Origin: Methylococcaceae bacterium UBA4132
Lineage (GTDB): Bacteria > Pseudomonadota > Gammaproteobacteria > Methylococcales > Methylomonadaceae
Assembly: GCA_002380945.1 (NCBI GenBank)
Contig: DFWO01000190.1
Location: 820 to 64,819 of the forward strand
Length of the DNA: 64,000 nucleotides
Direction: 5' to 3'
Within the stretch, counting starts at the first letter, position 1. The number at the start of each line of letters is the position of its first letter. The position numbers and the translations under genes are program-made. The notes beneath the pieces were generated by a model. It did no database searches. It worked only from the letters and a program-made list of their open reading frames with translations, and was not told the origin of the DNA. Shown here one piece after another: positions 1 through 64,000 of this stretch.

Positions 1-1
1 T

Positions 2-173
2 AGCGTTGGGAAAGACTCTGGGCAAACCAATCATGTCGAACGATGGCATAACACCCTTCGACAATGCTTGTCTCGCTACCCGTAAAACATTGTCTTTTTC
101 AAAGTCCAATGACTATCATGCTTGGGTCACTCATCTTTTCATTCGGAAATACAATTTGTCTATATCACTTTGA
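2..173 (+). pseudogene. 3' fragment of an IS1-family transposase (InsB-like tail), cut by the window edge and frameshifted near nt 77-83; the element probably ends near nt 187
   Basis: Frame 2 reads GQTNHVERWHNTLRQCLSRYP*. Frame 3 continues RKTLSFSKSNDYHAWVTHLFIRKYNL*. Together these match the conserved IS1 tail pattern ER-N-LRQ-L-R-RKTLSFSKS. GGTAGTGGTAAAAATC on the reverse strand (ends nt 187) resembles IS1-type GGTRRTG termini. Confidence 0.5.
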
Positions 174-647
174 TTTTTACCACTACCAAATTTTGTTTAG
201 TGAGTAAGTGTAACGCTAATAATCAGCATCAAAGAATGTCATTCAAATTGCTGACTAATCCCGTTATCCTACCAATCATTCGCTTTTCGTTCTTAATTTT
301 TATCTTCATCTTCATTGAATCGACCAGTCCACGGATAAATTCAATAAATATAAAAATCTTTTTGTTTTTCTACTCATATTCAAGCATTATTGAGAGATAC
401 TTATGTAGGTTAGCTTTCTAGGTATTCATGCGACAGTTATTTGAAAGCCAAATCCCGTGCATACTGGACAACGTAGACATAAAATATCCCGATATGATGT
501 GACGCACCCATAACGAAAAATCAATGAGTTACAAAATTTTCAATTCGCTACAGCTATTGATTCTTCTCAGAGCTTGCGTAACATCAGTCAATAATACATT
601 AAGAATATTAACGCAATATTTATGGTATTCCATAAGAAGGTCAAAAA

Positions 648-2777
648 ATGAGTCAACGTGAGAATTCTTTGCCATTAGTACTGGTCATTGATGATGATCA
701 GACCGTTCATTTATGGGCTAAGCGTTATTTATCAACTGCTGGATTTATGCTAATTTCCGCGTTAAATGGTTATGAAGGTATTGAAGCATTTAAGCTATAT
801 TTACCTGATATTGTTCTCATCGATATTGATATGCCAGGTATAGATGGCTTTGTCACCTGTTCTGCAATACACGAATTGCCCAATGGTAAAAATACGCCAT
901 TGTTAATGGTGACGGGTACTGAGGATGCGGAAAGAGTTGCTTCATCTTATGTGGCAGGAGCGACAGATTTTGTGGTAAAACCTGTCAATTGGAAAGTGCT
1001 GATACACCGCTTACACTATATGATTAAAGCCAGTAATTTGTTGCGACAGCTAGAAAGAAGTGAAACTCGCTTATCAAAAGCGCAACAACTGGCCAAACTA
1101 GGGCATTGGGAATGGTATTTTGTTGATGAAACTAAGATGTATTGGTCTGATGAAGTCTTTATTATCTTTCAGTTGATTAAGGATGATTTTGTTCCTACCC
1201 CAGCTAATTTTCAAACGATGATTCATGCAGATGATAGGTTACACGTTCAAGCGGCGTTTGATGAAGTCATCAAAAACAGAACTGTTGTCAATATTGAACA
1301 TCGTATAGTGACGAGAACGGGTCAACAACGCTTTGTTGAACAACAAATTGAAATGATTGGGAGTCCTACCGATCAATTGGCAGGCATAACAGGAACGATT
1401 CAGGATATAACTGAACGCAAAGATCACGAAAACAAAATAAAACATTTGGCTTATTATGATGAGATAACAGGTTTACCCAATCGTACTTTTTTTTGGGAGT
1501 TGTTATCGAGTACGCTCAAACTAGCACAACGCAATAATCGTAGTTTTGCAGTGTTATTTTTAGATTTGGATGATTTTAAAGGTATTAATGACTCTTATGG
1601 TCATCATATTGGTGATCTGTTGCTGAAAGAAGTTTCTAGGCGATTATCAGAATGTTTGCGCAATTCCGATGTTACCTCCAGATATTTGTATCAGTATCAC
1701 GATGCAGAGATTGCCCGACTAGGTGGCGATGAATTTACTGTGTTACTTAATGAGTTGACTCATCCTGAAGATGCCGCGATTGTAGTAGAACATATACAGA
1801 AATGGATTTCCGAACCCATTTTTTTAGAAAACTTGCAAATATATACTGGCTTTAGCATTGGTATTGCTATTTATCCACAGGATGGCGAAAACGGTGAAAC
1901 GTTGTTGAGAAATGCCGATATTGCAATGTATCACGCTAAAAAAATGGGTAAGGGGCATTATCAATTTTTTCATGATTCAATGAATATAAAAGCACAAAAA
2001 CGCCGAAGAATGGAAAAGTATATGTATCAAGCAGTGGCAAATAATGAATTACGTTTACACTATCAGCCGATAATCGGTGCTAAATCAGGTCAGTTGATTG
2101 GTGCAGAAGCGTTGATGCGTTGGGAAAGTCCACAATTAGGTTTTTTACCGCCTGATGATTTTATTTCCTTGGCGGAGGAAAATGGTTTAATTATAAAATT
2201 TGGTGAATGGGCTATTCGTGAGGTTTGTCGGCAACATAAAGTATGGCAACAACAAAACATGGGTCACTTAACCATTGCTGTTAATTTGAGTGGTTTGCAG
2301 TTTAATCAAGCTAGTTTTGTGCCAATGGTGGAAGCAATTCTTGCAGAGTGTGAGATAGATTGTCCTAGTTTTTTAATTTTTGAATTGACTGAAAGCGTCA
2401 TTATGGCAGATACCGAAAAAATGTTTAATAAACTTTGGCAGCTTAAAAGCATGGGTATCAAATTGTCAGTAGATGATTTTGGTACAGGTTATTCATCGTT
2501 GAGTTATCTGAAAAGTTTTCCACTCGACTCATTAAAAATAGATCGTTCGTTTATAGAAGAGTTACCGCATAACCAAGACGATGCTGCTATTGTCAACGCT
2601 ATTTTGGCATTAGCGAATACCTTGAATTTAAGTACAGTAGCTGAAGGTGTGGAAACGGATCGACAACGAGAGTTTCTTGAAAATAGCACTTGTAATTCGA
2701 TACAGGGTTATCTTTTTTCAAAACCAATGACCATAGATGAATTTTATACATATTGGCAATCAAAATTTATTGAGTAA
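648..2777 (+). CDS. Response-regulator receiver / PAS / GGDEF / EAL protein (c-di-GMP turnover)
   Basis: N-terminal CheY-like receiver (LVLVIDDDQ...DIDMPGIDG). GGDEF motif RLGGDEFTVL. EAL motifs EALMRWE, ELTES, DDFGTGYSS. Confidence 0.9.
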   Translation: MSQRENSLPLVLVIDDDQTVHLWAKRYLSTAGFMLISALNGYEGIEAFKLYLPDIVLIDIDMPGIDGFVTCSAIHELPNGKNTPLLMVTGTEDAERVASSYVAGATDFVVKPVNWKVLIHRLHYMIKASNLLRQLERSETRLSKAQQLAKLGHWEWYFVDETKMYWSDEVFIIFQLIKDDFVPTPANFQTMIHADDRLHVQAAFDEVIKNRTVVNIEHRIVTRTGQQRFVEQQIEMIGSPTDQLAGITGTIQDITERKDHENKIKHLAYYDEITGLPNRTFFWELLSSTLKLAQRNNRSFAVLFLDLDDFKGINDSYGHHIGDLLLKEVSRRLSECLRNSDVTSRYLYQYHDAEIARLGGDEFTVLLNELTHPEDAAIVVEHIQKWISEPIFLENLQIYTGFSIGIAIYPQDGENGETLLRNADIAMYHAKKMGKGHYQFFHDSMNIKAQKRRRMEKYMYQAVANNELRLHYQPIIGAKSGQLIGAEALMRWESPQLGFLPPDDFISLAEENGLIIKFGEWAIREVCRQHKVWQQQNMGHLTIAVNLSGLQFNQASFVPMVEAILAECEIDCPSFLIFELTESVIMADTEKMFNKLWQLKSMGIKLSVDDFGTGYSSLSYLKSFPLDSLKIDRSFIEELPHNQDDAAIVNAILALANTLNLSTVAEGVETDRQREFLENSTCNSIQGYLFSKPMTIDEFYTYWQSKFIE

Positions 2778-2818
2778 CAGATTAACTCCTGCTTGAAATA
2801 CTTAGTTGGTATGTAAAT

Positions 2819-5314
2819 TTGAAAAACATTTTTCAGGATGCTTCAATACGCATCAAATTAATATTAATTATCGGTATTGCCGTATTATTGGCATTACTGA
2901 TGGTTGCGTCAGCGATAACTGGCTATGAATATCTAGCACGGCGACAACAAACCGAACAGTCATTATTGGCTGTCGTGAATATTGTTGCATGGAACAGTTC
3001 GGCTGCATTAGCGTTTATGGATAATGAGGTCGCGCAAAAAAATTTGAAAATGTTAGAAACCCAACCTAGTATCGTGGCCGCTTTTTTATATACTCCAAAT
3101 GGTGAAATATTTGCAGAATATACAAAATCGTATCAAGTTGATGATACGTTTAATAATCTGAAAATAATCCAATGGGTAAAAGACAGTTCTTTACTTGATA
3201 TTGAAAGAACAGCTAATATTCCAATACTTGACCGAATAAAGCAAGGGGTTGAAAAAAATCTCGGCTTATCCTCTATACGACACTTACAATCAGGCTATTC
3301 TGAATTAACGTTATACGATCAATATCGGCAAATACATCTGTTGAAGCCTATCTTTATTGATGATGAATTGATAGGCATACTGCATTTGGTTGACAATCAG
3401 CATCACTTGAATGCGTTTTTTTCCAGCTTTTATTCTATTCTGGGTATTATCTTGTTATTTACTTTGTTGGCAACCATGTTAGTCTCAACACGGTTGCAAC
3501 GCATTTTTTCCATGCCTTTACTGAATTTAATGCAAGCGATGAAATCTGTTGCCAACGAGAAAAAATTTACTCGCCAAGTTATCAAAACCAGTAATGACGA
3601 ATTTGGTCAATTAGTCGATGTTTACAATGATATGCTCAGCGAAATTCATCAAAGAGATGAACAATTGGATAAGCAGCGTGAAAATTTAGAAATTCAAGTC
3701 GAAGAACGCACCGTACAATTAACCGATATTAATAACCTATTAAAACAAACGGTAGCCGATGCGTTGACTGCTAAAGAAGAGGCGGAAGCGGCTAACCTTG
3801 CTAAATCGCAGTTTCTGGCGAATATGAGTCATGAAATCAGAACCCCCATGAATGCGGTATTGGGTATGACCGATTTTTTATATGAAAGTAATTTAAATAG
3901 TGAGCAACGTCATTCCATAGAAATTGTACAGCAATCCTCACGATTATTACTGGGGGTCATTAATGATATTTTGGATTTTTCTAAAATTGAATCAGGTAAA
4001 TTGGAGCTAGATGCCCATCCGTTTAATAGTCACACATTAATTAATGATAGTTTTGCTTTATTAGAAACACAGGCAAAAGCTAAATGCTTAAAGTATCGTT
4101 TAGAGTTGGCTGATATACCCGTTATGCTGGTGGGAGATTCCATCAAACTGAGCCAAATATTAACGAATTTACTCAGTAATGCCGTTAAATTTACAGATCA
4201 TGGGCAAGTGATATTAGCCGTTACCAGCCAAGACCTAGTCGACAATAAAACCAGACTGCATATCGCAGTAACTGATACAGGTATTGGCGTTGATAAAGAA
4301 AAACAACTACTGATTTTTGACGCGTTTTCTCAAGTAGATAGCTCCATGACTCGCGCTTTTGGCGGTACAGGACTCGGTTTAGCCATTGCTAAACAATTAG
4401 TGCGTTTAATGCACGGTGAAATTGGTGTGACCAGTGAAGTAAACAAAGGGGCTAGATTCTGGTTTTGGGTTGATTTGGAAAAATCAGCTGTGCCGTCAGT
4501 CAAAACCAACGTTTATTCAGACTGTCAATTTAACGCCAACATTCTCGTTGCCGAAGATTATCTAGCCAATCAAATATTGGTTACACGGTTTCTGGAAAAC
4601 TTTGGTTGTCGCGTTAAGATAGTCAACAACGGCTTGGAGGCCACAGTCGCTGTACAGCAACAAGATTATGATTTAATTTTTATGGATTGCCAGATGCCTA
4701 TCATGGATGGTTATCAAGCGTCTACTGAAATTCGCCGTCTTGAAAGTGAGTCTGGCACAGCAAAGCATATTCCAATTATCGCTCTAACTGCGCACGCCTT
4801 AGCAGGTGATAAAGCAAAATGTTTGAGTGCGGGTATGGATGAATGGGTAACTAAACCGTTTACCCGTAAAGAATTAAATGAAGTATTGCAAAAATGGTTG
4901 CCAGAACAACTCATTATTGTTGGACAGGCTAACACCACTAAAGCAGATACTGCGTCAGATTTACCTGCTATTGATACACAATTTCTCCAGCAAAATTTTG
5001 ATTTGAATAATCCCGATGATTTAGCATTTATAGCTACTTTACAACAAGCCTTTAAAGAAAGTGTCGATCAAACGTTTAGCAGTTTGGAGCTGAGTATTCA
5101 ACAAGGTGATGCTGAACAAATTCGCCAGATGGCGCATGGTTTAAAGTCTATTAGCGGCAACGTTGGTGCGATAAGACTTTCAGCGTTATGCAAAACCATG
5201 GAGCAGGCGGGAAAAACTAAGCAATTAAAAAATGTCAGTCCCTTGTTAAGCCAGATGAAAATTGAATATACAAAAGCACTTGGCGAACTGAACCATATTT
5301 TATCGTCCACATAA
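2819..5314 (+). CDS. Hybrid sensor histidine kinase (TM-HAMP-HisKA-HATPase-REC-HPt)
   Basis: H-box SHEIRTPMN. ATPase boxes [22 protein letters not shown]. Receiver [14 protein letters not shown]...KP. C-terminal HPt [15 protein letters not shown] start as in the ORF track. Confidence 0.9.
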
Positions 5315-5491
5315 GTTTTAAGCCCTCCCTTCGTTGGACAGATTTTAACGTTCAACAGACTCGAAATCCTCCATTAAATTCGATACTTGACTTATGCTTT
5401 ATGCTTTTTATTTTAAGGTATTGTAGACATGATGGCATAGGCGTAAAGTTACCCGCAATTAAAAGTAACTAATCGTGTCTGTGGGGCAAAT

Positions 5492-5854
5492 ATGACCAGA
5501 TCCTCAAAAAAACCTAAAACAGTTTCCAAGAATGACGATGACAATCCGCCGCTATTTAAAGGCGATATACTCGCCAAAGCCATCGTTACCAGCGTTAGCG
5601 TTTCAATCATTAATCACACGGGCAAAGCCGTTTTTAGATCACTTACTAAACACCCACTGATTGTATTTGGGTTAGGTGTAACGACAGGCTATTTTGCACA
5701 TAAATATCGTAAACGTATTGTTAAGGCGGGTAATCGGGTCGCTGATGAAAGCAAACAATTTGTCTTGCGCCAAAAAGAAAATATATTGGATTTTCTTGCT
5801 GAAAATCAAGAGGATGTAGAAGAACAAGGTAGTTCAAAAGAAATAGATAAATAG
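5492..5854 (+). CDS. Hypothetical small protein with one or two hydrophobic segments
   Basis: 120-aa ORF with a charged N- and C-terminus and a central hydrophobic stretch. No recognisable motif. Confidence 0.4.
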   Translation: MTRSSKKPKTVSKNDDDNPPLFKGDILAKAIVTSVSVSIINHTGKAVFRSLTKHPLIVFGLGVTTGYFAHKYRKRIVKAGNRVADESKQFVLRQKENILDFLAENQEDVEEQGSSKEIDK

Positions 5855-5971
5855 TCGAAAACTAAAATTTTCAGATAGTTAAGATAACTGAGAGGCTGAA
5901 ATCTACAATATATTTTAGACTCCTAAAAAATTTGTAACACCATGTTTTGAAATCTATAAACAAGGAGAATT

Positions 5972-8446
5972 ATGATGACTACTGCTACTGCAAACATCGC
6001 TGTTTTAAAACATGGCAAAGTAGTACATGACACCAGCCGACGTGTGCGTATCATTGCCCCTGTATTAAATAAAGATTTAGAACGTGCCTATGTATTAGAA
6101 ATATTATTAAAAAAACGTTCAGGTATTTTAAAAGTACGCACGGTGGTAGATATTGCCTCGTTGACCATTCATTTTGATCCAGTCTTATTGCCTAAAAATA
6201 ATTTACTTACACTGGTGGATGCCTTGTTAGGTAATTTGGGTCAGAAAAAAATCAGTAACACAGACACCTCATTAGCGGATGAAGAGCTGGATAGTACCAT
6301 CGCCCCACAAGAATTTAATCTAGCGATTGAAGGTATGAGCTGTGTTTCCTGTGCGTTATTAATAGAAATGTTGTTGCGTAAAGATAGGCGAATTATCGCT
6401 GCCCATGTTAATTTTGCTACCGAACAAGCTACCATCATTGGCACAATAGATGAAGACACCTTGTCTGCACTCATTGAAAAAATAGGCTATCGGGCGCACA
6501 GCTTTGATACCTTGGCACAACGTAAATTGCTGATTGAACGTGAACAACAGCGTTTAAGTGCTGCCAAAAGACGCGCCGTACTCGCTGTAGCTCTCAGTGT
6601 GCCAGTCATGCTGATTGGTATGGCAGCACCGACTTCTCGATTTTGGCATTGGGCGCAACACGCATTGGCTACGCCCATTGTATTGTGGGCGGGTCAACCT
6701 TTTTTTACTAAAGCCTATAAACTGGCGCGTCAAGGTGCTACCAATATGGACAGCTTGATTGCTTTAGGAGTAGGTTCATCTTATGGTTACAGTGTGTTTT
6801 CCTTGTTAGCAGGTCAACGCGGACTGTATTTTGATTCGGCAACAGGCATTATCTCTTTTGTACTCATCGGACGTTATCTGGAAGAAAAAGCCAAAGGTAA
6901 AGCCCACGAATCCATACGCTCATTGGTCGATTTACAACCGCAATACGCGAGTGTTTTGCAAGGTGAACACGAAATTATTGTTCCTGTCGAACAACTGGCA
7001 TTAGACGATGTAGTATTAATTCGTGCAGGTGAAAAAATTCCCACCGACGGCATCGTCATTGCAGGCTTATCGACGGTGGATGAATCTATGGTGACGGGTG
7101 AAAGTCTACCCGTCATCAGAGATATTGGACAGCGTTTAGTGGGGGGCTGTATCAATGGCAATGGCGTATTGACCATGCGCGTCACGGCAGTTGGCAAAGA
7201 TACTGTGCTTGCCAATATCATACACATGGTCGATCAAGCGCAATCTTCCAAATTGCCCATTCAACAAACTGTTGATCGTATTTCGGCAGTGTTCGTTCCT
7301 AGTGTTATTGCGGTAGCGACACTCACTTTTGCAAGCTGGATGGCAGTTGGCGTGGGTTTTAGAATCGCTTTTAGTAATGCAGTGGCGGTGTTATTGATTG
7401 CTTGCCCTTGCTCCTTAGGATTGGCGACACCGATGGCAATTATGGTGGGAACAGGACGGTCAGCGCAACGCGGTGTTTATATTCGTAATGGTGAAAGCCT
7501 AGAAATGGCTGCCAAAATGACCACGATAGTGTTTGATAAAACAGGAACGATTACCGAAGGTAAACCACGCGTCACCGATTTTATTCAAGTTTCTGACGAG
7601 AGCGAACAACACATTTTGGCTCTACTCGCTTCAGCTGAATTTGACTCAGAACATTTTCTGGCTAAAACCATTGTGGCTTATGCGTTGGAGCGCGATATTA
7701 AACTGCTGAAAATCGACAGCTTCAATGCAACTATTGGCAACGGTATTGTTGCTGAAGTAGACGGCAATACTATTTTGATGGGTAATCAAACGTGGTTGGA
7801 ACAATCGGGCGTGCAGATAAACACCTTATGCGAACAAGCAGCGACTTTTGCTAAACAAGGTAAAACGCCTATATTTGCCAGCATTAATGGTAATGCAGTC
7901 GCATTATTCGGTATTGCTGACCAGCCGCGCCGCAATGCCAAAACTGCGATAGCGCGTTTGCTCAAGATGGGTGTTACACCATTAATGGTGACGGGTGATA
8001 CCGAACAAACCGCGCGTTATGTAGCAGAACAAGTCGGTATCTCCGCCGTGATTGCCAATGCTCATCCAGAGCGGAAACTGGAAATTGTTCGTGAATTACA
8101 AGCACAAGGTAAAAAGGTTGGCATGATAGGCGATGGTATTAATGATGCGCCCGCTATTGCCGCCGCCGATGTCAGTTTTGCCATTGGTACAGGCACCGAT
8201 GTTGCTATTGAAACAGCCGACTTAACGCTAGTAAGTGGTGATATTAGCAAAGTCGTCGATGTGATGGAATTGAGCGATGCCACGTTGCGTATTATCAAGC
8301 AAAATTTGTTTTGGGCATTGGGTTACAACACCATTGCGATACCTGTCGCGGCTATGGGTAGACTCAATCCGATGATTGCCTCAGCCGCGATGGCGTTTAG
8401 TTCTATTTCCGTCGTACTGAATTCTTTACGATTACAACATAAATAA
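5972..8446 (+). CDS. copA: Cu(I)-translocating P1B-type ATPase (CopA-like) with an extra Cys-less N-terminal domain
   Basis: HMA motif GMSCVSCA, TGES, membrane CPC (IACPCSLGLATP), DKTGT, GDGINDAP. TM YN (LGYN) and MxxSS (MAFSS) match the P1B-1 signature. Confidence 0.9.
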   Translation: MMTTATANIAVLKHGKVVHDTSRRVRIIAPVLNKDLERAYVLEILLKKRSGILKVRTVVDIASLTIHFDPVLLPKNNLLTLVDALLGNLGQKKISNTDTSLADEELDSTIAPQEFNLAIEGMSCVSCALLIEMLLRKDRRIIAAHVNFATEQATIIGTIDEDTLSALIEKIGYRAHSFDTLAQRKLLIEREQQRLSAAKRRAVLAVALSVPVMLIGMAAPTSRFWHWAQHALATPIVLWAGQPFFTKAYKLARQGATNMDSLIALGVGSSYGYSVFSLLAGQRGLYFDSATGIISFVLIGRYLEEKAKGKAHESIRSLVDLQPQYASVLQGEHEIIVPVEQLALDDVVLIRAGEKIPTDGIVIAGLSTVDESMVTGESLPVIRDIGQRLVGGCINGNGVLTMRVTAVGKDTVLANIIHMVDQAQSSKLPIQQTVDRISAVFVPSVIAVATLTFASWMAVGVGFRIAFSNAVAVLLIACPCSLGLATPMAIMVGTGRSAQRGVYIRNGESLEMAAKMTTIVFDKTGTITEGKPRVTDFIQVSDESEQHILALLASAEFDSEHFLAKTIVAYALERDIKLLKIDSFNATIGNGIVAEVDGNTILMGNQTWLEQSGVQINTLCEQAATFAKQGKTPIFASINGNAVALFGIADQPRRNAKTAIARLLKMGVTPLMVTGDTEQTARYVAEQVGISAVIANAHPERKLEIVRELQAQGKKVGMIGDGINDAPAIAAADVSFAIGTGTDVAIETADLTLVSGDISKVVDVMELSDATLRIIKQNLFWALGYNTIAIPVAAMGRLNPMIASAAMAFSSISVVLNSLRLQHK

Positions 8447-8459
8447 ATTCATCAACTTT

Positions 8460-9743
8460 ATGACTACTAAGGCACACCCAGTAACCCATTCTTTATTCAG
8501 CATGTTTAAAAAAATTGCCGCGATTATAGTCGCGCTGAGCGGCATTGCTTTCATTTTATGGCTAGATAGCTGGTTTATGAATCATACCGATATGCCTAAA
8601 ATCGGTGCTGATATGAGCTATGGCTTATTGCTATTAATTGGTTTTTTAACCAGTTTTCATTGTGTTGGTATGTGTGGACCATTGATTCTAGGCTATACCG
8701 CGAAAACGGCGGCTAACGGTAATAAAACGCATCACCCGCATTTGCTTTACGGTATCGGCAAAACGCTATCCTATACCAGTATTGGTGCAATGTTTGGCGC
8801 GTTCGGCTCAATTATTGCCTTTACGCCTTATACACAAGGCGCGGTAGGGGTTGCGGCGGGCATCTTTTTGTTTTTGTTTGGACTGCACATGTTAAATGTC
8901 TTTCCTGCACTGAATCATTTTCAGTTCAAACCGCCTGCTTTTTTGACGCGCTTTATCAGTAAGGAATACCGCAAACACGGTAATCCCTTTGTCATCGGTT
9001 TGTTAAATGGGCTAATGATTATTTGTGGACCATTACAAGCGATGTATGTGATGGCGGCGGGAACGGGGAATTGGTTACAGGGTGCGGCAACTTTGTTTTT
9101 TTTTGGTATTGGAACCCTGCCGTTGTTGATGGGTTTTGGTTTTCTGACCAGTATGCTGTCAGCAAACTTAACGCCTAAGTTATTAAAAGCCTCTGGTTTA
9201 ATTGTCATGGCATTGGGTGTGATTATGCTCAATCGCGGTTTAGCTGTTACAGGAACAGGCGTAGATTTCAATACCATAGTGGCGCGAGTATCGCAAAAAC
9301 TCTCTCCAAAAGGGGCAGAATCGGTGTCTTGCGAATTTGGGCAAAGCATCAGCATGGATGTATTGAAATCAAGTTATTCGCCTAACCAGTTCATCATTCG
9401 CAAAGGCATTCCATTACAATGGGAAATTAATGTGAAAGAACTTAATGAATGCAATAAAGAAATTGTCATTCCAGACTATGATATGAAAATACCCTTAAAA
9501 AAAGGCAAACAGACGGTTGAATTTACGCCTAAAGAAGTGGGCGTTATACCGTGGAGTTGTTGGATGGGTATGATACCTGGCACGTTTATCGTGGTAGAAG
9601 ACACGCCTGCCGACAAACCCGCAGAGCTTGCCGATAGTTCAAACTCTGAACAAGTTGATTTAGTCGAGCAAAGTCAGCAATGGCTACAAGAATTAAAACA
9701 ATTTTGGCAATCTTTATATTCACGAGGTGAGGATAAGCCATGA
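8460..9743 (+). CDS. DsbD_2/TauE-like polytopic membrane protein fused to a C-terminal cupredoxin-like domain
   Basis: Membrane motifs SFHCVGMCGPL and MIICGPLQA. C-terminal beta-rich domain ends in WSCWMGMIPGTFIVVE (C-x-M-x-M copper-site-like). Starts 13 nt after copA. Confidence 0.75.
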   Translation: MTTKAHPVTHSLFSMFKKIAAIIVALSGIAFILWLDSWFMNHTDMPKIGADMSYGLLLLIGFLTSFHCVGMCGPLILGYTAKTAANGNKTHHPHLLYGIGKTLSYTSIGAMFGAFGSIIAFTPYTQGAVGVAAGIFLFLFGLHMLNVFPALNHFQFKPPAFLTRFISKEYRKHGNPFVIGLLNGLMIICGPLQAMYVMAAGTGNWLQGAATLFFFGIGTLPLLMGFGFLTSMLSANLTPKLLKASGLIVMALGVIMLNRGLAVTGTGVDFNTIVARVSQKLSPKGAESVSCEFGQSISMDVLKSSYSPNQFIIRKGIPLQWEINVKELNECNKEIVIPDYDMKIPLKKGKQTVEFTPKEVGVIPWSCWMGMIPGTFIVVEDTPADKPAELADSSNSEQVDLVEQSQQWLQELKQFWQSLYSRGEDKP

Positions 9744-10048
9744 GAAAATCGTCTTTATTTTTTTACAGTTTGATAACTGAGTTGATGGTGTTGAGCCTGC
9801 TTCTATTATATGGTGCTATAGATAAAAACACCCAACAGGAAAGCCTGCAAGAAAAAGCCATGTTGGTTGAAACGCTACAATTAACGGATTTATGTCTATT
9901 TACTGAAGCACGTTATACGCGGCATTTATCACAAGCGGATTTAAATACCGCGTTTCAAGATCACCCTGTGTCGCTAGAGCATTTTCCGTCTGGCTCATTC
10001 ACTCAGCCGTCGTTTACAGGAATGGGTAGTCATGAACAGTTGGATTGA
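9740..10048 (+). CDS. Small membrane-anchored hypothetical protein
   Basis: ATGA start/stop overlap with the upstream gene. N-terminal TM helix. Overlaps the FtsX-type gene by 17 nt. Confidence 0.5.
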   Translation: MRKSSLFFYSLITELMVLSLLLLYGAIDKNTQQESLQEKAMLVETLQLTDLCLFTEARYTRHLSQADLNTAFQDHPVSLEHFPSGSFTQPSFTGMGSHEQLD

Positions 10049-11276
10049 AAAGCAACGCTATATTATTGATTTCACTTTATCCTCCTTGTTGCGTAGAAAA
10101 GTGAAAAACATAGGATTGTTAGTCTTATATACGTTGATTGTATTTATTTTGGCATCCATGATGTTTTTCACGCATTCCATTAAGCGTGAAGCCGCCTTGA
10201 TTTTAAAAGGTGCGCCAGAAGTTGTCGTGCAGAAAATTGTTGCGGGTCGGCACGATTTAATGCCTATCGAATATTTGGACACCATTAAAAAAATTCGTGG
10301 CGTGGCAACAGCCGCTCCTCGTTTGTGGGGCTACTATTACGACAATCTAGTCAAAGCCAATTACACCTTGTTAGTACCGCCCACTCAGACAACTACCACC
10401 AATATAAGCAGAACCACGGTAGTTGAAAACGAGCCAAACTCACAGAGCGTCGATTTAACCAAACCGCTATACGAAGTAAACGGTACGAAACTGGAATCTG
10501 GCACGATTATTATTGGTAATGGCGTGGCTAGATTACGTCAAATTGCTAAGGGTGATTACATGCCGTTTTTGAGCTTTGATGGCAACGTGATGAATCTCAA
10601 AGTGGTTGATACCTTGTCTGCACAATCCGAATTAGTCTCTTCCGACTTATTGCTAATCACTGAGGAAGATTTTAGAAAACTGTTTGGTATAGATAAGCAG
10701 TTTGTCACCGATATGACCGTAGTGGTCAATAATCCCAGCGAAATGCCAACAGTGGCAGCAAAAATCAAAAAACGTTTACCGCAAGCCCGTCCGATTATTC
10801 GAGATGAAATACTGCGTACTTACGAATCTATTTTCAACTGGCGCGGCGGCATGATGATCGTCATTTTTTCAGCGGCAGTGTTAGCGTTTGTGATTTTTGC
10901 GTGGGATAAAGCGTCGGGGTTGAGTGCAGGTGAGCGGCGCGAAATCGGCATATTAAAAGCCGTCGGTTGGGAAACATCGGATGTGATTCAAATGAAATTT
11001 TGGGAAGGTGCGATTATTTCTCTGACCGCTTTTTTTAGCGGTGTAATTTTAGCCTATATTCATGTGTTCTTTATGGGATCGCCTGTGTTTGAACCTGCTT
11101 TAAAAGGATGGTCGGCTTTATATCCTAATTTTTCGCTTACCCCGTTTGTCAATATCGAACAGCTTACCACGTTATTTTTTCTAACTGTCTTGCCTTACAC
11201 AGTCGCAACCATCGTGCCGATTTGGCGGGCGGCAACCATAGACCCCGATTCTGCGATGCGTTTTACTGGAGATTAG
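10032..11276 (+). CDS. FtsX/MacB-type (type VII) ABC transporter permease
   Basis: N-terminal TM, roughly 230-aa extracytoplasmic domain, and C-terminal FtsX bundle (GILKAVGWETSDVIQMKFWEGAIISL). Confidence 0.85.
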   Translation: MNSWIEKQRYIIDFTLSSLLRRKVKNIGLLVLYTLIVFILASMMFFTHSIKREAALILKGAPEVVVQKIVAGRHDLMPIEYLDTIKKIRGVATAAPRLWGYYYDNLVKANYTLLVPPTQTTTTNISRTTVVENEPNSQSVDLTKPLYEVNGTKLESGTIIIGNGVARLRQIAKGDYMPFLSFDGNVMNLKVVDTLSAQSELVSSDLLLITEEDFRKLFGIDKQFVTDMTVVVNNPSEMPTVAAKIKKRLPQARPIIRDEILRTYESIFNWRGGMMIVIFSAAVLAFVIFAWDKASGLSAGERREIGILKAVGWETSDVIQMKFWEGAIISLTAFFSGVILAYIHVFFMGSPVFEPALKGWSALYPNFSLTPFVNIEQLTTLFFLTVLPYTVATIVPIWRAATIDPDSAMRFTGD

Positions 11277-11279
11277 CGA

Positions 11280-11951
11280 ATGATAGAGCTACACGGTATT
11301 AGAAAAGTTTTCAATGCAGGCAATCCGAGTGAATTTACCGCCATTAACGGTGCTAATTTACAAATTGCTGAAAACCAAATCACAGTGTTAAAAGGACCTA
11401 GCGGTTCTGGCAAAACCACGCTATTAAGCATAGTGGGGTGTATGAGTAGACCGACAGCAGGGCGCGTACATTTAAACGGGCGAGAAATTACCAGTTTACC
11501 TGAGCGTTTTTTAACTGATATTCGTCGTAAAACCTTTGGTTTTATTTTTCAACAACCTAATCTGATTAAAGGTATTTCGGTATTAGAAAATGTGATGTTG
11601 CCCGCTTATCCGCTAGGCGAAAAGCGTTCACAGTTGAGAATAAAGGCATTGGCAGGACTGGATGAGCTGAATATAGGTAACAAATCACATTCCAACGTGG
11701 AATGGCTATCGGGCGGTGAAGCGCAACGGGCTTCTATTGTGCGTGCCTTGATTAATAACCCGTCCATTATTATTGCTGATGAACCCACCGCGCATTTGGA
11801 CAGTAAATTATCGTATCGCTTCATGGAAATCATCGAAAAATTTAAAGCCGAAGGTAAAACCGTGATTATCACTAGCCATGATCCGTTGGTTTACGATGCG
11901 GCTATCGTAGACAGAGTAATTACCATGCGTGATGGGCAAATTGAGGTTTAA
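11280..11951 (+). CDS. ABC transporter ATP-binding protein (LolD/MacB-type)
   Basis: Walker A GPSGSGKTT, signature LSGGEAQR, Walker B IIIADEPT. Confidence 0.92.
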   Translation: MIELHGIRKVFNAGNPSEFTAINGANLQIAENQITVLKGPSGSGKTTLLSIVGCMSRPTAGRVHLNGREITSLPERFLTDIRRKTFGFIFQQPNLIKGISVLENVMLPAYPLGEKRSQLRIKALAGLDELNIGNKSHSNVEWLSGGEAQRASIVRALINNPSIIIADEPTAHLDSKLSYRFMEIIEKFKAEGKTVIITSHDPLVYDAAIVDRVITMRDGQIEV

Positions 11952-11956
11952 ACAAC

Positions 11957-12952
11957 ATGGTTCTGCATCCTACCGTCATTGCTAATTTGTTAGCGGCTTA
12001 TATTGCCAGCTTTATGTTGGTTTATGCGGCGTTTTATGGGGCGCAAATACTGAAATATTGGAATATTCAAAGCGGTGAGGAATTACAGCTTATTCTGGAA
12101 CGTAAAACGTATTTAATCTCCACGTTATTGGGTTATACCTTCGGGTTGCAACTGTTATCGTTGTTTTTGTATATCTTTACTGCTGATAGTTTAACGCCGT
12201 TATTTGTTGGCGCGATGTGTGCGGCGGGTACGTTAAATGTCAGTCATTTTGGTTATAGTGTGCTGGTATTGAAAATCCTCAATTTCATACTGGCAGGATT
12301 GTGGTTAGTTTTGAATTATGCCGACAATCAGGGTTATGACTATCCGCTAATTAAAAAAAAGTACCTACTATTAGCCATTATCGCACCCTTTATTGTGATT
12401 GAGACGCTATTGGAAAGTGCTTATTTTCTAGGCATGAGAGCCGATGTCATTACCTCTTGCTGTGGTAGCTTGTTTAGCAGTGAAAATGCCGCAGGCTTAG
12501 GTTCAGAAATCGCTTCTTTACCTGCTCTGCCGATGTTATGGACTTTTTATGGTGTGATGTTCTGCACCTTAGCGACTGGGCTATATTTTTATATCAAGGG
12601 TAAAGGCGGCTATTGTTATGCGGTACTGAGCCTAGTGATGTTTATTATCGCGCTGGTTTCGGTGGTGTCTTTTATCTCGCTGTATATCTATGAATTGCCC
12701 ACGCATCATTGTCCTTTCTGCATCATCATGGAAGATTATCACTACATCGGTTATTTGCTGTATTTACTATTATTTGGCGCGGTTGTATCGGGTATTGGCG
12801 TAGGTATATTGCTACCTTTTCGGCAAGTAGACAGTCTTAAATTTATGTTGACTGGTTTTATCGGCAAACTCGCACTCAGCTCGGTGCTGTTGTATCTGGC
12901 GTTTACTGCCTTAGTCAGCTATCAAATCGTTTTTTCTAATCTAATTATGTGA
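11957..12952 (+). CDS. Cys-rich polytopic membrane protein of unknown family (about 8 TM)
   Basis: Hydrophobic throughout. Cys motifs GAMCAAGT, ITSCCGS, THHCPFC. Lies 5 nt after the ATPase gene and overlaps the next gene. Confidence 0.7.
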   Translation: MVLHPTVIANLLAAYIASFMLVYAAFYGAQILKYWNIQSGEELQLILERKTYLISTLLGYTFGLQLLSLFLYIFTADSLTPLFVGAMCAAGTLNVSHFGYSVLVLKILNFILAGLWLVLNYADNQGYDYPLIKKKYLLLAIIAPFIVIETLLESAYFLGMRADVITSCCGSLFSSENAAGLGSEIASLPALPMLWTFYGVMFCTLATGLYFYIKGKGGYCYAVLSLVMFIIALVSVVSFISLYIYELPTHHCPFCIIMEDYHYIGYLLYLLLFGAVVSGIGVGILLPFRQVDSLKFMLTGFIGKLALSSVLLYLAFTALVSYQIVFSNLIM

Positions 12953-13449
12953 TGACGACCATGAAAACTCATACAACACGCTACTTGGCACTGTTTATCC
13001 TGCTTCTTAGTATCAATGTCAGCTACGGCGATGAACCCACCATAGAAATTAAAAAAACCGACCGCTGCCCTGTCTGCGGAATGTTTGTTTATAAATATCC
13101 CAAGTGGGTGGCACAAATTATCTTTCAGGATGGCGGGTATTATTTTTATGACGGGGCGAAAGATATGTTTAAGCATTATTTCGACACCGCAAAATACACG
13201 GCTGGCAAATCGGCGGCAAGCATTAAAAATATCTATGTCACTGATTATTACGATGTGGAATTGATAGATGGAAAAACCGCTTTTTATGTGTTGGGTTCAG
13301 ACATATTAGGTCCTATGGGGCATGAATTATTGCCGTTTAAGAATAAGGAATCAGCACAGGAATTTTTAGAAGATCATCAAGGCAAAAGCATTGTTAATTT
13401 TACAGATGTAACGCCAGCCATGATTGAATCGTTGGATAAGCGGCAATGA
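12949..13449 (+). CDS. nosL: NosL-family periplasmic copper-chaperone-like protein
   Basis: Signal peptide. DRCPVCGMFV...YVTDYY...YVLGSDILGPMGHELLPF...A.EF pattern parallels the NosL pattern CHVCGM...YVHDM...YVVGS..GAMG. Confidence 0.8.
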   Translation: MMTTMKTHTTRYLALFILLLSINVSYGDEPTIEIKKTDRCPVCGMFVYKYPKWVAQIIFQDGGYYFYDGAKDMFKHYFDTAKYTAGKSAASIKNIYVTDYYDVELIDGKTAFYVLGSDILGPMGHELLPFKNKESAQEFLEDHQGKSIVNFTDVTPAMIESLDKRQ

Positions 13450-13937
13450 AAATCGTATTACTGCTAATGGCTATACTAATCGGTGCTTGCCATCAGCAAA
13501 CGGGCTTACAAGTTGGTGATGAAATACCCAAGGTCACGCTGAGCGACAGACAAGGAAAAACGCTGAATTTGCCCAAGGATATGCAGGGTAAAGTGGTGTT
13601 GCTGCATTTTTGGAATATGGATTGTCATTTTTGTGATAAAAAAAATCTGTTGTTGTTAGAACCGCTGTACCAAAAATATAAAGCGCAGGCTTTTGTTCCC
13701 ATTGCCGTTAATGTCGGACTTGTCGATAAAAACGATGAACGTTGGAAAGAGTTTGCGGGCTTAACATATCCGATGTTAGTCGATGAGCGCGGTCTGATTG
13801 CCAAACAATTTAACGTGATTGGTTTGCCAACCACGTTTGTTATTGACGGCAAAGGCATTATGCAGAAAAAACTGACGGGTGAAGCACCAATTGACGAATA
13901 TGAAAAACTTTTTAGTTCAATTTTGATAAGGAGATGA
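13446..13937 (+). CDS. TlpA/ResA-like thioredoxin-fold lipoprotein with an atypical CHFC active site
   Basis: Lipobox LIGAC. HFWNMDCHFC sits in the canonical FWxxWCxxC position. GLPTTFVID cis-Pro loop. ATGA overlap with nosL. Confidence 0.8.
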   Translation: MKIVLLLMAILIGACHQQTGLQVGDEIPKVTLSDRQGKTLNLPKDMQGKVVLLHFWNMDCHFCDKKNLLLLEPLYQKYKAQAFVPIAVNVGLVDKNDERWKEFAGLTYPMLVDERGLIAKQFNVIGLPTTFVIDGKGIMQKKLTGEAPIDEYEKLFSSILIRR

Positions 13938-15331
13938 CAATGAAAACACAATCTAAATTGTGGTTGCTACTTGTACTATTCCCGCTTTTTCTAGTGTCGA
14001 GTCAGGTAGCAGCAGAAGAACGAGCGAGTTGTCGGGTTTGTGGTATGTATATTGATCAATACCAAAAAACCGCAGCTGAATTAACTTATAACGATGGTAA
14101 AAAAGAATACACTTGTGGCGTTGCTTGTATGTTACGCGAAGTTGAAGAGGAGGGAGGTATCTCCGCTTTTAAATCGGTAAAAGTCCATGACTGGGTGTCT
14201 GGCAAATTAGTGAATGCTGAAACAGCCACTTATGTGATGGGCAGTAAAGTTATTCCCGACATGGTACCTAACTACATCGCATTTGCTAATCGTGATGAAG
14301 CAGAAGCCTTTGTCGCAAAAGAAGGCGGTGAAATTATCGACTTTAATATCGCTTATCAAGACGTGTCGCCCGTTGGTACCACCGCGCCGTTTCGTTTACG
14401 CACCGCAGTCACTCCAGGTAAAGGCAACTTTAGCGTCGGTATGGTCTATGGCTATAATGAAAAAGATCGTATTAAAAACGGTTCTAATGGCATAAATCCT
14501 AATACGTTTATGAACAATAACGCCGCACAACCTAAAGCACCTAAGCAAATGGTGGTAAATCAACAAGCCTTGACGTTTAACTATTCACCGACCGATGACC
14601 TCGCATTATTTATGAACGTACCTTGGTTTGAAAAACAGATGAATACGCTGGTGCGGACTGGTAAACAGATTAATGATACGTCCGCAGAAAAAAATGGCAT
14701 AGGCGATATTACTTTAGAAGGTCGCTATAACGTTTGGCGTAGTACGCGTTGGGATAAATTTGCGACTGTGCTGTTAGGCACATCATTGCCTTCAGGTCAC
14801 TTTGATGGTAATCGGGATTCATCAGGCGCACTTCAAGCCCCTGGATTACAGTTAGGTAAGGGTGTCGCAACTTTTACGGGCGGTCTTTTATATTCGGAAC
14901 GCTGGAAAGATTGGTGGTTGCACACGTCTGCACTTTATACCGTCAATCCTGAAAACAGCGATGATTTTGCCTTCGGTGATGTTGCCTCAGTCGGTATGGC
15001 TTTACACTACACACCAAACTATGACTGGATGGTCGGTGTTGAAATGGATGCCAGCTACACAGAGAAAAATCAAGACAAGGGCATCAAAGTAGGCAACAGT
15101 GGTGGTACGGCGGTTAATCTAGCGTTTGTTTCCGACTATCGTTTTCTCAACGCGTTAGGCGGCAATTTTAAATTGCGCGGCTCGATTGGTCTGCCAGTTT
15201 ATGAGAATTTGAACTCCAATCCGATGGTGAACGCAAAGAAACAACCGTTTACCCAAGTTCAACTGGGTGATGGTTTTTTTGCTAATGTCGCGCTAGTGTG
15301 GACGTTCCGTGACGCACCAGAAAGTTATTAA
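13934..15331 (+). CDS. Fusion of an N-terminal NosL-like domain to a C-terminal outer-membrane beta-barrel (MetA/phenol-degradation-like)
   Basis: Signal peptide. CRVCGMYI...CGVAC...YVMGSKV...AFANRDEAEAF (NosL-like). About 300 aa of alternating amphipathic strands with aromatic girdle residues follow. ATGA overlap upstream. Confidence 0.7.
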   Translation: MTMKTQSKLWLLLVLFPLFLVSSQVAAEERASCRVCGMYIDQYQKTAAELTYNDGKKEYTCGVACMLREVEEEGGISAFKSVKVHDWVSGKLVNAETATYVMGSKVIPDMVPNYIAFANRDEAEAFVAKEGGEIIDFNIAYQDVSPVGTTAPFRLRTAVTPGKGNFSVGMVYGYNEKDRIKNGSNGINPNTFMNNNAAQPKAPKQMVVNQQALTFNYSPTDDLALFMNVPWFEKQMNTLVRTGKQINDTSAEKNGIGDITLEGRYNVWRSTRWDKFATVLLGTSLPSGHFDGNRDSSGALQAPGLQLGKGVATFTGGLLYSERWKDWWLHTSALYTVNPENSDDFAFGDVASVGMALHYTPNYDWMVGVEMDASYTEKNQDKGIKVGNSGGTAVNLAFVSDYRFLNALGGNFKLRGSIGLPVYENLNSNPMVNAKKQPFTQVQLGDGFFANVALVWTFRDAPESY

Positions 15332-15341
15332 TTAACTTAAA

Positions 15342-15376
15342 CTTCCGAGGTTTTAAAAGCCTCGGAGGTTTATTCT
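15342..15376 (+). terminator. Rho-independent terminator closing the copper operon
   Basis: CTTCCGAGG-ttttaaaag-CCTCGGAGG hairpin followed by TTTATTCTT. Confidence 0.7.
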
Positions 15377-15392
15377 TAAAGGATTATTTTTT

Positions 15393-15848
15393 ATGCGTAA
15401 GCTAAACACATTAAATATTTTATTGGTTCTGATTTGTTGCTTAGCGACATTGGCTTATGCAGACGATTCACAAGAACCGTTACCACCTGATGAGGCGTTT
15501 GCTTTGACCGCTACAGTGCCATCAAGCGATATGCTACGGCTGAGTTGGCAAATCGCTGACGGCTATTATTTGTATCAACACAAATTCGCTATTAGCTCAC
15601 AAACTCCGACTATAAACCTTGCTAAACCGTCTTTTCCTGCCGCAGAAAATAAAAATGATCCATTTTTTGGCACGGTAGCGATTTATCGTCAGCAGCTTAC
15701 ACTGGATATCCCATTAAAACGGCAAGCGGCAACAGACAATTCTGTGACCATAGACGTGACTTTTCAAGGTTGTGCGGATAAAGGAATTTGTTACTTGCCC
15801 ATTCATAAAACCATGAGCTTTGATTTAGCGAATAATGACACCCACTAA
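15393..15848 (+). CDS. Stand-alone DsbD N-terminal (alpha) domain protein
   Basis: Signal peptide. PPDEAFALTA...WQIADGYYLYQHKF...FQGCADKGICYLP matches the DsbD-alpha fold signature with its Cys pair. No beta or gamma domain follows. Confidence 0.75.
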   Translation: MRKLNTLNILLVLICCLATLAYADDSQEPLPPDEAFALTATVPSSDMLRLSWQIADGYYLYQHKFAISSQTPTINLAKPSFPAAENKNDPFFGTVAIYRQQLTLDIPLKRQAATDNSVTIDVTFQGCADKGICYLPIHKTMSFDLANNDTH

Positions 15849-15864
15849 AATTGAACAGCTTTTA

Positions 15865-17130
15865 TTATACGTCTTCCATCTTTACAGAACTTAATAAACC
15901 CAAGTGTTTAGCATCAATTTCAATTAGCAATTCACTTGCACCAAAATCGTCGATTTTTTCCTCTAAAATTTGCGCACAAGCAGATAGTTTTGCGCGAATA
16001 TCACCTTGATTAGCATTTAAGTAACAGCGTTTTTTAAGTTTAGAACTGGCAAATTGTTCCGTTAGCACTTGATAAAGTAACTCAAGTCCCAGCCCTGTTT
16101 CAGCCGAAATCCAAACGCGTATCGCATTACCTGCATCGTCACGATCAATATGCGGCTGAACATTTTCCAATAAATCAATTTTATTAAACACTTCTACACG
16201 CCTGATTTTATCCGCACCTATTTCTTCCAAAACCAAATGAACTTGGTGCATGATTTCATCACGATCTTCAGCATTGGCATCAATAACGTGTAGTAATAAT
16301 TCGGCTTCACTGGCTTCTTGCAAGGTTGATTTGAATGCCGCAACTAATTCATGCGGTAAATGACGAATAAAACCGACCGTATCAGCTAACACAATGTCGG
16401 TATTATTGGGCAACACACAACTGCGTAACGTCGGATCTAAGGTAGCGAATAATTGATCTGCAACATAAATCCCCGCGCCTGTTATCGTGTTGAATAGTGT
16501 TGATTTGCCCGCATTGGTATAACCGACTAAGGAAACCGTCGGCACTTCGGCTTTTTTGCGTTGACTACGCCCTTGATGACGTTGCTTATCGACTTTATCC
16601 AAGCGTTGCTGAATTTGCTTAATGCGTACGGCTAATAAACGGCGATCGGTTTCTAATTGGGTTTCGCCAGGACCGCGTAAACCAATACCGCCTTTTTGCC
16701 GTTCCAAATGCGTCCAACCGCGTACTAAGCGTGTGGATAAGTGCTTTAATTGTGCTAATTCAACTTGTAATTTACCTTCAAACGATTGAGCGCGTTGGGC
16801 GAAAATATCCAGAATTAAACCGTTTCTATCCACCACCCGTACGCCTAAAAATTTTTCCAGATTTCTTTCCTGACTGGGCGATAACGGATGATTGAACAAC
16901 ACCACATCGGCTTCATATTGTTCAATCATGGCTTTAAGTTCGTCTAGTTTGCCTATGCCGATAAAATATTTGGGATCAGGACGTTGACGGCTACCTGTGA
17001 CAACATAAACAGGATCAGTGCCAGCGGATTTAGCTAACTCTTTTAATTCAAAAAGATTTTCCTGTTCATAACGAAAGCTTATGTGAACGAGAATCGCTCG
17101 TTCACCTGAATCGGGGGGGCGATCAAACAC
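15865..17130 (-). CDS. hflX: GTPase HflX
   Basis: G1 GYTNAGKSTLFN, G3 DTVGF, G4 NKID. The GTG at 17130 has a GGAG 6 nt upstream. The ORF track's alternative GTG is at 17142. Confidence 0.9.
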   Translation of the reverse strand: MFDRPPDSGERAILVHISFRYEQENLFELKELAKSAGTDPVYVVTGSRQRPDPKYFIGIGKLDELKAMIEQYEADVVLFNHPLSPSQERNLEKFLGVRVVDRNGLILDIFAQRAQSFEGKLQVELAQLKHLSTRLVRGWTHLERQKGGIGLRGPGETQLETDRRLLAVRIKQIQQRLDKVDKQRHQGRSQRKKAEVPTVSLVGYTNAGKSTLFNTITGAGIYVADQLFATLDPTLRSCVLPNNTDIVLADTVGFIRHLPHELVAAFKSTLQEASEAELLLHVIDANAEDRDEIMHQVHLVLEEIGADKIRRVEVFNKIDLLENVQPHIDRDDAGNAIRVWISAETGLGLELLYQVLTEQFASSKLKKRCYLNANQGDIRAKLSACAQILEEKIDDFGASELLIEIDAKHLGLLSSVKMEDV

Positions 17131-17273
17131 ACAACACTCCACTACGGTAATTAGTTAAGCGCGTTAACGCGCTTTTAATAGGTTTTACTGGCTTTTTAAA
17201 CGAGCGAAGACGGTTAGGCAAAAAAGTCTGCTATGGTCTGATACTGGGGTATTTTTAGACAAATCAAGCGTGC

Positions 17274-17513
17274 TTATTCTTCGCTGGTTTCATCATCACG
17301 CGTGATTTTTACGGCCTTACTAGGCACTATCGTTGAGATAGCGTGCTTATAGACCATTTGGCTAACGGTATTTTTTAGCATAATGACATACTGATCAAAC
17401 GAATCGACTTTCCCCTGCAACTTTATGCCGTTAACAAGAAAAATTGACACAGGTGTATGTTCTTTTCTAAGTGCATTTAGAAAATTATCCTGTAAATTTT
17501 GACCTTTTGACAT
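17274..17513 (-). CDS. hfq: RNA chaperone Hfq
   Basis: [73 protein letters not shown] upstream of the ATG at 17513. The longer ORF-track extension is not supported. Confidence 0.95.
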
Positions 17514-17711
17514 CCGATTTCTCCTTATTGTTGGTTTTTGTTTGCTTAAGATAACTGCAATTAACGACCAATACAAATTATTATCATGGCTTCTATTTGA
17601 GTAATGTAAAGCAGGTATGGCTACGCAACCCATAAAAATCAATGGCAAGGCATATTTTTCTATTTTTTAATAATAGGCATGGGACGTGCTACTGCTATTT
17701 TTATTACGAAA

Positions 17712-17758
17712 ACACTATATATTGTGCTATTATGAAAAAAAATATCTACATATAGACA
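17712..17758 (+). promoter_or_regulatory. Tandem NrdR-box-like operators upstream of nrdJa
   Basis: ACACTATATATTGTGC (17712-17727) matches 15 of 16 positions of the palindrome ACACwATATATwGTGT. A weaker second box has core CTACATATAG (17746-17755). The two cores are offset by 31 bp. Confidence 0.6.
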
Positions 17759-17839
17759 TTAATCGGTAATTGCCTAACATCGCTAACCTGCTGATTTATG
17801 GTTTATTTTCACATAAAAACTGCTTAGGAAAATTCATCA

Positions 17840-19990
17840 ATGACTGCACAACTTCATGTCATCGCCAATACTGTGACCGAAATTCCCTTTCAAGATGCTT
17901 CAATGGATATATGGGATACCAAATATCGCTTAAAAACTAAGGACGGTGTGGCTATTGATGGTACGATTGATGAAACCTACCAGCGCGTTGCCAAAGCCCT
18001 CGCCGAAGTTGAAATAACCGAAGCCAAACAAAAGCAATACTACAAAGAATTTCTATGGGCATTACGTCAAGGCGTAATTCCGGCAGGTCGTATTATCTCC
18101 AATGCGGGTGCATTAGCTCATAAGCCCTCAACCTCAACCATCAACTGCACTGTGTCAGGCACTATCGCTGATTCGATGGACGATATATTGCATAAAGTGC
18201 ATGAAGCGGGACTCACATTAAAAGCTGGATGCGGAATCGGTTATGAATTTTCCACCCTAAGACCCAAAGATGCTTATGTTTCAGGCGCAGGTGCATACAC
18301 CTCTGGTCCGCTGTCATTCATGGATATTTACGACAAAATGTGTTTCACCGTGTCATCCGCAGGTGGCAGACGGGGCGCACAAATGGCAACCTTTGATGTC
18401 GCTCACCCTGATGTCGTGGAATTTATCCGTGCCAAACGTGAAGATGGTCGCTTACGTCAATTCAATTTATCGCTGTTGATTACCTCTGAATTTATGCAGG
18501 CGGTTAAAAATGACCTGCCGTGGGCATTGTCGTTTCCTGTCACAGAAAAAGAAGTGCTGTTAGACAAACTGGATTTGCAAGACAGTAGCACAATCGTCTG
18601 GCGTGATGTCCCCAGCATAGAAAATTACATTCTCAACGAAGCAGGTTTAGTGGCGTGTAAAATCACCAAAACCATACCCGCTCGTCGTCTTTGGGACATC
18701 ATCATGAGTTCCACTTACGATTACGCTGAACCAGGTTTTATCTTGATTGATAAAGTCAACGAGATGAACAACAACTGGTTTTGTGAAAAAATCCGTGCCA
18801 CTAACCCATGTGGCGAACAGCCATTGCCGCCTTACGGGTCGTGCCTTCTTGGCTCAATCAACCTAACCCGCTTCGTCAAAAAGCCCTTCACCAGTGAAGC
18901 GTATTTTGATTGGGACAACTACAAAAAAACCATTCGTATTTTTACGCGTATGTTAGACAACGTGGTAGAAATTAACGGCTTACCGTTAGAAAAACAACGG
19001 GAAGAAATTACCAGCAAACGCCGTCATGGCATGGGCTATTTAGGCTTAGGCTCAACTGTCACCATGTTGGGAATGCGTTATGGCGATAGCCACTCCGTGC
19101 AGTTTACCGAAGACGTGACCAAAATTTTAGCCATCGAAGGTTGGAAAGAAGGCTTAACACTGGCAAAAGAAAAAGGCGCGGCTCCGATTATGGAACAGCT
19201 TTTTACCGTCACCACCGCCATGCTACATCAACGCCCTGAAATGATTACCGACGGCTACAAAGTCGGCGATACCATTGCAGGCAAAGTCTTACACGCCAAA
19301 TACAGCCGCTATATGCAGCAACTGGCAAAAGAAGAACCTGAATTAGTGGCTGAATTGATTGAAACAGGCGCACGTTTTACCCATCACAGCTCAATTGCCC
19401 CAACTGGCACAATTTCCTTATCCTTGGCAAATAATGCCAGCAACGGCATAGAACCCAGTTTTGCCCATCACTATGCGCGTAACATCATTCGCCAAGGCAA
19501 AAAATCCAAAGAAAAAATCGACGTGTTTTCCTTTGAACTATTAGCCTACCGTGAAATGGTCAATCCAGATGCTATGCCCTACAGCGACAACCCTGCACAC
19601 CAACTGCCCGCTTACTTTATCGCGGCGGATGATGTCACGCCCAAACAACACGTTGACATCCAAGCGGCGGCACAACGTTGGATAGACTCCTCCATCTCCA
19701 AAACTGCCAACGTACCCACCGATTTTCCTTACGAAGATTTTAAAGACATCTACCAATACGCCTACGACAAAGGCTTAAAAGGCTGCACCACCTTCCGATT
19801 TAACCCCGAAGTTTTCCAAGGCGTATTAGTCAAAGCCTCAGATCTAGAAAACACCACCTACCAATTCACCCTAGAAGACGGCGAAATCATCGAACTCAAA
19901 GGCAACGAAGAAATCGAATATGACGGCGAAATCCACAGTGCGGCGAACTTGTTTGATGCGTTGAAAGAAGGGTATTACGGAAAACTGTAA
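17840..19990 (+). CDS. nrdJa: Class II (adenosylcobalamin-dependent) ribonucleotide reductase, large N-terminal part (NrdJa)
   Basis: Active-site region TNPCGEQPLPPYGSCLLGSINL. 716 aa, lacking the C-terminal Cys-rich tail. Confidence 0.9.
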   Translation: MTAQLHVIANTVTEIPFQDASMDIWDTKYRLKTKDGVAIDGTIDETYQRVAKALAEVEITEAKQKQYYKEFLWALRQGVIPAGRIISNAGALAHKPSTSTINCTVSGTIADSMDDILHKVHEAGLTLKAGCGIGYEFSTLRPKDAYVSGAGAYTSGPLSFMDIYDKMCFTVSSAGGRRGAQMATFDVAHPDVVEFIRAKREDGRLRQFNLSLLITSEFMQAVKNDLPWALSFPVTEKEVLLDKLDLQDSSTIVWRDVPSIENYILNEAGLVACKITKTIPARRLWDIIMSSTYDYAEPGFILIDKVNEMNNNWFCEKIRATNPCGEQPLPPYGSCLLGSINLTRFVKKPFTSEAYFDWDNYKKTIRIFTRMLDNVVEINGLPLEKQREEITSKRRHGMGYLGLGSTVTMLGMRYGDSHSVQFTEDVTKILAIEGWKEGLTLAKEKGAAPIMEQLFTVTTAMLHQRPEMITDGYKVGDTIAGKVLHAKYSRYMQQLAKEEPELVAELIETGARFTHHSSIAPTGTISLSLANNASNGIEPSFAHHYARNIIRQGKKSKEKIDVFSFELLAYREMVNPDAMPYSDNPAHQLPAYFIAADDVTPKQHVDIQAAAQRWIDSSISKTANVPTDFPYEDFKDIYQYAYDKGLKGCTTFRFNPEVFQGVLVKASDLENTTYQFTLEDGEIIELKGNEEIEYDGEIHSAANLFDALKEGYYGKL

Positions 19991-20091
19991 AGACCTTACA
20001 TCACAACGTTTTTATACAAATTGTTTAGTTAAACAAGATTTTATATGGTGGTTGATTGTTTAAGAATTTGGTTTCAATTAAGAGGTGTTAA

Positions 20092-20301
20092 ATGACAATT
20101 GCAGAACACAGATTAACTATAATTCATCAAATTGAAGAATTATCCGAAGAATCACTGATTGAATTGGAAAAAATCATTGCCAAATTAAAAGCTAAACAGA
20201 AAAGTGATGATATTTCTGATTTAGGTGGTTTTTTTAAAAACAATACCATTGTATTAACGAATGAAGAACTTTGTAAGCCCGTTGATTTCAACGAGGAATA
20301 A
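20092..20301 (+). CDS. Putative type II antitoxin (partner of the PIN toxin)
   Basis: 69-aa acidic helical ORF that ends 2 nt before the PIN gene. Confidence 0.55.
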   Translation: MTIAEHRLTIIHQIEELSEESLIELEKIIAKLKAKQKSDDISDLGGFFKNNTIVLTNEELCKPVDFNEE

Positions 20302-20303
20302 GC

Positions 20304-20696
20304 GTGGTTATTGCCGTTGATACTAATATCATTATTCGTCTTGCTATGCGGGATGATGAAATACAATATCAAAAAGTAATGGCGTTATTTAAAGAACAGC
20401 AATTTTTTATCAGCCGAACCGTACAGCTTGAAACAGAATGGGGTTTACGTTCTCGTTATAAACGTACTGTTGCTGAAATCGCTGATTTTTTCGCTTTGTT
20501 ATTACAAAAGAATCAGATTATTTGTGAAAACGAGCAAGCCCTAATGACGGCAATTTATTGTTATCGTTTAGGAGCTGATTTTGCCGATGCTTTGCATTTA
20601 ACCAATACCCAGAATATGCCTTTTTATACCTTTGATGAACGATTTTGTAAAAAGGCAATTCAGGAAAGTTTAGTGTCGCGGGTTAATTTTCTGTAA
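20304..20696 (+). CDS. vapC: PIN-domain toxin (VapC family)
   Basis: Acidic quartet positions VDTNI (D6), LETEW, DFADALH, TFDERF. GTG start. Confidence 0.75.
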   Translation: MVIAVDTNIIIRLAMRDDEIQYQKVMALFKEQQFFISRTVQLETEWGLRSRYKRTVAEIADFFALLLQKNQIICENEQALMTAIYCYRLGADFADALHLTNTQNMPFYTFDERFCKKAIQESLVSRVNFL

Positions 20697-20749
20697 TGGT
20701 ATTAGAACTGACAGATTTTAAAACCTTGTTAATTAGAACTTGAAAGAAT

Positions 20750-20780
20750 GTTGGGGTTCGCAAAGCTCATCCCAACGTAC
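20750..20780. repeat. REP-like hairpin GTTGGGG-n13-CCCAAC-GTAC
   Basis: Inverted repeat read directly from the sequence. Intergenic. Confidence 0.6.
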
Positions 20781-20794
20781 GCGGTACTTTAAAT

Positions 20795-22003
20795 ATGTTT
20801 GAATCTATTACTATTTTTAATCAAAATAAAACAAGTGTATCAACACCATTAGATATAGGTGCTTTAGTTGAATGTATGTTGTTTTATGGCAATACCACTA
20901 TAGTTGCTAATCAAAGCACTTTGAAGCAATTATTTAGATACTTTGGAATAGATGGAATTATTGAGCTTATCAATGAAGATTTATTGCAAATAATTTACAC
21001 AGAAACATTTTTAGGTATACATACTAAAACTATTAATAAACTTGAGTATCATGATTTTATTGCGGCAACAACAGATTCAATGCAATACCAAACAGCACTT
21101 AGAAATATTTGTATTGAAATAACAGATAAAAAAGGAAAAGGAAGGAGAATTGCCCAAAGAATACAAAGTCAAGACTTAATTAAAGTAAAAAAGCATGAAA
21201 ATATTATTCTGGATGGTTCAAAAAACTCTATTCTTAATCAAGAATATATGAATAATGCCACTAAAATTATTTTAAAAAATTCTATTCCTGAAAAAATTGA
21301 TGTCGATAATATAATATTTCATACGAATGAAACAGAAAATGGCGTATTTGTCTCTTCCAATATAGATTTTTCAGCACTAAATAAGATTTATCACAAATAT
21401 ATTCCTCCATCTCACTCAACCATAACACACGCTCATTTACTTAGTCATATTTTGGACATGGAAAGTGAGCTTTACTTTTCTGCTAATAATCTTTCTGAAA
21501 TAGCAACAAGTGAATTAGGCTCTGAACTTATATCACATAAAATAAGTTATATTATGGATAAAAGCATTAAAAGCAAAAAATCTATATCAGATTTTCAACA
21601 GTTTGTTTTTAATGATGCGAAGTCATTAAGAGAAGCTGTCAATAATGGAAAAGTCGATATAAATGACTTAATATCTGTTCTTAAAAAATCACAAAAATTT
21701 AAGAAATGGATTTCTGGTGTTGAATCCAATCAGAATCTTCTTAAAGAATATTATAACGAAGTAGCAAATGAAACTTTCTTAGAAAAACTTACAGGAAAAA
21801 CGGCACGGTTTTGTTTTTTTGTTGGTTCTGCTGAATTACTTACTCATTTAGCCACAAACTCTGTACTGCCAAATGATATTGCAAAAATGGTAGGTCTCGG
21901 ATTTAGTGTTTTTGATTATTTTTGGCTTGACCGATTATATTCTGGTTGGAAACCGAATCAATTTATTGAAAATGAAGTAAAGAAATTATTGGTTAGCAAA
22001 TAA
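20795..22003 (+). CDS. Orphan 402-aa protein, markedly AT-rich gene, no recognisable domain
   Basis: Long uninterrupted ORF. Lys/Asn/Ile-rich composition contrasts with the neighbours. Hydrophobic C-terminal segments (ARFCFFVGSAELL, MVGLGFSVFDYFWL). Confidence 0.6.
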   Translation: MFESITIFNQNKTSVSTPLDIGALVECMLFYGNTTIVANQSTLKQLFRYFGIDGIIELINEDLLQIIYTETFLGIHTKTINKLEYHDFIAATTDSMQYQTALRNICIEITDKKGKGRRIAQRIQSQDLIKVKKHENIILDGSKNSILNQEYMNNATKIILKNSIPEKIDVDNIIFHTNETENGVFVSSNIDFSALNKIYHKYIPPSHSTITHAHLLSHILDMESELYFSANNLSEIATSELGSELISHKISYIMDKSIKSKKSISDFQQFVFNDAKSLREAVNNGKVDINDLISVLKKSQKFKKWISGVESNQNLLKEYYNEVANETFLEKLTGKTARFCFFVGSAELLTHLATNSVLPNDIAKMVGLGFSVFDYFWLDRLYSGWKPNQFIENEVKKLLVSK

Positions 22004-22086
22004 CTCGTAAGGCGGAATAGCTTGCGTATTCCGCCTTATGTTATGCCATTATGCGGTGCATTACGCTATCGCTAATGCACCCTACG
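22002..22086 (+). repeat. BIME-like double-hairpin REP element (copy 1)
   Basis: AACTCGT-AAGGCGGAATA-n7-TATTCCGCCTT, then GGTGCATTA-cgctatcgc-TAATGCACC-CTAC. Second copy at 56403-56487. Confidence 0.8.
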
Positions 22087-22120
22087 CTAATTTTATTACA
22101 CCCTAATATTAAGCATTAAA

Positions 22121-22501
22121 ATGTCTAAAACCACACCTTATGATGTCATCGGCGGCGAATTAATAATTCGTGATTTAGTCGAGCGATTTTATTTTTATAT
22201 GGATAGCTTGCCAGAAGCGAAAGGAATACGAGATATGCACCAGCCAGACCTTACTTCTGCTAAAACTAAGTTATTTAAGTTTCTTTCGGGTTGGTTAGGC
22301 GGTCCTGATTTATTTGTCCAAGAATATGGGCATCCGATGTTACGCGCCCGTCATTTACCGTTTGCGATTGGTGAATCAGAACGCGATCAATGGATGTTAT
22401 GTATGAATAAAGCCATTGCGGAAATACCGATGAATCCAATCTTAGAAACTAATTTAAAAAATGCGTTGCAAGAATTAGCAACGCATATGATTAACTCGTA
22501 A
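22121..22501 (+). CDS. Group II truncated hemoglobin (trHbO/YjbI type)
   Basis: YDVIGG start and HGHPMLRARHLPF motif characteristic of group II 2-on-2 globins. Confidence 0.85.
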   Translation: MSKTTPYDVIGGELIIRDLVERFYFYMDSLPEAKGIRDMHQPDLTSAKTKLFKFLSGWLGGPDLFVQEYGHPMLRARHLPFAIGESERDQWMLCMNKAIAEIPMNPILETNLKNALQELATHMINS

Positions 22502-22573
22502 GGCAATTGTTTTAATTGAGCAATGTGAAGATATTTATGTGCCTGAGATTATCAAATAATAATCACTGATTTT

Positions 22574-22718
22574 GTAGAGACGTTGCGCTGTAACGTCTAA
22601 CGTCTTTGTAACAAGTTATAACGATTTGAATTGACAGCCATTACTCCCATTTTTAAAACTAATCATTTGTAATGAATAACACCACCTTAATAAAGATGTT
22701 GCGATGCAATGTCTCTAC
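22574..22718. repeat. Pair of inverted GTAGAGACGTT-type REP hairpins flanking about 90 bp
   Basis: GTAGAGACGTTgcgctgtAACGTCT at 22574-22598 and AGATGTTGCgaTGCAATGTCTCTAC at 22694-22718. Confidence 0.7.
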
Positions 22719-22931
22719 GAAAATATTTCTATCATTCTCCCTAACGCTCAGCGTTTAAATCCGTAAATAAGCAAAAAATTAACAACATAACAATCAATGG
22801 GTTATAATCGACTTCGCGCCTAAGTCATTGATTATTATTGAGCTATTTTTAACGGAACTATTTACATAAGAAATTGATAAGACTTTGATTTATAAAGTCT
22901 TTGTTATTTACAATATCCACGGACACAGAAC

Positions 22932-23624
22932 ATGGTACATAAAATCGCAAAAAAAATTGTCTCTTACAAAGTGATAGGCAATGAGCTTCCACCAGAAATA
23001 ACGCATACAGAAGAACCGAAAGTGGATGTCGAAAGTATGCACGAAAATTTAGAACGCCCTGAGATTTTAATGGGTTCGACGTTTAAAATTAAAACCCCGC
23101 AATCGGAACACGCGCTGTATATTACGATTAATGACGTGATATTAAATGCTGATACTGAATATGAAGAACGCCGTCCTTATGAGGTGTTTATTAATTCTAA
23201 AAATATGGAACATTTTCAATGGGTGTTGGCATTAACGCGGGTTATTTCGGCGGTGTTTCGTAAAGGCGGGGATGCGTGCTTTTTAGTGGAGGAGTTGAAA
23301 GCAGTATTTGATCCACAGGGCGGTTATTTTAAAAAAGGTGGGGTGTTTATGCCGTCGTTAGTGGCTGAAATCGGTTATGCCATTGAAGCGCATTTAAAAG
23401 AAATCGGTATGATTAAACCTGCCGAAATGGACGATCATCAAAAGAAATTTTTAGCCGCTAAGCGTAAAGAGTTTGATGCCTTACATAGCGACACGTCAAC
23501 CTTGGATGAAGAAGGTGATTTTCCTGCTAAAGCGTTGTTATGTGGTAAGTGCCAAACTAAAGCATTGGTGTTGATGGATGGCTGTATGACCTGTCTTAAT
23601 TGTGGTGATAGTAAGTGTTCGTAG
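22932..23624 (+). CDS. nrdJb: Class II ribonucleotide reductase C-terminal part (NrdJb, TSCPD-like with Cys-rich tail)
   Basis: LERPEILMGSTFKIKTP...ALYITIND...PYEVFINSKN motif block and terminal CGKCQT...CMTCLNCGDSKC zinc-ribbon-like tail, as in split NrdJ of pseudomonads. Confidence 0.85.
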   Translation: MVHKIAKKIVSYKVIGNELPPEITHTEEPKVDVESMHENLERPEILMGSTFKIKTPQSEHALYITINDVILNADTEYEERRPYEVFINSKNMEHFQWVLALTRVISAVFRKGGDACFLVEELKAVFDPQGGYFKKGGVFMPSLVAEIGYAIEAHLKEIGMIKPAEMDDHQKKFLAAKRKEFDALHSDTSTLDEEGDFPAKALLCGKCQTKALVLMDGCMTCLNCGDSKCS

Positions 23625-23656
23625 TAGGGAACGGGCAACCTAAGGGTTGCCCCTAC
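23624..23656. repeat. Palindromic REP GTAGGG-aac-GGGCAACC-taa-GGGTTGCCC-CTAC
   Basis: Read directly from the sequence, between convergent genes. No T-run on either side. Confidence 0.7.
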
Positions 23657-23667
23657 ACACGACTCAA

Positions 23668-23985
23668 TTAAGGATAAATTACTTTAGGCTGAAAATTTGC
23701 CGCTGGGTACTTAGGATCAAATTCGTCAACTACGGGCTGGGCAGGTGCTTTAGCAACGGCGGTACTGTCGGCAGAATAAATGACCGTGGGTTGGAAATTG
23801 GCCGCGGGGTATTTAGTATCAACTTCACTGCTAGCAGGTGCTGATGTTTGCGGTGCAACACTCTTATCAAGATAGATGACTTGAGGCTGAAAATCGGCGG
23901 CGGGATATTGGCTATCTGCGAATACAGTTAATGAAGTGAGTGCCATCACAGCAACAGCCAATCCTAAAATAATAGTTTTTTTCAT
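23668..23985 (-). CDS. Secreted 105-aa protein with three (K)YPAA(N/D)FQPxVIY repeats
   Basis: Canonical signal peptide MKKTIILGLAVAVMALTSLTVFA. Three motif copies spaced about 28-34 aa apart. Confidence 0.65.
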   Translation of the reverse strand: MKKTIILGLAVAVMALTSLTVFADSQYPAADFQPQVIYLDKSVAPQTSAPASSEVDTKYPAANFQPTVIYSADSTAVAKAPAQPVVDEFDPKYPAANFQPKVIYP

Positions 23986-24098
23986 GGTACGTTATCCTAT
24001 TGGTTAGTGTTGTAGAAGCCTAGCTAAAGGTCTCCATATAAGGCGAGACAGGCTTTGAGTATCGAATATTTTGCCGCATTTCGCAACCGCTTTTATGC

Positions 24099-24836
24099 TT
24101 ATAACAGGTGTTTTATGTCAGGATAGTGATTAATTAGCTGTTGACGAAAATTTTCAATTGCCGCCTCATCATGGCGTTGCGTTCTTGGAATGGGGACGAC
24201 AATATCGTTAATCACCCTCATCGGTGCGGATGCTAAAAAAATCAGCCTATCCGCCAGTGCAATCGCTTCACGCAAATCATGCGTTACAAATAATACCGTG
24301 TGCGGGCGTTGTTGCCACAGTTGCAATAATAGGCTTCTTACATCGCGCGCTGTCGGTGGGTCTAAGGACACAAACGGTTCATCCATCAATAGTAAATCTG
24401 GATTAACTGCAAAGGCACGAATGATAGCGACACGACGATTCATACCCACCGATAAGCGTTCAGGATATTCATGCTGCGATTGAGTGAGCTGCATGGTTTC
24501 TAGCAACGGATCAATGAGAGTAGGGGATTGTTCTGACTCTAACACTAATTCAATATTTTCTCGTACCGTTCGCCACGGCAATAAGCGCGGATTTTGAAAA
24601 ATATAGCCAATTTTAGGTGCAGTATGCTGCTGTCCTACTTGAATTTCACCTTCATAATGCGTGTCCAGACCCGAAAGGCAATTTAATAATGTCGTTTTGC
24701 CGCACCCAGAAGACCCCACCAAACATACAAATTCATTGGCTTGTAGCGACAAACTAAAATTTGCAATGGTTGGTTGTGCCGTACCTATGTAGGTTTTGTT
24801 GATGATGTTAATCTGCACATCGGTCATCGCCGCCAC
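24099..24836 (-). CDS. ABC transporter ATP-binding protein (NitT/TauT family)
   Basis: Walker A GSSGCGKTT and Walker B LLLMDEPF. Overlaps the permease gene. Confidence 0.88.
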   Translation of the reverse strand: MAAMTDVQINIINKTYIGTAQPTIANFSLSLQANEFVCLVGSSGCGKTTLLNCLSGLDTHYEGEIQVGQQHTAPKIGYIFQNPRLLPWRTVRENIELVLESEQSPTLIDPLLETMQLTQSQHEYPERLSVGMNRRVAIIRAFAVNPDLLLMDEPFVSLDPPTARDVRSLLLQLWQQRPHTVLFVTHDLREAIALADRLIFLASAPMRVINDIVVPIPRTQRHDEAAIENFRQQLINHYPDIKHLL

Positions 24837-25567
24837 CTTAACGCCTTGTTATCCAAAGGCTTTAAAATCAGCCATTCTATCAACTGAATCACTGCAACAA
24901 AGGCAATGGTGTACGCCAAAATACTGGCAACATCGAACATTTGAAAAAACAAATGCAGTTGGTAGCCCATGCCATTGCTACGCCCCAATAATTCCACCAC
25001 CAAAATAATTTTCCAAATTAACGCCAGACCTGAACGCGTTGCACCCATGATAAACGGTTGCAACTGAGGCAAAATCACATGACATAAGGTTTTACGTTTA
25101 CTGAAATGATAACACCGCGCCATGTCCATTAAATCACTATTGAGAGCGCGTGTACCTTCGCGGATAGTCACTATCACATTGGGCAATTTATTAATCACTA
25201 CCGCCAAAATCGCCGCTGATTCCACCAAGCCAAACCAAACGTAACACAGAATAATCGTTACTAAGGCGGGAACATTAAGAAAAATCACCAGCCAATTATC
25301 AAAAAACGCATTTAGTGGTTTATTGCGTCCCAATACAATACCAATCGCGCACCCTAACAGCATAGAAATAGAAAAACTAACCACTAAGCGCAACAAGGTC
25401 ACGCCCAAATGATACGGCAACTGCCCTGACACTATCGCCTGCCACAATACCATAGCGACCGTGTAGGGAGTTGGTAGTGTGTTGTTATGTAGATAACTTG
25501 CCGCGCCTTGCCATACGGCTAGAAATACCAGCAATGACAGGCTAGGCAAGTATTTATTGAATTGCAT
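24824..25567 (-). CDS. ABC transporter permease (NitT/TauT family, BPD-type)
   Basis: Six hydrophobic segments and an EAA-like loop (TIREGTRALNSDLMDMAR). Confidence 0.85.
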   Translation of the reverse strand: MQFNKYLPSLSLLVFLAVWQGAASYLHNNTLPTPYTVAMVLWQAIVSGQLPYHLGVTLLRLVVSFSISMLLGCAIGIVLGRNKPLNAFFDNWLVIFLNVPALVTIILCYVWFGLVESAAILAVVINKLPNVIVTIREGTRALNSDLMDMARCYHFSKRKTLCHVILPQLQPFIMGATRSGLALIWKIILVVELLGRSNGMGYQLHLFFQMFDVASILAYTIAFVAVIQLIEWLILKPLDNKALRWRR

Positions 25568-26532
25568 TATTTACCAGACCAAAACGTCCCTGTTTGTAGC
25601 GTGTCAGATTTACCTGTCAATTGACTATCACTCACTGTTTTCAATACGGTATAAATGCGTGCGGCGGCTTGTTGTTCTTTGTCGCCCCATTGCTCTACGC
25701 TACCTTCACAATAGCGTTGTCGTAATAACTTTTGTGTGGCGGCATCATCCACTTTGGTTAAGGGGATGACTTTTTGCCACGCGGTATCGTCTGTGCATAA
25801 GGATTTTTTAGCTTGTGTACTGGCTTTGAAAAAACTATTTACCGCTGATGAATGACTTGATGCCCAGCTTTGTTTAAATACATAACCTAAGCTAGGAACG
25901 TTTTCAGTGATACCTAAGCCTTTTAAAATACCTTTGCCGTCGATGATTTGTCTGAAACCTGCCGCTTCTAATTTGGCGGCAAAATGCCAATAGGTGAGGG
26001 CGGCATCAACGCGGTTTTGTTTGAATTGTTCGCTAATTAATGGTGGTGCGCCGAAAGTTTTTTCCACCGATTTGTTTAAATCTACGGAGTCTTTTTTGGC
26101 TAACGCTTGTAGTAATAACCAGTTTTTATCTAGTTCACCGCCTGCAATGCCTAGGCGTTTTCCGTTTAAATCTTTAACGGTATGAATTGGGCTGTTTTCT
26201 GGCACGACTAACGCGCCAGCGGTAGTGGAATAGGGATAAAAGCTAAAATCTTCACCTTGCGCTCTAAGACTTGAAACCCATATCCAATCGGAAACTATCA
26301 TATCGACAGCACCCGATTGTAAAGCGATTTTGCCTGCTTCAGCCGTAGCGACAGGATGAACTTCAATTTGAAAATCTACCGATTCAGCAGGTAATGCGGA
26401 CAATTCCCACTCGACGGTACCGCCTGCTTGTGCGCCAATACGGATGGTGGTTTTTTCGGCAGCAAAACAGTTGCTGAGCGTAATAAGGCAAAGCATGATA
26501 AAAAAGGAATAAGTTTTCATGAGATTAACCAA
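25567..26532 (-). CDS. Periplasmic substrate-binding protein (NMT1/SsuA-like)
   Basis: Signal peptide. SBP-like alternation. Operon position upstream of the permease and ATPase genes. Confidence 0.75.
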   Translation of the reverse strand: MVNLMKTYSFFIMLCLITLSNCFAAEKTTIRIGAQAGGTVEWELSALPAESVDFQIEVHPVATAEAGKIALQSGAVDMIVSDWIWVSSLRAQGEDFSFYPYSTTAGALVVPENSPIHTVKDLNGKRLGIAGGELDKNWLLLQALAKKDSVDLNKSVEKTFGAPPLISEQFKQNRVDAALTYWHFAAKLEAAGFRQIIDGKGILKGLGITENVPSLGYVFKQSWASSHSSAVNSFFKASTQAKKSLCTDDTAWQKVIPLTKVDDAATQKLLRQRYCEGSVEQWGDKEQQAAARIYTVLKTVSDSQLTGKSDTLQTGTFWSGK

Positions 26533-26549
26533 GTGAGTAAAGAGTGAAA

Positions 26550-26612
26550 TTGTCCACGAAAGGCACGAAAATAGTTAAATATTTTCGTGCCTTTTGTGTT
26601 TTTCGTGGACAA
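26550..26612. mobile_element. CACGAAA-TIR MITE, minimal copy
   Basis: TTGTCCACGAAAGGCACGAAAAT...ATTTTCGTGCCTTTTGTGTTTTTCGTGGACAA. Nested perfect hairpins. It nearly fills the intergenic gap. Confidence 0.8.
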
Positions 26613-26616
26613 AAGA

Positions 26617-27687
26617 TTATAACGGCAAAGCAGAAAACGCATCCAAGGCATCAACAGCCGTTGCTGCACGTCGTATTAACTCCAAGTTATGTTCTAAATC
26701 CATCATACCTCCCACTGCCAGTGTAACAATCATTGCTTCAAACGCGTAAGTTAAATGAGCGCGATAGCGTTGTATTAAAAAGGCGGTATCAATACCGATC
26801 ACGCCTTGATTGCTCAGTATTTGGCTGTATCTAGTCAGTAGCTCTAACTCATGTTTCTGGCGCGTGTCGGGATTCAATGCGGTGGCTAAAAAATAAGCCA
26901 CATCACTGACACCTTCACCCATACGCACTAATTGCCAATCAAGAAAACCTGCGTGTGATTTATCACTGTTCCAAAATAAATTGCCCGAATGGCAATCATG
27001 ATGAATCAAGGTTTGTGGCGCGGCGGCAAGAAATTTCATGACTTTACGACGATACCGCGCATAACGTAAGGCGGGTTTGTGTAGTCTTGCAGGTATTGCT
27101 GTACCCGCTAATTGCAAGCCACGCTTCATTAAAGGCACTGCTAACGCTGATCCTAATGAATCTTCTAAACGGCGTACTGAGCCTGATAACCAGCGATAAT
27201 TAGGATGATGTACGGTATTCCAAAAATGTCCATGAAAACGCGCAAGTTGTTCTATGACTAATTGTGATTGTGAAATATCCAATGATTCGCGTGGGCTACT
27301 GGCAACACCTGCAAATTCAGCGACATCAGCCAATACCAAGGTCGAGCCGCGTCCAAACTGACTTTGTGCCGCAAGGCAAACAGGTTTTGTCACAGGGACG
27401 CAGTGAGCCAATTCATTATAAAAACGTACCTCGGTATGAAGTAATCTGGGTAACGCTGTAATCATTCGCGCCCGCCATGCCAGTGATGGTAATTTAACAA
27501 ACCAGCCTCTGGGTAATTTTTTACCATTATGATCGACCATGACGCGTACTCGCGTGGTCGTCCCTACCTCAACAGCAAGTACATCGACATTTTTTACCAC
27601 CGTGTTGCTATCATGTTGATTCACAACCTGTTGCGCCCAAGCCACAGTCAAATCACTGGGTTTTCTAACTAGAATAGTCCGCTTCAT
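26617..27687 (-). CDS. Aminoglycoside-phosphotransferase / CHK-like kinase family protein
   Basis: Catalytic-loop HHDCHSGNLFW and DWQLVRMG (D-x-Q/E metal-binding segment), typical of the APH/EcKL fold. Confidence 0.7.
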   Translation of the reverse strand: MKRTILVRKPSDLTVAWAQQVVNQHDSNTVVKNVDVLAVEVGTTTRVRVMVDHNGKKLPRGWFVKLPSLAWRARMITALPRLLHTEVRFYNELAHCVPVTKPVCLAAQSQFGRGSTLVLADVAEFAGVASSPRESLDISQSQLVIEQLARFHGHFWNTVHHPNYRWLSGSVRRLEDSLGSALAVPLMKRGLQLAGTAIPARLHKPALRYARYRRKVMKFLAAAPQTLIHHDCHSGNLFWNSDKSHAGFLDWQLVRMGEGVSDVAYFLATALNPDTRQKHELELLTRYSQILSNQGVIGIDTAFLIQRYRAHLTYAFEAMIVTLAVGGMMDLEHNLELIRRAATAVDALDAFSALPL

Positions 27688-27910
27688 GTTGCCCTCCCTT
27701 TCTTAGCAACTATTACTTGATAAGATAATGCTTATTTTTTATTCTACCATAGCCTTATGCTGGAACAGGAATGCGTAAAAAGCACTTAATATGTATTGTC
27801 AATTGAATGAGGGCATACAGGCATTCATAAGGAAAAAATGATTTACCTCATCGAAAGAGACGCTCATAATCTTTATTAGTTTAATGTTCATCCACTCACG
27901 GAGAAAAACC

Positions 27911-28558
27911 ATGATTAACTTATGCGGTTTTGCGGTTAGCAATTATTACAATAAAACTAAACTGGTGTTGCTGGAAAAAGGCATCGCTTTCACCGAAGAA
28001 CAAGTATTTCCCTCGCAAGATGAAGCTTTGCTGAAACGTTCTCCGCTGGGAAAAATCCCGTTTATTGAAACAGAATACGGTTGTTTGTCAGAATCTCAAG
28101 TAATTCTGGAATATTTAGAAGAAACGTATCCTGAAATACCACTGTATCCTGCCAATAGTTTTGAGCGAGCAAAATGTCGGGAATTGATACAACATCTGGA
28201 ACTTAACATCGAATTACACGCCCGCCGTTTGTATAAAGAAGCATTTTTTGGTGGTACGGTATCTGATGATACTAAAAATGAAGTTAAAGAATTGTTAGAG
28301 AAAGGCTTGAAAGGTTTAGCGCGGCTAGCAAAATTTTCACCTTATATTGCGGGCGAAACATACACCGCCGCAGATTGCGTGGCATGGTTACATTTTTTCA
28401 TGGTGAGTATGACGTGCCAAAAAATCTACGGCACTGACCTCGTGGCAACATACCTGCCTAATGCTGCCAATTATATGCAGTTAATAGAAGCCCGTCCTGC
28501 CGCGCAAAAAGTTGCCGCCGATAGAGCGGCGGCGATGGTAACCTTTCTTAAGAAATAA
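27911..28558 (+). CDS. Glutathione S-transferase
   Basis: N-terminal thioredoxin-like GST domain (SNYYNKTKLVLLEKGI, GKIPFIE, SESQVILEYL). GGAGA RBS before the ATG at 27911. Confidence 0.8.
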   Translation: MINLCGFAVSNYYNKTKLVLLEKGIAFTEEQVFPSQDEALLKRSPLGKIPFIETEYGCLSESQVILEYLEETYPEIPLYPANSFERAKCRELIQHLELNIELHARRLYKEAFFGGTVSDDTKNEVKELLEKGLKGLARLAKFSPYIAGETYTAADCVAWLHFFMVSMTCQKIYGTDLVATYLPNAANYMQLIEARPAAQKVAADRAAAMVTFLKK

Positions 28559-28591
28559 GGATGCACATAAATACGAGTGATACGATGTTCT

Positions 28592-28620
28592 GTAGAGACG
28601 TTACAATGCAACATCTCTAC
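28592..28620. repeat. Palindromic REP GTAGAGACGTTacaatgcAACATCTCTAC
   Basis: Read directly from the sequence. Same family as 22574, 35128 and 52529. Confidence 0.75.
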
Positions 28621-28657
28621 AATGAACATTTATGTATCACCAAAAATGTACTAAACA

Positions 28658-29122
28658 ATGAAACTGTATTTTCAACAAACTACACTCGGTAAACTGGGCA
28701 TCGCTGAACTGGGCGGCAACATCACTGATGTCTATTTTGCAGGTGATTTCATTCCGCAAGACGTTGAGATAGTTGAAACCACGCTAATCAACGAGGCATT
28801 CTCACAACTGAACGCCTATCTTGCGGGTGAATGCCGCGAATTTTCTTTACCACTTGCCCCGCGTGGTACGGTTTTCATGCAGACCGTGTGGCAAGCTTTG
28901 TGTGCTGTGCCTTACGCAACAACCGCCAGTTATAAAGACATTGCCCTAGCAATAAACAACCCAAAAGCCGTGCGAGCCGTCGGGCAAGCCAATCATAAAA
29001 ACTCCATTCCCATTTTTATACCCTGTCATAGAATCATCGGCAGTAACGGCAAGTTAGTTGGCTACAGTGGCGGTTTGGATATTAAAGAATTTTTGTTAGC
29101 ACTAGAAAAGCGCAATGCGTAA
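28658..29122 (+). CDS. ogt: Methylated-DNA-protein-cysteine methyltransferase
   Basis: Active-site IPCHRI with upstream YKDIA...AVGQANHKN helix-turn-helix segment. Confidence 0.88.
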   Translation: MKLYFQQTTLGKLGIAELGGNITDVYFAGDFIPQDVEIVETTLINEAFSQLNAYLAGECREFSLPLAPRGTVFMQTVWQALCAVPYATTASYKDIALAINNPKAVRAVGQANHKNSIPIFIPCHRIIGSNGKLVGYSGGLDIKEFLLALEKRNA

Positions 29123-29127
29123 ATAAT

Positions 29128-29226
29128 TTTCCACAAAAAGCACGAAAGACGCGAACAGAATGCTAAGTAATAATCTATTGAATTTAATGCATTATTAGTT
29201 TCGTGCTTTTTGTGTTTTTCGTGGAT
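29128..29226. mobile_element. CACGAAA-TIR MITE copy (slightly degenerate ends)
   Basis: TTTCCACAAAAAGCACGAAAGACGCGAA...TTTCGTGCTTTTTGTGTTTTTCGTGGAT. Confidence 0.75.
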
Positions 29227-29314
29227 GTAATACTGTCCTTACCTCAGCCCAACACCTAGTTCTTAGGTATAATCAGCGATGACTTCAACAACCCTTAAAG
29301 GCTTAGATTTAATT

Positions 29315-30391
29315 ATGAATACAACGGTACTTTCACCTATTAAAATCGGCTGTTACTCACTACCAAATCGTGTTGTTATGGCACCTTTAACAAGGATGCG
29401 CTCACCTAATGGTATAGCGAATGAGTTAATGGCGAGCTATTACACACAACGCGCCAGTGCGGGCTTGATTATTTCCGAAGCCTCACCTATTTCACCGCAA
29501 GGCATTGGTTATCCTGCGATTCCCTGCATTTATACGGCTGAGCACGTGGAAGGTTGGAAAAAAGTAACTACCGCTGTTCATGCACATAACGGGCATATTT
29601 TTTTACAGTTATGGCATGTTGGGCGTATTTCTCATCCTGATTATCATGACGGTCAATTGCCTGTCGCACCATCGCCTATTCAGCCTAAAGGCAATGCCAT
29701 TACGCCGCATGGTATGAAGCCATTTGTCACGCCGCGTGACTTATCAATTACTGAAATTCAGGACATTGTTGAACATTATCGTCATGCCGCTGAAAACGCA
29801 CTGGCGGCAGGTTTTAATGGTGTGGAAATACACGCAGCTAATGGCTATTTGATAGATCAATTTTTGCGTGATGGCTCTAATCAACGCATGGATGAGTATG
29901 GTGGTAGCGTAGAAAACCGTACCCGATTTTTATTGGAAGTCACTAAAGCGGTGGTGTCAGTGTGGGGTTCAGATCGTGTGGGTGTGCGTCTTGCACCGAG
30001 CGGTACATTTAATGATATGACTGATTCTGTACCCGAGGCTTTGTTTGTCTATGTGTTAGGGCAACTGAATAATTTTAACTTAGCATACCTGCATGTGGTT
30101 GACGCACTGGAAAGTGATATTCGTCATGGTGCAAATGTAGTTGATTTGGCTGTATTACGCGCGGCTTATCAAGGTACACTCATTGTTTGTGGTGGTTATG
30201 ATTATGAGCGTGCCAATGCAACTATTGAACAAGGTTTGGCAAATGCAGTGGCTTTTGGGCAGTTATACATTGCTAATCCAGACTTAGTTGAGCGTTTTGC
30301 AGCTAACGCACCGTTAAATACGCCTGACCCTAGCACTTTTTATGGTGGTGAGGTTAAAGGTTATACGGATTATCCGACGATAGCTGATTAA
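29315..30391 (+). CDS. Old Yellow Enzyme family NADH:flavin oxidoreductase (NemA-like)
   Basis: LPNRVVMAPLTR, HAANGYLIDQFL, RVGVRLAP motifs. A TATAAT at about 29268 suggests the 29279 ATG lies too close to the transcript start. Confidence 0.88.
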   Translation: MNTTVLSPIKIGCYSLPNRVVMAPLTRMRSPNGIANELMASYYTQRASAGLIISEASPISPQGIGYPAIPCIYTAEHVEGWKKVTTAVHAHNGHIFLQLWHVGRISHPDYHDGQLPVAPSPIQPKGNAITPHGMKPFVTPRDLSITEIQDIVEHYRHAAENALAAGFNGVEIHAANGYLIDQFLRDGSNQRMDEYGGSVENRTRFLLEVTKAVVSVWGSDRVGVRLAPSGTFNDMTDSVPEALFVYVLGQLNNFNLAYLHVVDALESDIRHGANVVDLAVLRAAYQGTLIVCGGYDYERANATIEQGLANAVAFGQLYIANPDLVERFAANAPLNTPDPSTFYGGEVKGYTDYPTIAD

Positions 30392-30395
30392 TTAA

Positions 30396-30460
30396 TGTCC
30401 ACGAAAAACACGAAAGGTACAAAATAAAGCAAATAGTTTTGTGCCTTTCGTTGCTTCCAG
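30396..30460. mobile_element. Partial CACGAAA-TIR MITE (left TIR intact, right end decayed)
   Basis: TGTCCACGAAAAACACGAAAGGTAC...GTGCCTTTCGTTGCTTCCAG. Confidence 0.6.
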
Positions 30461-30791
30461 TACGCAAATTTTGTTACTCGCATAAAAAACCATTTGCATT
30501 ATGCGACGCTAATTTTACTAATACTGCATTTATTATTGGATATTTTTAGTATCCATTTTATATCCATTAATACTCCGTTTAAAACGATTGTTGCTTTTAA
30601 TTTCTTCGATAAAAACTATTACTTTTATATAATTCACAATGTGTTAGAAACTTATTGTAAGTAGATACAGTAAAGGGTTATATGGATGAGCTATCAAGAA
30701 AAAGATTCATTAAAATAGTCGAAACTATGCCGACTATCATAGATAATACGCGGCTGTTTAATTTCAAGTTATAGGATGTCATAACCCCGTT

Positions 30792-33700
30792 ATGAAGTTG
30801 GAAAAAATCAAACTTTCGGGTTTTAAATCCTTTGTTGATAACACCGTTATTCCAATCACTAGCAATCTCACTGCTATCGTAGGACCGAATGGGTGTGGTA
30901 AATCTAATATTATTGATGCAGTGCGTTGGGTGATGGGCGAAAGTTCAGCTAAACATTTACGCGGCGGTAATATGGCGGATGTCATTTTTAATGGCTCATC
31001 GAGTCGTAAACCTGTTAGCACTGCGTCAGTTGAGCTGATCTTTAATAATTCGGAAGGCAAGCTAGGCGGTGAATATGCACAATATGCCAGCATTGCCATT
31101 AAGCGGCAGGTCAGTCGTGATGGGCAGTCCTTATATTGGCTGAATGGTTCACGGTGTCGGCGCAGGGATATTACTGATTTATTTTTAGGGACAGGACTCG
31201 GTTCACGCAGTTATGCCATAATCGAGCAAGGCACAATCTCACGCATGGTGGAATCTAAACCCGAAGAGTTGCGTGTGCATATTGAAGAAGCGGCGGGTAT
31301 TTCTAAATATAAAGAACGCCGTCATGAAACAGAAACGCGTATGCGTAACACCCGCGACAATCTGGAACGGCTGGATGATTTGCGTGATGAAGTAGAAAAG
31401 CAAATCAAGCATTTGCAAAAACAAGCCGAAAAAGCGGAAAAGTACACCGACCTTAAACAACAAGAACGCCAGTATAAAGTCGAATTGCTAGCCATGCGCT
31501 GGCAAAGTTATCAGCAAACCACCACTCAGTTAGACGCGCAATTACAAAAAGTAGCCACCGAACATAATCGCTTATTTATCGAATTACGCGAGATGGATAA
31601 TCATCTTGAACAACAGCGTGCTGACTATAAAACTCAGCAACAGCAAGTCAACCAAGTACAAGGTGATTATTATAATGTGGCTGCTGAAGTTGGGCGTTTT
31701 GAACAAGCAATTAAGCACGAACAACGCAATCATGAAGACACCATGCTGGAAATCGGGCGTTCACAGCAACAAGCCGATCACGCGTTGAGTGAGTTAGATA
31801 CCGATAGGCAAGCATTAGAAGATATTAAACAGCAGTTAGACGAAGCAGAACAAAGCTGGCTGGTGATTCAAGAACGCCAAGAAACGGTAGTACAGTTACA
31901 GCAAGACGGGCAGCAACAACGGCACGCATGGCAAACACAATGGAATGACTATCAAACTAAAACGGCTCGCTATAAAGAACAAGCCGAAGTTCAGCGCGTT
32001 AAAATCCTGCAACTGGAACAGCAACAGCGGCAATTCAACAGCCGTATGGATAAATTATCAGCAGAACGTGAAGAGTTATCAATGGCAGATTTAGCCGATG
32101 ACATTGAACTCTTGGCAGAGAGTATTGAGATTATTGAAGTTCAGCGTGAAGATTTACACGCTGAGCTTGAACAGCTACAACAACAAATTACAGAACAACG
32201 CCAACAGATTAAACAACTGCATAATGAGCTACATAGCCAGCGTTCTTTGCAACAGCAACTGAAAGGCAAAATAACCGCCTTGGAATTATTACAGCAACAT
32301 GCGATGGGTAAAGATAATAAAAATCTTAGCGCGTGGCTGGAACACTGCAATATAACCACCGAACAAGGACGCTTAGCTGAATATCTGGAGGTGGAAACAG
32401 GCTGGGAAACAGCAGTTGAAACGGTGTTAGGCAGTTATTTAGAGGCAGTTTGTTTGGCGCATATAGAATTATTGTTACCGCATTTGCCGAATTTAACCGA
32501 CCAATCTTTAACGCTATTTGGTACGCAATGCGTACCAAACGCGATTAACGATACTGCCACGAGCTTATTAACTAAAGTGACAGCACCGTGGGATTTAAGC
32601 AGTTTGTTATCGACTATTTATTGTGCTGATGATAACGACACGGCTCAACGCTTAGTTTCAGGACTACAAGCGCATGAATCCATTATTACGCCCGATGGTC
32701 TTTGGTTGAGTACAAGTTGGTTAAAAATTCAGCGTAGCAAAGATCATAAAACAGGTGTGTTACAACGCGAAAAAGAATTACGTTCGTTAAAACAACAGTT
32801 AGAACAATTGCAACAAAAAATCGCTGAATCTGAAGATTGCTTAGCCAGTACCGAAGCTCAGCTAAAAGCGGCTGAACTGCAACGCGAGTCGGTGGCGCGA
32901 GCAGATAGCAATTTAGGCATGGAATTATCGCTGAAAAACTCAGAATACAGTGCGCAATCCGCTCGACTAGAACAACAACACCGCCGCCTTGAACAAATCA
33001 GTAACGAACAACAGGACATTTGTGTTGAGTTGGAAGACACTATCGACACCATGACCGAGGCACGACAGTTACAGGCAGAGGCCGAAGAAATTATGGCTGA
33101 GCAAGAAACCACTCGCCAACAGCTAGAGGCGTTAAACCAAGCATTACAAACGTCCCAACACCAAACCGAACACGCTGTTAATGAAGCTAGACAACAAGCA
33201 TTCGGTATCAGAGCGAAAATTGATGCGTTACGGTCTTCGGAACAGTTAACCAGCAAACAAATAGAGCGGCTACAGCTCCAGCATCAACAAGCCGTGGCGC
33301 GTATTGCCTTGTTGGAAAGCAAGCAACAGCAAACCCACGCAACATTAGATGAAGAAAAAGTCTTGCTTGCCGAGAAAATTGTCGAAAAAAATCAGCTAGA
33401 ACAGCGATTAAAAACTGAGCGGCATAATCAAGACGCGCTGGAAGCCAGTATTACTGAGTTGACCAAGCAACACACGCGTGTACAAAGAGCGTTAGAAATT
33501 GAAAAAGAAGCACTTGATAAACACCGTTTTGACAGTCAAGAAAGCAAAGTGCGTGGGCAAACAATCCGTGAACAACTGAATGAAATGAATGCCGATGCTG
33601 AACAGGTCTTAAAAAATCTACCCGAACATGCGCAAGATGCGGTTTGGAAACAAAAAGTTGATGAATTATCCGCGCAAATCGAACGTTTAGGCACGATTAA

Positions 33701-34301
33701 CTTAACGGCTATTGAAGAATACAAGGCACAATCTGAGCGGTTAGATTTTTTAAATGAACAACACGCTGATTTAATTGAAGCCTTACAAACCTTAGAACTG
33801 GCGATTAATAAAATTGATAAAGAAAGTCGGTTACGTTTTAAAGAAACATTCGATAAAATAAATACAGGTTTACAAGAAAAATTTCCAAAATTATTTGGTG
33901 GTGGTCAAGCCTATTTAGAATTAACTGAACAAGATTTATTAGAATCAGGGGTTAATATTATCGCAAGACCTCCAGGTAAAAAGAACAGCACCATTCATTT
34001 ATTATCGGGCGGTGAAAAAGCATTAACAGCGGTGGCATTAGTATTTTCAATTTTTGAACTTAATCCCGCTCCATTTTGCTTGTTAGACGAAGTTGACGCA
34101 CCACTTGATGATGCTAATGTCGGACGATTCTCAAAAATGGTTGAAGAAATGTCCGCCACTGTGCAGTTTTTATATATTTCACATAATAAGGTTACAATGG
34201 AAATCTCAAAGCAGTTAGCAGGTGTTACCATGAAAGAGCCGGGTGTATCCCGCATGGTCGCGGTTGATATTGAAGCAGCAGTCACAATGGCGGAAATCTA
34301 A
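30792..34301 (+). CDS. smc: Chromosome segregation protein SMC
   Basis: Walker A GPNGCGKSN, long Q/E-rich coiled coils with a central hinge, LSGGEKALTA signature, Walker B LLDEVDAPLD. Confidence 0.95.
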   Translation: MKLEKIKLSGFKSFVDNTVIPITSNLTAIVGPNGCGKSNIIDAVRWVMGESSAKHLRGGNMADVIFNGSSSRKPVSTASVELIFNNSEGKLGGEYAQYASIAIKRQVSRDGQSLYWLNGSRCRRRDITDLFLGTGLGSRSYAIIEQGTISRMVESKPEELRVHIEEAAGISKYKERRHETETRMRNTRDNLERLDDLRDEVEKQIKHLQKQAEKAEKYTDLKQQERQYKVELLAMRWQSYQQTTTQLDAQLQKVATEHNRLFIELREMDNHLEQQRADYKTQQQQVNQVQGDYYNVAAEVGRFEQAIKHEQRNHEDTMLEIGRSQQQADHALSELDTDRQALEDIKQQLDEAEQSWLVIQERQETVVQLQQDGQQQRHAWQTQWNDYQTKTARYKEQAEVQRVKILQLEQQQRQFNSRMDKLSAEREELSMADLADDIELLAESIEIIEVQREDLHAELEQLQQQITEQRQQIKQLHNELHSQRSLQQQLKGKITALELLQQHAMGKDNKNLSAWLEHCNITTEQGRLAEYLEVETGWETAVETVLGSYLEAVCLAHIELLLPHLPNLTDQSLTLFGTQCVPNAINDTATSLLTKVTAPWDLSSLLSTIYCADDNDTAQRLVSGLQAHESIITPDGLWLSTSWLKIQRSKDHKTGVLQREKELRSLKQQLEQLQQKIAESEDCLASTEAQLKAAELQRESVARADSNLGMELSLKNSEYSAQSARLEQQHRRLEQISNEQQDICVELEDTIDTMTEARQLQAEAEEIMAEQETTRQQLEALNQALQTSQHQTEHAVNEARQQAFGIRAKIDALRSSEQLTSKQIERLQLQHQQAVARIALLESKQQQTHATLDEEKVLLAEKIVEKNQLEQRLKTERHNQDALEASITELTKQHTRVQRALEIEKEALDKHRFDSQESKVRGQTIREQLNEMNADAEQVLKNLPEHAQDAVWKQKVDELSAQIERLGTINLTAIEEYKAQSERLDFLNEQHADLIEALQTLELAINKIDKESRLRFKETFDKINTGLQEKFPKLFGGGQAYLELTEQDLLESGVNIIARPPGKKNSTIHLLSGGEKALTAVALVFSIFELNPAPFCLLDEVDAPLDDANVGRFSKMVEEMSATVQFLYISHNKVTMEISKQLAGVTMKEPGVSRMVAVDIEAAVTMAEI

Positions 34302-34984
34302 TGGACAAAGAAATACTAAGAATTGTAATTATTGCCACAGGACTCATTATCGTCATCGTTATGTTGACGTGGGGTTATCTAAAAGACCGTAAATCACAAA
34401 GAGAAATGGACTTTGATGATGAGTCAGAACCTCAGACGGCACTTAATGAAACCGTAAATAGTACCGATGATAGGTATGCCGATGATGAGTATATTGAACC
34501 GTTAGGACCTGCCATTGTTAATCCATCGGAGAGTTATTATTCTAACGATGAGGATGACGAGGAAGAAGATTTTGCCCCCGCACCACAGCGCATTGCAACG
34601 CCAGCGATTATTCAGTTTTGTCTAGTGGCTAAAGCGGAAGAGGGTTTTAATGGTCTGGATTTAATTCGTGCTTTCAGAATAGCAGGACTTAAATATGGTA
34701 GTTTGAAAATATTTGAACGCTTAGATGCCAATCAATTAGTCGATTTTGGTGTTGCGTGTATGGTCGAACCAGGTACATTTCCTAGCGGTCATTTAGATAC
34801 CTTTTATTGCCCAGGTATCGTATTTTTTATGCAGCCAGATGCTTTAGACGATGCACTAGCGGTTTTTGATGACTATGTGGAAACCATCCGTATGTTAGCC
34901 ATCGAGTTAGATGGCGATATTTGGGATCATCAAAGAAAACCACTCACTGAAGCCACCGTGCAGGCTATTCGCCAGAGTCTGTGA
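34301..34984 (+). CDS. zipA: Cell division protein ZipA (short form)
   Basis: N-terminal TM, acidic linker and C-terminal FtsZ-binding-type domain. Conserved smc-zipA-ligA order. TAATG overlap with smc. Confidence 0.8.
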   Translation: MDKEILRIVIIATGLIIVIVMLTWGYLKDRKSQREMDFDDESEPQTALNETVNSTDDRYADDEYIEPLGPAIVNPSESYYSNDEDDEEEDFAPAPQRIATPAIIQFCLVAKAEEGFNGLDLIRAFRIAGLKYGSLKIFERLDANQLVDFGVACMVEPGTFPSGHLDTFYCPGIVFFMQPDALDDALAVFDDYVETIRMLAIELDGDIWDHQRKPLTEATVQAIRQSL

Positions 34985-34998
34985 TGTTGTCTTGTTTT

Positions 34999-37250
<2,252 letters not shown>

Positions 37251-37261
37251 ATTATTTAAAA

Positions 37262-37296
37262 AAAGCCCATTAATTACAATTAATGGGCTTTTTATT
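37262..37296. terminator. Bidirectional rho-independent terminator
   Basis: AAAAAAGCCCATTAATT-acaa-TTAATGGGCTTTTTAT lies between convergent genes. Confidence 0.8.
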
Positions 37297-37311
37297 GTGA
37301 TACGTTGAAAT

Positions 37312-37827
37312 TTATTCGGCAGGGGTCGCATGATGTTTACTATGCTCGCCTATCACCGCGTTGTCGTGTTCTTTTGCCTGAGCATCAAACCATTCATGCA
37401 GAGCTTGCGCATACTGTGGATATTCGCTTGCATAATGAATTTGCGCACCATTGGGTAACGCTTTGTATTCAAACTTTATATCATAAGGTTGAGCCATTTT
37501 TAACACGGTAAGCCCTGGCATATTAGCACCATGTATGCGTTCTGTTTCAGAAAAATCGCCTTTGCTGAAATTATTTGTCATTTTAAGCAGATAAGCCTGA
37601 ATTAATTTGATTTGCTCGGTATTATCAGCCGATTTAACGACTACATGTTGCACGCCACCGTGTACGGTTTTGGTAAACGTTTGTTTGGTTTGATCGACAG
37701 CATAGGGAACGACTTGCTGGGTACGTTGACGTACTTCATCGGTGTGTTCAGAACTGGCTTTTTCAACAGCAAGTGTAGAGGTAGAAAAAAATACCAGTCC
37801 AGTGAATAGTAAAGCGTAAAGTTTCAT
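37312..37827 (-). CDS. Secreted hypothetical protein
   Basis: Signal peptide MKLYALLFTGLVFFSTSTLA begins at the internal ATG at 37827. His-rich C-terminus. No recognised domain. Confidence 0.55.
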   Translation of the reverse strand: MKLYALLFTGLVFFSTSTLAVEKASSEHTDEVRQRTQQVVPYAVDQTKQTFTKTVHGGVQHVVVKSADNTEQIKLIQAYLLKMTNNFSKGDFSETERIHGANMPGLTVLKMAQPYDIKFEYKALPNGAQIHYASEYPQYAQALHEWFDAQAKEHDNAVIGEHSKHHATPAE

Positions 37828-38023
37828 AATCGTATACCTCGTTGTTTCTTTGTACATGACAAAAATACAGTAACTCGTTGAAATTTTGCAAAATTTCAGT
37901 CCTTTCAATATACTAAGAACTTAATGGACTGCGAAAGTTCAACGGGTTATCGGTGCATACTAAATGAACATTTTAAATGTAACAAGGTAAGAATGGTTTA
38001 CCTTGTCTAAGGGGAAAAATCAG

Positions 38024-38063
38024 AACGATTAATCTGCAAGCAGATACCGTTCTAATGGTCTTA
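38024..38063 (-). terminator. Rho-independent terminator after phoU
   Basis: On the minus strand, AGAACGgtATCTGCttGCAGATtaatCGTTCT is followed by GATTTTT. Confidence 0.7.
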
Positions 38064-38066
38064 ATA

Positions 38067-38783
38067 TTATTGTTTATTTAGCTTTTCTTCCAATTCCGAT
38101 TGGCTTAAATGCCTTACAGCTTCGCCTTTAATCATAAAAATTAAATGTTCGCAGATGTAGCAAGCATGGTCGCCAATGCGTTCAATTGCACGTACGGTCC
38201 ATAAAACATTTAACGTACGGGTAATATTTCTGGGGTCTTCCATCATGTGAGTGATGAGCTGTCGAATGATGCTGGCATACTCTCTATCAACCTCGTCATC
38301 ACGTCCTGTAATCTCGGTAATATCGTCGATGCACATTCTGGCAAACGCATCTAATGCACCATGTAACATATCTTTGACTAAATCAGTCATGTGATGCAAT
38401 TCATGGTATTGATCTTTTTTACCGTCAGAATCAGAAAGTTGAATCGCTAGTTTGGCAATACGCTCCGCTAAATCGCCAATAATTTCCAATTCATTAATGA
38501 TTTTAATCACAGTCAATAGCAAACGTAGATCGAATGCCGCAGGTTGGCGTAACGCTAAAATTTGCGTACATTCTAGGTCAATTGCCATTTCCAGCGCGTC
38601 AACCTGATTGTCTTGTTTAATGACTAACTCAGCGAGTTCTACATCACCCGTGGTAAATGCTTCGATTGCTAACTCTATTTGCTGTTCAACCAAGCCGCCC
38701 ATTGTTAATACTTTATTGCGTATATCTTCCAATTCTTTGTTGAATTGTTCAGAAATATGGTGTCCTATTTTACTGTTATCCAC
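38067..38783 (-). CDS. phoU: Phosphate signalling regulator PhoU
   Basis: HISEQFNKELEDIRNKVLTMGG start region and duplicated PhoU repeats (E(R)IGD twice). GTG start at 38783 has AAGAGG upstream, just after the pstB stop. Confidence 0.9.
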   Translation of the reverse strand: MDNSKIGHHISEQFNKELEDIRNKVLTMGGLVEQQIELAIEAFTTGDVELAELVIKQDNQVDALEMAIDLECTQILALRQPAAFDLRLLLTVIKIINELEIIGDLAERIAKLAIQLSDSDGKKDQYHELHHMTDLVKDMLHGALDAFARMCIDDITEITGRDDEVDREYASIIRQLITHMMEDPRNITRTLNVLWTVRAIERIGDHACYICEHLIFMIKGEAVRHLSQSELEEKLNKQ

Positions 38784-38796
38784 TGTGTTTGCCTCT

Positions 38797-39630
38797 TTAG
38801 CCGTAACGTCCCGTAATATAATCTTCTGTTTGTTTTTTCTTTGGATTGGTAAATAACTCACTGGTAGTACCAATCTCAATCAGTTCACCCATATACATGA
38901 ATGCGGTGTAATCAGAAACCCGCGCTGCTTGCTGCATATTGTGCGTAACAATGACTATAGTATATTTTTCTTTTAGCTCATTAATTAATTCTTCAATTTT
39001 GAGCGTTGAGATAGGGTCTAAAGCCGAGGCAGGTTCGTCTAATAGTAACACTTCTGGTTCGATAGCAATGGCGCGGGCAATGACTAGACGTTGTTGTTGA
39101 CCACCCGATAAGCCTAATGCGTTGTCATTTAAACGATCTTTAACCTCGTCCCACAATGCCGCACCGCGTAACGAATTTTCGACGGTTTCTTCTAATACGC
39201 GCTTGTCATTAACGCCTTGAATACGCAAACCGTAGGTGACATTTTCAAAAATAGATTTAGGAAACGGATTAGGCTTTTGAAATACCATGCCGACACGTCT
39301 ACGCAAAGCGGCGACATTAACTGATTTGTCGTAAATATTTTCATCGTCCAGTAAAATTTTGCCTTCGATGGTGACATTATCGACCAAATCATTCATGCGG
39401 TTGATGCAGCGTAATAACGTGGATTTACCACAGCCACTGGGTCCTATGTAAGCAGTGACTTTTTTACGATACATTTCCATGTTCACGCCATGTAATGCTT
39501 GTTTTTTGCCATAAAAAAGATTTAAGTTTTCTACTTTGATACAAGGTTCATTGGGGGATTGGGCTTGCCCTTGTCCGCGTAGAACAGAACTCATATCAAT
39601 AGAATGTGAACGGGTTTGTTGTGCTGTCAT
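38797..39630 (-). CDS. pstB: Phosphate ABC transporter ATP-binding protein PstB
   Basis: [25 protein letters not shown]. Operon context. Confidence 0.95.
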
Positions 39631-39644
39631 TTGTTAATAACCTT

Positions 39645-41300
39645 CTAATGTTCTAATGCGCGGTATTTTTCGCGTAGACGATTTCTGATAATAATGGCTG
39701 TTAAGTTCAGTACAACGATTACTATAACCAATAATAATGCGGTGGCATACACCAAGGGTCGTGCTGCTTCAACATTGGGACTTTGAAAACCGACATCATA
39801 AATGTGAAAACCTAAGTGCATAAATTTTCTGTCTAAATGCAAAAAGGGGAAGTTGCCATCTAAGGGTAAGGTGGGTGCGAGTTTAACCACGCCCACCAAC
39901 ATCAGCGGAGCGACTTCGCCCGCCGCGCGTGCAACGGCTAAAATTAAGCCTGTCATCATGGCAGGACTTGCCATCGGTAATACAGTACGCCATAAGGTTT
40001 CTATTTTAGTGGCACCTAATGCCAGACTGCCCTCGCGTATGGCTTTTGGAATCCGCGCCAAGCCTTCTTCGGTAGACACAATCACGACAGGTAAGGTCAA
40101 TAATGCCAAGGTGATGGATGCCCATAATAAACCAGGTGTACCGTACACAGGAGCAGGCGAAGCTTCTGGGAAAAACAAAGCGTCAATGTTGCCACCTAAA
40201 ATGTATACAAAGAATCCCAAACCGAATACGCCATAAACGATGGAGGGTACACCTGCTAAATTGTTGACTGCGATTCTGATTAAGCGAGTGGTAAAGCCTT
40301 GTTTCGCATATTCACGCAAGTACACTGCCGCAATTACGCCAAACGGTGTGACGATAATGGACATGATGATAACCATCATCACCGTACCAAAAATAGCAGG
40401 AAAAATACCGCCTTCAGTATTGGCTTCACGCGGTTCGTCGGTTAAAAATTCAAAAATTTTGTGACAGTAAAAGCCCACTTTACCAAAGAAACTCATGGCA
40501 TTGGGTTGATACACTTTCACTATTTTAGCCAACGGAATGGTAATACTTGCACCCGTATCAGTTTTAGCTACTAGACTATCGCGTCTAATTTCTTTATAGA
40601 GACTGCCAAGTTCAGCTTGATGACTTTGATATTGGGCATCATAGTCGGCTTTCTCAGCGGCAAATTCTTTTTCAGTATCGCTATTCCAACGATTTTCTAA
40701 TTGCAATTTTTTCTGTTTCAAACGTAAGCGTTCTAAACCGTAGTTAATTGCGCCGATTTCCTTTTTTTCCAATTGGGTGATTTTTTCAAACACCACTAAA
40801 GCGGCGGCAATTCTGGTTTGCAGTTCAGACATCGCTTGTTCGCCTGTCGCAATGGTCTTGCCATTTTCTTTCACTTCCAGCAGTTGACCATAGAAATTGC
40901 CCCATTCGCGCCGTTCTACCACCATCATTGTGTCAGGATCGCTTTGCTCTTTGACATTGCGTGCTTCTATCCAACGGAAGTCGGTGCCTGTCACATCACG
41001 GTTGCCTGTTTTGACCAGATACTGCACCAGTGTATCTTCGTTGTCCGCCATTTTATGTCCAGTCGATTTTGCCATGATGGCAGGCGTGATACTGGTATCG
41101 ACTTTTTCACCAATGATAATGCGTAGCGGTTTACCTTCTTCTTGATAACTAAATTGCGTGACTTGAGCGGGCCAAAAATGCCCCATGCCACGCACAAAAA
41201 CCAAAACCAGTACCGCAATGACCATAATAAGGCAGGTGCTAACAGCCGCCGCATTTAGCCATATCCACGGTGATCCACTTTTAAACCATAATTTCATCAT
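39645..41300 (-). CDS. pstA: Phosphate ABC transporter permease PstA (long form with large extracytoplasmic insert)
   Basis: The C-terminal half carries the PstA-type permease core (EGSLALGATK...). About 250 aa of insert follows TM1. Confidence 0.88.
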   Translation of the reverse strand: MMKLWFKSGSPWIWLNAAAVSTCLIMVIAVLVLVFVRGMGHFWPAQVTQFSYQEEGKPLRIIIGEKVDTSITPAIMAKSTGHKMADNEDTLVQYLVKTGNRDVTGTDFRWIEARNVKEQSDPDTMMVVERREWGNFYGQLLEVKENGKTIATGEQAMSELQTRIAAALVVFEKITQLEKKEIGAINYGLERLRLKQKKLQLENRWNSDTEKEFAAEKADYDAQYQSHQAELGSLYKEIRRDSLVAKTDTGASITIPLAKIVKVYQPNAMSFFGKVGFYCHKIFEFLTDEPREANTEGGIFPAIFGTVMMVIIMSIIVTPFGVIAAVYLREYAKQGFTTRLIRIAVNNLAGVPSIVYGVFGLGFFVYILGGNIDALFFPEASPAPVYGTPGLLWASITLALLTLPVVIVSTEEGLARIPKAIREGSLALGATKIETLWRTVLPMASPAMMTGLILAVARAAGEVAPLMLVGVVKLAPTLPLDGNFPFLHLDRKFMHLGFHIYDVGFQSPNVEAARPLVYATALLLVIVIVVLNLTAIIIRNRLREKYRALEH

Positions 41301-43576
41301 AATGAACTGTATTTTTCGCGTAGGCGTTGGCGAATGATTTCCGCTAACGTATTAAAAATAAAGGTGAATAAAAATAAGACTAAGGCGGCTAAAAACAACA
41401 CCCGATAATGCGTGCTATCCACTTGTGATTCGGGCATTTCCACTGCAATGTTAGCCGCGAGGGTACGCAAACCCTGAAAAACACTTAAATCCATCACAGG
41501 TGTATTGCCCGTTGCCATTAACACAATCATGGTTTCACCAACGGCTCTACCTAAACCTATCATCACCGCAGAGAAGATACCAGGGCTGGCAGTTAATAGC
41601 ACCACGCGAATCATTGTTTGCCACGTTGTCGCACCTAAGGCTAATGAACCGACGGTTAAATGTTTGGGTACGCTAAAAATAGCATCTTCAGCAATGGAGA
41701 AAATAGTCGGAATCACCGCAAAACCCATTGCGATACCGACTACCAATGAATTACGTTGATCGTAACCGATACCCCATTGGTTTTTAAACCAGTCACGCAA
41801 GGTTTCACCAAACAAGGCGGTTTCTAGCGGTACACTGATAGCAAACGCAAACCAACCAGTCAGTAGAATGACGGGAATAAGCACCATTGCCTCCCAACCT
41901 TCGGGAATACTCTCTAAAATGTGCTTAGGTAGGTTATACCACACATACGCAAATGCCATGACCCCGACAGGTAACAGCATAAACATTAGAAAAAATCCCG
42001 ATAGATGTTCTTCTAAGGTTGGAGCTAACCACAGCCCTGCAAGAAAACCTAAAATAACGGTAGGTAACGCGCCCATTAATTCAATGGTTGGTTTAACGTA
42101 TTGACGCATCATGGGAGTCATGAAATACGCGCTATAAATAGCACCCATCAAGGCTAAAGGAATTGCCACTAACATGGCATAAAATGCCGCTTTGAGCGTA
42201 CCAAATACTAAGGGTGTTAAGCTGTATTTAGGCTCAAAATCGTTATTTGATGCGGAGGATTGCCAAATATAATCAGGTTTTGCATAGCCTTCATACCAGA
42301 CTTCTTGCCACAACGATTTAATAGATACTTCAGGATGCTTGTTATCTATTTTCCAGACATAGATATTTTTATCGCTGGCTTCTACTAATAGCGTGTTGGC
42401 TCTAGGTGATAAAGCAGCAGTGATAGGCAAGGCTTGAGTCACTTGTTCTTTCAGTGCTTCGCGTTCGGAGGTGGTATGGTAAATCCCCATCATGCCATTC
42501 GCATCAATAGCGGCAAAGCCTTTGCGACGTGGTTCTGGATTGATGGCAACAATGGCTTTTTCAGACACTTTGAAGGATCTGAGTTTTTGCATGGCGGGAC
42601 GTTTTAATTCGTCTCTTACCATTGTCCACTGTGAGACTAAACCTGTTGAATCGCCGATAAGTAATGAGCTATCACCGTTTAAGAAGGTACTCACCGTGAC
42701 TTTTGCACCTGCTTCAACAACATTAAGATTTTGTCGAATGACAGGGGCTGTTTTATCGCTAATATCAAAAAAACTCAAGTGACCATCATTGTCAACTAAA
42801 TACAGATTACGTTCTTCTTTATCTATGTAAATATCAGTGATAGTTGCCGCTGGTACATCTAAAATGGCTTCGGTACGGTTTAACGTCGCTTCATCTTCAA
42901 ATAAACTTTGTTGTTTTTCAATATTAAGCAGACGAACTTTATCAGCGGTTTTTGCCACAATCGTGGTCGATTTATCGCCGACTTTAACGGCAATTTTTTC
43001 TAATGCCGCGCCTTTGTCATCAACAACAATAGGTGCTTCACCTAATGGATATTTTAAAGAAGGGGTAATTAAGCGTTTATTATCAGGGTAAGTAATTTGA
43101 TATTGATGTTTAACAACAATCGCTTGACCATTAGATAATCCATAAATAACCGCACCTTCGCTAATAGGGCTACCTTGAGAAAAACTAACTACTTTTGCAC
43201 CAGTTGGTATTTTAATGGCTTGATTGGCTATTGGTTTGCCTGTTGCCACTTCAAAAAAAACCGCTTGTCCACTGTCGGTAAATCTAACAGCCACTTCATT
43301 TTGTTCTTCTACATCGAGTAATACTGTCTTACCGCGTTCGGCTTCTGGCAAGCTATAGTGAGCAGTCGCTTCTGCGTCGGCTGGTTTAAACAGTGGAATG
43401 ACCACATAAAGTAAATAGAAGAAAATCAGTACCAGCGCGACGATAACACTGAGACCACCTGCTATCACACCGAAACGCGCCAGCGAATCTTTGACCATTC
43501 GCCAGCGTTGGTAGTAACTATTAGCGGATTTTTCCATAACTGAGGGGGGATTATTAATTGGATGAATTTCAGACAT
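41297..43576 (-). CDS. pstC: Phosphate ABC transporter permease PstC (long form with about 450-aa periplasmic N-terminal region)
   Basis: C-terminal permease core (VGSLALGATTWQT...). The ATG at 43576 is preferred because a terminator-like hairpin occupies 43624-43663. The ORF-track start is 43684. Confidence 0.85.
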   Translation of the reverse strand: MSEIHPINNPPSVMEKSANSYYQRWRMVKDSLARFGVIAGGLSVIVALVLIFFYLLYVVIPLFKPADAEATAHYSLPEAERGKTVLLDVEEQNEVAVRFTDSGQAVFFEVATGKPIANQAIKIPTGAKVVSFSQGSPISEGAVIYGLSNGQAIVVKHQYQITYPDNKRLITPSLKYPLGEAPIVVDDKGAALEKIAVKVGDKSTTIVAKTADKVRLLNIEKQQSLFEDEATLNRTEAILDVPAATITDIYIDKEERNLYLVDNDGHLSFFDISDKTAPVIRQNLNVVEAGAKVTVSTFLNGDSSLLIGDSTGLVSQWTMVRDELKRPAMQKLRSFKVSEKAIVAINPEPRRKGFAAIDANGMMGIYHTTSEREALKEQVTQALPITAALSPRANTLLVEASDKNIYVWKIDNKHPEVSIKSLWQEVWYEGYAKPDYIWQSSASNNDFEPKYSLTPLVFGTLKAAFYAMLVAIPLALMGAIYSAYFMTPMMRQYVKPTIELMGALPTVILGFLAGLWLAPTLEEHLSGFFLMFMLLPVGVMAFAYVWYNLPKHILESIPEGWEAMVLIPVILLTGWFAFAISVPLETALFGETLRDWFKNQWGIGYDQRNSLVVGIAMGFAVIPTIFSIAEDAIFSVPKHLTVGSLALGATTWQTMIRVVLLTASPGIFSAVMIGLGRAVGETMIVLMATGNTPVMDLSVFQGLRTLAANIAVEMPESQVDSTHYRVLFLAALVLFLFTFIFNTLAEIIRQRLREKYSSL

Positions 43577-43623
43577 GGGGGGAATTATAAGAATTGAATG
43601 TGACAATAATATAACAAAAAACC

Positions 43624-43663
43624 AAAAAAAACGGCTGAGATTCGCTAAAACAAATCCCAGCCG
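43624..43663 (-). terminator. Intra-operon attenuator hairpin between pstS and pstC
   Basis: The minus-strand RNA CGGCUGGGAUU-n10-AAUCUCAGCCG forms 11 bp with one G-U pair, followed by U8. The plus-strand version has an A-C mismatch instead. Confidence 0.7.
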
Positions 43664-43699
43664 TGTTTTTTTTGTTCGCCGCAAGGGCGATGGAATGCC

Positions 43700-44683
43700 T
43701 TATTTCAAGGTAGCTAAGACTTTCTCAACGACTTTAGCAGGCAGTGGAATGTAACCATCTTTGATAACGACTTGCTGACCTGTTTTTGACAAGACCATTT
43801 TAATAAACTCATAATCCAAGGGGGCTAATGGAGTATTAGGTTTTTTGTTGACATAAACGTATAAATAACGAGTTAACGGATATTTGCCGCTCAATGCGTT
43901 TTCAGGTGTTGCTTCAACAAATGGTTCGCCTGCTTTTTTGGCTAACGCGACCATTTTGATACCTGATGTGGTGTAACCCATACCTGAGTAGCCTACACCA
44001 TTCACTGATGAAGTAACAGATTGCACCACTGATGCAGAACCTGGTTGTTCGTTTACGTTACTTTTGAAATCGCCTTTACATAATGCGTTTTCTTTAAAAT
44101 AACCGTAAGTACCTGATACTGAGTTACGTCCGTACAATTGAATGCTTTTGCCTTTCCAAGCGGAAACACCTGCGTCACCCCAGTTTTCAATATCCGTTTC
44201 ATAACCACATTTACGCGTTGATGAGAAAATAGCATCAACTTGTGGAAGTGTTAAGCCTTTAACGGGGTTGTCTTTGTTGACCATCACAGCCAATGCGTCA
44301 ATGGCAACAGGCACAGCAGTCGGTTTGTAACCATATTTATCTTCAAACGCCGCTAATTCGTCGTCTTTCATTTCACGACTCATAGGACCTAAGTTTGCAG
44401 TGCCTTCAGTTAATGCAGGCGGCGCGGTAGAAGAACCTGCGGCTTGAATTTGAATGTTGACGTTAGGATATTCGCGGTTAAACTCTTCTGCCCACATGGT
44501 CATTAAGTTTGCCAGCGTATCAGAACCCACACTGGATAAGTTACCCGAAATACCGCTGGCTTTTTGATAAGCGGGAACACCCTCATCAACTTTTTGTACT
44601 GCACCTGCGCTACTGCTAACCAATGCGGCAAAAGTAAACCCTAATGCGGCACAGAGTGATTTTGTTTTAAAAGATAGTTTCAT
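43700..44683 (-). CDS. pstS: Phosphate-binding protein PstS
   Basis: Signal peptide and PBP-like motifs ([26 protein letters not shown]). First gene of the pst operon. Confidence 0.92.
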
Positions 44684-44746
44684 TAATCAATTCTCAATGT
44701 GTGATAGAAAATATTCATGTGGTAATGGACACAAGCATATTAATTT

Positions 44747-44770
44747 TATATGACAAAATGATGACAACCG
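44747..44770 (-). promoter_or_regulatory. Pho box upstream of pstS
   Basis: The minus strand reads GGTTGTCATCATTTTGTCATATAA. That is two TTGTCAT direct repeats with 11-bp periodicity, 64-87 nt upstream of the pstS ATG. Confidence 0.75.
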
Positions 44771-44921
44771 TATATTTTTCACTTGATAATGCAAGTGAGT
44801 TTATTGAATTGGCAAATTTGCTAGATTGCAAATTCGAAAAGACTGAAAAACACAGCATTTACTAACGCAGTAACACAAGTTAAACGATAATATTGATAGC
44901 ATTACTCAGAAAGAGCAAGCA

Positions 44922-45345
44922 GTGAAAAAATTAATTACGACCATCATTTTATTATCGATTAGCAGTTTTCTCTCAGTCGCGAGTGCTGAACCTCTAGTAA
45001 CTCCCTCGGTGATGACGTGGTTAGAAAAACTAAAAGGCAGTTCAGCAACTAAGCCCGTTGAAAAAGTCACCTTGCAGTTAAAGTGGCTATATTGTTTTCA
45101 ATTTGCAGGTTATTACGCCGCACAGGAGCAGGGTTATTACCGTGTGCAGGGCTTGACTTACCAGATAGATGAAGGTAAACCTGAACGAAATTTAATTGAT
45201 AAAGTATTATGTGGTGAGAATACGTTTGGCGTGGGAACTAGCGATTTATTGATACTCAAAGCGAAAAAAAGAAGATGAGCTTTACTTTGCCAAGGCAAAT
45301 GGCAAGAATCAAGTTGTTGTTTATGATGAATTAAATAAAAAATAG
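44922..45345 (+). pseudogene. Remnant of a periplasmic-sensor diguanylate cyclase with an internal deletion
   Basis: 118-aa head: signal peptide plus NMT1-like sensor start LQLKWLYCFQFAGYYAAQEQGYY. In another frame, 45274-45345 encodes DELYFAKANGKNQVVVYDE, the canonical last helix and strand of a GGDEF domain. Confidence 0.65.
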
Positions 45346-45355
45346 CTAACACGAT

Positions 45356-45958
45356 TTAGTTATTTTTGGCTACCTGTTGCAAGGCTAACGATAATTGTTG
45401 GCTAAACTCATTAAGCAATTTGCTGAGTGTCTGCACCACCGTTTCATAGCTTGCATCATTTAGTTTCTGCTCAAGAGTAGTCTGACCATGACTCACGATA
45501 GTATGATTTTTCTCCTCCATAATTGCCCAGCTTGCTTCAAGATTTGCTGACTTACCTAGCTGGCTATCGAAGCGGCTAATATCAATAATAACGCGATAAT
45601 CCATCTCACCATACGTTCCCCACGGATATGATTTCACCATTGCATTCGGTTGTCGTGCGGTCACATTTTTGCTTAATACGGTCAATACATTATCTTTTAG
45701 CGGTGCTGCCCACTGGTGAAATTCAGCTACTTGTATGCTGTTATGTTCACTGCGTGTCACTATTTGCTTGCGATCAACGACAGCAGGTAATGACAATGGT
45801 CCAATGCCAATCAGCGGTGTTTTTGTCATGGTCGTGCTACTGACAGGGTGCGCACTTTGTGATTCGAGTAAATAAAAATGGGTAGATGGAGTCGCGCAAG
45901 CGGTGAGCAGACCGCTCACCAATAGCCCTATATATCCCTTTAAGTGTTTATTAAACAT
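45356..45958 (-). CDS. pqiC: PqiC/YmbA-like lipoprotein (ABC-type transport auxiliary component)
   Basis: Lipobox LLTAC after the ATG at 45958. Sits immediately downstream of pqiB. Confidence 0.8.
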   Translation of the reverse strand: MFNKHLKGYIGLLVSGLLTACATPSTHFYLLESQSAHPVSSTTMTKTPLIGIGPLSLPAVVDRKQIVTRSEHNSIQVAEFHQWAAPLKDNVLTVLSKNVTARQPNAMVKSYPWGTYGEMDYRVIIDISRFDSQLGKSANLEASWAIMEEKNHTIVSHGQTTLEQKLNDASYETVVQTLSKLLNEFSQQLSLALQQVAKNN

Positions 45959-45965
45959 GGTTGCG

Positions 45966-47552
45966 CTACTCCTTTTCTTTACCGCGAATAAGAGACTCAG
46001 GATGTTGTTCCAGATAATCGGTGAGTTGCTTAACAGAACTCGCAGTCTCGGCAAGTTTTTGCAGTAATTGATTCAGCTCGTACTGCGTGGTTGAACCTGG
46101 TGCTAAGGTGCTTAACACTTGTTGTGCTGAGTTCATGGTTTTATCGGCATTGCCCAGTGTGTCTTTAGCTGTGACTAAGGTGTTAGTTGCCGCTTTGGAT
46201 GTGCCTTGTAAAGACACTAAGGTTTTGTTAATTTCGTCAGTCATGGTTTCCAGTGGTAGCTTGGAAATTTTATCCATGATGGTTTGTGCAGAATGAGTAA
46301 TTTGATCCAAAGTGTTGGGTGTCGTTGGAAATTCTGGATAGCCCGTCGTATTGTTATGAGTCACTACTTTGCTTTTTGGAAACATCTCTATAGCAATAAA
46401 TAATTGCCCTGTTAGTAGGCTACCTGTCTGTAATTGTGCGCGTAAACCTTTGGCAACCAGATAAGTGAGGCGATCTTTAGCGGTTATGTTATCTGTCGTA
46501 TTGATTTTTTTAATGCGATCAGGCTCGATTTCAACCACGACTGGAATGTGTATATCGGTGGTTTTATCATCTATTTCCAAGGTAATGTCAGTGACTTTGC
46601 CAACTGGAATACCGCGTAACAATACGGGCGCACCAATGGTTAAACCGCGTACTGAACCATCAAAATACATAACCAGTTTGACGGTTTGACGATAAACCAC
46701 TTGCGTTGATTGATCATAATCATCGAATAGCTGGAAGATCGTGTTTTCAGGTGCGTTTTCTACTGCTTTATCATTAGCGGGATTACGAAACGCAATGCCA
46801 CCGCTCAGTAAAGCCACTAAAGGTCCTGTTCTGACTTTAAAACCATCCGCACCCGCTGATAAATCAATACCACTGTCTATCCAAAACAGCGAATCTTTGC
46901 GAATAAATTGGTCATAAGGGGCGTTAATAAAAATATGTAATTTGATGTTGTTAGCGTTGTCGGATAATTCATAATTGAGTACCTCGCCCACAGTAATGCC
47001 ATGAAAGCTAATCGGTGTGCCAGAACGCATTGAACCGACATTAGTCGTCTCAAGGACGAACTGTTTGCCTTTCTCATTAATGGCTAATGCAGGCGGTACA
47101 GGAAGTCCCGTAAAATAGTGTTCTCGTTTGCCTTTTTCAGGCTTAATGGCAATGTAAGCCCCCGACAACAAAGTGCCTAAGCCTGATACACCCCCTAAGC
47201 CAATTTGGGGTCTTACTACCCAAAACTGCGTGTTATTGGTTAAATAGGTATCCGTGTCTTTGTTCATTTGTGCGGTCACTGCAATGGTTTTTAAATCTTT
47301 ATTGATAGAAATAGCCGTGACCTTACCAATTTCTACATCTAAATATTTGATTTTAGTTTTATCGACTTCCAAACCTTCGGCACTGGCAAAATTAATGGTG
47401 ATAACAGGACCTTTTTCAGAAACCGATTTATAGATAAGCCAGCCACTGACTAATAACGCACACAAGGGTAATAACCAAATGAGCGGCAATTCTCGCTTTT
47501 TATTGATAGCCACATCTTCGGCTTCGTAAGGCGGGTCGATAAAATCATTCAT
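45966..47552 (-). CDS. pqiB: PqiB, multi-MCE-domain envelope-spanning protein
   Basis: N-terminal TM, three MCE-like repeats and a C-terminal helical needle region. Overlaps pqiA by 4 nt. Confidence 0.88.
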   Translation of the reverse strand: MNDFIDPPYEAEDVAINKKRELPLIWLLPLCALLVSGWLIYKSVSEKGPVITINFASAEGLEVDKTKIKYLDVEIGKVTAISINKDLKTIAVTAQMNKDTDTYLTNNTQFWVVRPQIGLGGVSGLGTLLSGAYIAIKPEKGKREHYFTGLPVPPALAINEKGKQFVLETTNVGSMRSGTPISFHGITVGEVLNYELSDNANNIKLHIFINAPYDQFIRKDSLFWIDSGIDLSAGADGFKVRTGPLVALLSGGIAFRNPANDKAVENAPENTIFQLFDDYDQSTQVVYRQTVKLVMYFDGSVRGLTIGAPVLLRGIPVGKVTDITLEIDDKTTDIHIPVVVEIEPDRIKKINTTDNITAKDRLTYLVAKGLRAQLQTGSLLTGQLFIAIEMFPKSKVVTHNNTTGYPEFPTTPNTLDQITHSAQTIMDKISKLPLETMTDEINKTLVSLQGTSKAATNTLVTAKDTLGNADKTMNSAQQVLSTLAPGSTTQYELNQLLQKLAETASSVKQLTDYLEQHPESLIRGKEKE

Positions 47553-48169
47553 AAGTCTTGTTGAGTGTCCCAGAGTAAGCGTGGATCGAAATTTTCGGCG
47601 GCGAACATAGTTAATATTACCACGGCGGCAAATGCAGTTGCCGCAGGACCAGCAATAATCTGTATACCACTAAAATTAACTAAATCGACTAAAATGGAAA
47701 TCATAAAAATATCCAGCATCGACCATCGCCCTACAAAAGCAATAACACGATACATCGTCGTCCAGCGACGAGCATTAACTTGCCAGCGGAAATGTACACA
47801 CAGCAGTAGCAGACTGATACCTATCAGCTTTAACGATGGCACCAGAATACTCGCCACCAACACCAACAGACCAATAGGTATCATACCACTGTCTATTAAT
47901 TCAATAATGCCGCCAGCAATGGTATTTGGCTCACCCGCACCGAATTGATTAACGATCATAATAGGGAAAATATTAGCTGGAATATACAGTAAAAAACTAC
48001 TGAGCAAAAACGCGGTAGTGCGTTGCAAACTATGGGGATGTCGTGCGTGTAGATGACTATCACAACGTGGACAAGATAATGGTTGATTAACTATTTTTAC
48101 TAAGTAACCACAGTCGTGGCAGCGTATAAAACCTTGGCTTAGTGCATTCGCTTTAGTTTGCATTGCCAT
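47549..48169 (-). CDS. pqiA: PqiA-domain membrane protein (corresponds to the second PqiA repeat)
   Basis: Zn-ribbon CHDCGY...CPRCDS followed by 4 TM. Confidence 0.8.
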   Translation of the reverse strand: MAMQTKANALSQGFIRCHDCGYLVKIVNQPLSCPRCDSHLHARHPHSLQRTTAFLLSSFLLYIPANIFPIMIVNQFGAGEPNTIAGGIIELIDSGMIPIGLLVLVASILVPSLKLIGISLLLLCVHFRWQVNARRWTTMYRVIAFVGRWSMLDIFMISILVDLVNFSGIQIIAGPAATAFAAVVILTMFAAENFDPRLLWDTQQDL

Positions 48170-48782
48170 TCCTCTCACGCAATTGATGGATGCGTTGCCA
48201 GAATAACTCTTCATCCAGACTGCCAGTTAACAGTGTCGTTATGACGATTAGAGCAACAAACGCATAAAGCCCCCAGCCTAATTTAAGTTGAGCAAGAGCC
48301 ATGAGTTTAACGCAAGCAACGATAATACTCAGCATATACACTTCCAGCATCACCCATTCGTCTAAATGGTGCATCCAGCGCATCCAGTGGACTAAATAAC
48401 GATTAGGGCGATTAAAATAAAGATGTCCACTGATGAGTAATGATAAAACAATATGCACTAGCGGAAACAAAATGCTCGCCAAAAATACCACAATAGCAAC
48501 TGCTTCCATACCATCGTTAAATAAAGCAACCACACCAGAAAACAATAGTCCAGTGTTAGCATTACCCATAATTGTTATGCCTACCATAGGTAATAAATTG
48601 GCAGGGAAAAATAAGATGAACCCTGCAATGGACAGGGCAAAAGAGCGTTCAATACTTTGTTTACAAGGGCGTGACAATAGCAAGCCGCAACGCGGACAAT
48701 GCGCTTTGTCGCCAATTTTAGGCGCGACAAGATTGAGTAATAAGTCACACTCAGGGCAAGCATCGTAATGGCTAATCTTCAT
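48153..48782 (-). CDS. pqiA: PqiA-domain membrane protein (corresponds to the first PqiA repeat)
   Basis: Zn-ribbon CPECDL...CPRCG followed by 4 TM. Overlaps the next PqiA-domain gene. Confidence 0.8.
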   Translation of the reverse strand: MKISHYDACPECDLLLNLVAPKIGDKAHCPRCGLLLSRPCKQSIERSFALSIAGFILFFPANLLPMVGITIMGNANTGLLFSGVVALFNDGMEAVAIVVFLASILFPLVHIVLSLLISGHLYFNRPNRYLVHWMRWMHHLDEWVMLEVYMLSIIVACVKLMALAQLKLGWGLYAFVALIVITTLLTGSLDEELFWQRIHQLRERNGNAN

Positions 48783-48789
48783 TGCATTA

Positions 48790-48815
48790 AGAAAAAGACG
48801 CGATAAATAGCGTCT
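48790..48815 (-). terminator. Rho-independent terminator after the fae-like gene
   Basis: On the minus strand, AGACGC-tatttatc-GCGTCT is followed by TTTTCTT. Confidence 0.55.
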
Positions 48816-48824
48816 CTGCGCTCG

Positions 48825-49382
48825 TTACCACTTAGATTCGCCTGTTTCAGGGTCATACATTTCGTGGGTAATTTTATGGCGATTGGCAATTAATTCATCA
48901 ATACTAGGTGAGTTACTCATAGCACGGGCAATTGCCAGTTTCATGGCTTCGTAATTAGTGCGGTATAAATCTTTGCGATCTAATTCAGGATTTTCTGCAC
49001 ACTCTGGCGCAATCCAAAGCATGGCAATAATACACAAATCATTGGCTTGGTCGGCTGGAATCACGCCCTCAATAACACTATCCAATACCGCATCGGCAAC
49101 CGCTGACTGCACAGGACCTGCAAATAAATTGATATAAGCCGTCGATTTCATGGTGACTTTTGGCACAATTAACGTAGCGGGTTTTACTTGTTGGTTACAG
49201 GCACGAATTGCAAACATACGCGTATGACCTGCGGTTTGCCCCATGAGATTAGCGAACGCATTACCCGCTGGACCTTTTACACTACCGATGAGTATTTCTG
49301 GCATCGCATCGGTGCCTTGATCCTCGCTTGCAAATACCGTGGCTTCACCTGTTCTGAACCAAATTGTGTCTGACATTGACAT
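48825..49382 (-). CDS. fae: Formaldehyde-activating enzyme family protein (Fae/Fae-like)
   Basis: Collinear with Fae: GEA.V...ILIG..G....AF.N......H...........KP.TL...KVT......FGP.Q..VA.AV.D.V.EG.IP...A.DL...NYEA.KLAI.RA. Confidence 0.65.
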   Translation of the reverse strand: MSMSDTIWFRTGEATVFASEDQGTDAMPEILIGSVKGPAGNAFANLMGQTAGHTRMFAIRACNQQVKPATLIVPKVTMKSTAYINLFAGPVQSAVADAVLDSVIEGVIPADQANDLCIIAMLWIAPECAENPELDRKDLYRTNYEAMKLAIARAMSNSPSIDELIANRHKITHEMYDPETGESKW

Positions 49383-49573
49383 TTCCCAAAAAAATTATAA
49401 AGAGTGGCATTCTATGATGAATCAGAATAAAGGGGCAACTTAAAAAGCCGCCTATCGGTGTCGAGCATAAGCATCATTTTGAACGTTTAACATTATGGTA
49501 AACTGATATTATTCATATTAGATTCAGTGTCCCTCCCCATACTTCTCTCACCCGCCCTTTTATTACCGAATTT

Positions 49574-51430
49574 ATGACTTCTAAGTTTTTGCCACTGTTT
49601 TCTACGATGATGCTTTATGCAGTGTATTACATCATCAGTACCGTTAAATTTGATGTACAGATATTACCAGTTGCCATTACTTACGATTTTTTGTTGCAAC
49701 TGCTGGCGAGTTATATGTTGTTTGCCTTGTCGAAGCGCGTGTGGATTTTTCTCATTATTCAGACCTTAGTCATGGGGATTTTATATGTCGGTAATGCGGT
49801 AAAAATTTCCTTCTTTGGCGGGCCGATTATGCCAGATGATGTATTTGCACTACGGTCATTATTATTAATTCTTGAGGGCTGGCGATTTTTTGCCGCCGCT
49901 ATTCCACTTGCCGCGATTGCCAGCTTAGTGTTTTTTAACTTTTCCATGCGTCATTGGAGTAGCTATCTTGCCAGTTTAGTGGCGATTTTATTAGGCATTA
50001 CGGTAGCTTATAAGCCCAGCATGATACTTGATCCTATTGATAAATATACGGGTAATTCGGTATGGGATCAGCGTTCTAATTATGTGTGGCACGGGGCGAC
50101 GCTGTATTCTTTACAGGAGACAACCCGCTTTTTTGCCTTAACCGATGTGCCACCTGATATGGATAGTGCGCAAATCGCCGCTGACAATTTACTCAGTAGT
50201 ACGCCAAAACGTGTAGCAACAGATAAACCATTTACCCCACGCAATATTCATATTGTGTTATTAGAATCGTTTTGGGATGCTAATAACTTAAAAAAAGCCC
50301 ATTACAATCAAAATCCTTTGAGTCCTGAATTTAGAAAATTATGGAAAACGGCGGGCTATTCCCATGCCTTAACGCCCGTGTTTGGCGGTTACACCGCCAA
50401 CTCAGAGTTTGAAGTGTTATGTGGTTTTCCAGTGACTAAAGACAATGTTAAATTTGAACGGCAACTCATTAACGAAGTGCCGTGTTTGCCGCACATTTTG
50501 GCAGATAAGGGTTATCGAACCATCGTGTCACATCCGAATGTGCCAGTTTTTTGGAATCGTGTTAATGCTTACCGTAACATTGGTTTTCAAGATTACTGGG
50601 CAAAAGATGATTTTATTCTCGATGATATGAATAGAGAGTTTTTAGCAGACAGTTCTTTATATCGGCAAGTCTTAGAGAAGCTGTCAGACTCGTTCGATAA
50701 AAAACAACCCGTGCTGGATTACATTGTGACTTATTTTGGACACTGGAATTATCCCTTAAGTGATAGTCGCCCCAATAAAATTACATCCAGTTCCAGTGTT
50801 GAAGAGGTGACCAGTTATGCCAACACTATCTATTATAAATCACGCGAACTGGTGAATTTTATCGATCAATTACGAAAGCGTGATCCAGACAGTATTATTG
50901 TCGTGTTTGGTGATCATTTACCGTTTTTAGGCGAAAATTTTGCAGGCTATGTCGATTCTGGCGTGTTAGCAAGCAATCGCAGTGATTTTTCGACCGATAT
51001 GTTTAAATTTTATGTCAGTACGCCGATGATGATTATTGATGGTCAAAAAGGTGCGCTGGATATTGGCAGCCTACCGTTATATCAAGTCCCTAAACTGTTG
51101 CTAAATTTATTGAATTTTAATGAACCAACTATCATGGATTATGTCACTTCAGCATCTGATAAACGTATACGACCTTTACCTGGTCTGCATTTTTCTTTAG
51201 CTAAAGAAGAGAAAGTTGAACTGTGTAAAGAACCACCGTTTTCAGAAAGCTGCCAAGCTTCATCACGTTGGCTACAAGATGTGTTAGTGGTGAGCAATGA
51301 TTTATTTATCGGTCGGCAATTTACCCGACCTAAACATCCCGTTGCTGAACCTGTTGCACCTGCCAGTCCTGAACTTATCGCCTCACCTAGTGACAATGGC
51401 ATAATTGAGGCAGTTAAATTATCACCCTAA
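49574..51430 (+). CDS. Membrane-anchored sulfatase-family transferase (LtaS/MdoB-like)
   Basis: Five N-terminal TM segments, then an alkaline-phosphatase-superfamily domain (IVLLESFWD, GYTANSEFEVLCG, VVFGDHLP). Confidence 0.8.
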   Translation: MTSKFLPLFSTMMLYAVYYIISTVKFDVQILPVAITYDFLLQLLASYMLFALSKRVWIFLIIQTLVMGILYVGNAVKISFFGGPIMPDDVFALRSLLLILEGWRFFAAAIPLAAIASLVFFNFSMRHWSSYLASLVAILLGITVAYKPSMILDPIDKYTGNSVWDQRSNYVWHGATLYSLQETTRFFALTDVPPDMDSAQIAADNLLSSTPKRVATDKPFTPRNIHIVLLESFWDANNLKKAHYNQNPLSPEFRKLWKTAGYSHALTPVFGGYTANSEFEVLCGFPVTKDNVKFERQLINEVPCLPHILADKGYRTIVSHPNVPVFWNRVNAYRNIGFQDYWAKDDFILDDMNREFLADSSLYRQVLEKLSDSFDKKQPVLDYIVTYFGHWNYPLSDSRPNKITSSSSVEEVTSYANTIYYKSRELVNFIDQLRKRDPDSIIVVFGDHLPFLGENFAGYVDSGVLASNRSDFSTDMFKFYVSTPMMIIDGQKGALDIGSLPLYQVPKLLLNLLNFNEPTIMDYVTSASDKRIRPLPGLHFSLAKEEKVELCKEPPFSESCQASSRWLQDVLVVSNDLFIGRQFTRPKHPVAEPVAPASPELIASPSDNGIIEAVKLSP

Positions 51431-51452
51431 AGTTGTTATAGACGGAGGAATT

Positions 51453-52004
51453 ATGCGTATTATTACATTATTGTTATTGCTGGCAATCACGGGTATAGCT
51501 CGCGCCGAAGTTTATAAATGCGCTACTCCAACAAAACAAATTATCTATCAACCTACGCCTTGTGCCTCAGGGACAGAAAATAAAAATATCGTTGTGATAG
51601 AGAAATTGAATCCCCAGCAACTAGAAGATGCTCAAAATCGACTAAAGGCGACAGAGGCAGAAAGGCAAGCATTAGATAAAGCAGAGCAAGAACGCCGTGA
51701 AGCTGACGAAGCAAGACAAGCTGTAGAAGCAGAAAAACGCGAAGCAGCTGCGGCAAGACAGCAAGCGGAAACGATGAATAATCCCTATCCTGTATATATT
51801 CCTTATCCCAATTATAACTATCGTTATCCTAGTTATAACTACAATTATCCGCAACGCCCTGTTGTTAATCCTTATTTGCCAACTAGACCACTTAATCCTA
51901 GTTTTGTACCGTATCCAGAACCCAATCCTAGTTTCTCGCCGTATCCTTCTTCTCCCTATCCTGCTCCTTATATGCCATGGTCACCCGCCTTTCCGACGCG
52001 ATAA
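51453..52004 (+). CDS. DUF4124-type secreted protein with coiled-coil and P/Y/N-rich tail
   Basis: Signal peptide, then VYKC...IIYQPTPC (DUF4124-like), an EAxxA/R-rich helix and a low-complexity NPYPVYIPYPNYNYRYPSYNYNYP tail. GGAGG RBS before 51453. Confidence 0.7.
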   Translation: MRIITLLLLLAITGIARAEVYKCATPTKQIIYQPTPCASGTENKNIVVIEKLNPQQLEDAQNRLKATEAERQALDKAEQERREADEARQAVEAEKREAAAARQQAETMNNPYPVYIPYPNYNYRYPSYNYNYPQRPVVNPYLPTRPLNPSFVPYPEPNPSFSPYPSSPYPAPYMPWSPAFPTR

Positions 52005-52053
52005 TAGGCATTACGAAATATGTTAAACTATTAAATTTATATATCTTCTATGG

Positions 52054-52521
52054 ATGAGCATTATGCGTATGAATCAAACAGTTATTTTTTTATTAGCCGT
52101 TATTTTTTCATTAGCGGCTCAGGCTGAATCATCTTCATTTGTTTCAGAAACAACTGTTCGCAAAACAGTGAGTGCAGATGGTAAAGTTATTTTTTCAAAA
52201 TCGGGATTTGCCGAAAGAAAACCAGCCAAACAGGCGACTCCAGTCGAAGAAGTAAAAGCACCGTCGAAACCCACTGCGCCAAAAGTCGATATTTACTACG
52301 CAAGTTGGGATCCTTATAGCAATAAAGCGATTGTGTTTTTTCGAGAAAATCACGTTGTAGTCAACGCTTATGATATTGATGTTGACCCAGAAGCGGCTGC
52401 TCGCAAAAAAAGAATAGACCCCGCATTTATCGGAATACCATTAGTTATTATTAATGGTGTAACTATTCGTGGCGTGGATGAAGAAAGGTATCGAGAGGCA
52501 TTAGCACTTCCTTCTCGATAA
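52054..52521 (+). CDS. Secreted glutaredoxin-fold protein lacking the CxxC cysteines
   Basis: Signal peptide. DIYYASWDPYSNKAIVFF aligns to the Grx motif (V)Y..WCPYC.KA with both Cys replaced. GIPLVIINGVTIRG matches the Grx T-V-P/GG region. Confidence 0.6.
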   Translation: MSIMRMNQTVIFLLAVIFSLAAQAESSSFVSETTVRKTVSADGKVIFSKSGFAERKPAKQATPVEEVKAPSKPTAPKVDIYYASWDPYSNKAIVFFRENHVVVNAYDIDVDPEAAARKKRIDPAFIGIPLVIINGVTIRGVDEERYREALALPSR

Positions 52522-52528
52522 GCAAACT

Positions 52529-52566
52529 GTAGAGAGTGTTGCTTTATCGTTTAGGCAAAGCAACAC
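52529..52566. repeat. GTAG-headed REP hairpin between convergent genes
   Basis: GTAGAGAGTGTTGCTTT-atcgtttaggc-AAAGCAACAC. Confidence 0.65.
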
Positions 52567-52574
52567 GAATTCAA

Positions 52575-53549
52575 TTAGACCACTCTATCGCAAGGTTCAT
52601 GACCTGCAAAAAAAGCGTCAATATTTGCCAATACGCGATTACCCATTGCAGTACGCGTTTCATGTGAGGCACTACCTAAGTGCGGCAATAACGCCACATT
52701 ATTTAAAGTCAAAAATTCAGGATTAAGATTTGGTTCACTTTCATAAACATCCAAACCCGCGCCTGCAATCCAACCTTCTTTCAACGCCTTAATCAACGCA
52801 TTACTGTCTACCACATCACCACGAGCGGTATTAATCAGATGGGCAGTAGGGCGCATTAATTTTAACCGCGCTTCATTGATTAAATGCTTAGTCGTAGCCC
52901 CACTTGGACAATGCAACGATACAAAATCCGCTTGCGCTAATAATTCATCAATACTACTGCAGCGTGTTGCTTTTAAATCATTAAGCACAGCTTGTTCAGG
53001 CGTAGACGTGGGCGTGTAATAAATGATATTCATATCAAAACCGTGATGGGCTTTTTTTGCCATTGCTTGCGCGATACGCCCAAAACCAATCAAACCAAGC
53101 GTTTTGCCTGTCACTTTCTGCCCCAATAATTGCGTAGGAGTCCAGCCAGTCCATTGTTTATTCAGAATTAAACGCTCACCTTCCGCAGCACGCCGCGCCG
53201 ACATCAACAACAACAGCATCGCAATATCCGCCGTGCAGTCCGTCAAAACGTGTGGCGTATTGGTAACAGTAATGCCTTCCGCTTTCGCCGCCTGAATGTC
53301 GATATTGTTATAACCGACTCCAAACTGCCCGATAATTTTGGCGCGTTTATTCGGCACAGACAACACATCGGCAGTTATCGCATCCGTGACAGTTGTCAGT
53401 ACTGCATCTGCTGTTTGCAAAGCGTGTTTCAATTCATCCGCACTCAGTGGCACATCGGATTCATTCAACTGCACATCGTACAATTGCGTTAATTGCGCCT
53501 CGACTTCACAAGGTAAATGACGGGTGACAATGACTTTAGGTTTGTTCAT
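52575..53549 (-). CDS. D-isomer-specific 2-hydroxyacid dehydrogenase, probable hydroxypyruvate/glyoxylate reductase
   Basis: NAD fold GLIGFGRIAQAMA, catalytic region NTARG..VD...L and HLGSAS. ATG at 53549 gives the MNKPKVIVTR start. Confidence 0.85.
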   Translation of the reverse strand: MNKPKVIVTRHLPCEVEAQLTQLYDVQLNESDVPLSADELKHALQTADAVLTTVTDAITADVLSVPNKRAKIIGQFGVGYNNIDIQAAKAEGITVTNTPHVLTDCTADIAMLLLLMSARRAAEGERLILNKQWTGWTPTQLLGQKVTGKTLGLIGFGRIAQAMAKKAHHGFDMNIIYYTPTSTPEQAVLNDLKATRCSSIDELLAQADFVSLHCPSGATTKHLINEARLKLMRPTAHLINTARGDVVDSNALIKALKEGWIAGAGLDVYESEPNLNPEFLTLNNVALLPHLGSASHETRTAMGNRVLANIDAFFAGHEPCDRVV

Positions 53550-53611
53550 AAGTATGACTCTTAAATAATTAATAAATACAATAGGATGCGCCGAGGTACG
53601 AAGTGCATCCT

Positions 53612-54116
53612 TCACTCGCCAAATGATAATCCTGAATTATTTTCTAAACCACCCCAATGATTGGCATAAATACCCAACGCCACATAATCATGAAAACTGG
53701 AATAACGCCAATCAAACACTTGATTTACCCAACCGTGTTTGACAGGATTCCAATGAATATAATCCACATGACGGTTAAAATCTTCTTGATTCATAATGAG
53801 GTGCGCCCAAAAACGCCGTTGCCAGAGTCCACGCTCCCTGCGTTTTTCACGGCTTGTGTTCACCTTGCGGAATCGAGCGTGAGAAATGCCCTTTTAATAA
53901 ATTCCAGCGCGTTGAAAAATCGGTATCATCGGGCGGTAACGTCCAAATGCAATGTAAATGTTCGGGCAAAATCACAATGGCATTAATATGAAATGGCTTG
54001 CGGGTTTTGACATAATGAAAAGAAGCCCTCAGCAAATCAATATGTTCAATCAACAAATGATTATTGTGCCGTTCAGCCAGATTGACAGTAAAAAAACCAA
54101 GTCGCATTCGGTACAT
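53612..54116 (-). pseudogene. REP-associated tyrosine transposase (RAYT, IS200/IS605-like Y1 transposase), single frameshift near 53850-53865
   Basis: HUH motif ILPEHLHCIW in ORF 53847-54116. ERGLWQRRFWAH...HVDYIHWNPVKHGWV...WRYSSFHDY in ORF 53612-53863. The two frames overlap at GGTGAACACAAGCC. Confidence 0.8.
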
Positions 54117-54161
54117 ATAATCGCCGATAGTGAGTCATGGGTTTATTTTAAGTGGATTACA

Positions 54162-54286
54162 TCTCGTTCCCAAACTCAGGTTTGGGAATGCCTATTACCA
54201 AGCTCCGCTTGGCGTACCAATGAATAAAACAGGTTAATATTCACGTTTAATAACGATTAAACATCAAGCAGAGCTTGGGAACGAGA
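54162..54286. repeat. REP cluster next to the RAYT gene, bounded by the inverted repeat TCTCGTTCCCA...TGGGAACGAGA
   Basis: GTTCCCAAACTCAGGTTTGGGAA hairpin, CCAAGCtccGCTTGG hairpin, and terminal CAAGCAGAGCTTGGGAACGAGA. Confidence 0.75.
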
Positions 54287-54310
54287 CACCTGACTAACGT
54301 ATGCGATAGC

Positions 54311-54508
54311 TTATTTAATTTTATATATGTAATTAAGAAAATGTAACAGTAATGCTATTGCGCTAAAAAAGAGAGAAATCCAAGGAATTACATCTTTTTT
54401 CCAAAAATCACGTCTTCTAAGTTCCTTTTTTGCAGCTATATATAACGGGCTTGTTGGTTCAGTTTGTACAGCTATGTTTTCAAGCTCTTCTATTGTTTTA
54501 TCACGCAT
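54311..54508 (-). CDS. 65-aa protein with a single C-terminal TM helix
   Basis: Starts 4 nt after the NTPase stop. WISLFFSAIALLLHFLNYIY hydrophobic helix. AT-rich. Confidence 0.55.
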   Translation of the reverse strand: MRDKTIEELENIAVQTEPTSPLYIAAKKELRRRDFWKKDVIPWISLFFSAIALLLHFLNYIYKIK

Positions 54509-54512
54509 AATT

Positions 54513-55904
54513 TCATCCTAGGTAATCTTTCAGTAACTGATTTTTTTTTGATAAAAGATTAATCATTGGTTCATTTACTATTGTTGGTCTATCAATTCCA
54601 GCACTTTGATAGTATCTACGTACAGATTCAATAACGCCTTCCGCAATATGAGTTGAAACCAGTATGTCACCAAATAATTCTCTATAAGACGCTAATCCAT
54701 CTATTTGTTTTAAATTAGATATAATTTTAGTTTCCTCATTAATCAATTGATTTGACAAGTTTAAAATTTCAGGAAATTTTTCTTCTGGCGGAAGTAACCT
54801 AATGCTCTTTGATATATTTTTTGATTCATCTAACCACATATCGTCTCTAAACATCTCTAAAAGAACGCTATTTTCACCCATTAGCTTCCATATAGCTTCT
54901 CCTTTAGGAGATAGATAAAGTTTTGACTCGGTATTGTTATCTATTGCTGATACTAATAGCAGTCTCTTTTTTAAAAGGTATTCAATTGTGTTATTTATAG
55001 TATCTTCTAAAGGATGATTTATACTAGGGGGGATTATATTGCATAATTTTTTAATTAATTCCGACTTTTCTAAAATTGTAAACCGTTCTTCATTTAGCTC
55101 ATTTTCGACTATAAATATCCTTACAATTTTCAAAGCCAATAATAAATATGGAGAATTACGCTTATAATGTAAAACATTAGATATAATCTGAGTTGAACCA
55201 TTAATATAAAAATCATTATTTTTATATCCAATAGCCTTTATAATAAGTATATTAGATGGCTTGCGAAACTGTCCTCTTCTTAATTGAAAATAGGGCTGAA
55301 TCATTTCATCTTTTTGAAGCCAAAATCCATAAGTTAGTAATTCTAATAAAATATCAAACGATTTTCTTACATTTAGATTACAAAGATTTAATAATATGTC
55401 TTGATTTTTAATTGCTAAATCGTGGCATATATCCATTACTACGTTGTAAGCTATATTCCACTCTTCCTGATTTTTTATTTCAGGTGTAGTATCCTGATCC
55501 GTAATAAAATCAAATCTTTTCTTAAATATATCAGCTAAATTAGGCGGTGTTGTAAGATTAATTGGTTCTTCTTGAAAACCAAATGCTGTAAACCAAGGTG
55601 CATTTATAAATAAATTCCTGTACGTTTCTGGTCTCTCTGAGACTAATAATTTTACAAAAACGTGAGACGCATTGTTTTGGAGACAGTCCCATGACTTGGC
55701 AGATAAATGAACAAATTCCGCTAAAAGCTCAGAATCCTTTATGGAATCTATATCGTCAATTATAATAATAATTGATGTTAAATTATTAATGAGTAGATAA
55801 AACTTTAATAATTCAAGATAAAACGAACGTTTTGATCCATTTTTTAACGCTCGAATAGTTACTGATTTAGACGGGTTTTCAGGGTCTTCAAATCGACCTA
55901 GCAC
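54513..55904 (-). CDS. C-terminal portion of a P-loop NTPase (Walker B plus helical/winged-helix-like region)
   Basis: Walker B-like SIIIIIDDID. The reading frame is open upstream of the first ATG, back to about 56034. Very AT-rich. Confidence 0.6.
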   Translation of the reverse strand: MLGRFEDPENPSKSVTIRALKNGSKRSFYLELLKFYLLINNLTSIIIIIDDIDSIKDSELLAEFVHLSAKSWDCLQNNASHVFVKLLVSERPETYRNLFINAPWFTAFGFQEEPINLTTPPNLADIFKKRFDFITDQDTTPEIKNQEEWNIAYNVVMDICHDLAIKNQDILLNLCNLNVRKSFDILLELLTYGFWLQKDEMIQPYFQLRRGQFRKPSNILIIKAIGYKNNDFYINGSTQIISNVLHYKRNSPYLLLALKIVRIFIVENELNEERFTILEKSELIKKLCNIIPPSINHPLEDTINNTIEYLLKKRLLLVSAIDNNTESKLYLSPKGEAIWKLMGENSVLLEMFRDDMWLDESKNISKSIRLLPPEEKFPEILNLSNQLINEETKIISNLKQIDGLASYRELFGDILVSTHIAEGVIESVRRYYQSAGIDRPTIVNEPMINLLSKKNQLLKDYLG

Positions 55905-55966
55905 TTGAGGAGAGTTTTTATAAATAAAGTCATAAAATGTTTCAGTGTCATAAAGTAAATTACTGT

Positions 55967-56365
55967 CTAGTTCTTTACATCTAATGCACCTAAGCGTTCT
56001 TCTATGTCTTCCTTTTTGTATATGCTCGCTCCATTAACAAACATAGGCAAAAGCAAAGACTTATCTATAATTTTTGCAGCAGACCCATCAATCGAAAAAA
56101 ATCCTTTGAGAGTTGTCGTTTTACCGATGCCTGTTAGACCTATAAAAAATTGTGCATTATTCTGTTGGTCTGTAGCAAATATATTAAGTTCCTCATGAAC
56201 TAATCCATTTGCTATATATATATTATTTAAATTAGGAAACTGTTGGCGATTTCGTGTTGGACTAAGAAGTGATGTAAATTGATGACGAAATCTACGAAAA
56301 ATATCATTCGTGCGGCGACGTTGTGATGATGAGTCATTACTACCGATATTTATTTTAAAATCCAT
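55967..56365 (-). CDS. N-terminal portion of the same P-loop NTPase (Walker A)
   Basis: Walker A GLTGIGKTT. The ORF ends at a TAG just after an A-run (GATGTAAAGAACTAG). One extra A would fuse it to the downstream frame (…GALDVKELDSNLLYD…). Confidence 0.6.
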   Translation of the reverse strand: MDFKINIGSNDSSSQRRRTNDIFRRFRHQFTSLLSPTRNRQQFPNLNNIYIANGLVHEELNIFATDQQNNAQFFIGLTGIGKTTTLKGFFSIDGSAAKIIDKSLLLPMFVNGASIYKKEDIEERLGALDVKN

Positions 56366-56402
56366 ATATGCGTACCTTGTACTCTGCTTATTTTATTATT
56401 TC

Positions 56403-56487
56403 AACTCGTAAGGCGGATTAGCGATAGCATAATCCGCCTTATGTTTGCCATCATTGCGGCGCAATACGCAAAGCTATTGCGCTCTAC
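56403..56487 (+). repeat. BIME-like double-hairpin REP element (copy 2)
   Basis: AACTCGT-AAGGCGGATTA-gcgatagca-TAATCCGCCTT, then GCGCAATA-cgcaaagc-TATTGCGC-tCTAC. Lies directly after the sga stop codon. Confidence 0.8.
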
Positions 56488-56490
56488 AAC

Positions 56491-57657
56491 TTACTTCGCA
56501 GTCGAACGGTAATACTCAATCGCCGCAGCAACGCCGCTACCTGCTTGAATATCAAAACCGCAATCTAGCATTGCCATTTCTGCACCTGCAATCGCACCTA
56601 GCATGGAAACGTCGTTCATGTCGCCCATGTGACCGATACGGAAGACTTTGCCCATGACTTCGGATAAACCGCCGCCGAAAGAAATGTTGTATTTGTTAAA
56701 CGCTGTGCTGATGACATCACGCGCATCTTTATCAGCGGGGACAACAATCGCGGTGACGCTGTTGGAGTGGAAACCGTCTTGCGAACAAGTTGTTAAACCC
56801 CATGCAGCAACAGCACGACGCACGCCTTCACCTAAACGGTAGTGACGCGCATAGATGTTGTCTAAACCTTCGGCAAACATCATATCTAAGGATTTACGCA
56901 AGCCGTATAACAGTGGCAAGTTGGGCGTGTAAGGTGTGTAACCTGTCGCGTTGTTGGTGATTTGGTCTTTTAAATCTAGGAAACAACGTGGGAAGTTTGA
57001 GGTTTCAGCGGCTTTTAGGGCTTTTTGGCTAAAGCCTAAGAACGCACCACCCGCAGGTAACATGAAACCTTTTTGCGAGCCGCTGATAATCGCGTCTACG
57101 CCCCAATCATCCATTTTAAATTCAATACTGCCGATTGAACTGACACCATCAACAAATAAGAAAGCAGGGTGATTTGCTGCGTCCAACGCTTTACGCACAC
57201 CAGCAATATCAGAAGTCACACCTGTTGAAGTTTCATTATGCGTGGCTAAAACGGCTTTGATTTCGTGCTTGGTGTCTTCTTTTAAACGCGCTTCTAGTTT
57301 GTCTAATGGAATGCCTTTGCCCCATTGTTCTTCGTGCAGTTCAACATCAAAACCTAAGCGTGTCGCCATGTTCGCCCACAAATGCGCGAATTGTCCAAAA
57401 CGGTAAATTAACACTTTGTCGCCTTGGTTTAAGACGTTAGTGAACGCAACTTCCCAACCTGCTGTGCCTGTTGCGGGGAAAATAAAGGCTTGCCCTGTCG
57501 TCGTGTTAAAGACTTTTTTCAAATCTTCTAACAGAGGCGTTAATAATTTGGGGAATACAGGTGAGCGATGATCTTCCATTGGAACGTGCATCGCATTCAG
57601 CACTTCATTTGGAACGTTAGTAGGACCTGGAATATAAAGATGGTTACGACCTGCCAT
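56491..57657 (-). CDS. sga: Serine-glyoxylate aminotransferase (class V aminotransferase)
   Basis: GRNHLYIPGPTNVP start and SGSQKGFMLPAG PLP-lysine region. Collinear with methylotroph Sga throughout. Confidence 0.88.
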   Translation of the reverse strand: MAGRNHLYIPGPTNVPNEVLNAMHVPMEDHRSPVFPKLLTPLLEDLKKVFNTTTGQAFIFPATGTAGWEVAFTNVLNQGDKVLIYRFGQFAHLWANMATRLGFDVELHEEQWGKGIPLDKLEARLKEDTKHEIKAVLATHNETSTGVTSDIAGVRKALDAANHPAFLFVDGVSSIGSIEFKMDDWGVDAIISGSQKGFMLPAGGAFLGFSQKALKAAETSNFPRCFLDLKDQITNNATGYTPYTPNLPLLYGLRKSLDMMFAEGLDNIYARHYRLGEGVRRAVAAWGLTTCSQDGFHSNSVTAIVVPADKDARDVISTAFNKYNISFGGGLSEVMGKVFRIGHMGDMNDVSMLGAIAGAEMAMLDCGFDIQAGSGVAAAIEYYRSTAK

Positions 57658-57906
57658 GATGGTGTCTCTTAAGTAGTAGTGAAAAAGTCCGCAATGATGA
57701 CATAGAGGTTAATAATCAGCAAGTTGCTTTTAAAGACCAAAAATAGGCAAAAATTTTCGGCAATTTGAATAAGCATTTTCTATAGTCTGTTATATAGAAA
57801 ACCTAAGAATAATACCGTGTGCAAGGTTCAAGCACGGATTTTGATATACAATACCAGTCAAGAATTATATTCCCCCTTAGCCTTATGTATTTTTGAGACT
57901 TACATT

Positions 57907-59493
57907 ATGAACTCTGAAGTGTTTTTGTCTGTTTTTACTTTGCTAATCGCTGTATTGTTCACCAAAGCACATCCATCAATTGGTACATTGTTTATGAATA
58001 GCTCGTTACCTAAATTATTGAAGCCATTACCTTGCACTAAATACCTAAGTGTTTTATTAGTCTCGTGTTTTTCATCTGTAACACTAGCCGCCGAAGAACC
58101 AGCAAAAGCATTGGATTTAACTCAACATTGGGTAGGTTATTCAGCCTTGGTTATTTTTGCCGTCGCTTACTCACTGGCAATGATTGAAGAAGTCACTGAG
58201 CTAAAAAAATCCAAACCGATGGTATTTGCCGCCAGTGTTATCTGGATATTAATTGCGGCTGTTTATGCCAGCCATGGTATGAGTGAACAAGCAGGTTTAG
58301 TGTTTCGTTCTGCTTTAGAAGGTTATGCTGAATTGTTTTTATTCATCATGGTATCGATGACTTATTTAAACGCAATGGAAGACCGAGGTGTATTTGAAAA
58401 CTTGCGTGTCTGGCTACTCAGTAAGAATTTTAGCTACCGTAAATTGTTTTGGATTACAGGTTTTCAAGCGTTTTTTATTTCCTCTGCCTGTAACAACTTA
58501 ACCACTGCGTTATTAATGGGGTCGGTGATTATTGCGATGGGGAAAAATAATCGCCAATTCGTCACCTTGTCTTGTATTAATGTCGTGGTTGCTTCCAACG
58601 CGGGTGGTTCATTTAGTCCTTTTGGTGATATTACAACGTTATTAGTTTGGCAAAAAGGTGTTGTACCCTTTGGTGATTTCTTTTCCTTGCTACTGCCTGC
58701 TATCGTTAATTTCGTGTTGCCTGCTGCCATCATGAATATGTTTATTTCCAAGGAAAGTCCAGAAGCGGTGATGGAAGCACAAGAAATGAAACGCGGTGGA
58801 TGGATTATTATCGGCTTATTCGCGCTAACGATTGTTACCTCGGCGTGTTTTGAAAACTTCCTGCATTTGCCACCTGCTGCTGGCATGATGCTGGGCTTAA
58901 CCTATCTATCATTTTTTAGTTACTATCTACAAAAAACTAAATCATCAATACACATCTACGCCCCAGTAAAAATTGATTATTTCGCGCCGATGAAATACAT
59001 GAACAACCCACAGGCACTAATAAAACCAGAAAAAGAGGAAATAGACCAATCCTTTGATGTATTTCATAAAGTAGCCAATTTAGAATGGGATACTTTATTA
59101 TTTTTTTATGGTGTCATGGTGTGTGTTGGTGGCTTGAGTTTTATCGGTTATTTAGAACTCACTTCCCACTATTTATACGGTGCAGAGGTTAATCCAACGA
59201 TTGCCAATATTGCAGTCGGTATTGCCTCTGCATTTGTTGATAACGGTACCATCATGTTGGCTGTATTGACCATGATGCCAGATATTTCCCAAGGTCAATG
59301 GCTATTAGTGACACTAACCGCTGGCGTTGGCGGTAGTTTGTTAGCGGTTGGTTCGGCGGCTGGTGTGGGCTTAATGGGGCAGGCAAAAGGTGCTTATACC
59401 TTTACCAGTCATCTAAAATGGACTCCAGTTATCGCACTAGGTTATTTCGGTAGTATCGCTGTGCATTTTCTAATTAATAGTCGTTTTTTTTAA
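57907..59493 (+). CDS. nhaD: NhaD-type Na+/H+ antiporter
   Basis: HWVGYSALVIFAVAYSLAMIEEVTELKKSKPMV segment typical of NhaD, with about 12 TM. The start is uncertain (57817, 57907 or 57994). Confidence 0.8.
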   Translation: MNSEVFLSVFTLLIAVLFTKAHPSIGTLFMNSSLPKLLKPLPCTKYLSVLLVSCFSSVTLAAEEPAKALDLTQHWVGYSALVIFAVAYSLAMIEEVTELKKSKPMVFAASVIWILIAAVYASHGMSEQAGLVFRSALEGYAELFLFIMVSMTYLNAMEDRGVFENLRVWLLSKNFSYRKLFWITGFQAFFISSACNNLTTALLMGSVIIAMGKNNRQFVTLSCINVVVASNAGGSFSPFGDITTLLVWQKGVVPFGDFFSLLLPAIVNFVLPAAIMNMFISKESPEAVMEAQEMKRGGWIIIGLFALTIVTSACFENFLHLPPAAGMMLGLTYLSFFSYYLQKTKSSIHIYAPVKIDYFAPMKYMNNPQALIKPEKEEIDQSFDVFHKVANLEWDTLLFFYGVMVCVGGLSFIGYLELTSHYLYGAEVNPTIANIAVGIASAFVDNGTIMLAVLTMMPDISQGQWLLVTLTAGVGGSLLAVGSAAGVGLMGQAKGAYTFTSHLKWTPVIALGYFGSIAVHFLINSRFF

Positions 59494-59536
59494 AAGATAT
59501 TTAAAAAATTCTCTCTAAATCGGAACAACATTGGCT

Positions 59537-61423
59537 ATGTCCACAAACTCCTCAAACTATTCTACAAAACAATTGACCGCGTTATCACTTAGTGCCATTG
59601 GAGTGGTATTTGGCGATATTGGTACTAGCCCGTTATACGCAGTTAAAGAGGTGTTTGGCAATCATTTAGCCATTGATGAACTCCATGTACTGGGGGTGTT
59701 ATCGTTAATACTTTGGTCGTTGACCTTAATCGTCGCTATTAAATATGCCACTTTTATTATGCGAGCGAATAATAAAGGTCAGGGCGGTATTATGGCGTTA
59801 ATGGCGTTAGCATTGAGTAGCTCTAAAGATAATCCCAAGCTCAGAAACATCATTGTTACCATTGGCTTATTTGGCGCGGCGTTATTTTACGGTGATGGCA
59901 TTATTACCCCTGCCATTTCAGTATTAAGTGCGGTTGAGGGGCTACAAATTATCGCACCTAAATCCAGTCATTATGTGTTACTCATTACGATTATTGTTCT
60001 AAGTGGCTTATTTATCTTACAAGCCCGTGGCACGGGCAAAGTCGGGACATTATTTTCGCCGATTATGTGTCTTTGGTTTTTTACCTTGGGTGGCTTGGGT
60101 GTCGTTAATATTATTAAAAATCCTGAAGTCTTGTTGGCAATTAATCCCTATTACGCAGTACACCTACTCACTGAATTAGGCTGGGCTGGTCTGTTGATTA
60201 TGGGATCAGTAGTACTAGCAATAACAGGCGCAGAAGCCTTGTATGCCGACATGGGGCATTTTGGCTTGAGACCAATTCGTTATGCGTGGTTCGGCTTTGT
60301 ATTTCCAATGTTGTTACTTAACTATTTTGGGCAAGGTGCGTTACTGCTAGAACATCCTGAGGCAGTCAAAAACCCTTTTTACTTACTCGCACCAAAGTGG
60401 GCAATGTATCCTTTATTAGTTTTAGCCACACTTGCTTCAGTGATTGCCTCACAAGCCGTTATTTCTGGCGCGTTTTCCGTGACTAGACAGGCGATACAAC
60501 TGGGCTATTGTCCGCGTATGCAAATTGCACATACCTCTGGGCAAGAAATTGGACAAGTCTATTTACCTACCGTTAATTGGTTGTTGATGGTGTGCGTTTT
60601 TGTCGTGGTCTTGAGTTTTCAATCGTCATCGGCATTGGCATCCGCTTACGGTATTGCCGTAACAGGCACGATGATTATTGATACGGTGTTAGCGTTTATT
60701 GTTATTCAAGGTTTATGGCAATGGAAAAAATCTACCAGCTTTCTATTTTTATCCACGTTTCTGATGATTGATTTTTTGTTTTTATTTGCCAACAGTTTAA
60801 AAATCCCAACAGGTGGGTGGTTGCCATTAATGATAGGCACAGTGCTATTTTTAATCATGACGACATGGATGCAAGGTCGCGCTTTATTGGCAAATTACAT
60901 GGATGAACATCGACTGTTATTTGAGGATTTAGAAGAAAAAATAGTCAGTCACCAACCCGTTATTACCAAAGGCACCGCGATTTATTTAGCGAAAACAGTG
61001 CATGGCGTACCGCAAGTATTTTTGCATAATTTTGAACATAACCATGTCTTGCATGAACAAATCATTGTCTTAACCATCGTGACAAAAGATGAACCTTACA
61101 TCGACTATGAACACCGCGTTAAGATTCGTCGGTTTGGTACTAACCATAATTTTTACCGCGTAAAATTTTATTATGGTTTTCAACAAAGTCCAGATGTGCG
61201 GCAAGATTTAGAACTGTGTGTAAAAGAAGGCATTAAATTGGATTTTAACAAAACCTCATTTTTTATTGGCAGTGAACAAGTGACTTTTAAGGAAAGAAAT
61301 CCCTTACCGCGCTGGCGTAAAGCGTTATTCCTGTTTTTATTCCACAATGCCGCGAGTGCGATAGATTTTTTCAAAATTCCTGTTGAACGGGTGATTGAAT
61401 TGGGGATTAGAATTAGTCTTTGA
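59537..61423 (+). CDS. kup: KUP/HAK/KT potassium transporter
   Basis: GVVFGDIGTSPLY signature, 12 TM and a cytoplasmic C-terminal domain. Confidence 0.93.
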   Translation: MSTNSSNYSTKQLTALSLSAIGVVFGDIGTSPLYAVKEVFGNHLAIDELHVLGVLSLILWSLTLIVAIKYATFIMRANNKGQGGIMALMALALSSSKDNPKLRNIIVTIGLFGAALFYGDGIITPAISVLSAVEGLQIIAPKSSHYVLLITIIVLSGLFILQARGTGKVGTLFSPIMCLWFFTLGGLGVVNIIKNPEVLLAINPYYAVHLLTELGWAGLLIMGSVVLAITGAEALYADMGHFGLRPIRYAWFGFVFPMLLLNYFGQGALLLEHPEAVKNPFYLLAPKWAMYPLLVLATLASVIASQAVISGAFSVTRQAIQLGYCPRMQIAHTSGQEIGQVYLPTVNWLLMVCVFVVVLSFQSSSALASAYGIAVTGTMIIDTVLAFIVIQGLWQWKKSTSFLFLSTFLMIDFLFLFANSLKIPTGGWLPLMIGTVLFLIMTTWMQGRALLANYMDEHRLLFEDLEEKIVSHQPVITKGTAIYLAKTVHGVPQVFLHNFEHNHVLHEQIIVLTIVTKDEPYIDYEHRVKIRRFGTNHNFYRVKFYYGFQQSPDVRQDLELCVKEGIKLDFNKTSFFIGSEQVTFKERNPLPRWRKALFLFLFHNAASAIDFFKIPVERVIELGIRISL

Positions 61424-61439
61424 CGACGTTGCGTCTTCA

Positions 61440-61650
61440 TTGTCCACGAAAAGCACGAAAGACACGAAAAGTTCCACAGTTATGGATGCGATTCTCATTA
61501 AGCGTATTCCCGCTGACGTGGAATCTCTGAAGCTGGAGATTCCGCATTTCCAAGTAAAAGCGGACGAGTGCTGGTGTTGGGCGGTGATGTATTGCCATGT
61601 AGCGTTTCTACGATGTTAGTTTTCGTGTCTTTCGTGCTTTTCGTGGACAA
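61440..61650. mobile_element. CACGAAA-TIR MITE, best-preserved copy (perfect 31-bp TIRs)
   Basis: TTGTCCACGAAAAGCACGAAAGACACGAAAA at 61440-61470 is the exact reverse complement of 61620-61650. About 150 bp of non-coding cargo includes a GTAGcgtttCTAC hairpin. Confidence 0.85.
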
Positions 61651-61657
61651 AATTACT

Positions 61658-62353
61658 TTACTGATTCTTTATTTTCCATCGTGTTTTTAAAGTTATCCAC
61701 AACTTAGTGGCAATAGCCTTGAGGCTTGCCGCATTCATAATAAGCACCAGCGGTAGCGCAAAGCCCAGCACGATACACATCACTAACGCCGCCCATGTAT
61801 TAAATGTCCAATCCACCGTATAACTGTCCGCATTCACCGCCGCACTAATGCCTGGAATACTGGGTAAATCACCATCTCCACCATCGACTTTAAGCTGGGC
61901 TTTCATGCCTTTTTCAGCGTGTTGTGGCAGTTCGCAATGTACTAGATAGGTTTTTTTCTTGCTGGGAACAATAAATGAGGCTTGTAATTGCCCTTCGCCG
62001 TACAGTTCTAAATGCACCATACCATCGGGATAGAGATAACCAGGTAGACCATGCACCATGATTTGATGACGAATTTGGTCATCGTTAATAAAGGTGATGT
62101 TGATTTTGGCGCAGGGTTTAACGTTCCATTCTTGTTGATCAAACGCAAACATTTTGCCTGTAAATTTCAGCGCGTGTTTATGTCCTGCTCGAATGGTGAG
62201 ATTGACCTCCTCTGAAATTTTTGGACAGTCGCTAGGCAATTTGTCAGGGTTGGCATTCATAATCATCATTTTGTCATTCATGAACATACGGCTATGAGCA
62301 ACAGGACTACATAGCAACAAACTGTAAAACACTAAAATAATGATGAGCTTCAT
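61658..62353 (-). CDS. Membrane-anchored cupredoxin (type 1 copper protein)
   Basis: Signal peptide. Ligand pattern ...H...HCELPQHAEKGM (C-x4-H-x4-M). C-terminal TM WAALVMCIVLGFALPLVLI. Overlaps the MCO gene by 4 nt. Confidence 0.75.
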   Translation of the reverse strand: MKLIIILVFYSLLLCSPVAHSRMFMNDKMMIMNANPDKLPSDCPKISEEVNLTIRAGHKHALKFTGKMFAFDQQEWNVKPCAKINITFINDDQIRHQIMVHGLPGYLYPDGMVHLELYGEGQLQASFIVPSKKKTYLVHCELPQHAEKGMKAQLKVDGGDGDLPSIPGISAAVNADSYTVDWTFNTWAALVMCIVLGFALPLVLIMNAASLKAIATKLWITLKTRWKIKNQ

Positions 62354-63993
62354 AAGGATTTCCGTTTAAGCAACCGTGATACAACCAGCAATAAACCAAT
62401 AATCAAGCCTGCTACCAAGCCAAACAAGATAATGCGCAAATAATTTGGTCTGAGTAAACCTGCATCGCCCAATAAAGGCGCGAACTCTTTGTTACCACCC
62501 CAAACCGCCACTTTTTTTGCGTAATAATCTTTGCTAAACACTTGATCAAGCATTTCTAAATGACCCTTCGGCATTCCTTGTTCATCGACTAAGGATTTAT
62601 AAATGATTAAGCCGATATTACCACCAGGTTCTATGCCGTCCGTAGTCGCACCCGTCGGAACGTGGTCGTGAAACATCCACGCGCCTGCGCCGTAACTATG
62701 CAGACCGTCATTTTTAGTTTGTAATTCTAAGTCTACACGTTGCGCGGGAGCTATATCAAACACATCCCGCGTCACAGATAAGCCTACAGGCGCGTCTACA
62801 CCGTCATAAGCGAGGGCTGTGACTTTATGTCCATGTGGATGTAAAGCCATTGCCGATTTTTGTAAATTGGCAACATGGAGTTTAATGGTTTCGTTTTCAT
62901 CAGCAATCACACTGCCATCGCGGAGTGTGTAAGGAAACGAATGCCCATTGAGCATAAAATAATTTTCATGTGATTCGGTCAAATTATGCTGACGCGTCAT
63001 ACGTTCGGCGATTAAGCGTGGGTCATTGGCCTCCTGCACAATTTTTGCCAACGATTTATCCACCGATTGATAATGTAAATCGTATTCTTGGCTGAACTTT
63101 TCTTTTACCGCCGCAGTAGGATGACGCACTTGCCCAGCACCGATATTAAACGTTTGTACCCAGTTATTGGGGCGATTTTCTTCTATGATAAACATCCCCG
63201 CCATACCCATACCCAAATGCTGAGCGGTTTGAACATGACAGTGATACAGCATCGTACCTGTATGGCGAGGTTGAATTTCATAAGTATGTTGTTTACCAGG
63301 AAATACTGCGTGTTCTTCCATGCCGTCATTATCCATACCTTCACTATTCATCCACGGATGATCGACACCGTGTAAATGAATAGTATGCGGCAAATAATGG
63401 GTATTTTCTAAGGTGATATAAACCTTATCGCCTTGTTCTACGCGAATGACAGGGGAGGGCGCACGCAACAACGGATTGGCAACGCGAGAATTAAAGTTTT
63501 TTAATGCCATACCGCTAGACTTTGGCGCGAACACCCATAAGGCGGGTTGAATACCTGGTGCAATATCAAAGGTATTAATGGGTAACTTATCGTCTGGCGT
63601 TGCACCGTTCAGCTCTACCACTTCCAACTTGATACGAATCACATCAGGATCGCCGTCACCATCCACATCATCGGACATTGTTAAGGCATCTTGAGCAAAA
63701 TGGGTTTGCATCAAGGTTGCCATAGAAACGTTATTCGTGCCTTTTACCGCCACCGCCACATCGAATGGATTATCAGGTTCACACAGTGATGAAGCCTCGA
63801 TATTTACGCCTTCAATCACTTGCGCGGCTCGCCATTCTGGATGCTCATTGGAACAGGGTTTTTCTACACTGCTGGTTTCTTCCCCATGACCATAAACGGT
63901 GGCAGGTGCGTCAATACCTGCGGTTTCCACCGCGCTAGGTACGAGAAAAATCACCGCTGTTGTTAAGGCGGCGATTAATATCAGAATTAGCAA
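62350..63993 (-). CDS. Two-domain multicopper oxidase (T1 site in the first cupredoxin domain); 5' end may lie beyond the window
   Basis: Motif order HLHGVDH, HCHVQTAQHLGMGMAGM, HPHGH, FHDH. The frame stays open to the window edge upstream of the TTG at 63993. Confidence 0.8.
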   Translation of the reverse strand: MLILILIAALTTAVIFLVPSAVETAGIDAPATVYGHGEETSSVEKPCSNEHPEWRAAQVIEGVNIEASSLCEPDNPFDVAVAVKGTNNVSMATLMQTHFAQDALTMSDDVDGDGDPDVIRIKLEVVELNGATPDDKLPINTFDIAPGIQPALWVFAPKSSGMALKNFNSRVANPLLRAPSPVIRVEQGDKVYITLENTHYLPHTIHLHGVDHPWMNSEGMDNDGMEEHAVFPGKQHTYEIQPRHTGTMLYHCHVQTAQHLGMGMAGMFIIEENRPNNWVQTFNIGAGQVRHPTAAVKEKFSQEYDLHYQSVDKSLAKIVQEANDPRLIAERMTRQHNLTESHENYFMLNGHSFPYTLRDGSVIADENETIKLHVANLQKSAMALHPHGHKVTALAYDGVDAPVGLSVTRDVFDIAPAQRVDLELQTKNDGLHSYGAGAWMFHDHVPTGATTDGIEPGGNIGLIIYKSLVDEQGMPKGHLEMLDQVFSKDYYAKKVAVWGGNKEFAPLLGDAGLLRPNYLRIILFGLVAGLIIGLLLVVSRLLKRKSL

Positions 63994-64000
63994 AATAATA

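Follow-up and report, generated by a model that had tools for sequence, protein, structure and literature searches.

The window analysed here, a 64,000-nucleotide stretch of DNA from Methylococcaceae bacterium UBA4132, a methane-oxidising bacterium, contains in its ORF list a block of nine same-strand ORFs spanning positions 5972-15331. The block and its immediate surroundings comprise the following features.

5492-5854, + strand: 120-aa protein with a single central hydrophobic helix and no match in Pfam or NCBIfam
5972-8446, + strand: gene 1, CopA, a Cu(I)-exporting P-type ATPase of class P1B-1; its N-terminal region holds HMA_2-like and HMA (CxxC) domains
8460-9743, + strand: gene 2, DsbD_2/CcdA-like membrane protein of seven helices, TM1 carrying HCxGMCGP and TM4 ICGP, followed by a C-terminal CupA-type domain
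9740-10048, + strand: gene 3, 102-aa single-pass protein, a core member, predicted N-in with a periplasmic C-terminal part; no match in Pfam or NCBIfam
10032-11276, + strand: gene 4, FtsX-type permease (type VII ABC, LolC/MacB-like) with TM1, a large periplasmic domain and TM2-4
11280-11951, + strand: gene 5, ATPase of an ABC system, MacB/LolD/FtsE group; the translation retains intact Walker A, signature, Walker B and H-loop motifs
11957-12952, + strand: gene 6, membrane protein of 331 aa with eight helices, from an unclassified family; the module's signature gene
12949-13449, + strand: gene 7, soluble periplasmic NosL of type A (NosL-A) with a signal peptide, no lipobox, and predicted Cu(I) ligands C40-x-x-C43-G-M45 and M123
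13446-13937, + strand: gene 8, TlpA/ResA-like thioredoxin-fold lipoprotein with lipobox LIGAC and active site C60-H-F-C63
13934-15331, + strand: gene 9, NosL of type B (NosL-B) fused to a COG4313/FapF-like outer-membrane beta-barrel; it starts with a signal peptide and ends in an aromatic residue
15338-15372, + strand: hairpin downstream of gene 9 (16-bp stem, then UUCUU), probably an intrinsic terminator or attenuator
15393-15848, + strand: DsbD N-terminal (alpha) domain (DsbD_N) encoded on its own, with a signal peptide; a domain of periplasmic thiol-disulfide relays

The nine genes are translationally coupled, and the ORF list matches exactly the layout and junctions that the initial annotation had described. 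A 13-nt gap separates copA from gene 2, 4-nt overlaps occur at 9740, 12949 (where gene 7 starts with GTG), 13446 and 13934, a 17-nt overlap occurs at 10032, and gaps of 3 nt and 5 nt precede the genes at 11280 and 11957. The terminator hairpin claimed at 15342-15376 is indeed a strong hairpin, but lies about 4 nt away from those coordinates, its arms forming the inverted repeat 15338-15354/15356-15372 (dG -22.3 kcal/mol, z = -5.1; 0/200 shuffles as stable). It is not among the calls of a rule-based terminator scan because its U-tract, UUUAUUCUU, is imperfect. Just past the hairpin follows the DsbD_N gene (112 bits) as a tenth gene, and both this gene and the 120-aa gene upstream of copA are co-conserved with the block in Methylococcales. 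On comparative evidence, the 120-aa gene is a conserved partner directly upstream of copA in this order and peripheral to the module: it adjoins copA on the same strand in loci L003, L004, L008 and L009 (tblastn), and in L087 a 120-aa gene without a Pfam match sits at the same place beside copA.

Profile searches support the earlier assignments of CopA, FtsX, NosL, thioredoxin and barrel. CopA scores 571.6 bits against TIGR01511 (cutoff 397), with E1-E2_ATPase at 179 bits and HMA at 33.9 bits, and its translation shows the CPC, YN, MxxSS and DKTGT motifs. Gene 2 matches DsbD_2 (151 bits) and DsbD_TM (30.1 bits), and the 'TauE-like' label it had been given finds no profile support. Its C-terminal domain had been called a cupredoxin; the match to Cupredoxin_1 (18.9 bits) is below the gathering score of 27, while its profile matches S. 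pneumoniae CupA (4F2E/2MRY, E = 3e-12), with the C...CxMxM ligands aligned, and the N-domain of pneumococcal CopA (4F2F, E = 1.5e-8). An electron-transfer cupredoxin was rejected on the strength of this CupA-type match, and 'CupA-type Cu(I) chaperone domain' is the more precise description. From the distribution of K and R across the loops, the C-terminus is predicted to lie outside the cytoplasm, placing the domain in the periplasm.

We compared 51 loci retrieved with both flanks, a set picked by similarity to the eight-helix protein that covers 49-80% identity and represents mostly its closer half. The small protein, the FtsX permease and the ATPase accompany the eight-helix protein in 50 of these 51 loci, NosL is present in at least 44, and all five core genes in 43; the gene order of the core persists in a 31%-identity subfamily in Desulfobulbales. 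By this comparison, what is conserved as a unit is not the nine-gene block but five to six core genes, namely NosL, the ~100-aa single-pass protein, the permease, the ATPase and the ~330-aa eight-helix protein, often with a TlpA-like reductase. The expected co-conservation holds for the core genes but not for the nine genes as a unit, as CopA lies next to the module in only 4/51 loci and DsbD_2 in 5/51 (tblastn criteria). The NosL::barrel fusion, DsbD_N, CopA and the DsbD_2-CupA protein are additions, largely confined to Methylococcales and a small number of further lineages. The eight-helix family is carried by Methylococcales, Nitrosomonas, Nitrospira, Methylomirabilis, Aminicenantes and many anaerobic Thermodesulfobacteriota and Nitrospirota; these anaerobes make up most carriers among the retrieved loci, contrary to the suggested link with copper-hungry methanotrophs. 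Likewise, the proposed envelope-spanning architecture is real in that the NosL::barrel fusion exists, but it is restricted to a subset of lineages (10/51 loci). The literature searched gave no published description of a NosL-ABC module, in agreement with the initial annotation, and the module, conserved in hundreds of species, is apparently undescribed. The observation itself is confirmed, and its first interpretation as a whole partly supported.

The eight-helix protein defines a large family, with 942 clusters at 50% identity (E <= 1e-3) and at least 574 relatives in species-representative genomes, and neither the protein nor 25 of its relatives has a Pfam match. Three of its loops bear M87-C88, C168-C169 and H250-H251-C252-P-F-C255, and positive-inside statistics predict that these loops face the periplasm (8.9 K+R on loops 1-2, 3-4, 5-6 and 7-8 vs 3.6 on the Cys loops and termini; 70 sequences). 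C88, C168, C169, H250 and C252 are invariant in the 70 sequences from the retrieved loci; in a more divergent alignment of 26 sequences, C88 and C252 again show no exception, and conservation at C168, C169 and H250 is 90% or higher. The AF2 model (pLDDT 90.8, pTM 0.89) gives no Foldseek match in the PDB better than E = 0.34, and thus no solved structural relative. Conserved soft ligands are absent from the cytoplasmic half in both alignments, and the protein is therefore probably not a through-membrane copper channel.

Directly 5' of the eight-helix gene in 50/51 loci lies the ATPase gene, whose product matches ABC_tran at 103 bits and, among NCBIfam models, MacB (169.9), LolD (168.8) and FtsE (167.5) best, each under its equivalog cutoff. 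The permease scores 34.6 bits for FtsX and 50 bits for lolCE (TIGR02212) over residues 129-410, its orthologs give weak MacB_PCD matches, and its nearest solved structures are LolC (7ARH), LolF, YtrF and MacB. A Thr/Asn-rich stretch inserted near residues 105-150 is specific to its lineage. In the alignment of module permeases, the periplasmic domain contains no conserved Cys, Met or His metal ligand: H344, at the outer end of TM3, is the only conserved residue of these types on the periplasmic side, and the two conserved methionines, M321 and M409, lie outside the domain. The small protein, found beside the permease in 50/51 loci, displays the invariant motifs L-x-D-L-x-L-x-TEA-x-Y-TRH and EHFPSG; its invariant residues include E56, H62, D67 and H81, and the distant subfamily has Ala in place of C52.

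Both NosL domains keep all three strictly conserved Cu(I) ligands (Cys, Met, Met) in sequence comparison. NosL-A (119 bits) aligns to P. stutzeri NosL (7OSF, E = 4e-7) with CxxCGM and GxMG matched, and its C40, C43, M45 and M123, 98-100% conserved in 68 sequences, correspond to Cys59, Cys62, Met64 and Met145 of S. denitrificans NosL (PMC8457098). Gene 9 contains C33xxC36GM38, C61x3C65 and M110 in its NosL-B domain (70 bits), followed by a Phenol_MetA_deg match (29.8 bits; gathering score 22). Its AF2 model (pLDDT 71) shows 12-14 strands from residue 165, with Foldseek matches to the COG4313 outer-membrane channel 4RL8 (E = 2e-9, TM 0.69) and FapF (5O67, E = 3e-9), and on this model the barrel is a COG4313/FapF-type channel. 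The fusion occurs in cultured Methylosarcina, Methylomicrobium, Methylocaldum, Methylicorpusculum, Methylobacter and Methylomonas. At least 17 anaerobe loci have NosL of types A and B side by side, the type B bearing a Met/Lys/His-rich tail; the same type B is joined to the barrel in UBA4132. Gene 8 matches AhpC-TSA (72 bits), Redoxin (61 bits) and ResA (NF002854, 86 bits), its CxxC is invariant in 23 sequences, and a homolog lies within the module in 17/51 loci (tblastn, E <= 1e-4) as well as in both loci of the 31%-identity subfamily.

The module sits in copper-efflux islands. Among loci that yielded ORFs, 25 have CusA and 19 have CusB, which carries YHS and HMBD domains; 11 encode multicopper-oxidase-like and 9 YtkA/FixH-like proteins. 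In N. communis the module is flanked by Cus genes, and in a Nitrospirae bin CopA-Trx-DsbD_2 lies directly 5' of it. Trafficking of a thiophilic metal, most likely copper, is the best reading of these data, where we infer the identity of the metal from the homologies of NosL, CupA and CopA and from the neighbouring genes. Some loci (Desulfosediminicola flagellatus, L085) have the module with no copper genes nearby, which counts against this reading.

On balance, we consider it probable that the block is composite, with a conserved periplasmic, ATP-driven machine for Cu(I) hand-over at its centre; if so, this would be a new machine in bacterial copper handling. From sequence and gene context we infer the role of ATP, the hand-over steps, redox maintenance and direction as follows. 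The eight-helix protein would present its invariant Met/Cys/His cluster at the periplasmic face of the inner membrane and hold Cu(I) very tightly at a thiolate/imidazole site. Through ATP binding and hydrolysis, the FtsX periplasmic domain would deform this site or its partners, a coupling that must be indirect because that domain lacks a conserved metal ligand. Cu(I) would then pass between the membrane site and NosL-A by ligand exchange, NosL-A would swap it with NosL-B, and in the methanotroph the barrel-fused NosL-B would carry the relay on to the outer membrane. In the oxic periplasm, the Cys ligands may be kept reduced by the TlpA-like lipoprotein together with DsbD_N. CopA, along with the DsbD_2 protein and its CupA-type domain in the periplasm, may give the relay a connection to the Cu(I) of the cytoplasm. 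An outward flow, in which Cu(I) at the surface of the inner membrane would be expelled, is slightly favoured because the layout resembles LolCDE -> LolA -> LolB, because to our knowledge every characterised type VII ABC system works away from the inner membrane, and because of the copper-efflux-island setting. Against outward flow counts the one characterised NosL system, NosA/NosL -> NosDFY -> NosZ, in which copper moves inward to its target.

That same system, the sole one in which NosL and an ABC mechanotransducer are known to load a cuproenzyme, with a NosL tethered to the outer membrane much as in gene 9, invites the opposite reading of copper supply, which we judge rather unlikely. Copper would enter via the barrel and pass from NosL-B to NosL-A, and the ABC would hand it to a target, possibly the eight-helix protein itself as importer or membrane cuproprotein, or a cuproenzyme such as a multicopper oxidase, NirK, pMMO/AMO or an oxidase. 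The multicopper-oxidase-like neighbours fit, as do pMMO/AMO carriers (Methylococcales, Nitrosomonas, Methylomirabilis) and the structural match of gene 9 to a COG4313 channel, since uptake is the presumed role of such channels; classical copper-resistance operons also hold uptake-type parts, for example CopCD. However, no single candidate target is co-conserved with the module, most carriers are anaerobes that lack pMMO/AMO, the efflux genes CusAB and CopA dominate the neighbours, the type VII ABC systems so far characterised act outward, and the barrel is missing from most loci.

It is improbable that the module handles another thiophilic species (Ag(I), Hg(II), Zn/Cd or sulfur/polysulfide), with the copper neighbours marking general soft-metal islands. 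Vicinal Cys pairs are typical of mercury transporters and, in a membrane protein, a hallmark of MerT/MerF. Together with the Zn(II) binding of S. denitrificans NosL (PMC8457098), these cysteine pairs weigh against copper as the metal; NosL is moreover structurally related to MerB, has a TRASH-like CxxC...Cx3C motif, and many carriers live in sulfidic, anoxic habitats. Yet the neighbourhood census contains no mer genes, the neighbours are Cu/Ag-specific (CusAB, 1B-1 CopA, multicopper oxidases, YtkA, CupA-like) and the Cu(I) ligands of NosL are strictly kept.

Five predicted periplasm-facing cysteines, including CPFC, could instead make the eight-helix protein a thiol-disulfide oxidoreductase, a DsbB/VKOR or CcdA analogue serving the TlpA-like protein or the NosL CxxC in a module devoted mainly to redox maintenance. 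A TlpA-like gene is often in the module, DsbD or DsbD_N adjoins it in Methylococcales, and one UniRef homolog is named 'Vitamin K epoxide reductase domain-containing'. We consider this quite improbable: the second Cys of CPFC is Asp in 7/26 diverse members, so that it is not a canonical CxxC, the 26 members have no VKOR, DsbB or DsbD Pfam match even at E <= 1, no VKOR, DsbB or CcdA structure is among the Foldseek matches of the model, the conserved cytoplasm-facing Cys needed for a CcdA-type relay is absent, and the detected Trx gene is limited to a third of the loci. A nos-type system tied to NosZ and N2O reduction, suggested by the public annotation of gene 9 homologs and the NosL Pfam matches, is barely credible and already contradicted by the absence, also pointed out in the initial annotation, of nosZ, nosD, nosR and nosY from the scanned window ORFs (those of at least 220 aa, save four of 224-247 aa), by the absence of nos proteins from the recurrent neighbour families with scanned representatives, and by an ABC of the FtsX rather than the NosY type; NosL homologs outside nos clusters are also mentioned in the study of NosL structure (PMC8457098).

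The Methylocaldum ortholog of gene 2 carries an extra N-terminal HMA domain, and in N. communis the CupA-like domain is a separate 131-aa protein. At the DsbD_N position, Methylomonas montana has a DsbD_N of 155 aa, whereas Methylobacter (L004) and Methylomicrobium lacus (L087) have a DsbD of full length. In M. montana, M. lacus and three genome bins of Methylococcales, copA is encoded on the opposite strand.

The nine genes of the block occupy 5972-15331 on the plus strand, and our list of open reading frames (ORFs) agrees to the base with the layout in the initial annotation. They encode, in order, CopA, a DsbD_2-CupA protein, a small single-pass protein, an FtsX permease, an ATPase, an eight-helix membrane protein, NosL-A, a TlpA-like protein and a NosL-B domain with a putative outer-membrane barrel. 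Their junctions comprise a 13-nt gap, four 4-nt overlaps (at 9740, 12949, 13446 and 13934), a 17-nt overlap at 10032, and gaps of 3 and 5 nt. The hairpin described as closing the block is present as a 16-bp stem, but it is located at 15338-15372 rather than at 15342-15376; its predicted stability (dG -22.3 kcal/mol, z = -5.1) was equalled by 0 of 200 shuffles. A rule-based terminator scan did not pick up this hairpin because its U-tract is imperfect. Between 4500 and 18000, no regulatory RNA was matched in Rfam at E <= 0.1. A near-perfect 18-bp palindrome, TCTACAATATATTTTAGA, lies at 5902-5919, about 55 nt 5' of the copA start; as it is absent from orthologous loci, we rejected it as a conserved operator. 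Signalling genes flank the block upstream, and hflX, hfq and ribonucleotide reductase downstream. The host belongs to the Methylococcales, the nearest homologs of the window's proteins being those of Methylobacter, Methylovulum, Methylicorpusculum and Methylomonas.

When one genome per GTDB species was scanned, at least 574 relatives of the eight-helix protein were recovered. Carriers include Methylococcales, Nitrosomonas communis, Nitrospira, Nitrospirota/Thermodesulfovibrionales, Methylomirabilis, Aminicenantes and a Dongiaceae bin, together with many Thermodesulfobacteriota (Syntrophobacterales, Desulfobulbaceae, Geobacter). The gene neighbourhood was then counted by tblastn with the window proteins at the loci of the best 80 of these at least 574 relatives, a sample skewed towards closer relatives of the window's eight-helix protein, in which 51 loci retain both flanks.

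Genes found beside the eight-helix gene at the 51 loci with both flanks
Small protein, FtsX permease and ATPase: 50 of 51 loci
NosL: 44 of 51 loci (a higher count if NosL of the second type is included)
All five core genes: 43 of 51 loci
TlpA-like protein: 17 of 51 loci
NosL::barrel fusion: 10 of 51 loci
DsbD_N: 6 of 51 loci
DsbD_2: 5 of 51 loci
CopA: 4 of 51 loci

The neighbourhood conservation expected of the nine-gene block is therefore seen for a five-gene core (43/51), but not for CopA (4/51), DsbD_2 (5/51) or the NosL::barrel fusion (10/51). Gene order within the module differs among groups of carriers. Anaerobes carry NosL, small protein, FtsX, ATPase and eight-helix protein, while Methylococcales, N. 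communis and a Nitrospira defluvii bin carry small protein, FtsX, ATPase, eight-helix protein, NosL, thioredoxin (Trx) and NosL::barrel; a subfamily in Desulfobulbales whose eight-helix protein is only 31% identical to that of the window, and which includes the isolate Desulfosediminicola flagellatus, has the order Trx, NosL, small protein, FtsX, ATPase, eight-helix protein. In M. montana, M. lacus and three Methylococcales bins, copA and an adjoining gene for a 120-aa protein lie on the opposite strand, and the co-directional nine-gene arrangement is therefore particular to the UBA4132 genome.

Clustering of flanking ORFs placed the module in a copper context, with CusA recurring at 25 loci, CusB with YHS and HMBD domains at 19, multicopper-oxidase-like proteins at 11, YtkA/FixH-like proteins at 9 and full-length DsbD at 5. 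One locus (L020) carries a run of NosL, Met-rich protein, multicopper oxidase and Trx, and in a Nitrospirae bin (L073) CopA-Trx-DsbD_2 stands directly 5' of the module. Metal genes are lacking from the surroundings of some module loci. Neither nos nor mer families recur among the module's neighbours, and no nos protein was found in those recurrent families of which representatives were scanned. The N. communis copy (L001/L002) adjoins LTXXQ, OEP, CusB/CusF, CusA fragments and a DDE transposase; its proteins share 52-83% identity with those of the gammaproteobacterial module (ATPase 83%, eight-helix protein 75%), which suggests lateral transfer within a copper island. Carriage on plasmids was rejected, as tblastn against 72,556 plasmids gave no match.

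The gene that anchors these loci, gene 6, encodes a 331-aa protein with no Pfam family, belonging to a family of 942 clusters at 50% identity. Across 26 diverse members, C88 and C252 are invariant and C168, C169 and H250 nearly so; the second Cys of the CPFC motif is Asp in 7 of the 26. In the 70 sequences from the retrieved loci, M87, C88, C168, C169, H250 and C252 are all invariant. Lys plus Arg counts over these 70 sequences are 8.9 in loops 1-2, 3-4, 5-6 and 7-8 against 3.6 on the other side, and the three Cys-bearing loops are therefore predicted to face the periplasm. The AF2 model shows eight helices with high confidence (pLDDT 90.8, pTM 0.89), and a Foldseek search with it against the PDB returned nothing better than E = 0.34. 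A Pfam search of the 26 members at E <= 1 gave zero matches. We considered a VKOR/DsbB-type oxidoreductase and rejected it as the main reading, given this lack of Pfam matches, the absence of VKOR or DsbB from the Foldseek results and the variable CxxC. An internal 4+4 duplication was also rejected, since hhalign of the two halves was not significant (P = 0.02-0.15). Three longer family representatives (P0121, P0122 and P0321) are extended terminally or carry insertions, and inspection by eye revealed no second domain that would make them informative fusions.

Both NosL domains of the initial annotation score above the PF05573 gathering score of 24 (gene 7, 119.1 bits; gene 9 N-terminal domain, 70.3 bits), and both match the NosL structure 7OSF (E = 4e-7 and 6e-4, respectively). 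The strictly conserved Cu(I) ligands of the family are Cys62, Met64 and Met145 of S. denitrificans NosL (PMC8457098). Gene 7 has C43/M45/M123 and gene 9 has C36/M38/M110 at these positions, with 92-100% conservation among homologs, and the CxxCGM and GxMG motifs line up with P. stutzeri NosL. As read from the sequences, the gene 7 signal peptide ends ...NVSYG/DEP with no lipobox Cys, and gene 9 has a fused barrel as outer-membrane tether in place of a lipid anchor. This barrel scores 29.8 against a threshold of 22 for PF13557 (Phenol_MetA_deg). The AF2 model of gene 9, of moderate confidence (pLDDT 71), matches the COG4313 channel 4RL8 in Foldseek (E = 2e-9, TMt 0.69) and also FapF, and these matches agree with the proposed fusion of NosL to a predicted outer-membrane barrel.

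The NosL proteins of the module fall into two types. Type A, the gene 7-like form, has CxxCGM only (46 copies) and adjoins the small-protein gene, and type B, which is like the N-terminal domain of gene 9, has CxxCGM plus Cx3C (21 copies). In at least 17 anaerobe loci, type B stands directly 5' of type A and carries a Met/Lys/His-rich C-terminal tail; in these free-standing forms the tail is a conserved helical YEDMYxDTKMIRxKRKMMK...MEHKH (L020, L022, L026, L027, L040, L041 and others), which may, from its composition, be an additional copper-binding or docking element. At most loci the free-standing type B gene precedes the eight-helix gene by about 3.1-3.5 kb, the largest distance being about 6.4 kb. 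The barrel-fused NosL of Methylococcales is itself of type B. Given this recurrence of the type A/type B pair, NosL pairing is of long standing in the module, and fusion to the outer-membrane barrel is a later elaboration.

Gene 4 was confirmed as an FtsX permease of LolC/MacB architecture (PF02687, 34.6 bits; gathering score 25.5), with four helices, of which TM1 and TM2 are separated by a large periplasmic domain, as in type VII ABC systems. The lolCE model TIGR02212 spans residues 129-410 and the alignment to LolC (7ARH) residues 138-411, and gene 4 orthologs give weak MacB_PCD matches. An insertion of about 35-40 aa, rich in Thr and Asn, is present at residues ~105-150 of the periplasmic domain in Methylococcales and Nitrosomonas, giving a length of 414 aa as opposed to ~379 aa in anaerobe orthologs that do not carry it. 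The best NCBIfam matches of the gene 5 ATPase are MacB (169.9 bits), LolD (168.8) and FtsE (167.5); as all are below equivalog cutoffs, the match is at subfamily level only. The catalytic motifs are intact in the translation. Gene 3 encodes a protein of 102 aa with invariant His and acidic residues and no Pfam family.

The remaining genes would tie the UBA4132 block to cytoplasmic copper and thiol chemistry. Gene 1 scores 571.6 bits against the TIGR01511 cutoff of 397 and its translation contains CPC, YN, MxxSS and DKTGT, in agreement with its earlier assignment as a P1B-1 Cu(I) ATPase (CopA). Directly 5' of copA, at 5492-5854 (+), is the gene for the 120-aa protein, which has one central helix and no Pfam family. 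It shares the strand of copA here, in M. montana and in three Methylococcales bins (Methylobacter, Methylicorpusculum and one unclassified), and M. lacus has a 120-aa gene without Pfam family at the corresponding position upstream of copA; the protein is probably CopA-associated.

Gene 2 matches DsbD_2 with 151 bits and DsbD_TM with 30.1 against 27.1, and has MCGP in TM1 and ICGP in TM4, the Cys positions in the first and fourth core helices that characterise the DsbD/CcdA superfamily. The cupredoxin domain assigned to its C-terminus is sub-threshold in Pfam (Cupredoxin_1, 18.9 against 27), but profile searches against the PDB support a CupA-type domain (4F2E/2MRY, E = 3e-12), with the binuclear Cu(I) ligand columns C...CxMxM aligned to those of CupA; the cupredoxin-like N-domain of pneumococcal CopA (4F2F) also matches (E = 1.5e-8). 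This domain follows the seven-helix DsbD_2 part, rather than a single N-terminal anchor helix with a cytoplasmic site, and the Lys/Arg distribution over the loops predicts a periplasmic location. In Methylocaldum sp. GT1TLB (L086, 4078-5493), the gene 2 ortholog consists of HMA, DsbD_2 and CupA-like cupredoxin, so that metal-binding domains flank the membrane domain at both ends, and in N. communis the CupA-like domain is encoded as a protein of its own. We therefore favour metal handling over a purely redox role for gene 2. The Methylocaldum locus also carries a CutA1 gene and a full-length DsbD with thioredoxin just upstream, on the other strand. Gene 8 encodes a TlpA/ResA-like lipoprotein with CHFC. 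Past the hairpin, gene 10 (15393-15848, +) encodes a stand-alone DsbD_N (112 bits) and is abutted by hflX; its place is taken by full-length DsbD in Methylobacter (L004, 13800-15581) and Methylomicrobium lacus (L087, 11493-13256), and by a short DsbD_N form in M. montana.

The nearest known logic to that of the block is NosL-NosDFY. In both, an ABC ATPase and permease are encoded with a Cu(I) chaperone of the NosL family whose Cys/Met/Met ligands are the same, both ABC pairs would be expected to couple conformationally in the periplasm with no solute crossing the membrane, and in both one NosL is tethered at the outer membrane. However, the block lacks NosZ, NosD, NosR and NosX, its permease is of the FtsX/type VII kind whereas that of the nos system is the six-helix NosY, and the eight-helix Cys/His and single-pass proteins stand in for the periplasmic copper carrier NosD. 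It also has two NosL types, soluble NosL-A and barrel-fused NosL-B, neither lipid-anchored. Consistent with the absence of nos genes noted initially, no nosZ, nosD, nosR or nosF/nosY was found among the scanned window ORFs (220 aa or more), and we therefore rejected the reading of the module as an N2O-reductase accessory.

A second likeness is to LolCDE and other type VII systems, with which the block shares the LolC/MacB permease architecture and the LolD/MacB-like ATPase; soluble NosL-A and its homologous outer-membrane partner NosL-B::barrel recall the carrier LolA and its partner LolB. Gene 4 is only a distant homolog of LolC (E = 0.006 against 7ARH), and an equivalog of LolCDE was rejected on scores of 50.1 against 362 bits for TIGR02212 and 26.9 against 473 for LolC NF008076. 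The cargo would presumably be a metal ion, as opposed to the lipoprotein, peptide or haem of LolCDE, MacAB-TolC, HrtBA and FtsEX, and the small and eight-helix proteins are two membrane subunits added to the type VII plan. Membership of MacAB-TolC was rejected, as the nine genes contain neither a MacA-type/HlyD adaptor nor a TolC/OEP domain; CusB and OEP genes at other module loci are parts of Cus RND sets.

The pairing of a CupA-type domain with CopA recalls S. pneumoniae CupA-CopA, and CupA has been described as restricted to a few streptococci (PMC7558416). The gene 2 domain is fused to DsbD_2 and predicted to be periplasmic, whereas CupA is cytoplasmic with a one-helix anchor, and the N-domains of the block CopA are HMA-type whereas those of pneumococcal CopA are cupredoxin-type. 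DsbD_N, CcdA-like Cys in TM1 and TM4 and a TlpA/ResA-like lipoprotein in a copper context resemble DsbD/CcdA-TlpA and ScsBCD. Scs systems confer copper tolerance. Unlike DsbD, the block splits the three DsbD-like parts over genes 2, 8 and 10, and unlike Scs it is missing ScsA and ScsC, a domain search of the nine genes having found no DsbA/DsbG-like (ScsC-type) gene. The DsbD_2 membrane part of gene 2 further differs from both in its HCxGMC motif and terminal metal-binding domains, features that, judged by sequence, are no less compatible with metal transport than with electron transfer. MerP-MerT shares a periplasmic CxxC carrier adjoining a membrane protein with vicinal Cys-Cys, and NosL is structurally related to MerB, but the block contains no mer genes, its membrane protein differs in fold and size (eight helices) and has an ATP-driven partner, and the neighbours are copper-specific. 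Formal membership thus holds for NosL, type VII ABC (at superfamily level), CopA, the CupA-type domain, DsbD/CcdA and COG4313 channels, and fails for the nos cluster, MacAB-TolC, LolCDE equivalogs and VKOR/DsbB.

From the parts and families, their conserved ligands, the co-conservation of the genes and the copper context, a route for the metal can be proposed. No Cys, Met or His is conserved in the periplasmic domain of FtsX, where H344 at the outer end of TM3 comes nearest, and the domain therefore probably acts on protein partners, by analogy with type VII ABC systems. Judged by conserved residues, the metal could be carried by the eight-helix periplasmic cluster, by the small protein through its invariant His and acidic residues, and by the NosL proteins. 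ATP would drive a hand-over of Cu(I) between the eight-helix membrane cluster and NosL-A, which would in turn exchange it with NosL-B; in UBA4132 the route would be extended through the NosL-B-fused outer-membrane channel. The task of the TlpA-like protein and DsbD_N would be to maintain the thiolate ligands in the reduced state, and CopA and the DsbD_2-CupA protein would join the relay to cytoplasmic Cu(I). As to direction, outward flow is suggested by the resemblance of the layout to LolCDE-LolA-LolB, by the efflux genes among the neighbours and by the behaviour of known type VII ABC systems, whereas the one NosL system that has been characterised, and the occurrence of multicopper oxidases and of hosts with pMMO/AMO, point to inward flow or supply. 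Our most far-reaching proposal, which we put forward tentatively and consider rather unlikely, is that the eight-helix protein is the founding member of a new class of Cu(I)-binding membrane proteins and, with the single-pass protein, the type VII ABC pair and the two NosL types, makes up the first Lol-like relay across the envelope to use ATP for passing on a metal ion, in which Cu(I) would be mechanically extracted from an inner-membrane thiolate site and passed to soluble NosL and on to a NosL-gated outer-membrane channel.

Copper handling in the Gram-negative periplasm is now ascribed to CopA, CusCFBA, CueO/PcoA, CopCD, CueP and PCuAC/Sco, and to our knowledge NosL is known solely as a chaperone of N2O reductase. 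The module shows that NosL has a second partner set, comprising a type VII ABC pair, a single-pass protein of ~100 aa and an eight-helix Cys/His protein, that is at least as widespread. Neither of the latter two has a Pfam family, and the eight-helix protein also has no solved structural relative. We regard the module as a putative coupling of a copper chaperone to an ABC mechanotransducer, widely distributed and containing two orphan protein families. We found no description of it in the searched literature, including relevant reviews, an absence that is no proof that none exists. Among its carriers are organisms relevant to methane, nitrogen and sulfur cycling: methanotrophs, oxidisers of ammonia and of nitrite, Methylomirabilis, sulfate reducers and syntrophs. 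Should the model hold, it would provide a new mechanism of ATP-driven metal hand-over and a function for two orphan families, put right a systematic misannotation ('nitrous oxide reductase accessory protein'), and open a way into the copper supply and copper tolerance of organisms with pMMO or AMO. A true trans-envelope relay would give the periplasm, besides Cus-type RND pumps and multicopper oxidases, a third route by which copper is disposed of or trafficked; this route would operate without O2, which could account for its abundance in anaerobes.

Elsewhere in the window, 47 kb from the block, the minus strand at 61658-63993 encodes a 547-aa multicopper oxidase (Cu-oxidase_2/3) that extends to the end of the window, and after it a 231-aa ORF without Pfam family; this pair could be a further part of the host's copper handling. 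Two patches are low in GC, 20000-22000 (0.30) and 54000-56000 (0.31), compared with about 0.41 elsewhere, and may be acquired islands. The first holds a PIN-domain gene (20304-20696) and a 402-aa ORF (20795-22003), the second a 463-aa ORF (54513-55904), both ORFs being without Pfam family.

Follow-up and report, generated by a model that had tools for sequence, protein, structure and literature searches.

The fusion gene and its product

The window, a 64,000-nt stretch of contig DFWO01000190.1 from Methylococcaceae bacterium UBA4132, carries an open reading frame at 13934..15331 (+) that encodes 465 aa exactly as a sequence-only reading of this DNA had listed it, with the motifs CRVCGMYI, CGVAC, YVMGSKV and AFANRDEAEAF at residues 33-40, 61-65, 100-106 and 116-126. 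A small correction concerns the start. An AAGGAG ribosome-binding site at 13928-13933 abuts the ATG at 13934, a second ATG at 13940 lies 6 nt downstream, and homologues of the protein open with MKT...; because of this spacing and these beginnings, the true start is probably ATG 13940, giving a protein of 463 aa.

Pfam, AlphaFold2 and Foldseek bore out the earlier proposal of a signal peptide, a NosL module and an outer-membrane barrel within a single chain. The four parts of the protein are, in order, the Sec signal peptide, the NosL domain, a 22-residue linker and a C-terminal barrel. The signal peptide (residues 1-27, 13934..14014, +), read from the sequence with an inferred cleavage site, has an n-region rich in K, then the hydrophobic core LWLLLVLFPLFLV, and VAA ahead of the predicted cut, and is the least conserved segment of the protein. 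A lipobox was absent on sequence reading, since VAA is followed by EERAS and C33 is preceded by RAS.

An operon of copper and thiol genes surrounds the fusion

The fusion gene is the penultimate member of a series of forward-strand genes whose order is Cu+-ATPase, DsbD-like/cupredoxin-like protein, small protein, MacB-type ABC transporter, 8-TM protein, short NosL, TlpA-like protein, fusion and DsbD-N, an order unchanged in about 30 related loci. The first gene (5972..8446, +) encodes a Cu(I)-translocating P-type ATPase of type P1B-1 that has a single HMA domain (NCBIfam TIGR01511 ATPase-IB1_Cu, 571.6 bits against a cut-off of 397), a homologue of which adjoins the cluster in most related loci. 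It is followed by a DsbD_2-family membrane protein (8460..9743, +; Pfam DsbD_2, E 5e-44) with an HCVGMCGP motif and a C-terminal cupredoxin-like domain, the Cupredoxin_1 match being weak and under the curated cut-off (E 0.0016); this gene is kept nearby in Methylococcales loci. A small conserved protein of 102 aa with an N-terminal hydrophobic segment (9740..10048, +) is defined by synteny, as its gene always stands just before the permease gene; it is 56-73% identical in related loci, a 99-aa gene occupies the same place in the distant locus L045, and Pfam returned no family match for it.

The MacB/LolC-type ABC transporter (10032..11951, +) is made up of an FtsX-family permease (10032-11276, +) and an ATPase (11280-11951, +), recognised by Pfam FtsX and ABC_tran and by LolCE/MacB/LolD-like NCBIfam models, and the homologue in L045 carries MacB_PCD. 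The adjoining gene (11957..12952, +) encodes a family-less polytopic membrane protein of 331 aa with about 8 TM segments, for which neither Pfam, NCBIfam nor the PDB gave a sequence match and for which the AlphaFold2 model (mean pLDDT 54.5) was too poor for a fold search. It has 5,593 homologues, hypothetical by annotation, and was always found beside the ABC genes in the loci examined; invariant MC, CC and HHCPFC motifs fall on loops predicted to be periplasmic. One UniRef homologue bears the putative name "VKOR domain-containing".

Two further proteins are encoded between this membrane protein and the fusion. The short secreted NosL paralogue (12949..13449, +; 166 aa; Pfam NosL, E 2.2e-34) contains CxxCGM, D-x3-D and a GPMG Met, and is proposed to be the soluble partner of the fusion. 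It is syntenic in all related loci and also stands beside the fusion in L045, L047 and the nos clusters of Flavobacteriia. The TlpA/ResA-like periplasmic thiol-disulfide reductase (13446..13937, +), assigned by Pfam AhpC-TSA/Redoxin, NCBIfam ResA/TlpA and synteny, has a CHFC motif, and the stop of its gene overlaps the start of the fusion gene. Downstream of the fusion lies a stand-alone DsbD N-terminal (alpha) domain protein of 151 aa (15393..15848, +; Pfam DsbD_N, E 1.6e-32). A DsbD gene is found downstream of the fusion in most related loci, and in Methylomicrobium lacus (L012), the only locus checked fully, it encodes a full-length DsbD of 587 aa.

Counts from a promoter and terminator scan of 5300-16200 were at the level of shuffled sequence and uninformative; the genes are assigned to an operon on the strength of their overlapping stop and start codons. 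Start/stop overlaps of 4 nt join 8460-9743 to 9740-10048, 11957-12952 to 12949-13449, 12949-13449 to 13446-13937 and 13446-13937 to 13934-15331, and the genes 9740-10048 and 10032-11276 overlap by 17 nt. Three of the products, namely the short NosL, the fusion and the membrane protein of 331 aa, are named by none of the NCBIfam models. The window ORFs scanned, a set from which about 20 smaller ORFs (150-402 aa) in 20000-64000 fall out, gave no match to nos_propeller or NosD.

The NosL domain carries a predicted Zn/Cu(I) site

Residues 28-142 (14015..14359, +) form a periplasmic NosL-type metallochaperone domain by Pfam and profile match. PF05573 matched residues 25-138 with E 2.5e-19 (70.3 bits against a cut-off of 24), the isolated domain scored 74 bits, and profile matches reached the NosL proteins of Pseudomonas stutzeri (7osf_H, E 3.7e-8) and Shewanella denitrificans (7og7, E 7e-6). 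In Shewanella NosL a structural Zn site, which varies among NosL proteins, is formed by Cys59, Cys62, Cys88 and Asp92, and the strictly conserved Cu(I) ligands of the S. denitrificans protein are Cys62, Met64 and Met145 (PMC8457098). Residue-by-residue alignment to this protein placed the metal site of the fusion within the codon span 14030..14263 (+), comprising C33 (14030-14032), C36 (14039-14041), M38 (14045-14047), C61 (14114-14116), C65 (14126-14128) and M110 (14261-14263). C33, C36 and C61 align with the Zn ligands Cys59, Cys62 and Cys88, whereas C65 stands at the position of Asp92, and C36, M38 and M110 align with the Cu(I) ligands. C33, C36, G37, M38, C61, C65 and M110 are invariant across 34 homologues. 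The domain is thus predicted, by alignment, to have a Zn(Cys)4-like site and to hold Cu(I) through Cys/Met/Met.

The sequence-only reading had also likened the cysteine spacing, C33-x2-C36-x24-C61-x3-C65, to a TRASH-type metal site. The likeness is reasonable, as NosL and MerB, described as made of treble-clef/TRASH-like units (PMC10114901), share that ancestry. Membership in TRASH/YHS was nevertheless rejected: YHS/TRASH Pfam models did not match the domain even at E <= 10, the x24 spacing departs from what we take to be the consensus (C-x2-C-x19-22-C-x3-C), and the cysteines map to NosL ligands. The known heterobimetallic Zn/Cu site of NosL is the better explanation of these residues.

The C-terminal half is a predicted 12-stranded barrel with a conserved linker

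Structure prediction, Pfam and Foldseek agreed with the earlier assignment of the C-terminal region (residues 165-465, 14426..15328, +) to an outer-membrane beta-barrel and placed it near COG4313 channels and FapF. PF13557 (Phenol_MetA_deg, the COG4313 barrel family) gave a modest match to residues 209-386 (E 7.9e-7, 29.8 bits against a cut-off of 22) and 31 bits with the isolated C-terminal part. The AlphaFold2 model (mean pLDDT 73, about 80-90 over most of the barrel) comprises an alpha/beta domain at residues 31-142 and beta-strands from 165 to 459, read as 12 from the DSSP string; PDB matches by Foldseek were FapF (E 1.7e-11, TM 0.68-0.72) and the COG4313 channel Pput2725 (4rl8; E 2e-10, TM 0.69). 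The C-terminal half is therefore predicted from the model to be a 12-stranded beta-barrel. It contains G255-x-G257-D258 and P286-S-G288-x-F290 and ends in Tyr, and G255, G257, D258, P286 and G288 are invariant in 18 diverse members of the barrel family; the corresponding conserved loop cluster of Pput2725 is formed by Asp92/Thr94 and Pro119-Thr120-Gly121-x-Tyr123 (PMC4493636).

The model bears on an earlier suggestion that a Cu(I)-type site lies at, or inside, an outer-membrane pore. Since an even number of strands puts both termini in the periplasm, the NosL domain would hang there, and a 115-residue fold exceeds the roughly 10-12 A open lumen of a 12-stranded COG4313 barrel (PMC4493636). A site at the outer membrane is thus supported, whereas the domain is too large to sit inside the barrel. 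If anything plugs the pore it would be the conserved linker (residues 143-164, DVSPVGTTAPFRLRTAVTPGKG, 14360..14425, +). This putative plug is the most conserved segment of the fusion protein (0.91), and its P152 is invariant even when stand-alone barrels are included. AlphaFold2 pLDDT falls below 50 at residues 138-152, in the linker region, so that the plug role rests on analogy with Pput2725 and FapF. Elsewhere in the protein, conservation was 0.88-0.95 in the periplasmic turns, 0.58-0.67 in extracellular loops L1, L2, L3 and L6, 0.78 in L4 and 0.74 in L5, and strand positions facing the lumen were more conserved than those facing lipid.

Met and His make up 0-8% of the plug and first strands in the Methylococcales-type clade, compared with 18-26% in five distant fusions, the nos-cluster type included. 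With these segments so poor in Met and His, a soft-ligand copper path is not evident in the window barrel. COG4313 channels are thought to carry hydrophobic molecules rather than ions, and detergent was bound in the lumen of Pput2725 (PMC4493636). These observations are consistent with a metal-regulated channel for a hydrophobic or amphipathic molecule, perhaps a copper chelator, in which NosL would be a metal-sensing gate and not a carrier, as the periplasmic domain of FapF influences plug release. We consider this very unlikely, however, given that the conserved cluster contains no genes for making or breaking down such a molecule, that every conserved neighbour handles metal or thiols, and that no Cu(I) ligand of a transfer-competent NosL is missing.

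The fusion is genuine and widespread

That a missed stop codon, or a mistake in sequencing or assembly, joined two separate genes has a practically negligible probability and was rejected. The reading frame is unbroken, and there are 315 homologues at 60-99% identity from independent assemblies. Nearly all of the 120 homologues listed are full length (about 460-490 aa), and complete genomes with the fusion include Methylomicrobium lacus, Methylocaldum, Methylomonas montana, Methylosarcina fibrata and Methylicorpusculum. The junction (residues 141-164) is the best conserved part of the protein, and the fusion recurs in other phyla at 23-47% identity.

The close homologues belong almost only to Methylococcales and Nitrosomonas communis, organisms that depend on copper membrane monooxygenases. 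The same design, always annotated simply as NosL, was found in hundreds of sequences from Methylococcales and in about 2,800 clusters from Flavobacteriia. The sequence-only reading knew of no such architecture in a characterised NosL protein; this holds for the full-text literature, where we found no description of the architecture or its operon, yet the fusion is far from rare.

A core set comprising the small protein, FtsX, ABC, 330-aa membrane protein, NosL-barrel and short NosL genes was also found in distant lineages, where the fusions are only 32-36% identical to the window protein. In three of these (L025, L045, L049) the set lies beside CusA/CusB/CusF, once next to an IS transposase. 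Short NosL and NosL-barrel genes are found between nosZ and nosD in the nosZ-nosDFY clusters of Tenacibaculum, Maribacter and Marixanthomonas, with fusions only about 23-26% identical to that of the window. Copper-related neighbours were thus seen in several independent settings, namely Cu+-ATPase, CusA/CusB/CusF and nosZ-nosDFY. The distant homologue P0121 had no metal-related neighbours, and no metal genes were found near the closest stand-alone barrels, P0152 and P0172, whose contexts therefore lend no Rosetta-stone support.

Comparison with characterised systems

As comparators for NosL we used the proteins of S. denitrificans (7OG7), P. stutzeri in the NosDFY-NosL complex (7OSF-7OSJ, 7ZNQ) and Achromobacter cycloclastes (2HPU/2HQ3). 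The fusion shares with them the Pfam family and fold class, the CxxCGM, third Cys and distal Met that align with Zn/Cu(I) ligands, a predicted outer-membrane location and a co-encoded ABC transporter. In contrast to classical NosL, it is anchored by a 300-residue beta-barrel without a lipobox, has Cys where Shewanella NosL has Asp as the fourth Zn ligand, adjoins no nosZ, nosD or nosFY, is partnered by an FtsX/MacB-type rather than a NosFY transporter, and occurs in aerobic methane and ammonia oxidisers.

The Flavobacteriia fusions that lie in clade II nos clusters (Tenacibaculum, Maribacter thermophilus and Marixanthomonas ophiurae) are annotated 'NosL' or 'transporter', and no characterisation of them was found. 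They resemble the window protein in having NosL followed by a PF13557 barrel at similar length (460-472 aa), in being paired with a short NosL and in lying ahead of an ABC system, and differ in their low identity and nosZ-nosDFY context. The one nos member examined in sequence, Tenacibaculum P0210, has a His/Met-rich linker and first strands (HHHEHH...APIGVMGDHLH) and just C-x2-C with one later Cys.

The predicted 12-stranded barrel, the conserved GD and P-T/S-G loop motifs and, ahead of strand 1, a conserved stretch that might block the lumen are shared with COG4313 channels (Pput2725 4RL8, SphA, TcpY), which differ in having only about 14 N-terminal residues, no periplasmic domain, and a link to hydrophobic substrates in place of metals. 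FapF (5O65/5O67/5O68) is the best structural match. Its layout is the one predicted for the fusion: an N-terminal domain in the periplasm that influences release of the plug (PMC5557850), then a linker, the plug itself and a 12-stranded barrel with conserved PTG motifs. Unlike the fusion, FapF has a trimerising coiled coil, exports unfolded protein and sits in a fap operon. The N-domain of the fusion is instead NosL and its neighbours are not FapA-E, and the barrel fold alone is common. NosA/OprC (TonB-dependent) and PcoB/CopB are possible functional analogues, as dedicated outer-membrane copper proteins serving periplasmic cuproenzymes; these outer-membrane copper importers have what we take to be unrelated folds, being TonB-dependent receptors of 22 strands that contain a plug domain. 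Neither a TonB box nor homology to these importers was detected in the fusion. Any energy coupling would need to come via the ABC system.

A proposed tethered chaperone in a periplasmic copper relay

We think the chances somewhat better than even that the fusion serves as an outer-membrane-tethered Cu(I) chaperone in a periplasmic copper relay coupled to ATP. For classical NosL an outer-membrane anchor is predicted (PMC8457098), and Cu is handed by NosL to NosD on the ABC complex formed by NosFY (PDB 7osf-7osj, 7znq), as outlined in a summary passage of PMC13068155. By analogy, the COG4313/FapF-like barrel of the fusion would hold the NosL-type metallochaperone on the periplasmic side of the outer membrane and take the place of the lipid anchor, with the 22-residue linker folded into the lumen as a plug as in Pput2725 and FapF. 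Cu(I) may then be exchanged between the tethered NosL and the co-encoded soluble NosL, with the MacB-type transporter driving hand-over in the periplasm by ATP, much as NosFY-NosD does for NosL in the N2O reductase system, while the TlpA-like reductase and DsbD parts could keep the four cysteines reduced in the aerobic periplasm.

Another possibility, to which we assign less weight and which we regard as unlikely while taking it seriously, is that the barrel is a protein substitute for the lipid anchor, permanently plugged and without any transport, with copper reaching NosL from the periplasm, for example from the Cu+-ATPase. The fusion, having no lipobox, needs another anchor; its Methylococcales-type barrel has no Met/His track; its strongest conservation is periplasmic, in linker and turns, as expected of a docking platform; and the conserved lumen residues could simply hold the plug. 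Yet a 300-residue barrel with family-wide invariant motifs would be a costly anchor, the GxGD and P-T/S-G motifs mark a proposed lateral gate in Pput2725, real channels occur in the same barrel family (FapF, SphA, TcpY), and the Met/His-rich plug regions of the distant fusions are typical of Cu(I) paths.

Within the relay, we favour copper supply to periplasmic or membrane cuproenzymes as the direction, and efflux is the main alternative. Copper or silver efflux would run from the P1B ATPase through periplasmic Cu(I) to the short NosL, on to the tethered NosL with ATP hydrolysis by MacB, and out through the barrel, in parallel to CusCFBA. Adjacency to the Cu+-exporting ATPase in Methylococcales and to the Cus genes, in one case by the IS transposase, agrees with detoxification or efflux no less well than with supply. 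By NCBIfam similarity, MacB-type ABC systems export or extract their substrates, and the closest structural neighbour, FapF, is an export channel. A membrane-fusion protein and TolC are the usual partners of MacB-type transporters, however, and the fusion operon encodes neither a membrane-fusion protein nor a TolC-like duct that could couple ATP energy to the outer membrane. Delivery to an enzyme is moreover the sole documented role of NosL, the clade is concentrated in organisms of very high copper demand, and in the nosZ-nosDFY maturation clusters of Flavobacteriia, where export would be senseless, only copper supply makes sense for the NosL-barrel. We therefore consider efflux rather improbable.

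Under the supply direction, the plugged barrel is a likely candidate route for copper entry across the outer membrane. More tentatively, and with a likelihood we would put as low as that of efflux, the family may form a new class of TonB-independent outer-membrane copper gate, in which copper or a small complex would enter via the plugged barrel, be caught by the tethered NosL at the periplasmic mouth and pass to the soluble NosL and then to a MacB-type mechanotransducer that loads copper enzymes.

Significance

The main enzyme of methanotrophs needs copper, and to our knowledge the crossing of the outer membrane by copper and its periplasmic routing are poorly understood, above all in methanotrophs without methanobactin. 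The fusion family is a concrete, conserved candidate for outer-membrane copper handling that can be knocked out, co-encoded with a second NosL, an ABC mechanotransducer, a thiol-reducing module and a Cu+-ATPase. As the same design occurs in the nosZ clusters of the three marine Flavobacteriia examined, and the type numbers about 2,800 sequence clusters, it may also bear on N2O reductase maturation. A metal-trafficking role would be an extension of the COG4313/FapF barrel fold, and NosL biology would extend past denitrification. If the copper-gate reading is true, the family would fill a gap in the copper supply of the particulate monooxygenases of methane and ammonia oxidisers, namely the step at the outer membrane, and would provide the equivalent step for nitrous oxide reductase in Flavobacteriia.

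A NosL domain joined to an outer-membrane barrel

The sequence-only reading had proposed that a NosL-like metal-binding domain is joined to an outer-membrane beta-barrel, and the motifs it quoted were all present in one unbroken ORF of 465 aa (13934-15331, +). Both parts were recovered by Pfam above the curated thresholds, residues 25-138 as NosL (PF05573, E 2.5e-19) and residues 209-386 as Phenol_MetA_deg (PF13557, E 7.9e-7), the latter being the COG4313 outer-membrane channel family. Each half kept its match when scanned separately, AlphaFold2 and Foldseek agreed on the barrel, and the NCBIfam scan yielded no model for the protein. A ribosome-binding site (AAGGAG) abuts the ATG at 13934 and is ideally spaced from another at 13940, and homologues begin MKT..., suggesting that 13940 is probably the true start. 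This gives 463 aa, as in P0001, a metagenome protein 99% identical to the fusion. Residues 1-27 resemble a Sec signal peptide, with VAA before EE as the signal peptidase I site and no lipobox.

The possibility that an assembly artefact or a missed stop codon had joined two genes was ruled out by full-length homologues in independent assemblies and by the conserved junction. Among 5.8 billion proteins searched, 315 homologues were found. Of the 120 that were listed, nearly all had full length (about 460-490 aa; 62-99% identity), and the precomputed annotation of most included both Pfam domains. Their sources were many independent assemblies, including Methylosarcina fibrata, Methylomicrobium lacus, Methylocaldum, Methylicorpusculum oleiharenae and Methylomonas montana. 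The junction segment itself (residues 141-164) was the conservation maximum of the protein.

Predicted metal ligands of the NosL domain

The family profile matched solved NosL proteins from P. stutzeri in NosDFY-NosL complexes (7osf_H, E 3.7e-8), S. denitrificans (7og7, E 7e-6) and A. cycloclastes (2hpu, E 2.4e-4). The S. denitrificans structure contains a heterobimetallic site in which Cys59, Cys62, Cys88 and Asp92 bind Zn(II) and the strictly conserved, essential residues Cys62, Met64 and Met145 bind Cu(I) (PMC8457098). Counting along the printed alignment, C33, C36 and C61 of the fusion corresponded to the Zn ligands Cys59, Cys62 and Cys88 (C36, like Cys62, also being a Cu(I) ligand), C65 stood in place of the Zn ligand Asp92, and M38 and M110 corresponded to the Cu(I) ligands Met64 and Met145. 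All six residues were invariant in a 34-sequence alignment. Together, the alignment and this invariance indicate that the four-Cys pattern is a predicted NosL Zn site that has Cys in place of Asp, beside an intact predicted Cu(I) site. The same pattern had been likened to a TRASH-type site; the likeness holds as to origin, NosL and MerB having been described as derivatives of TRASH-like treble clefs (PMC10114901), but no YHS or TRASH model matched the domain. By sequence and ligands the N-terminal domain belongs to the NosL family, although unlike classical NosL it has no lipoprotein anchor and, judged from the window ORFs that were scanned, no nos-cluster membership. The short NosL encoded nearby (12949-13449, +) kept CxxCGM and the distal Met, with Asp at both later Zn positions.

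Barrel, linker and candidate plug

AlphaFold2, run on 34 homologues, gave a model (mean pLDDT 73; about 80-90 over most of the C-terminal part) with an alpha/beta domain at 31-142 and beta-strands at 165-459; confidence was low at 138-152. From the DSSP string we count 12 transmembrane strands, the extracellular hairpins being long. Top Foldseek matches in the PDB were the amyloid secretion channel FapF (E 1.7e-11, TM 0.68-0.72) and the COG4313 channel Pput2725 (E 2e-10, TM 0.69), both 12-stranded barrels in which a segment preceding strand 1 occludes the lumen (PMC5557850, PMC4493636). FapF has the same layout as the fusion, namely a periplasmic N-terminal domain, linker, plug and barrel, and its plug release is influenced by its periplasmic domain (PMC5557850). 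Across 18 diverse relatives, stand-alone barrels included, P152 in the pre-barrel segment and G255, G257, D258, P286, G288, G348, G390 and P421 were invariant, and the GxGD and P-T/S-G motifs are counterparts of the conserved loop cluster of Pput2725 and the "PTG" motifs of FapF (PMC4493636, PMC5557850). Sequence motifs and predicted fold both assign the C-terminal part to the COG4313/PF13557 barrel type.

Barrels with an even number of strands have both termini in the periplasm. Because, in addition, the open lumen of a 12-stranded barrel is only ~10-12 A wide (PMC4493636), the modelled strand number implies a periplasmic position for the 115-residue NosL domain, with the linker as the only candidate pore plug. 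Among 34 close homologues, conservation was 0.91 in the linker (residues 143-164) and 0.88-0.95 in the periplasmic turns, compared with 0.78 and 0.74 in extracellular loops L4 and L5 and 0.58-0.67 in L1, L2, L3 and L6, the lowest values apart from the signal peptide. In a more diverse set, putative lumen-facing strand positions scored 0.63 versus 0.55 for lipid-facing ones, most strongly in strands 6-11. This pattern would fit a plug packed on a conserved lumen together with a periplasmic docking surface. It does not separate the gated metal passage suggested by the sequence-only reading from a barrel that serves as a stable anchor.

Cu(I) pathways are characteristically rich in Met and His. 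These residues made up 18-26% of the plug/first-strand region in five distant fusions, the nos-cluster type included, and only 0-8% in the Methylococcales clade; a soft-ligand copper path is therefore not evident in the barrel of this clade, judged by composition.

The fusion gene lies in a conserved operon

Ten forward-strand genes spanned 5972-15848 with intergenic gaps of at most 61 nt and overlaps of 4 nt at four junctions and 17 nt at one. In order, all on the + strand, they encode a P1B-1 Cu+-ATPase that passes TIGR01511 (5972-8446), a DsbD_2 membrane protein with a weakly cupredoxin-like C-terminus (8460-9743), a 102-aa protein (9740-10048), an FtsX/MacB-type permease (10032-11276), an ABC ATPase (11280-11951), a 331-aa polytopic membrane protein without a family (11957-12952), the short NosL (12949-13449), a TlpA/ResA-like thioredoxin (13446-13937), the fusion (13934-15331) and a DsbD N-terminal domain protein (15393-15848). 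The DsbD_2 protein, the short NosL, the fusion and the DsbD-N protein were assigned by Pfam, and the permease, ABC ATPase and thioredoxin by Pfam/NCBIfam.

With one genome scanned per species, 41 loci with the fusion were identified, nearly all in Methylococcales; the others were MAGs, one of Nitrosomonas communis and a few with loose labels (three 'uncultured Gammaproteobacteria', one 'delta proteobacterium' and one 'bacterium'). By tblastn across these loci, gene order between the 102-aa gene and DsbD-N was kept in essentially every sufficiently long locus, and the ATPase and DsbD_2 genes were always close to the cluster, in varying orientation.

The 331-aa protein (11957-12952, +) has about 8 TM segments and no match in Pfam, NCBIfam or the PDB. 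Its 5,593 homologues are all hypothetical, one UniRef entry naming a homologue VKOR-domain-containing, and its structure prediction was too poor for use. The motifs MC, CC and HHCPFC were invariant, and by the positive-inside rule we place them on predicted periplasmic loops. Its gene always separates the ABC ATPase gene from the NosL genes, and the protein may represent a new membrane family that handles metals or thiols.

Several local features vary. The Cu+-ATPase gene, contiguous and co-directional with the cluster in the window, is divergent from the DsbD_2 gene in most Methylococcales loci, where a conserved 120-aa membrane protein lies between the two; its window homologue is at 5492-5854. 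The DsbD_2 protein (8460-9743, +), conserved beside the ATPase in Methylococcales, carries HCVGMCGP and a fused, weakly cupredoxin/CuA-like domain (PWSCWMGM). Ahead of the 102-aa gene, M. lacus has a 635-aa secreted protein and another related locus (L008) two unrelated ORFs. The 151-aa protein at 15393-15848 (+) comprises the DsbD N-terminal domain only, with hflX directly after it on the opposite strand; M. lacus has a full-length DsbD of 587 aa at this position (L012 11493-13256), so that either the window protein is an alpha domain that stands alone, or rearrangement has truncated it.

Immediately upstream (648-5314, +) are two genes whose translations read as a response-regulator/PAS/GGDEF/EAL-like protein and a hybrid sensor kinase-like protein with receiver and HPt domains. 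A multicopper oxidase (Cu-oxidase_2 plus Cu-oxidase_3; 62350-63993, -), about 47 kb downstream, is a possible periplasmic copper client or copper-tolerance enzyme. Two low-GC patches, 20001-22000 (0.30) and 54001-56000 (0.31) versus about 0.41 elsewhere in the window, are possibly islands; the first contains a small antitoxin-like ORF with a PIN/VapC toxin-like ORF (20092-20696) and a 402-aa ORF, the second a 463-aa ORF without a Pfam match.

NosL-barrel fusions recur beyond Methylococcales

An architecture that the sequence-only reading knew from no characterised NosL protein proved recurrent: exhaustive HMMER over 1.84 billion representatives added about a dozen 50%-identity clusters that contain it. 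The locus of one homologue, P0131 (36% identity), encodes a partial CusA, a 99-aa (called) protein, MacB_PCD/FtsX, ABC, a 329-aa membrane protein with the Cys motifs of the 331-aa protein, the fusion and a short NosL. Another, P0129, lies between a 339-aa protein and a short NosL; P0123 (45%) adjoins CusA, CusB, ABC, a 333-aa protein and an unassigned 378-aa gene at the permease position; and the P0133 locus encodes a short NosL, a 124-aa protein, the fusion and FtsX. No metal genes were found in the vicinity of P0121.

The cluster of N. communis, an ammonia oxidiser, encodes proteins 52-83% identical to those of methanotrophs and is followed by an LTXXQ protein, a CusC fragment, an IS transposase, a CusB-CusF fusion and CusA, which suggests horizontal transfer within a copper island. 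Its contig (L025 1-14638) begins within the cluster, which is visible from the ABC ATPase to the NosL-barrel.

The most distant type, about 2,800 clusters with about 23-26% identity to the window protein, occurs in Tenacibaculum, Maribacter, Algibacter, Psychroserpens and other Flavobacteriia. In all three genomes examined it lay within a clade II nos cluster (Tenacibaculum, L051 10001-11413; Maribacter thermophilus, L055 8001-9389; Marixanthomonas ophiurae, L056 8001-9419), in the order cytochrome c, nosZ, 210-aa protein, short NosL, NosL-barrel, nosD, nosF, nosY. The Tenacibaculum protein P0210, the only nos-cluster fusion examined in sequence, has a His/Met-rich linker. The trio of short NosL, NosL-barrel and ABC transporter thus recurs with two different ABC machines, the FtsX/MacB type and the nosDFY of Flavobacteriia.

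Proposed role in copper traffic

These comparisons establish the domain architecture and the conservation of ligands and partners. We propose that the NosL domain would lie in the periplasm, binding Zn plus Cu(I), and that this tethered NosL would swap Cu(I) with the soluble one. By analogy with the docking of NosL on NosD-NosFY (PDB 7osf and related entries; summary PMC13068155), the MacB-type transporter may act as an ATP-driven mechanotransducer for copper hand-over, while the TlpA-like protein and DsbD parts would maintain reduced cysteines in an aerobic periplasm.

As to direction, we favour copper supply, since this is the sole documented role of NosL, since the analogous short NosL/NosL-barrel pair sits in nosZ maturation clusters, and since the clade is concentrated in organisms dependent on copper monooxygenases. 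Copper efflux is a serious rival, given that the cluster adjoins Cu+-ATPase and Cus genes.

Database labels for these proteins are "NosL" or "transporter", and we found no description in the full-text literature of the fusion or its operon, nor of the nos-cluster NosL-barrel of Flavobacteriia. The NosL-barrel fusion is real, widespread and uncharacterised, and bears on copper traffic at the outer membrane in methanotrophs and N2O-reducing Flavobacteriia.
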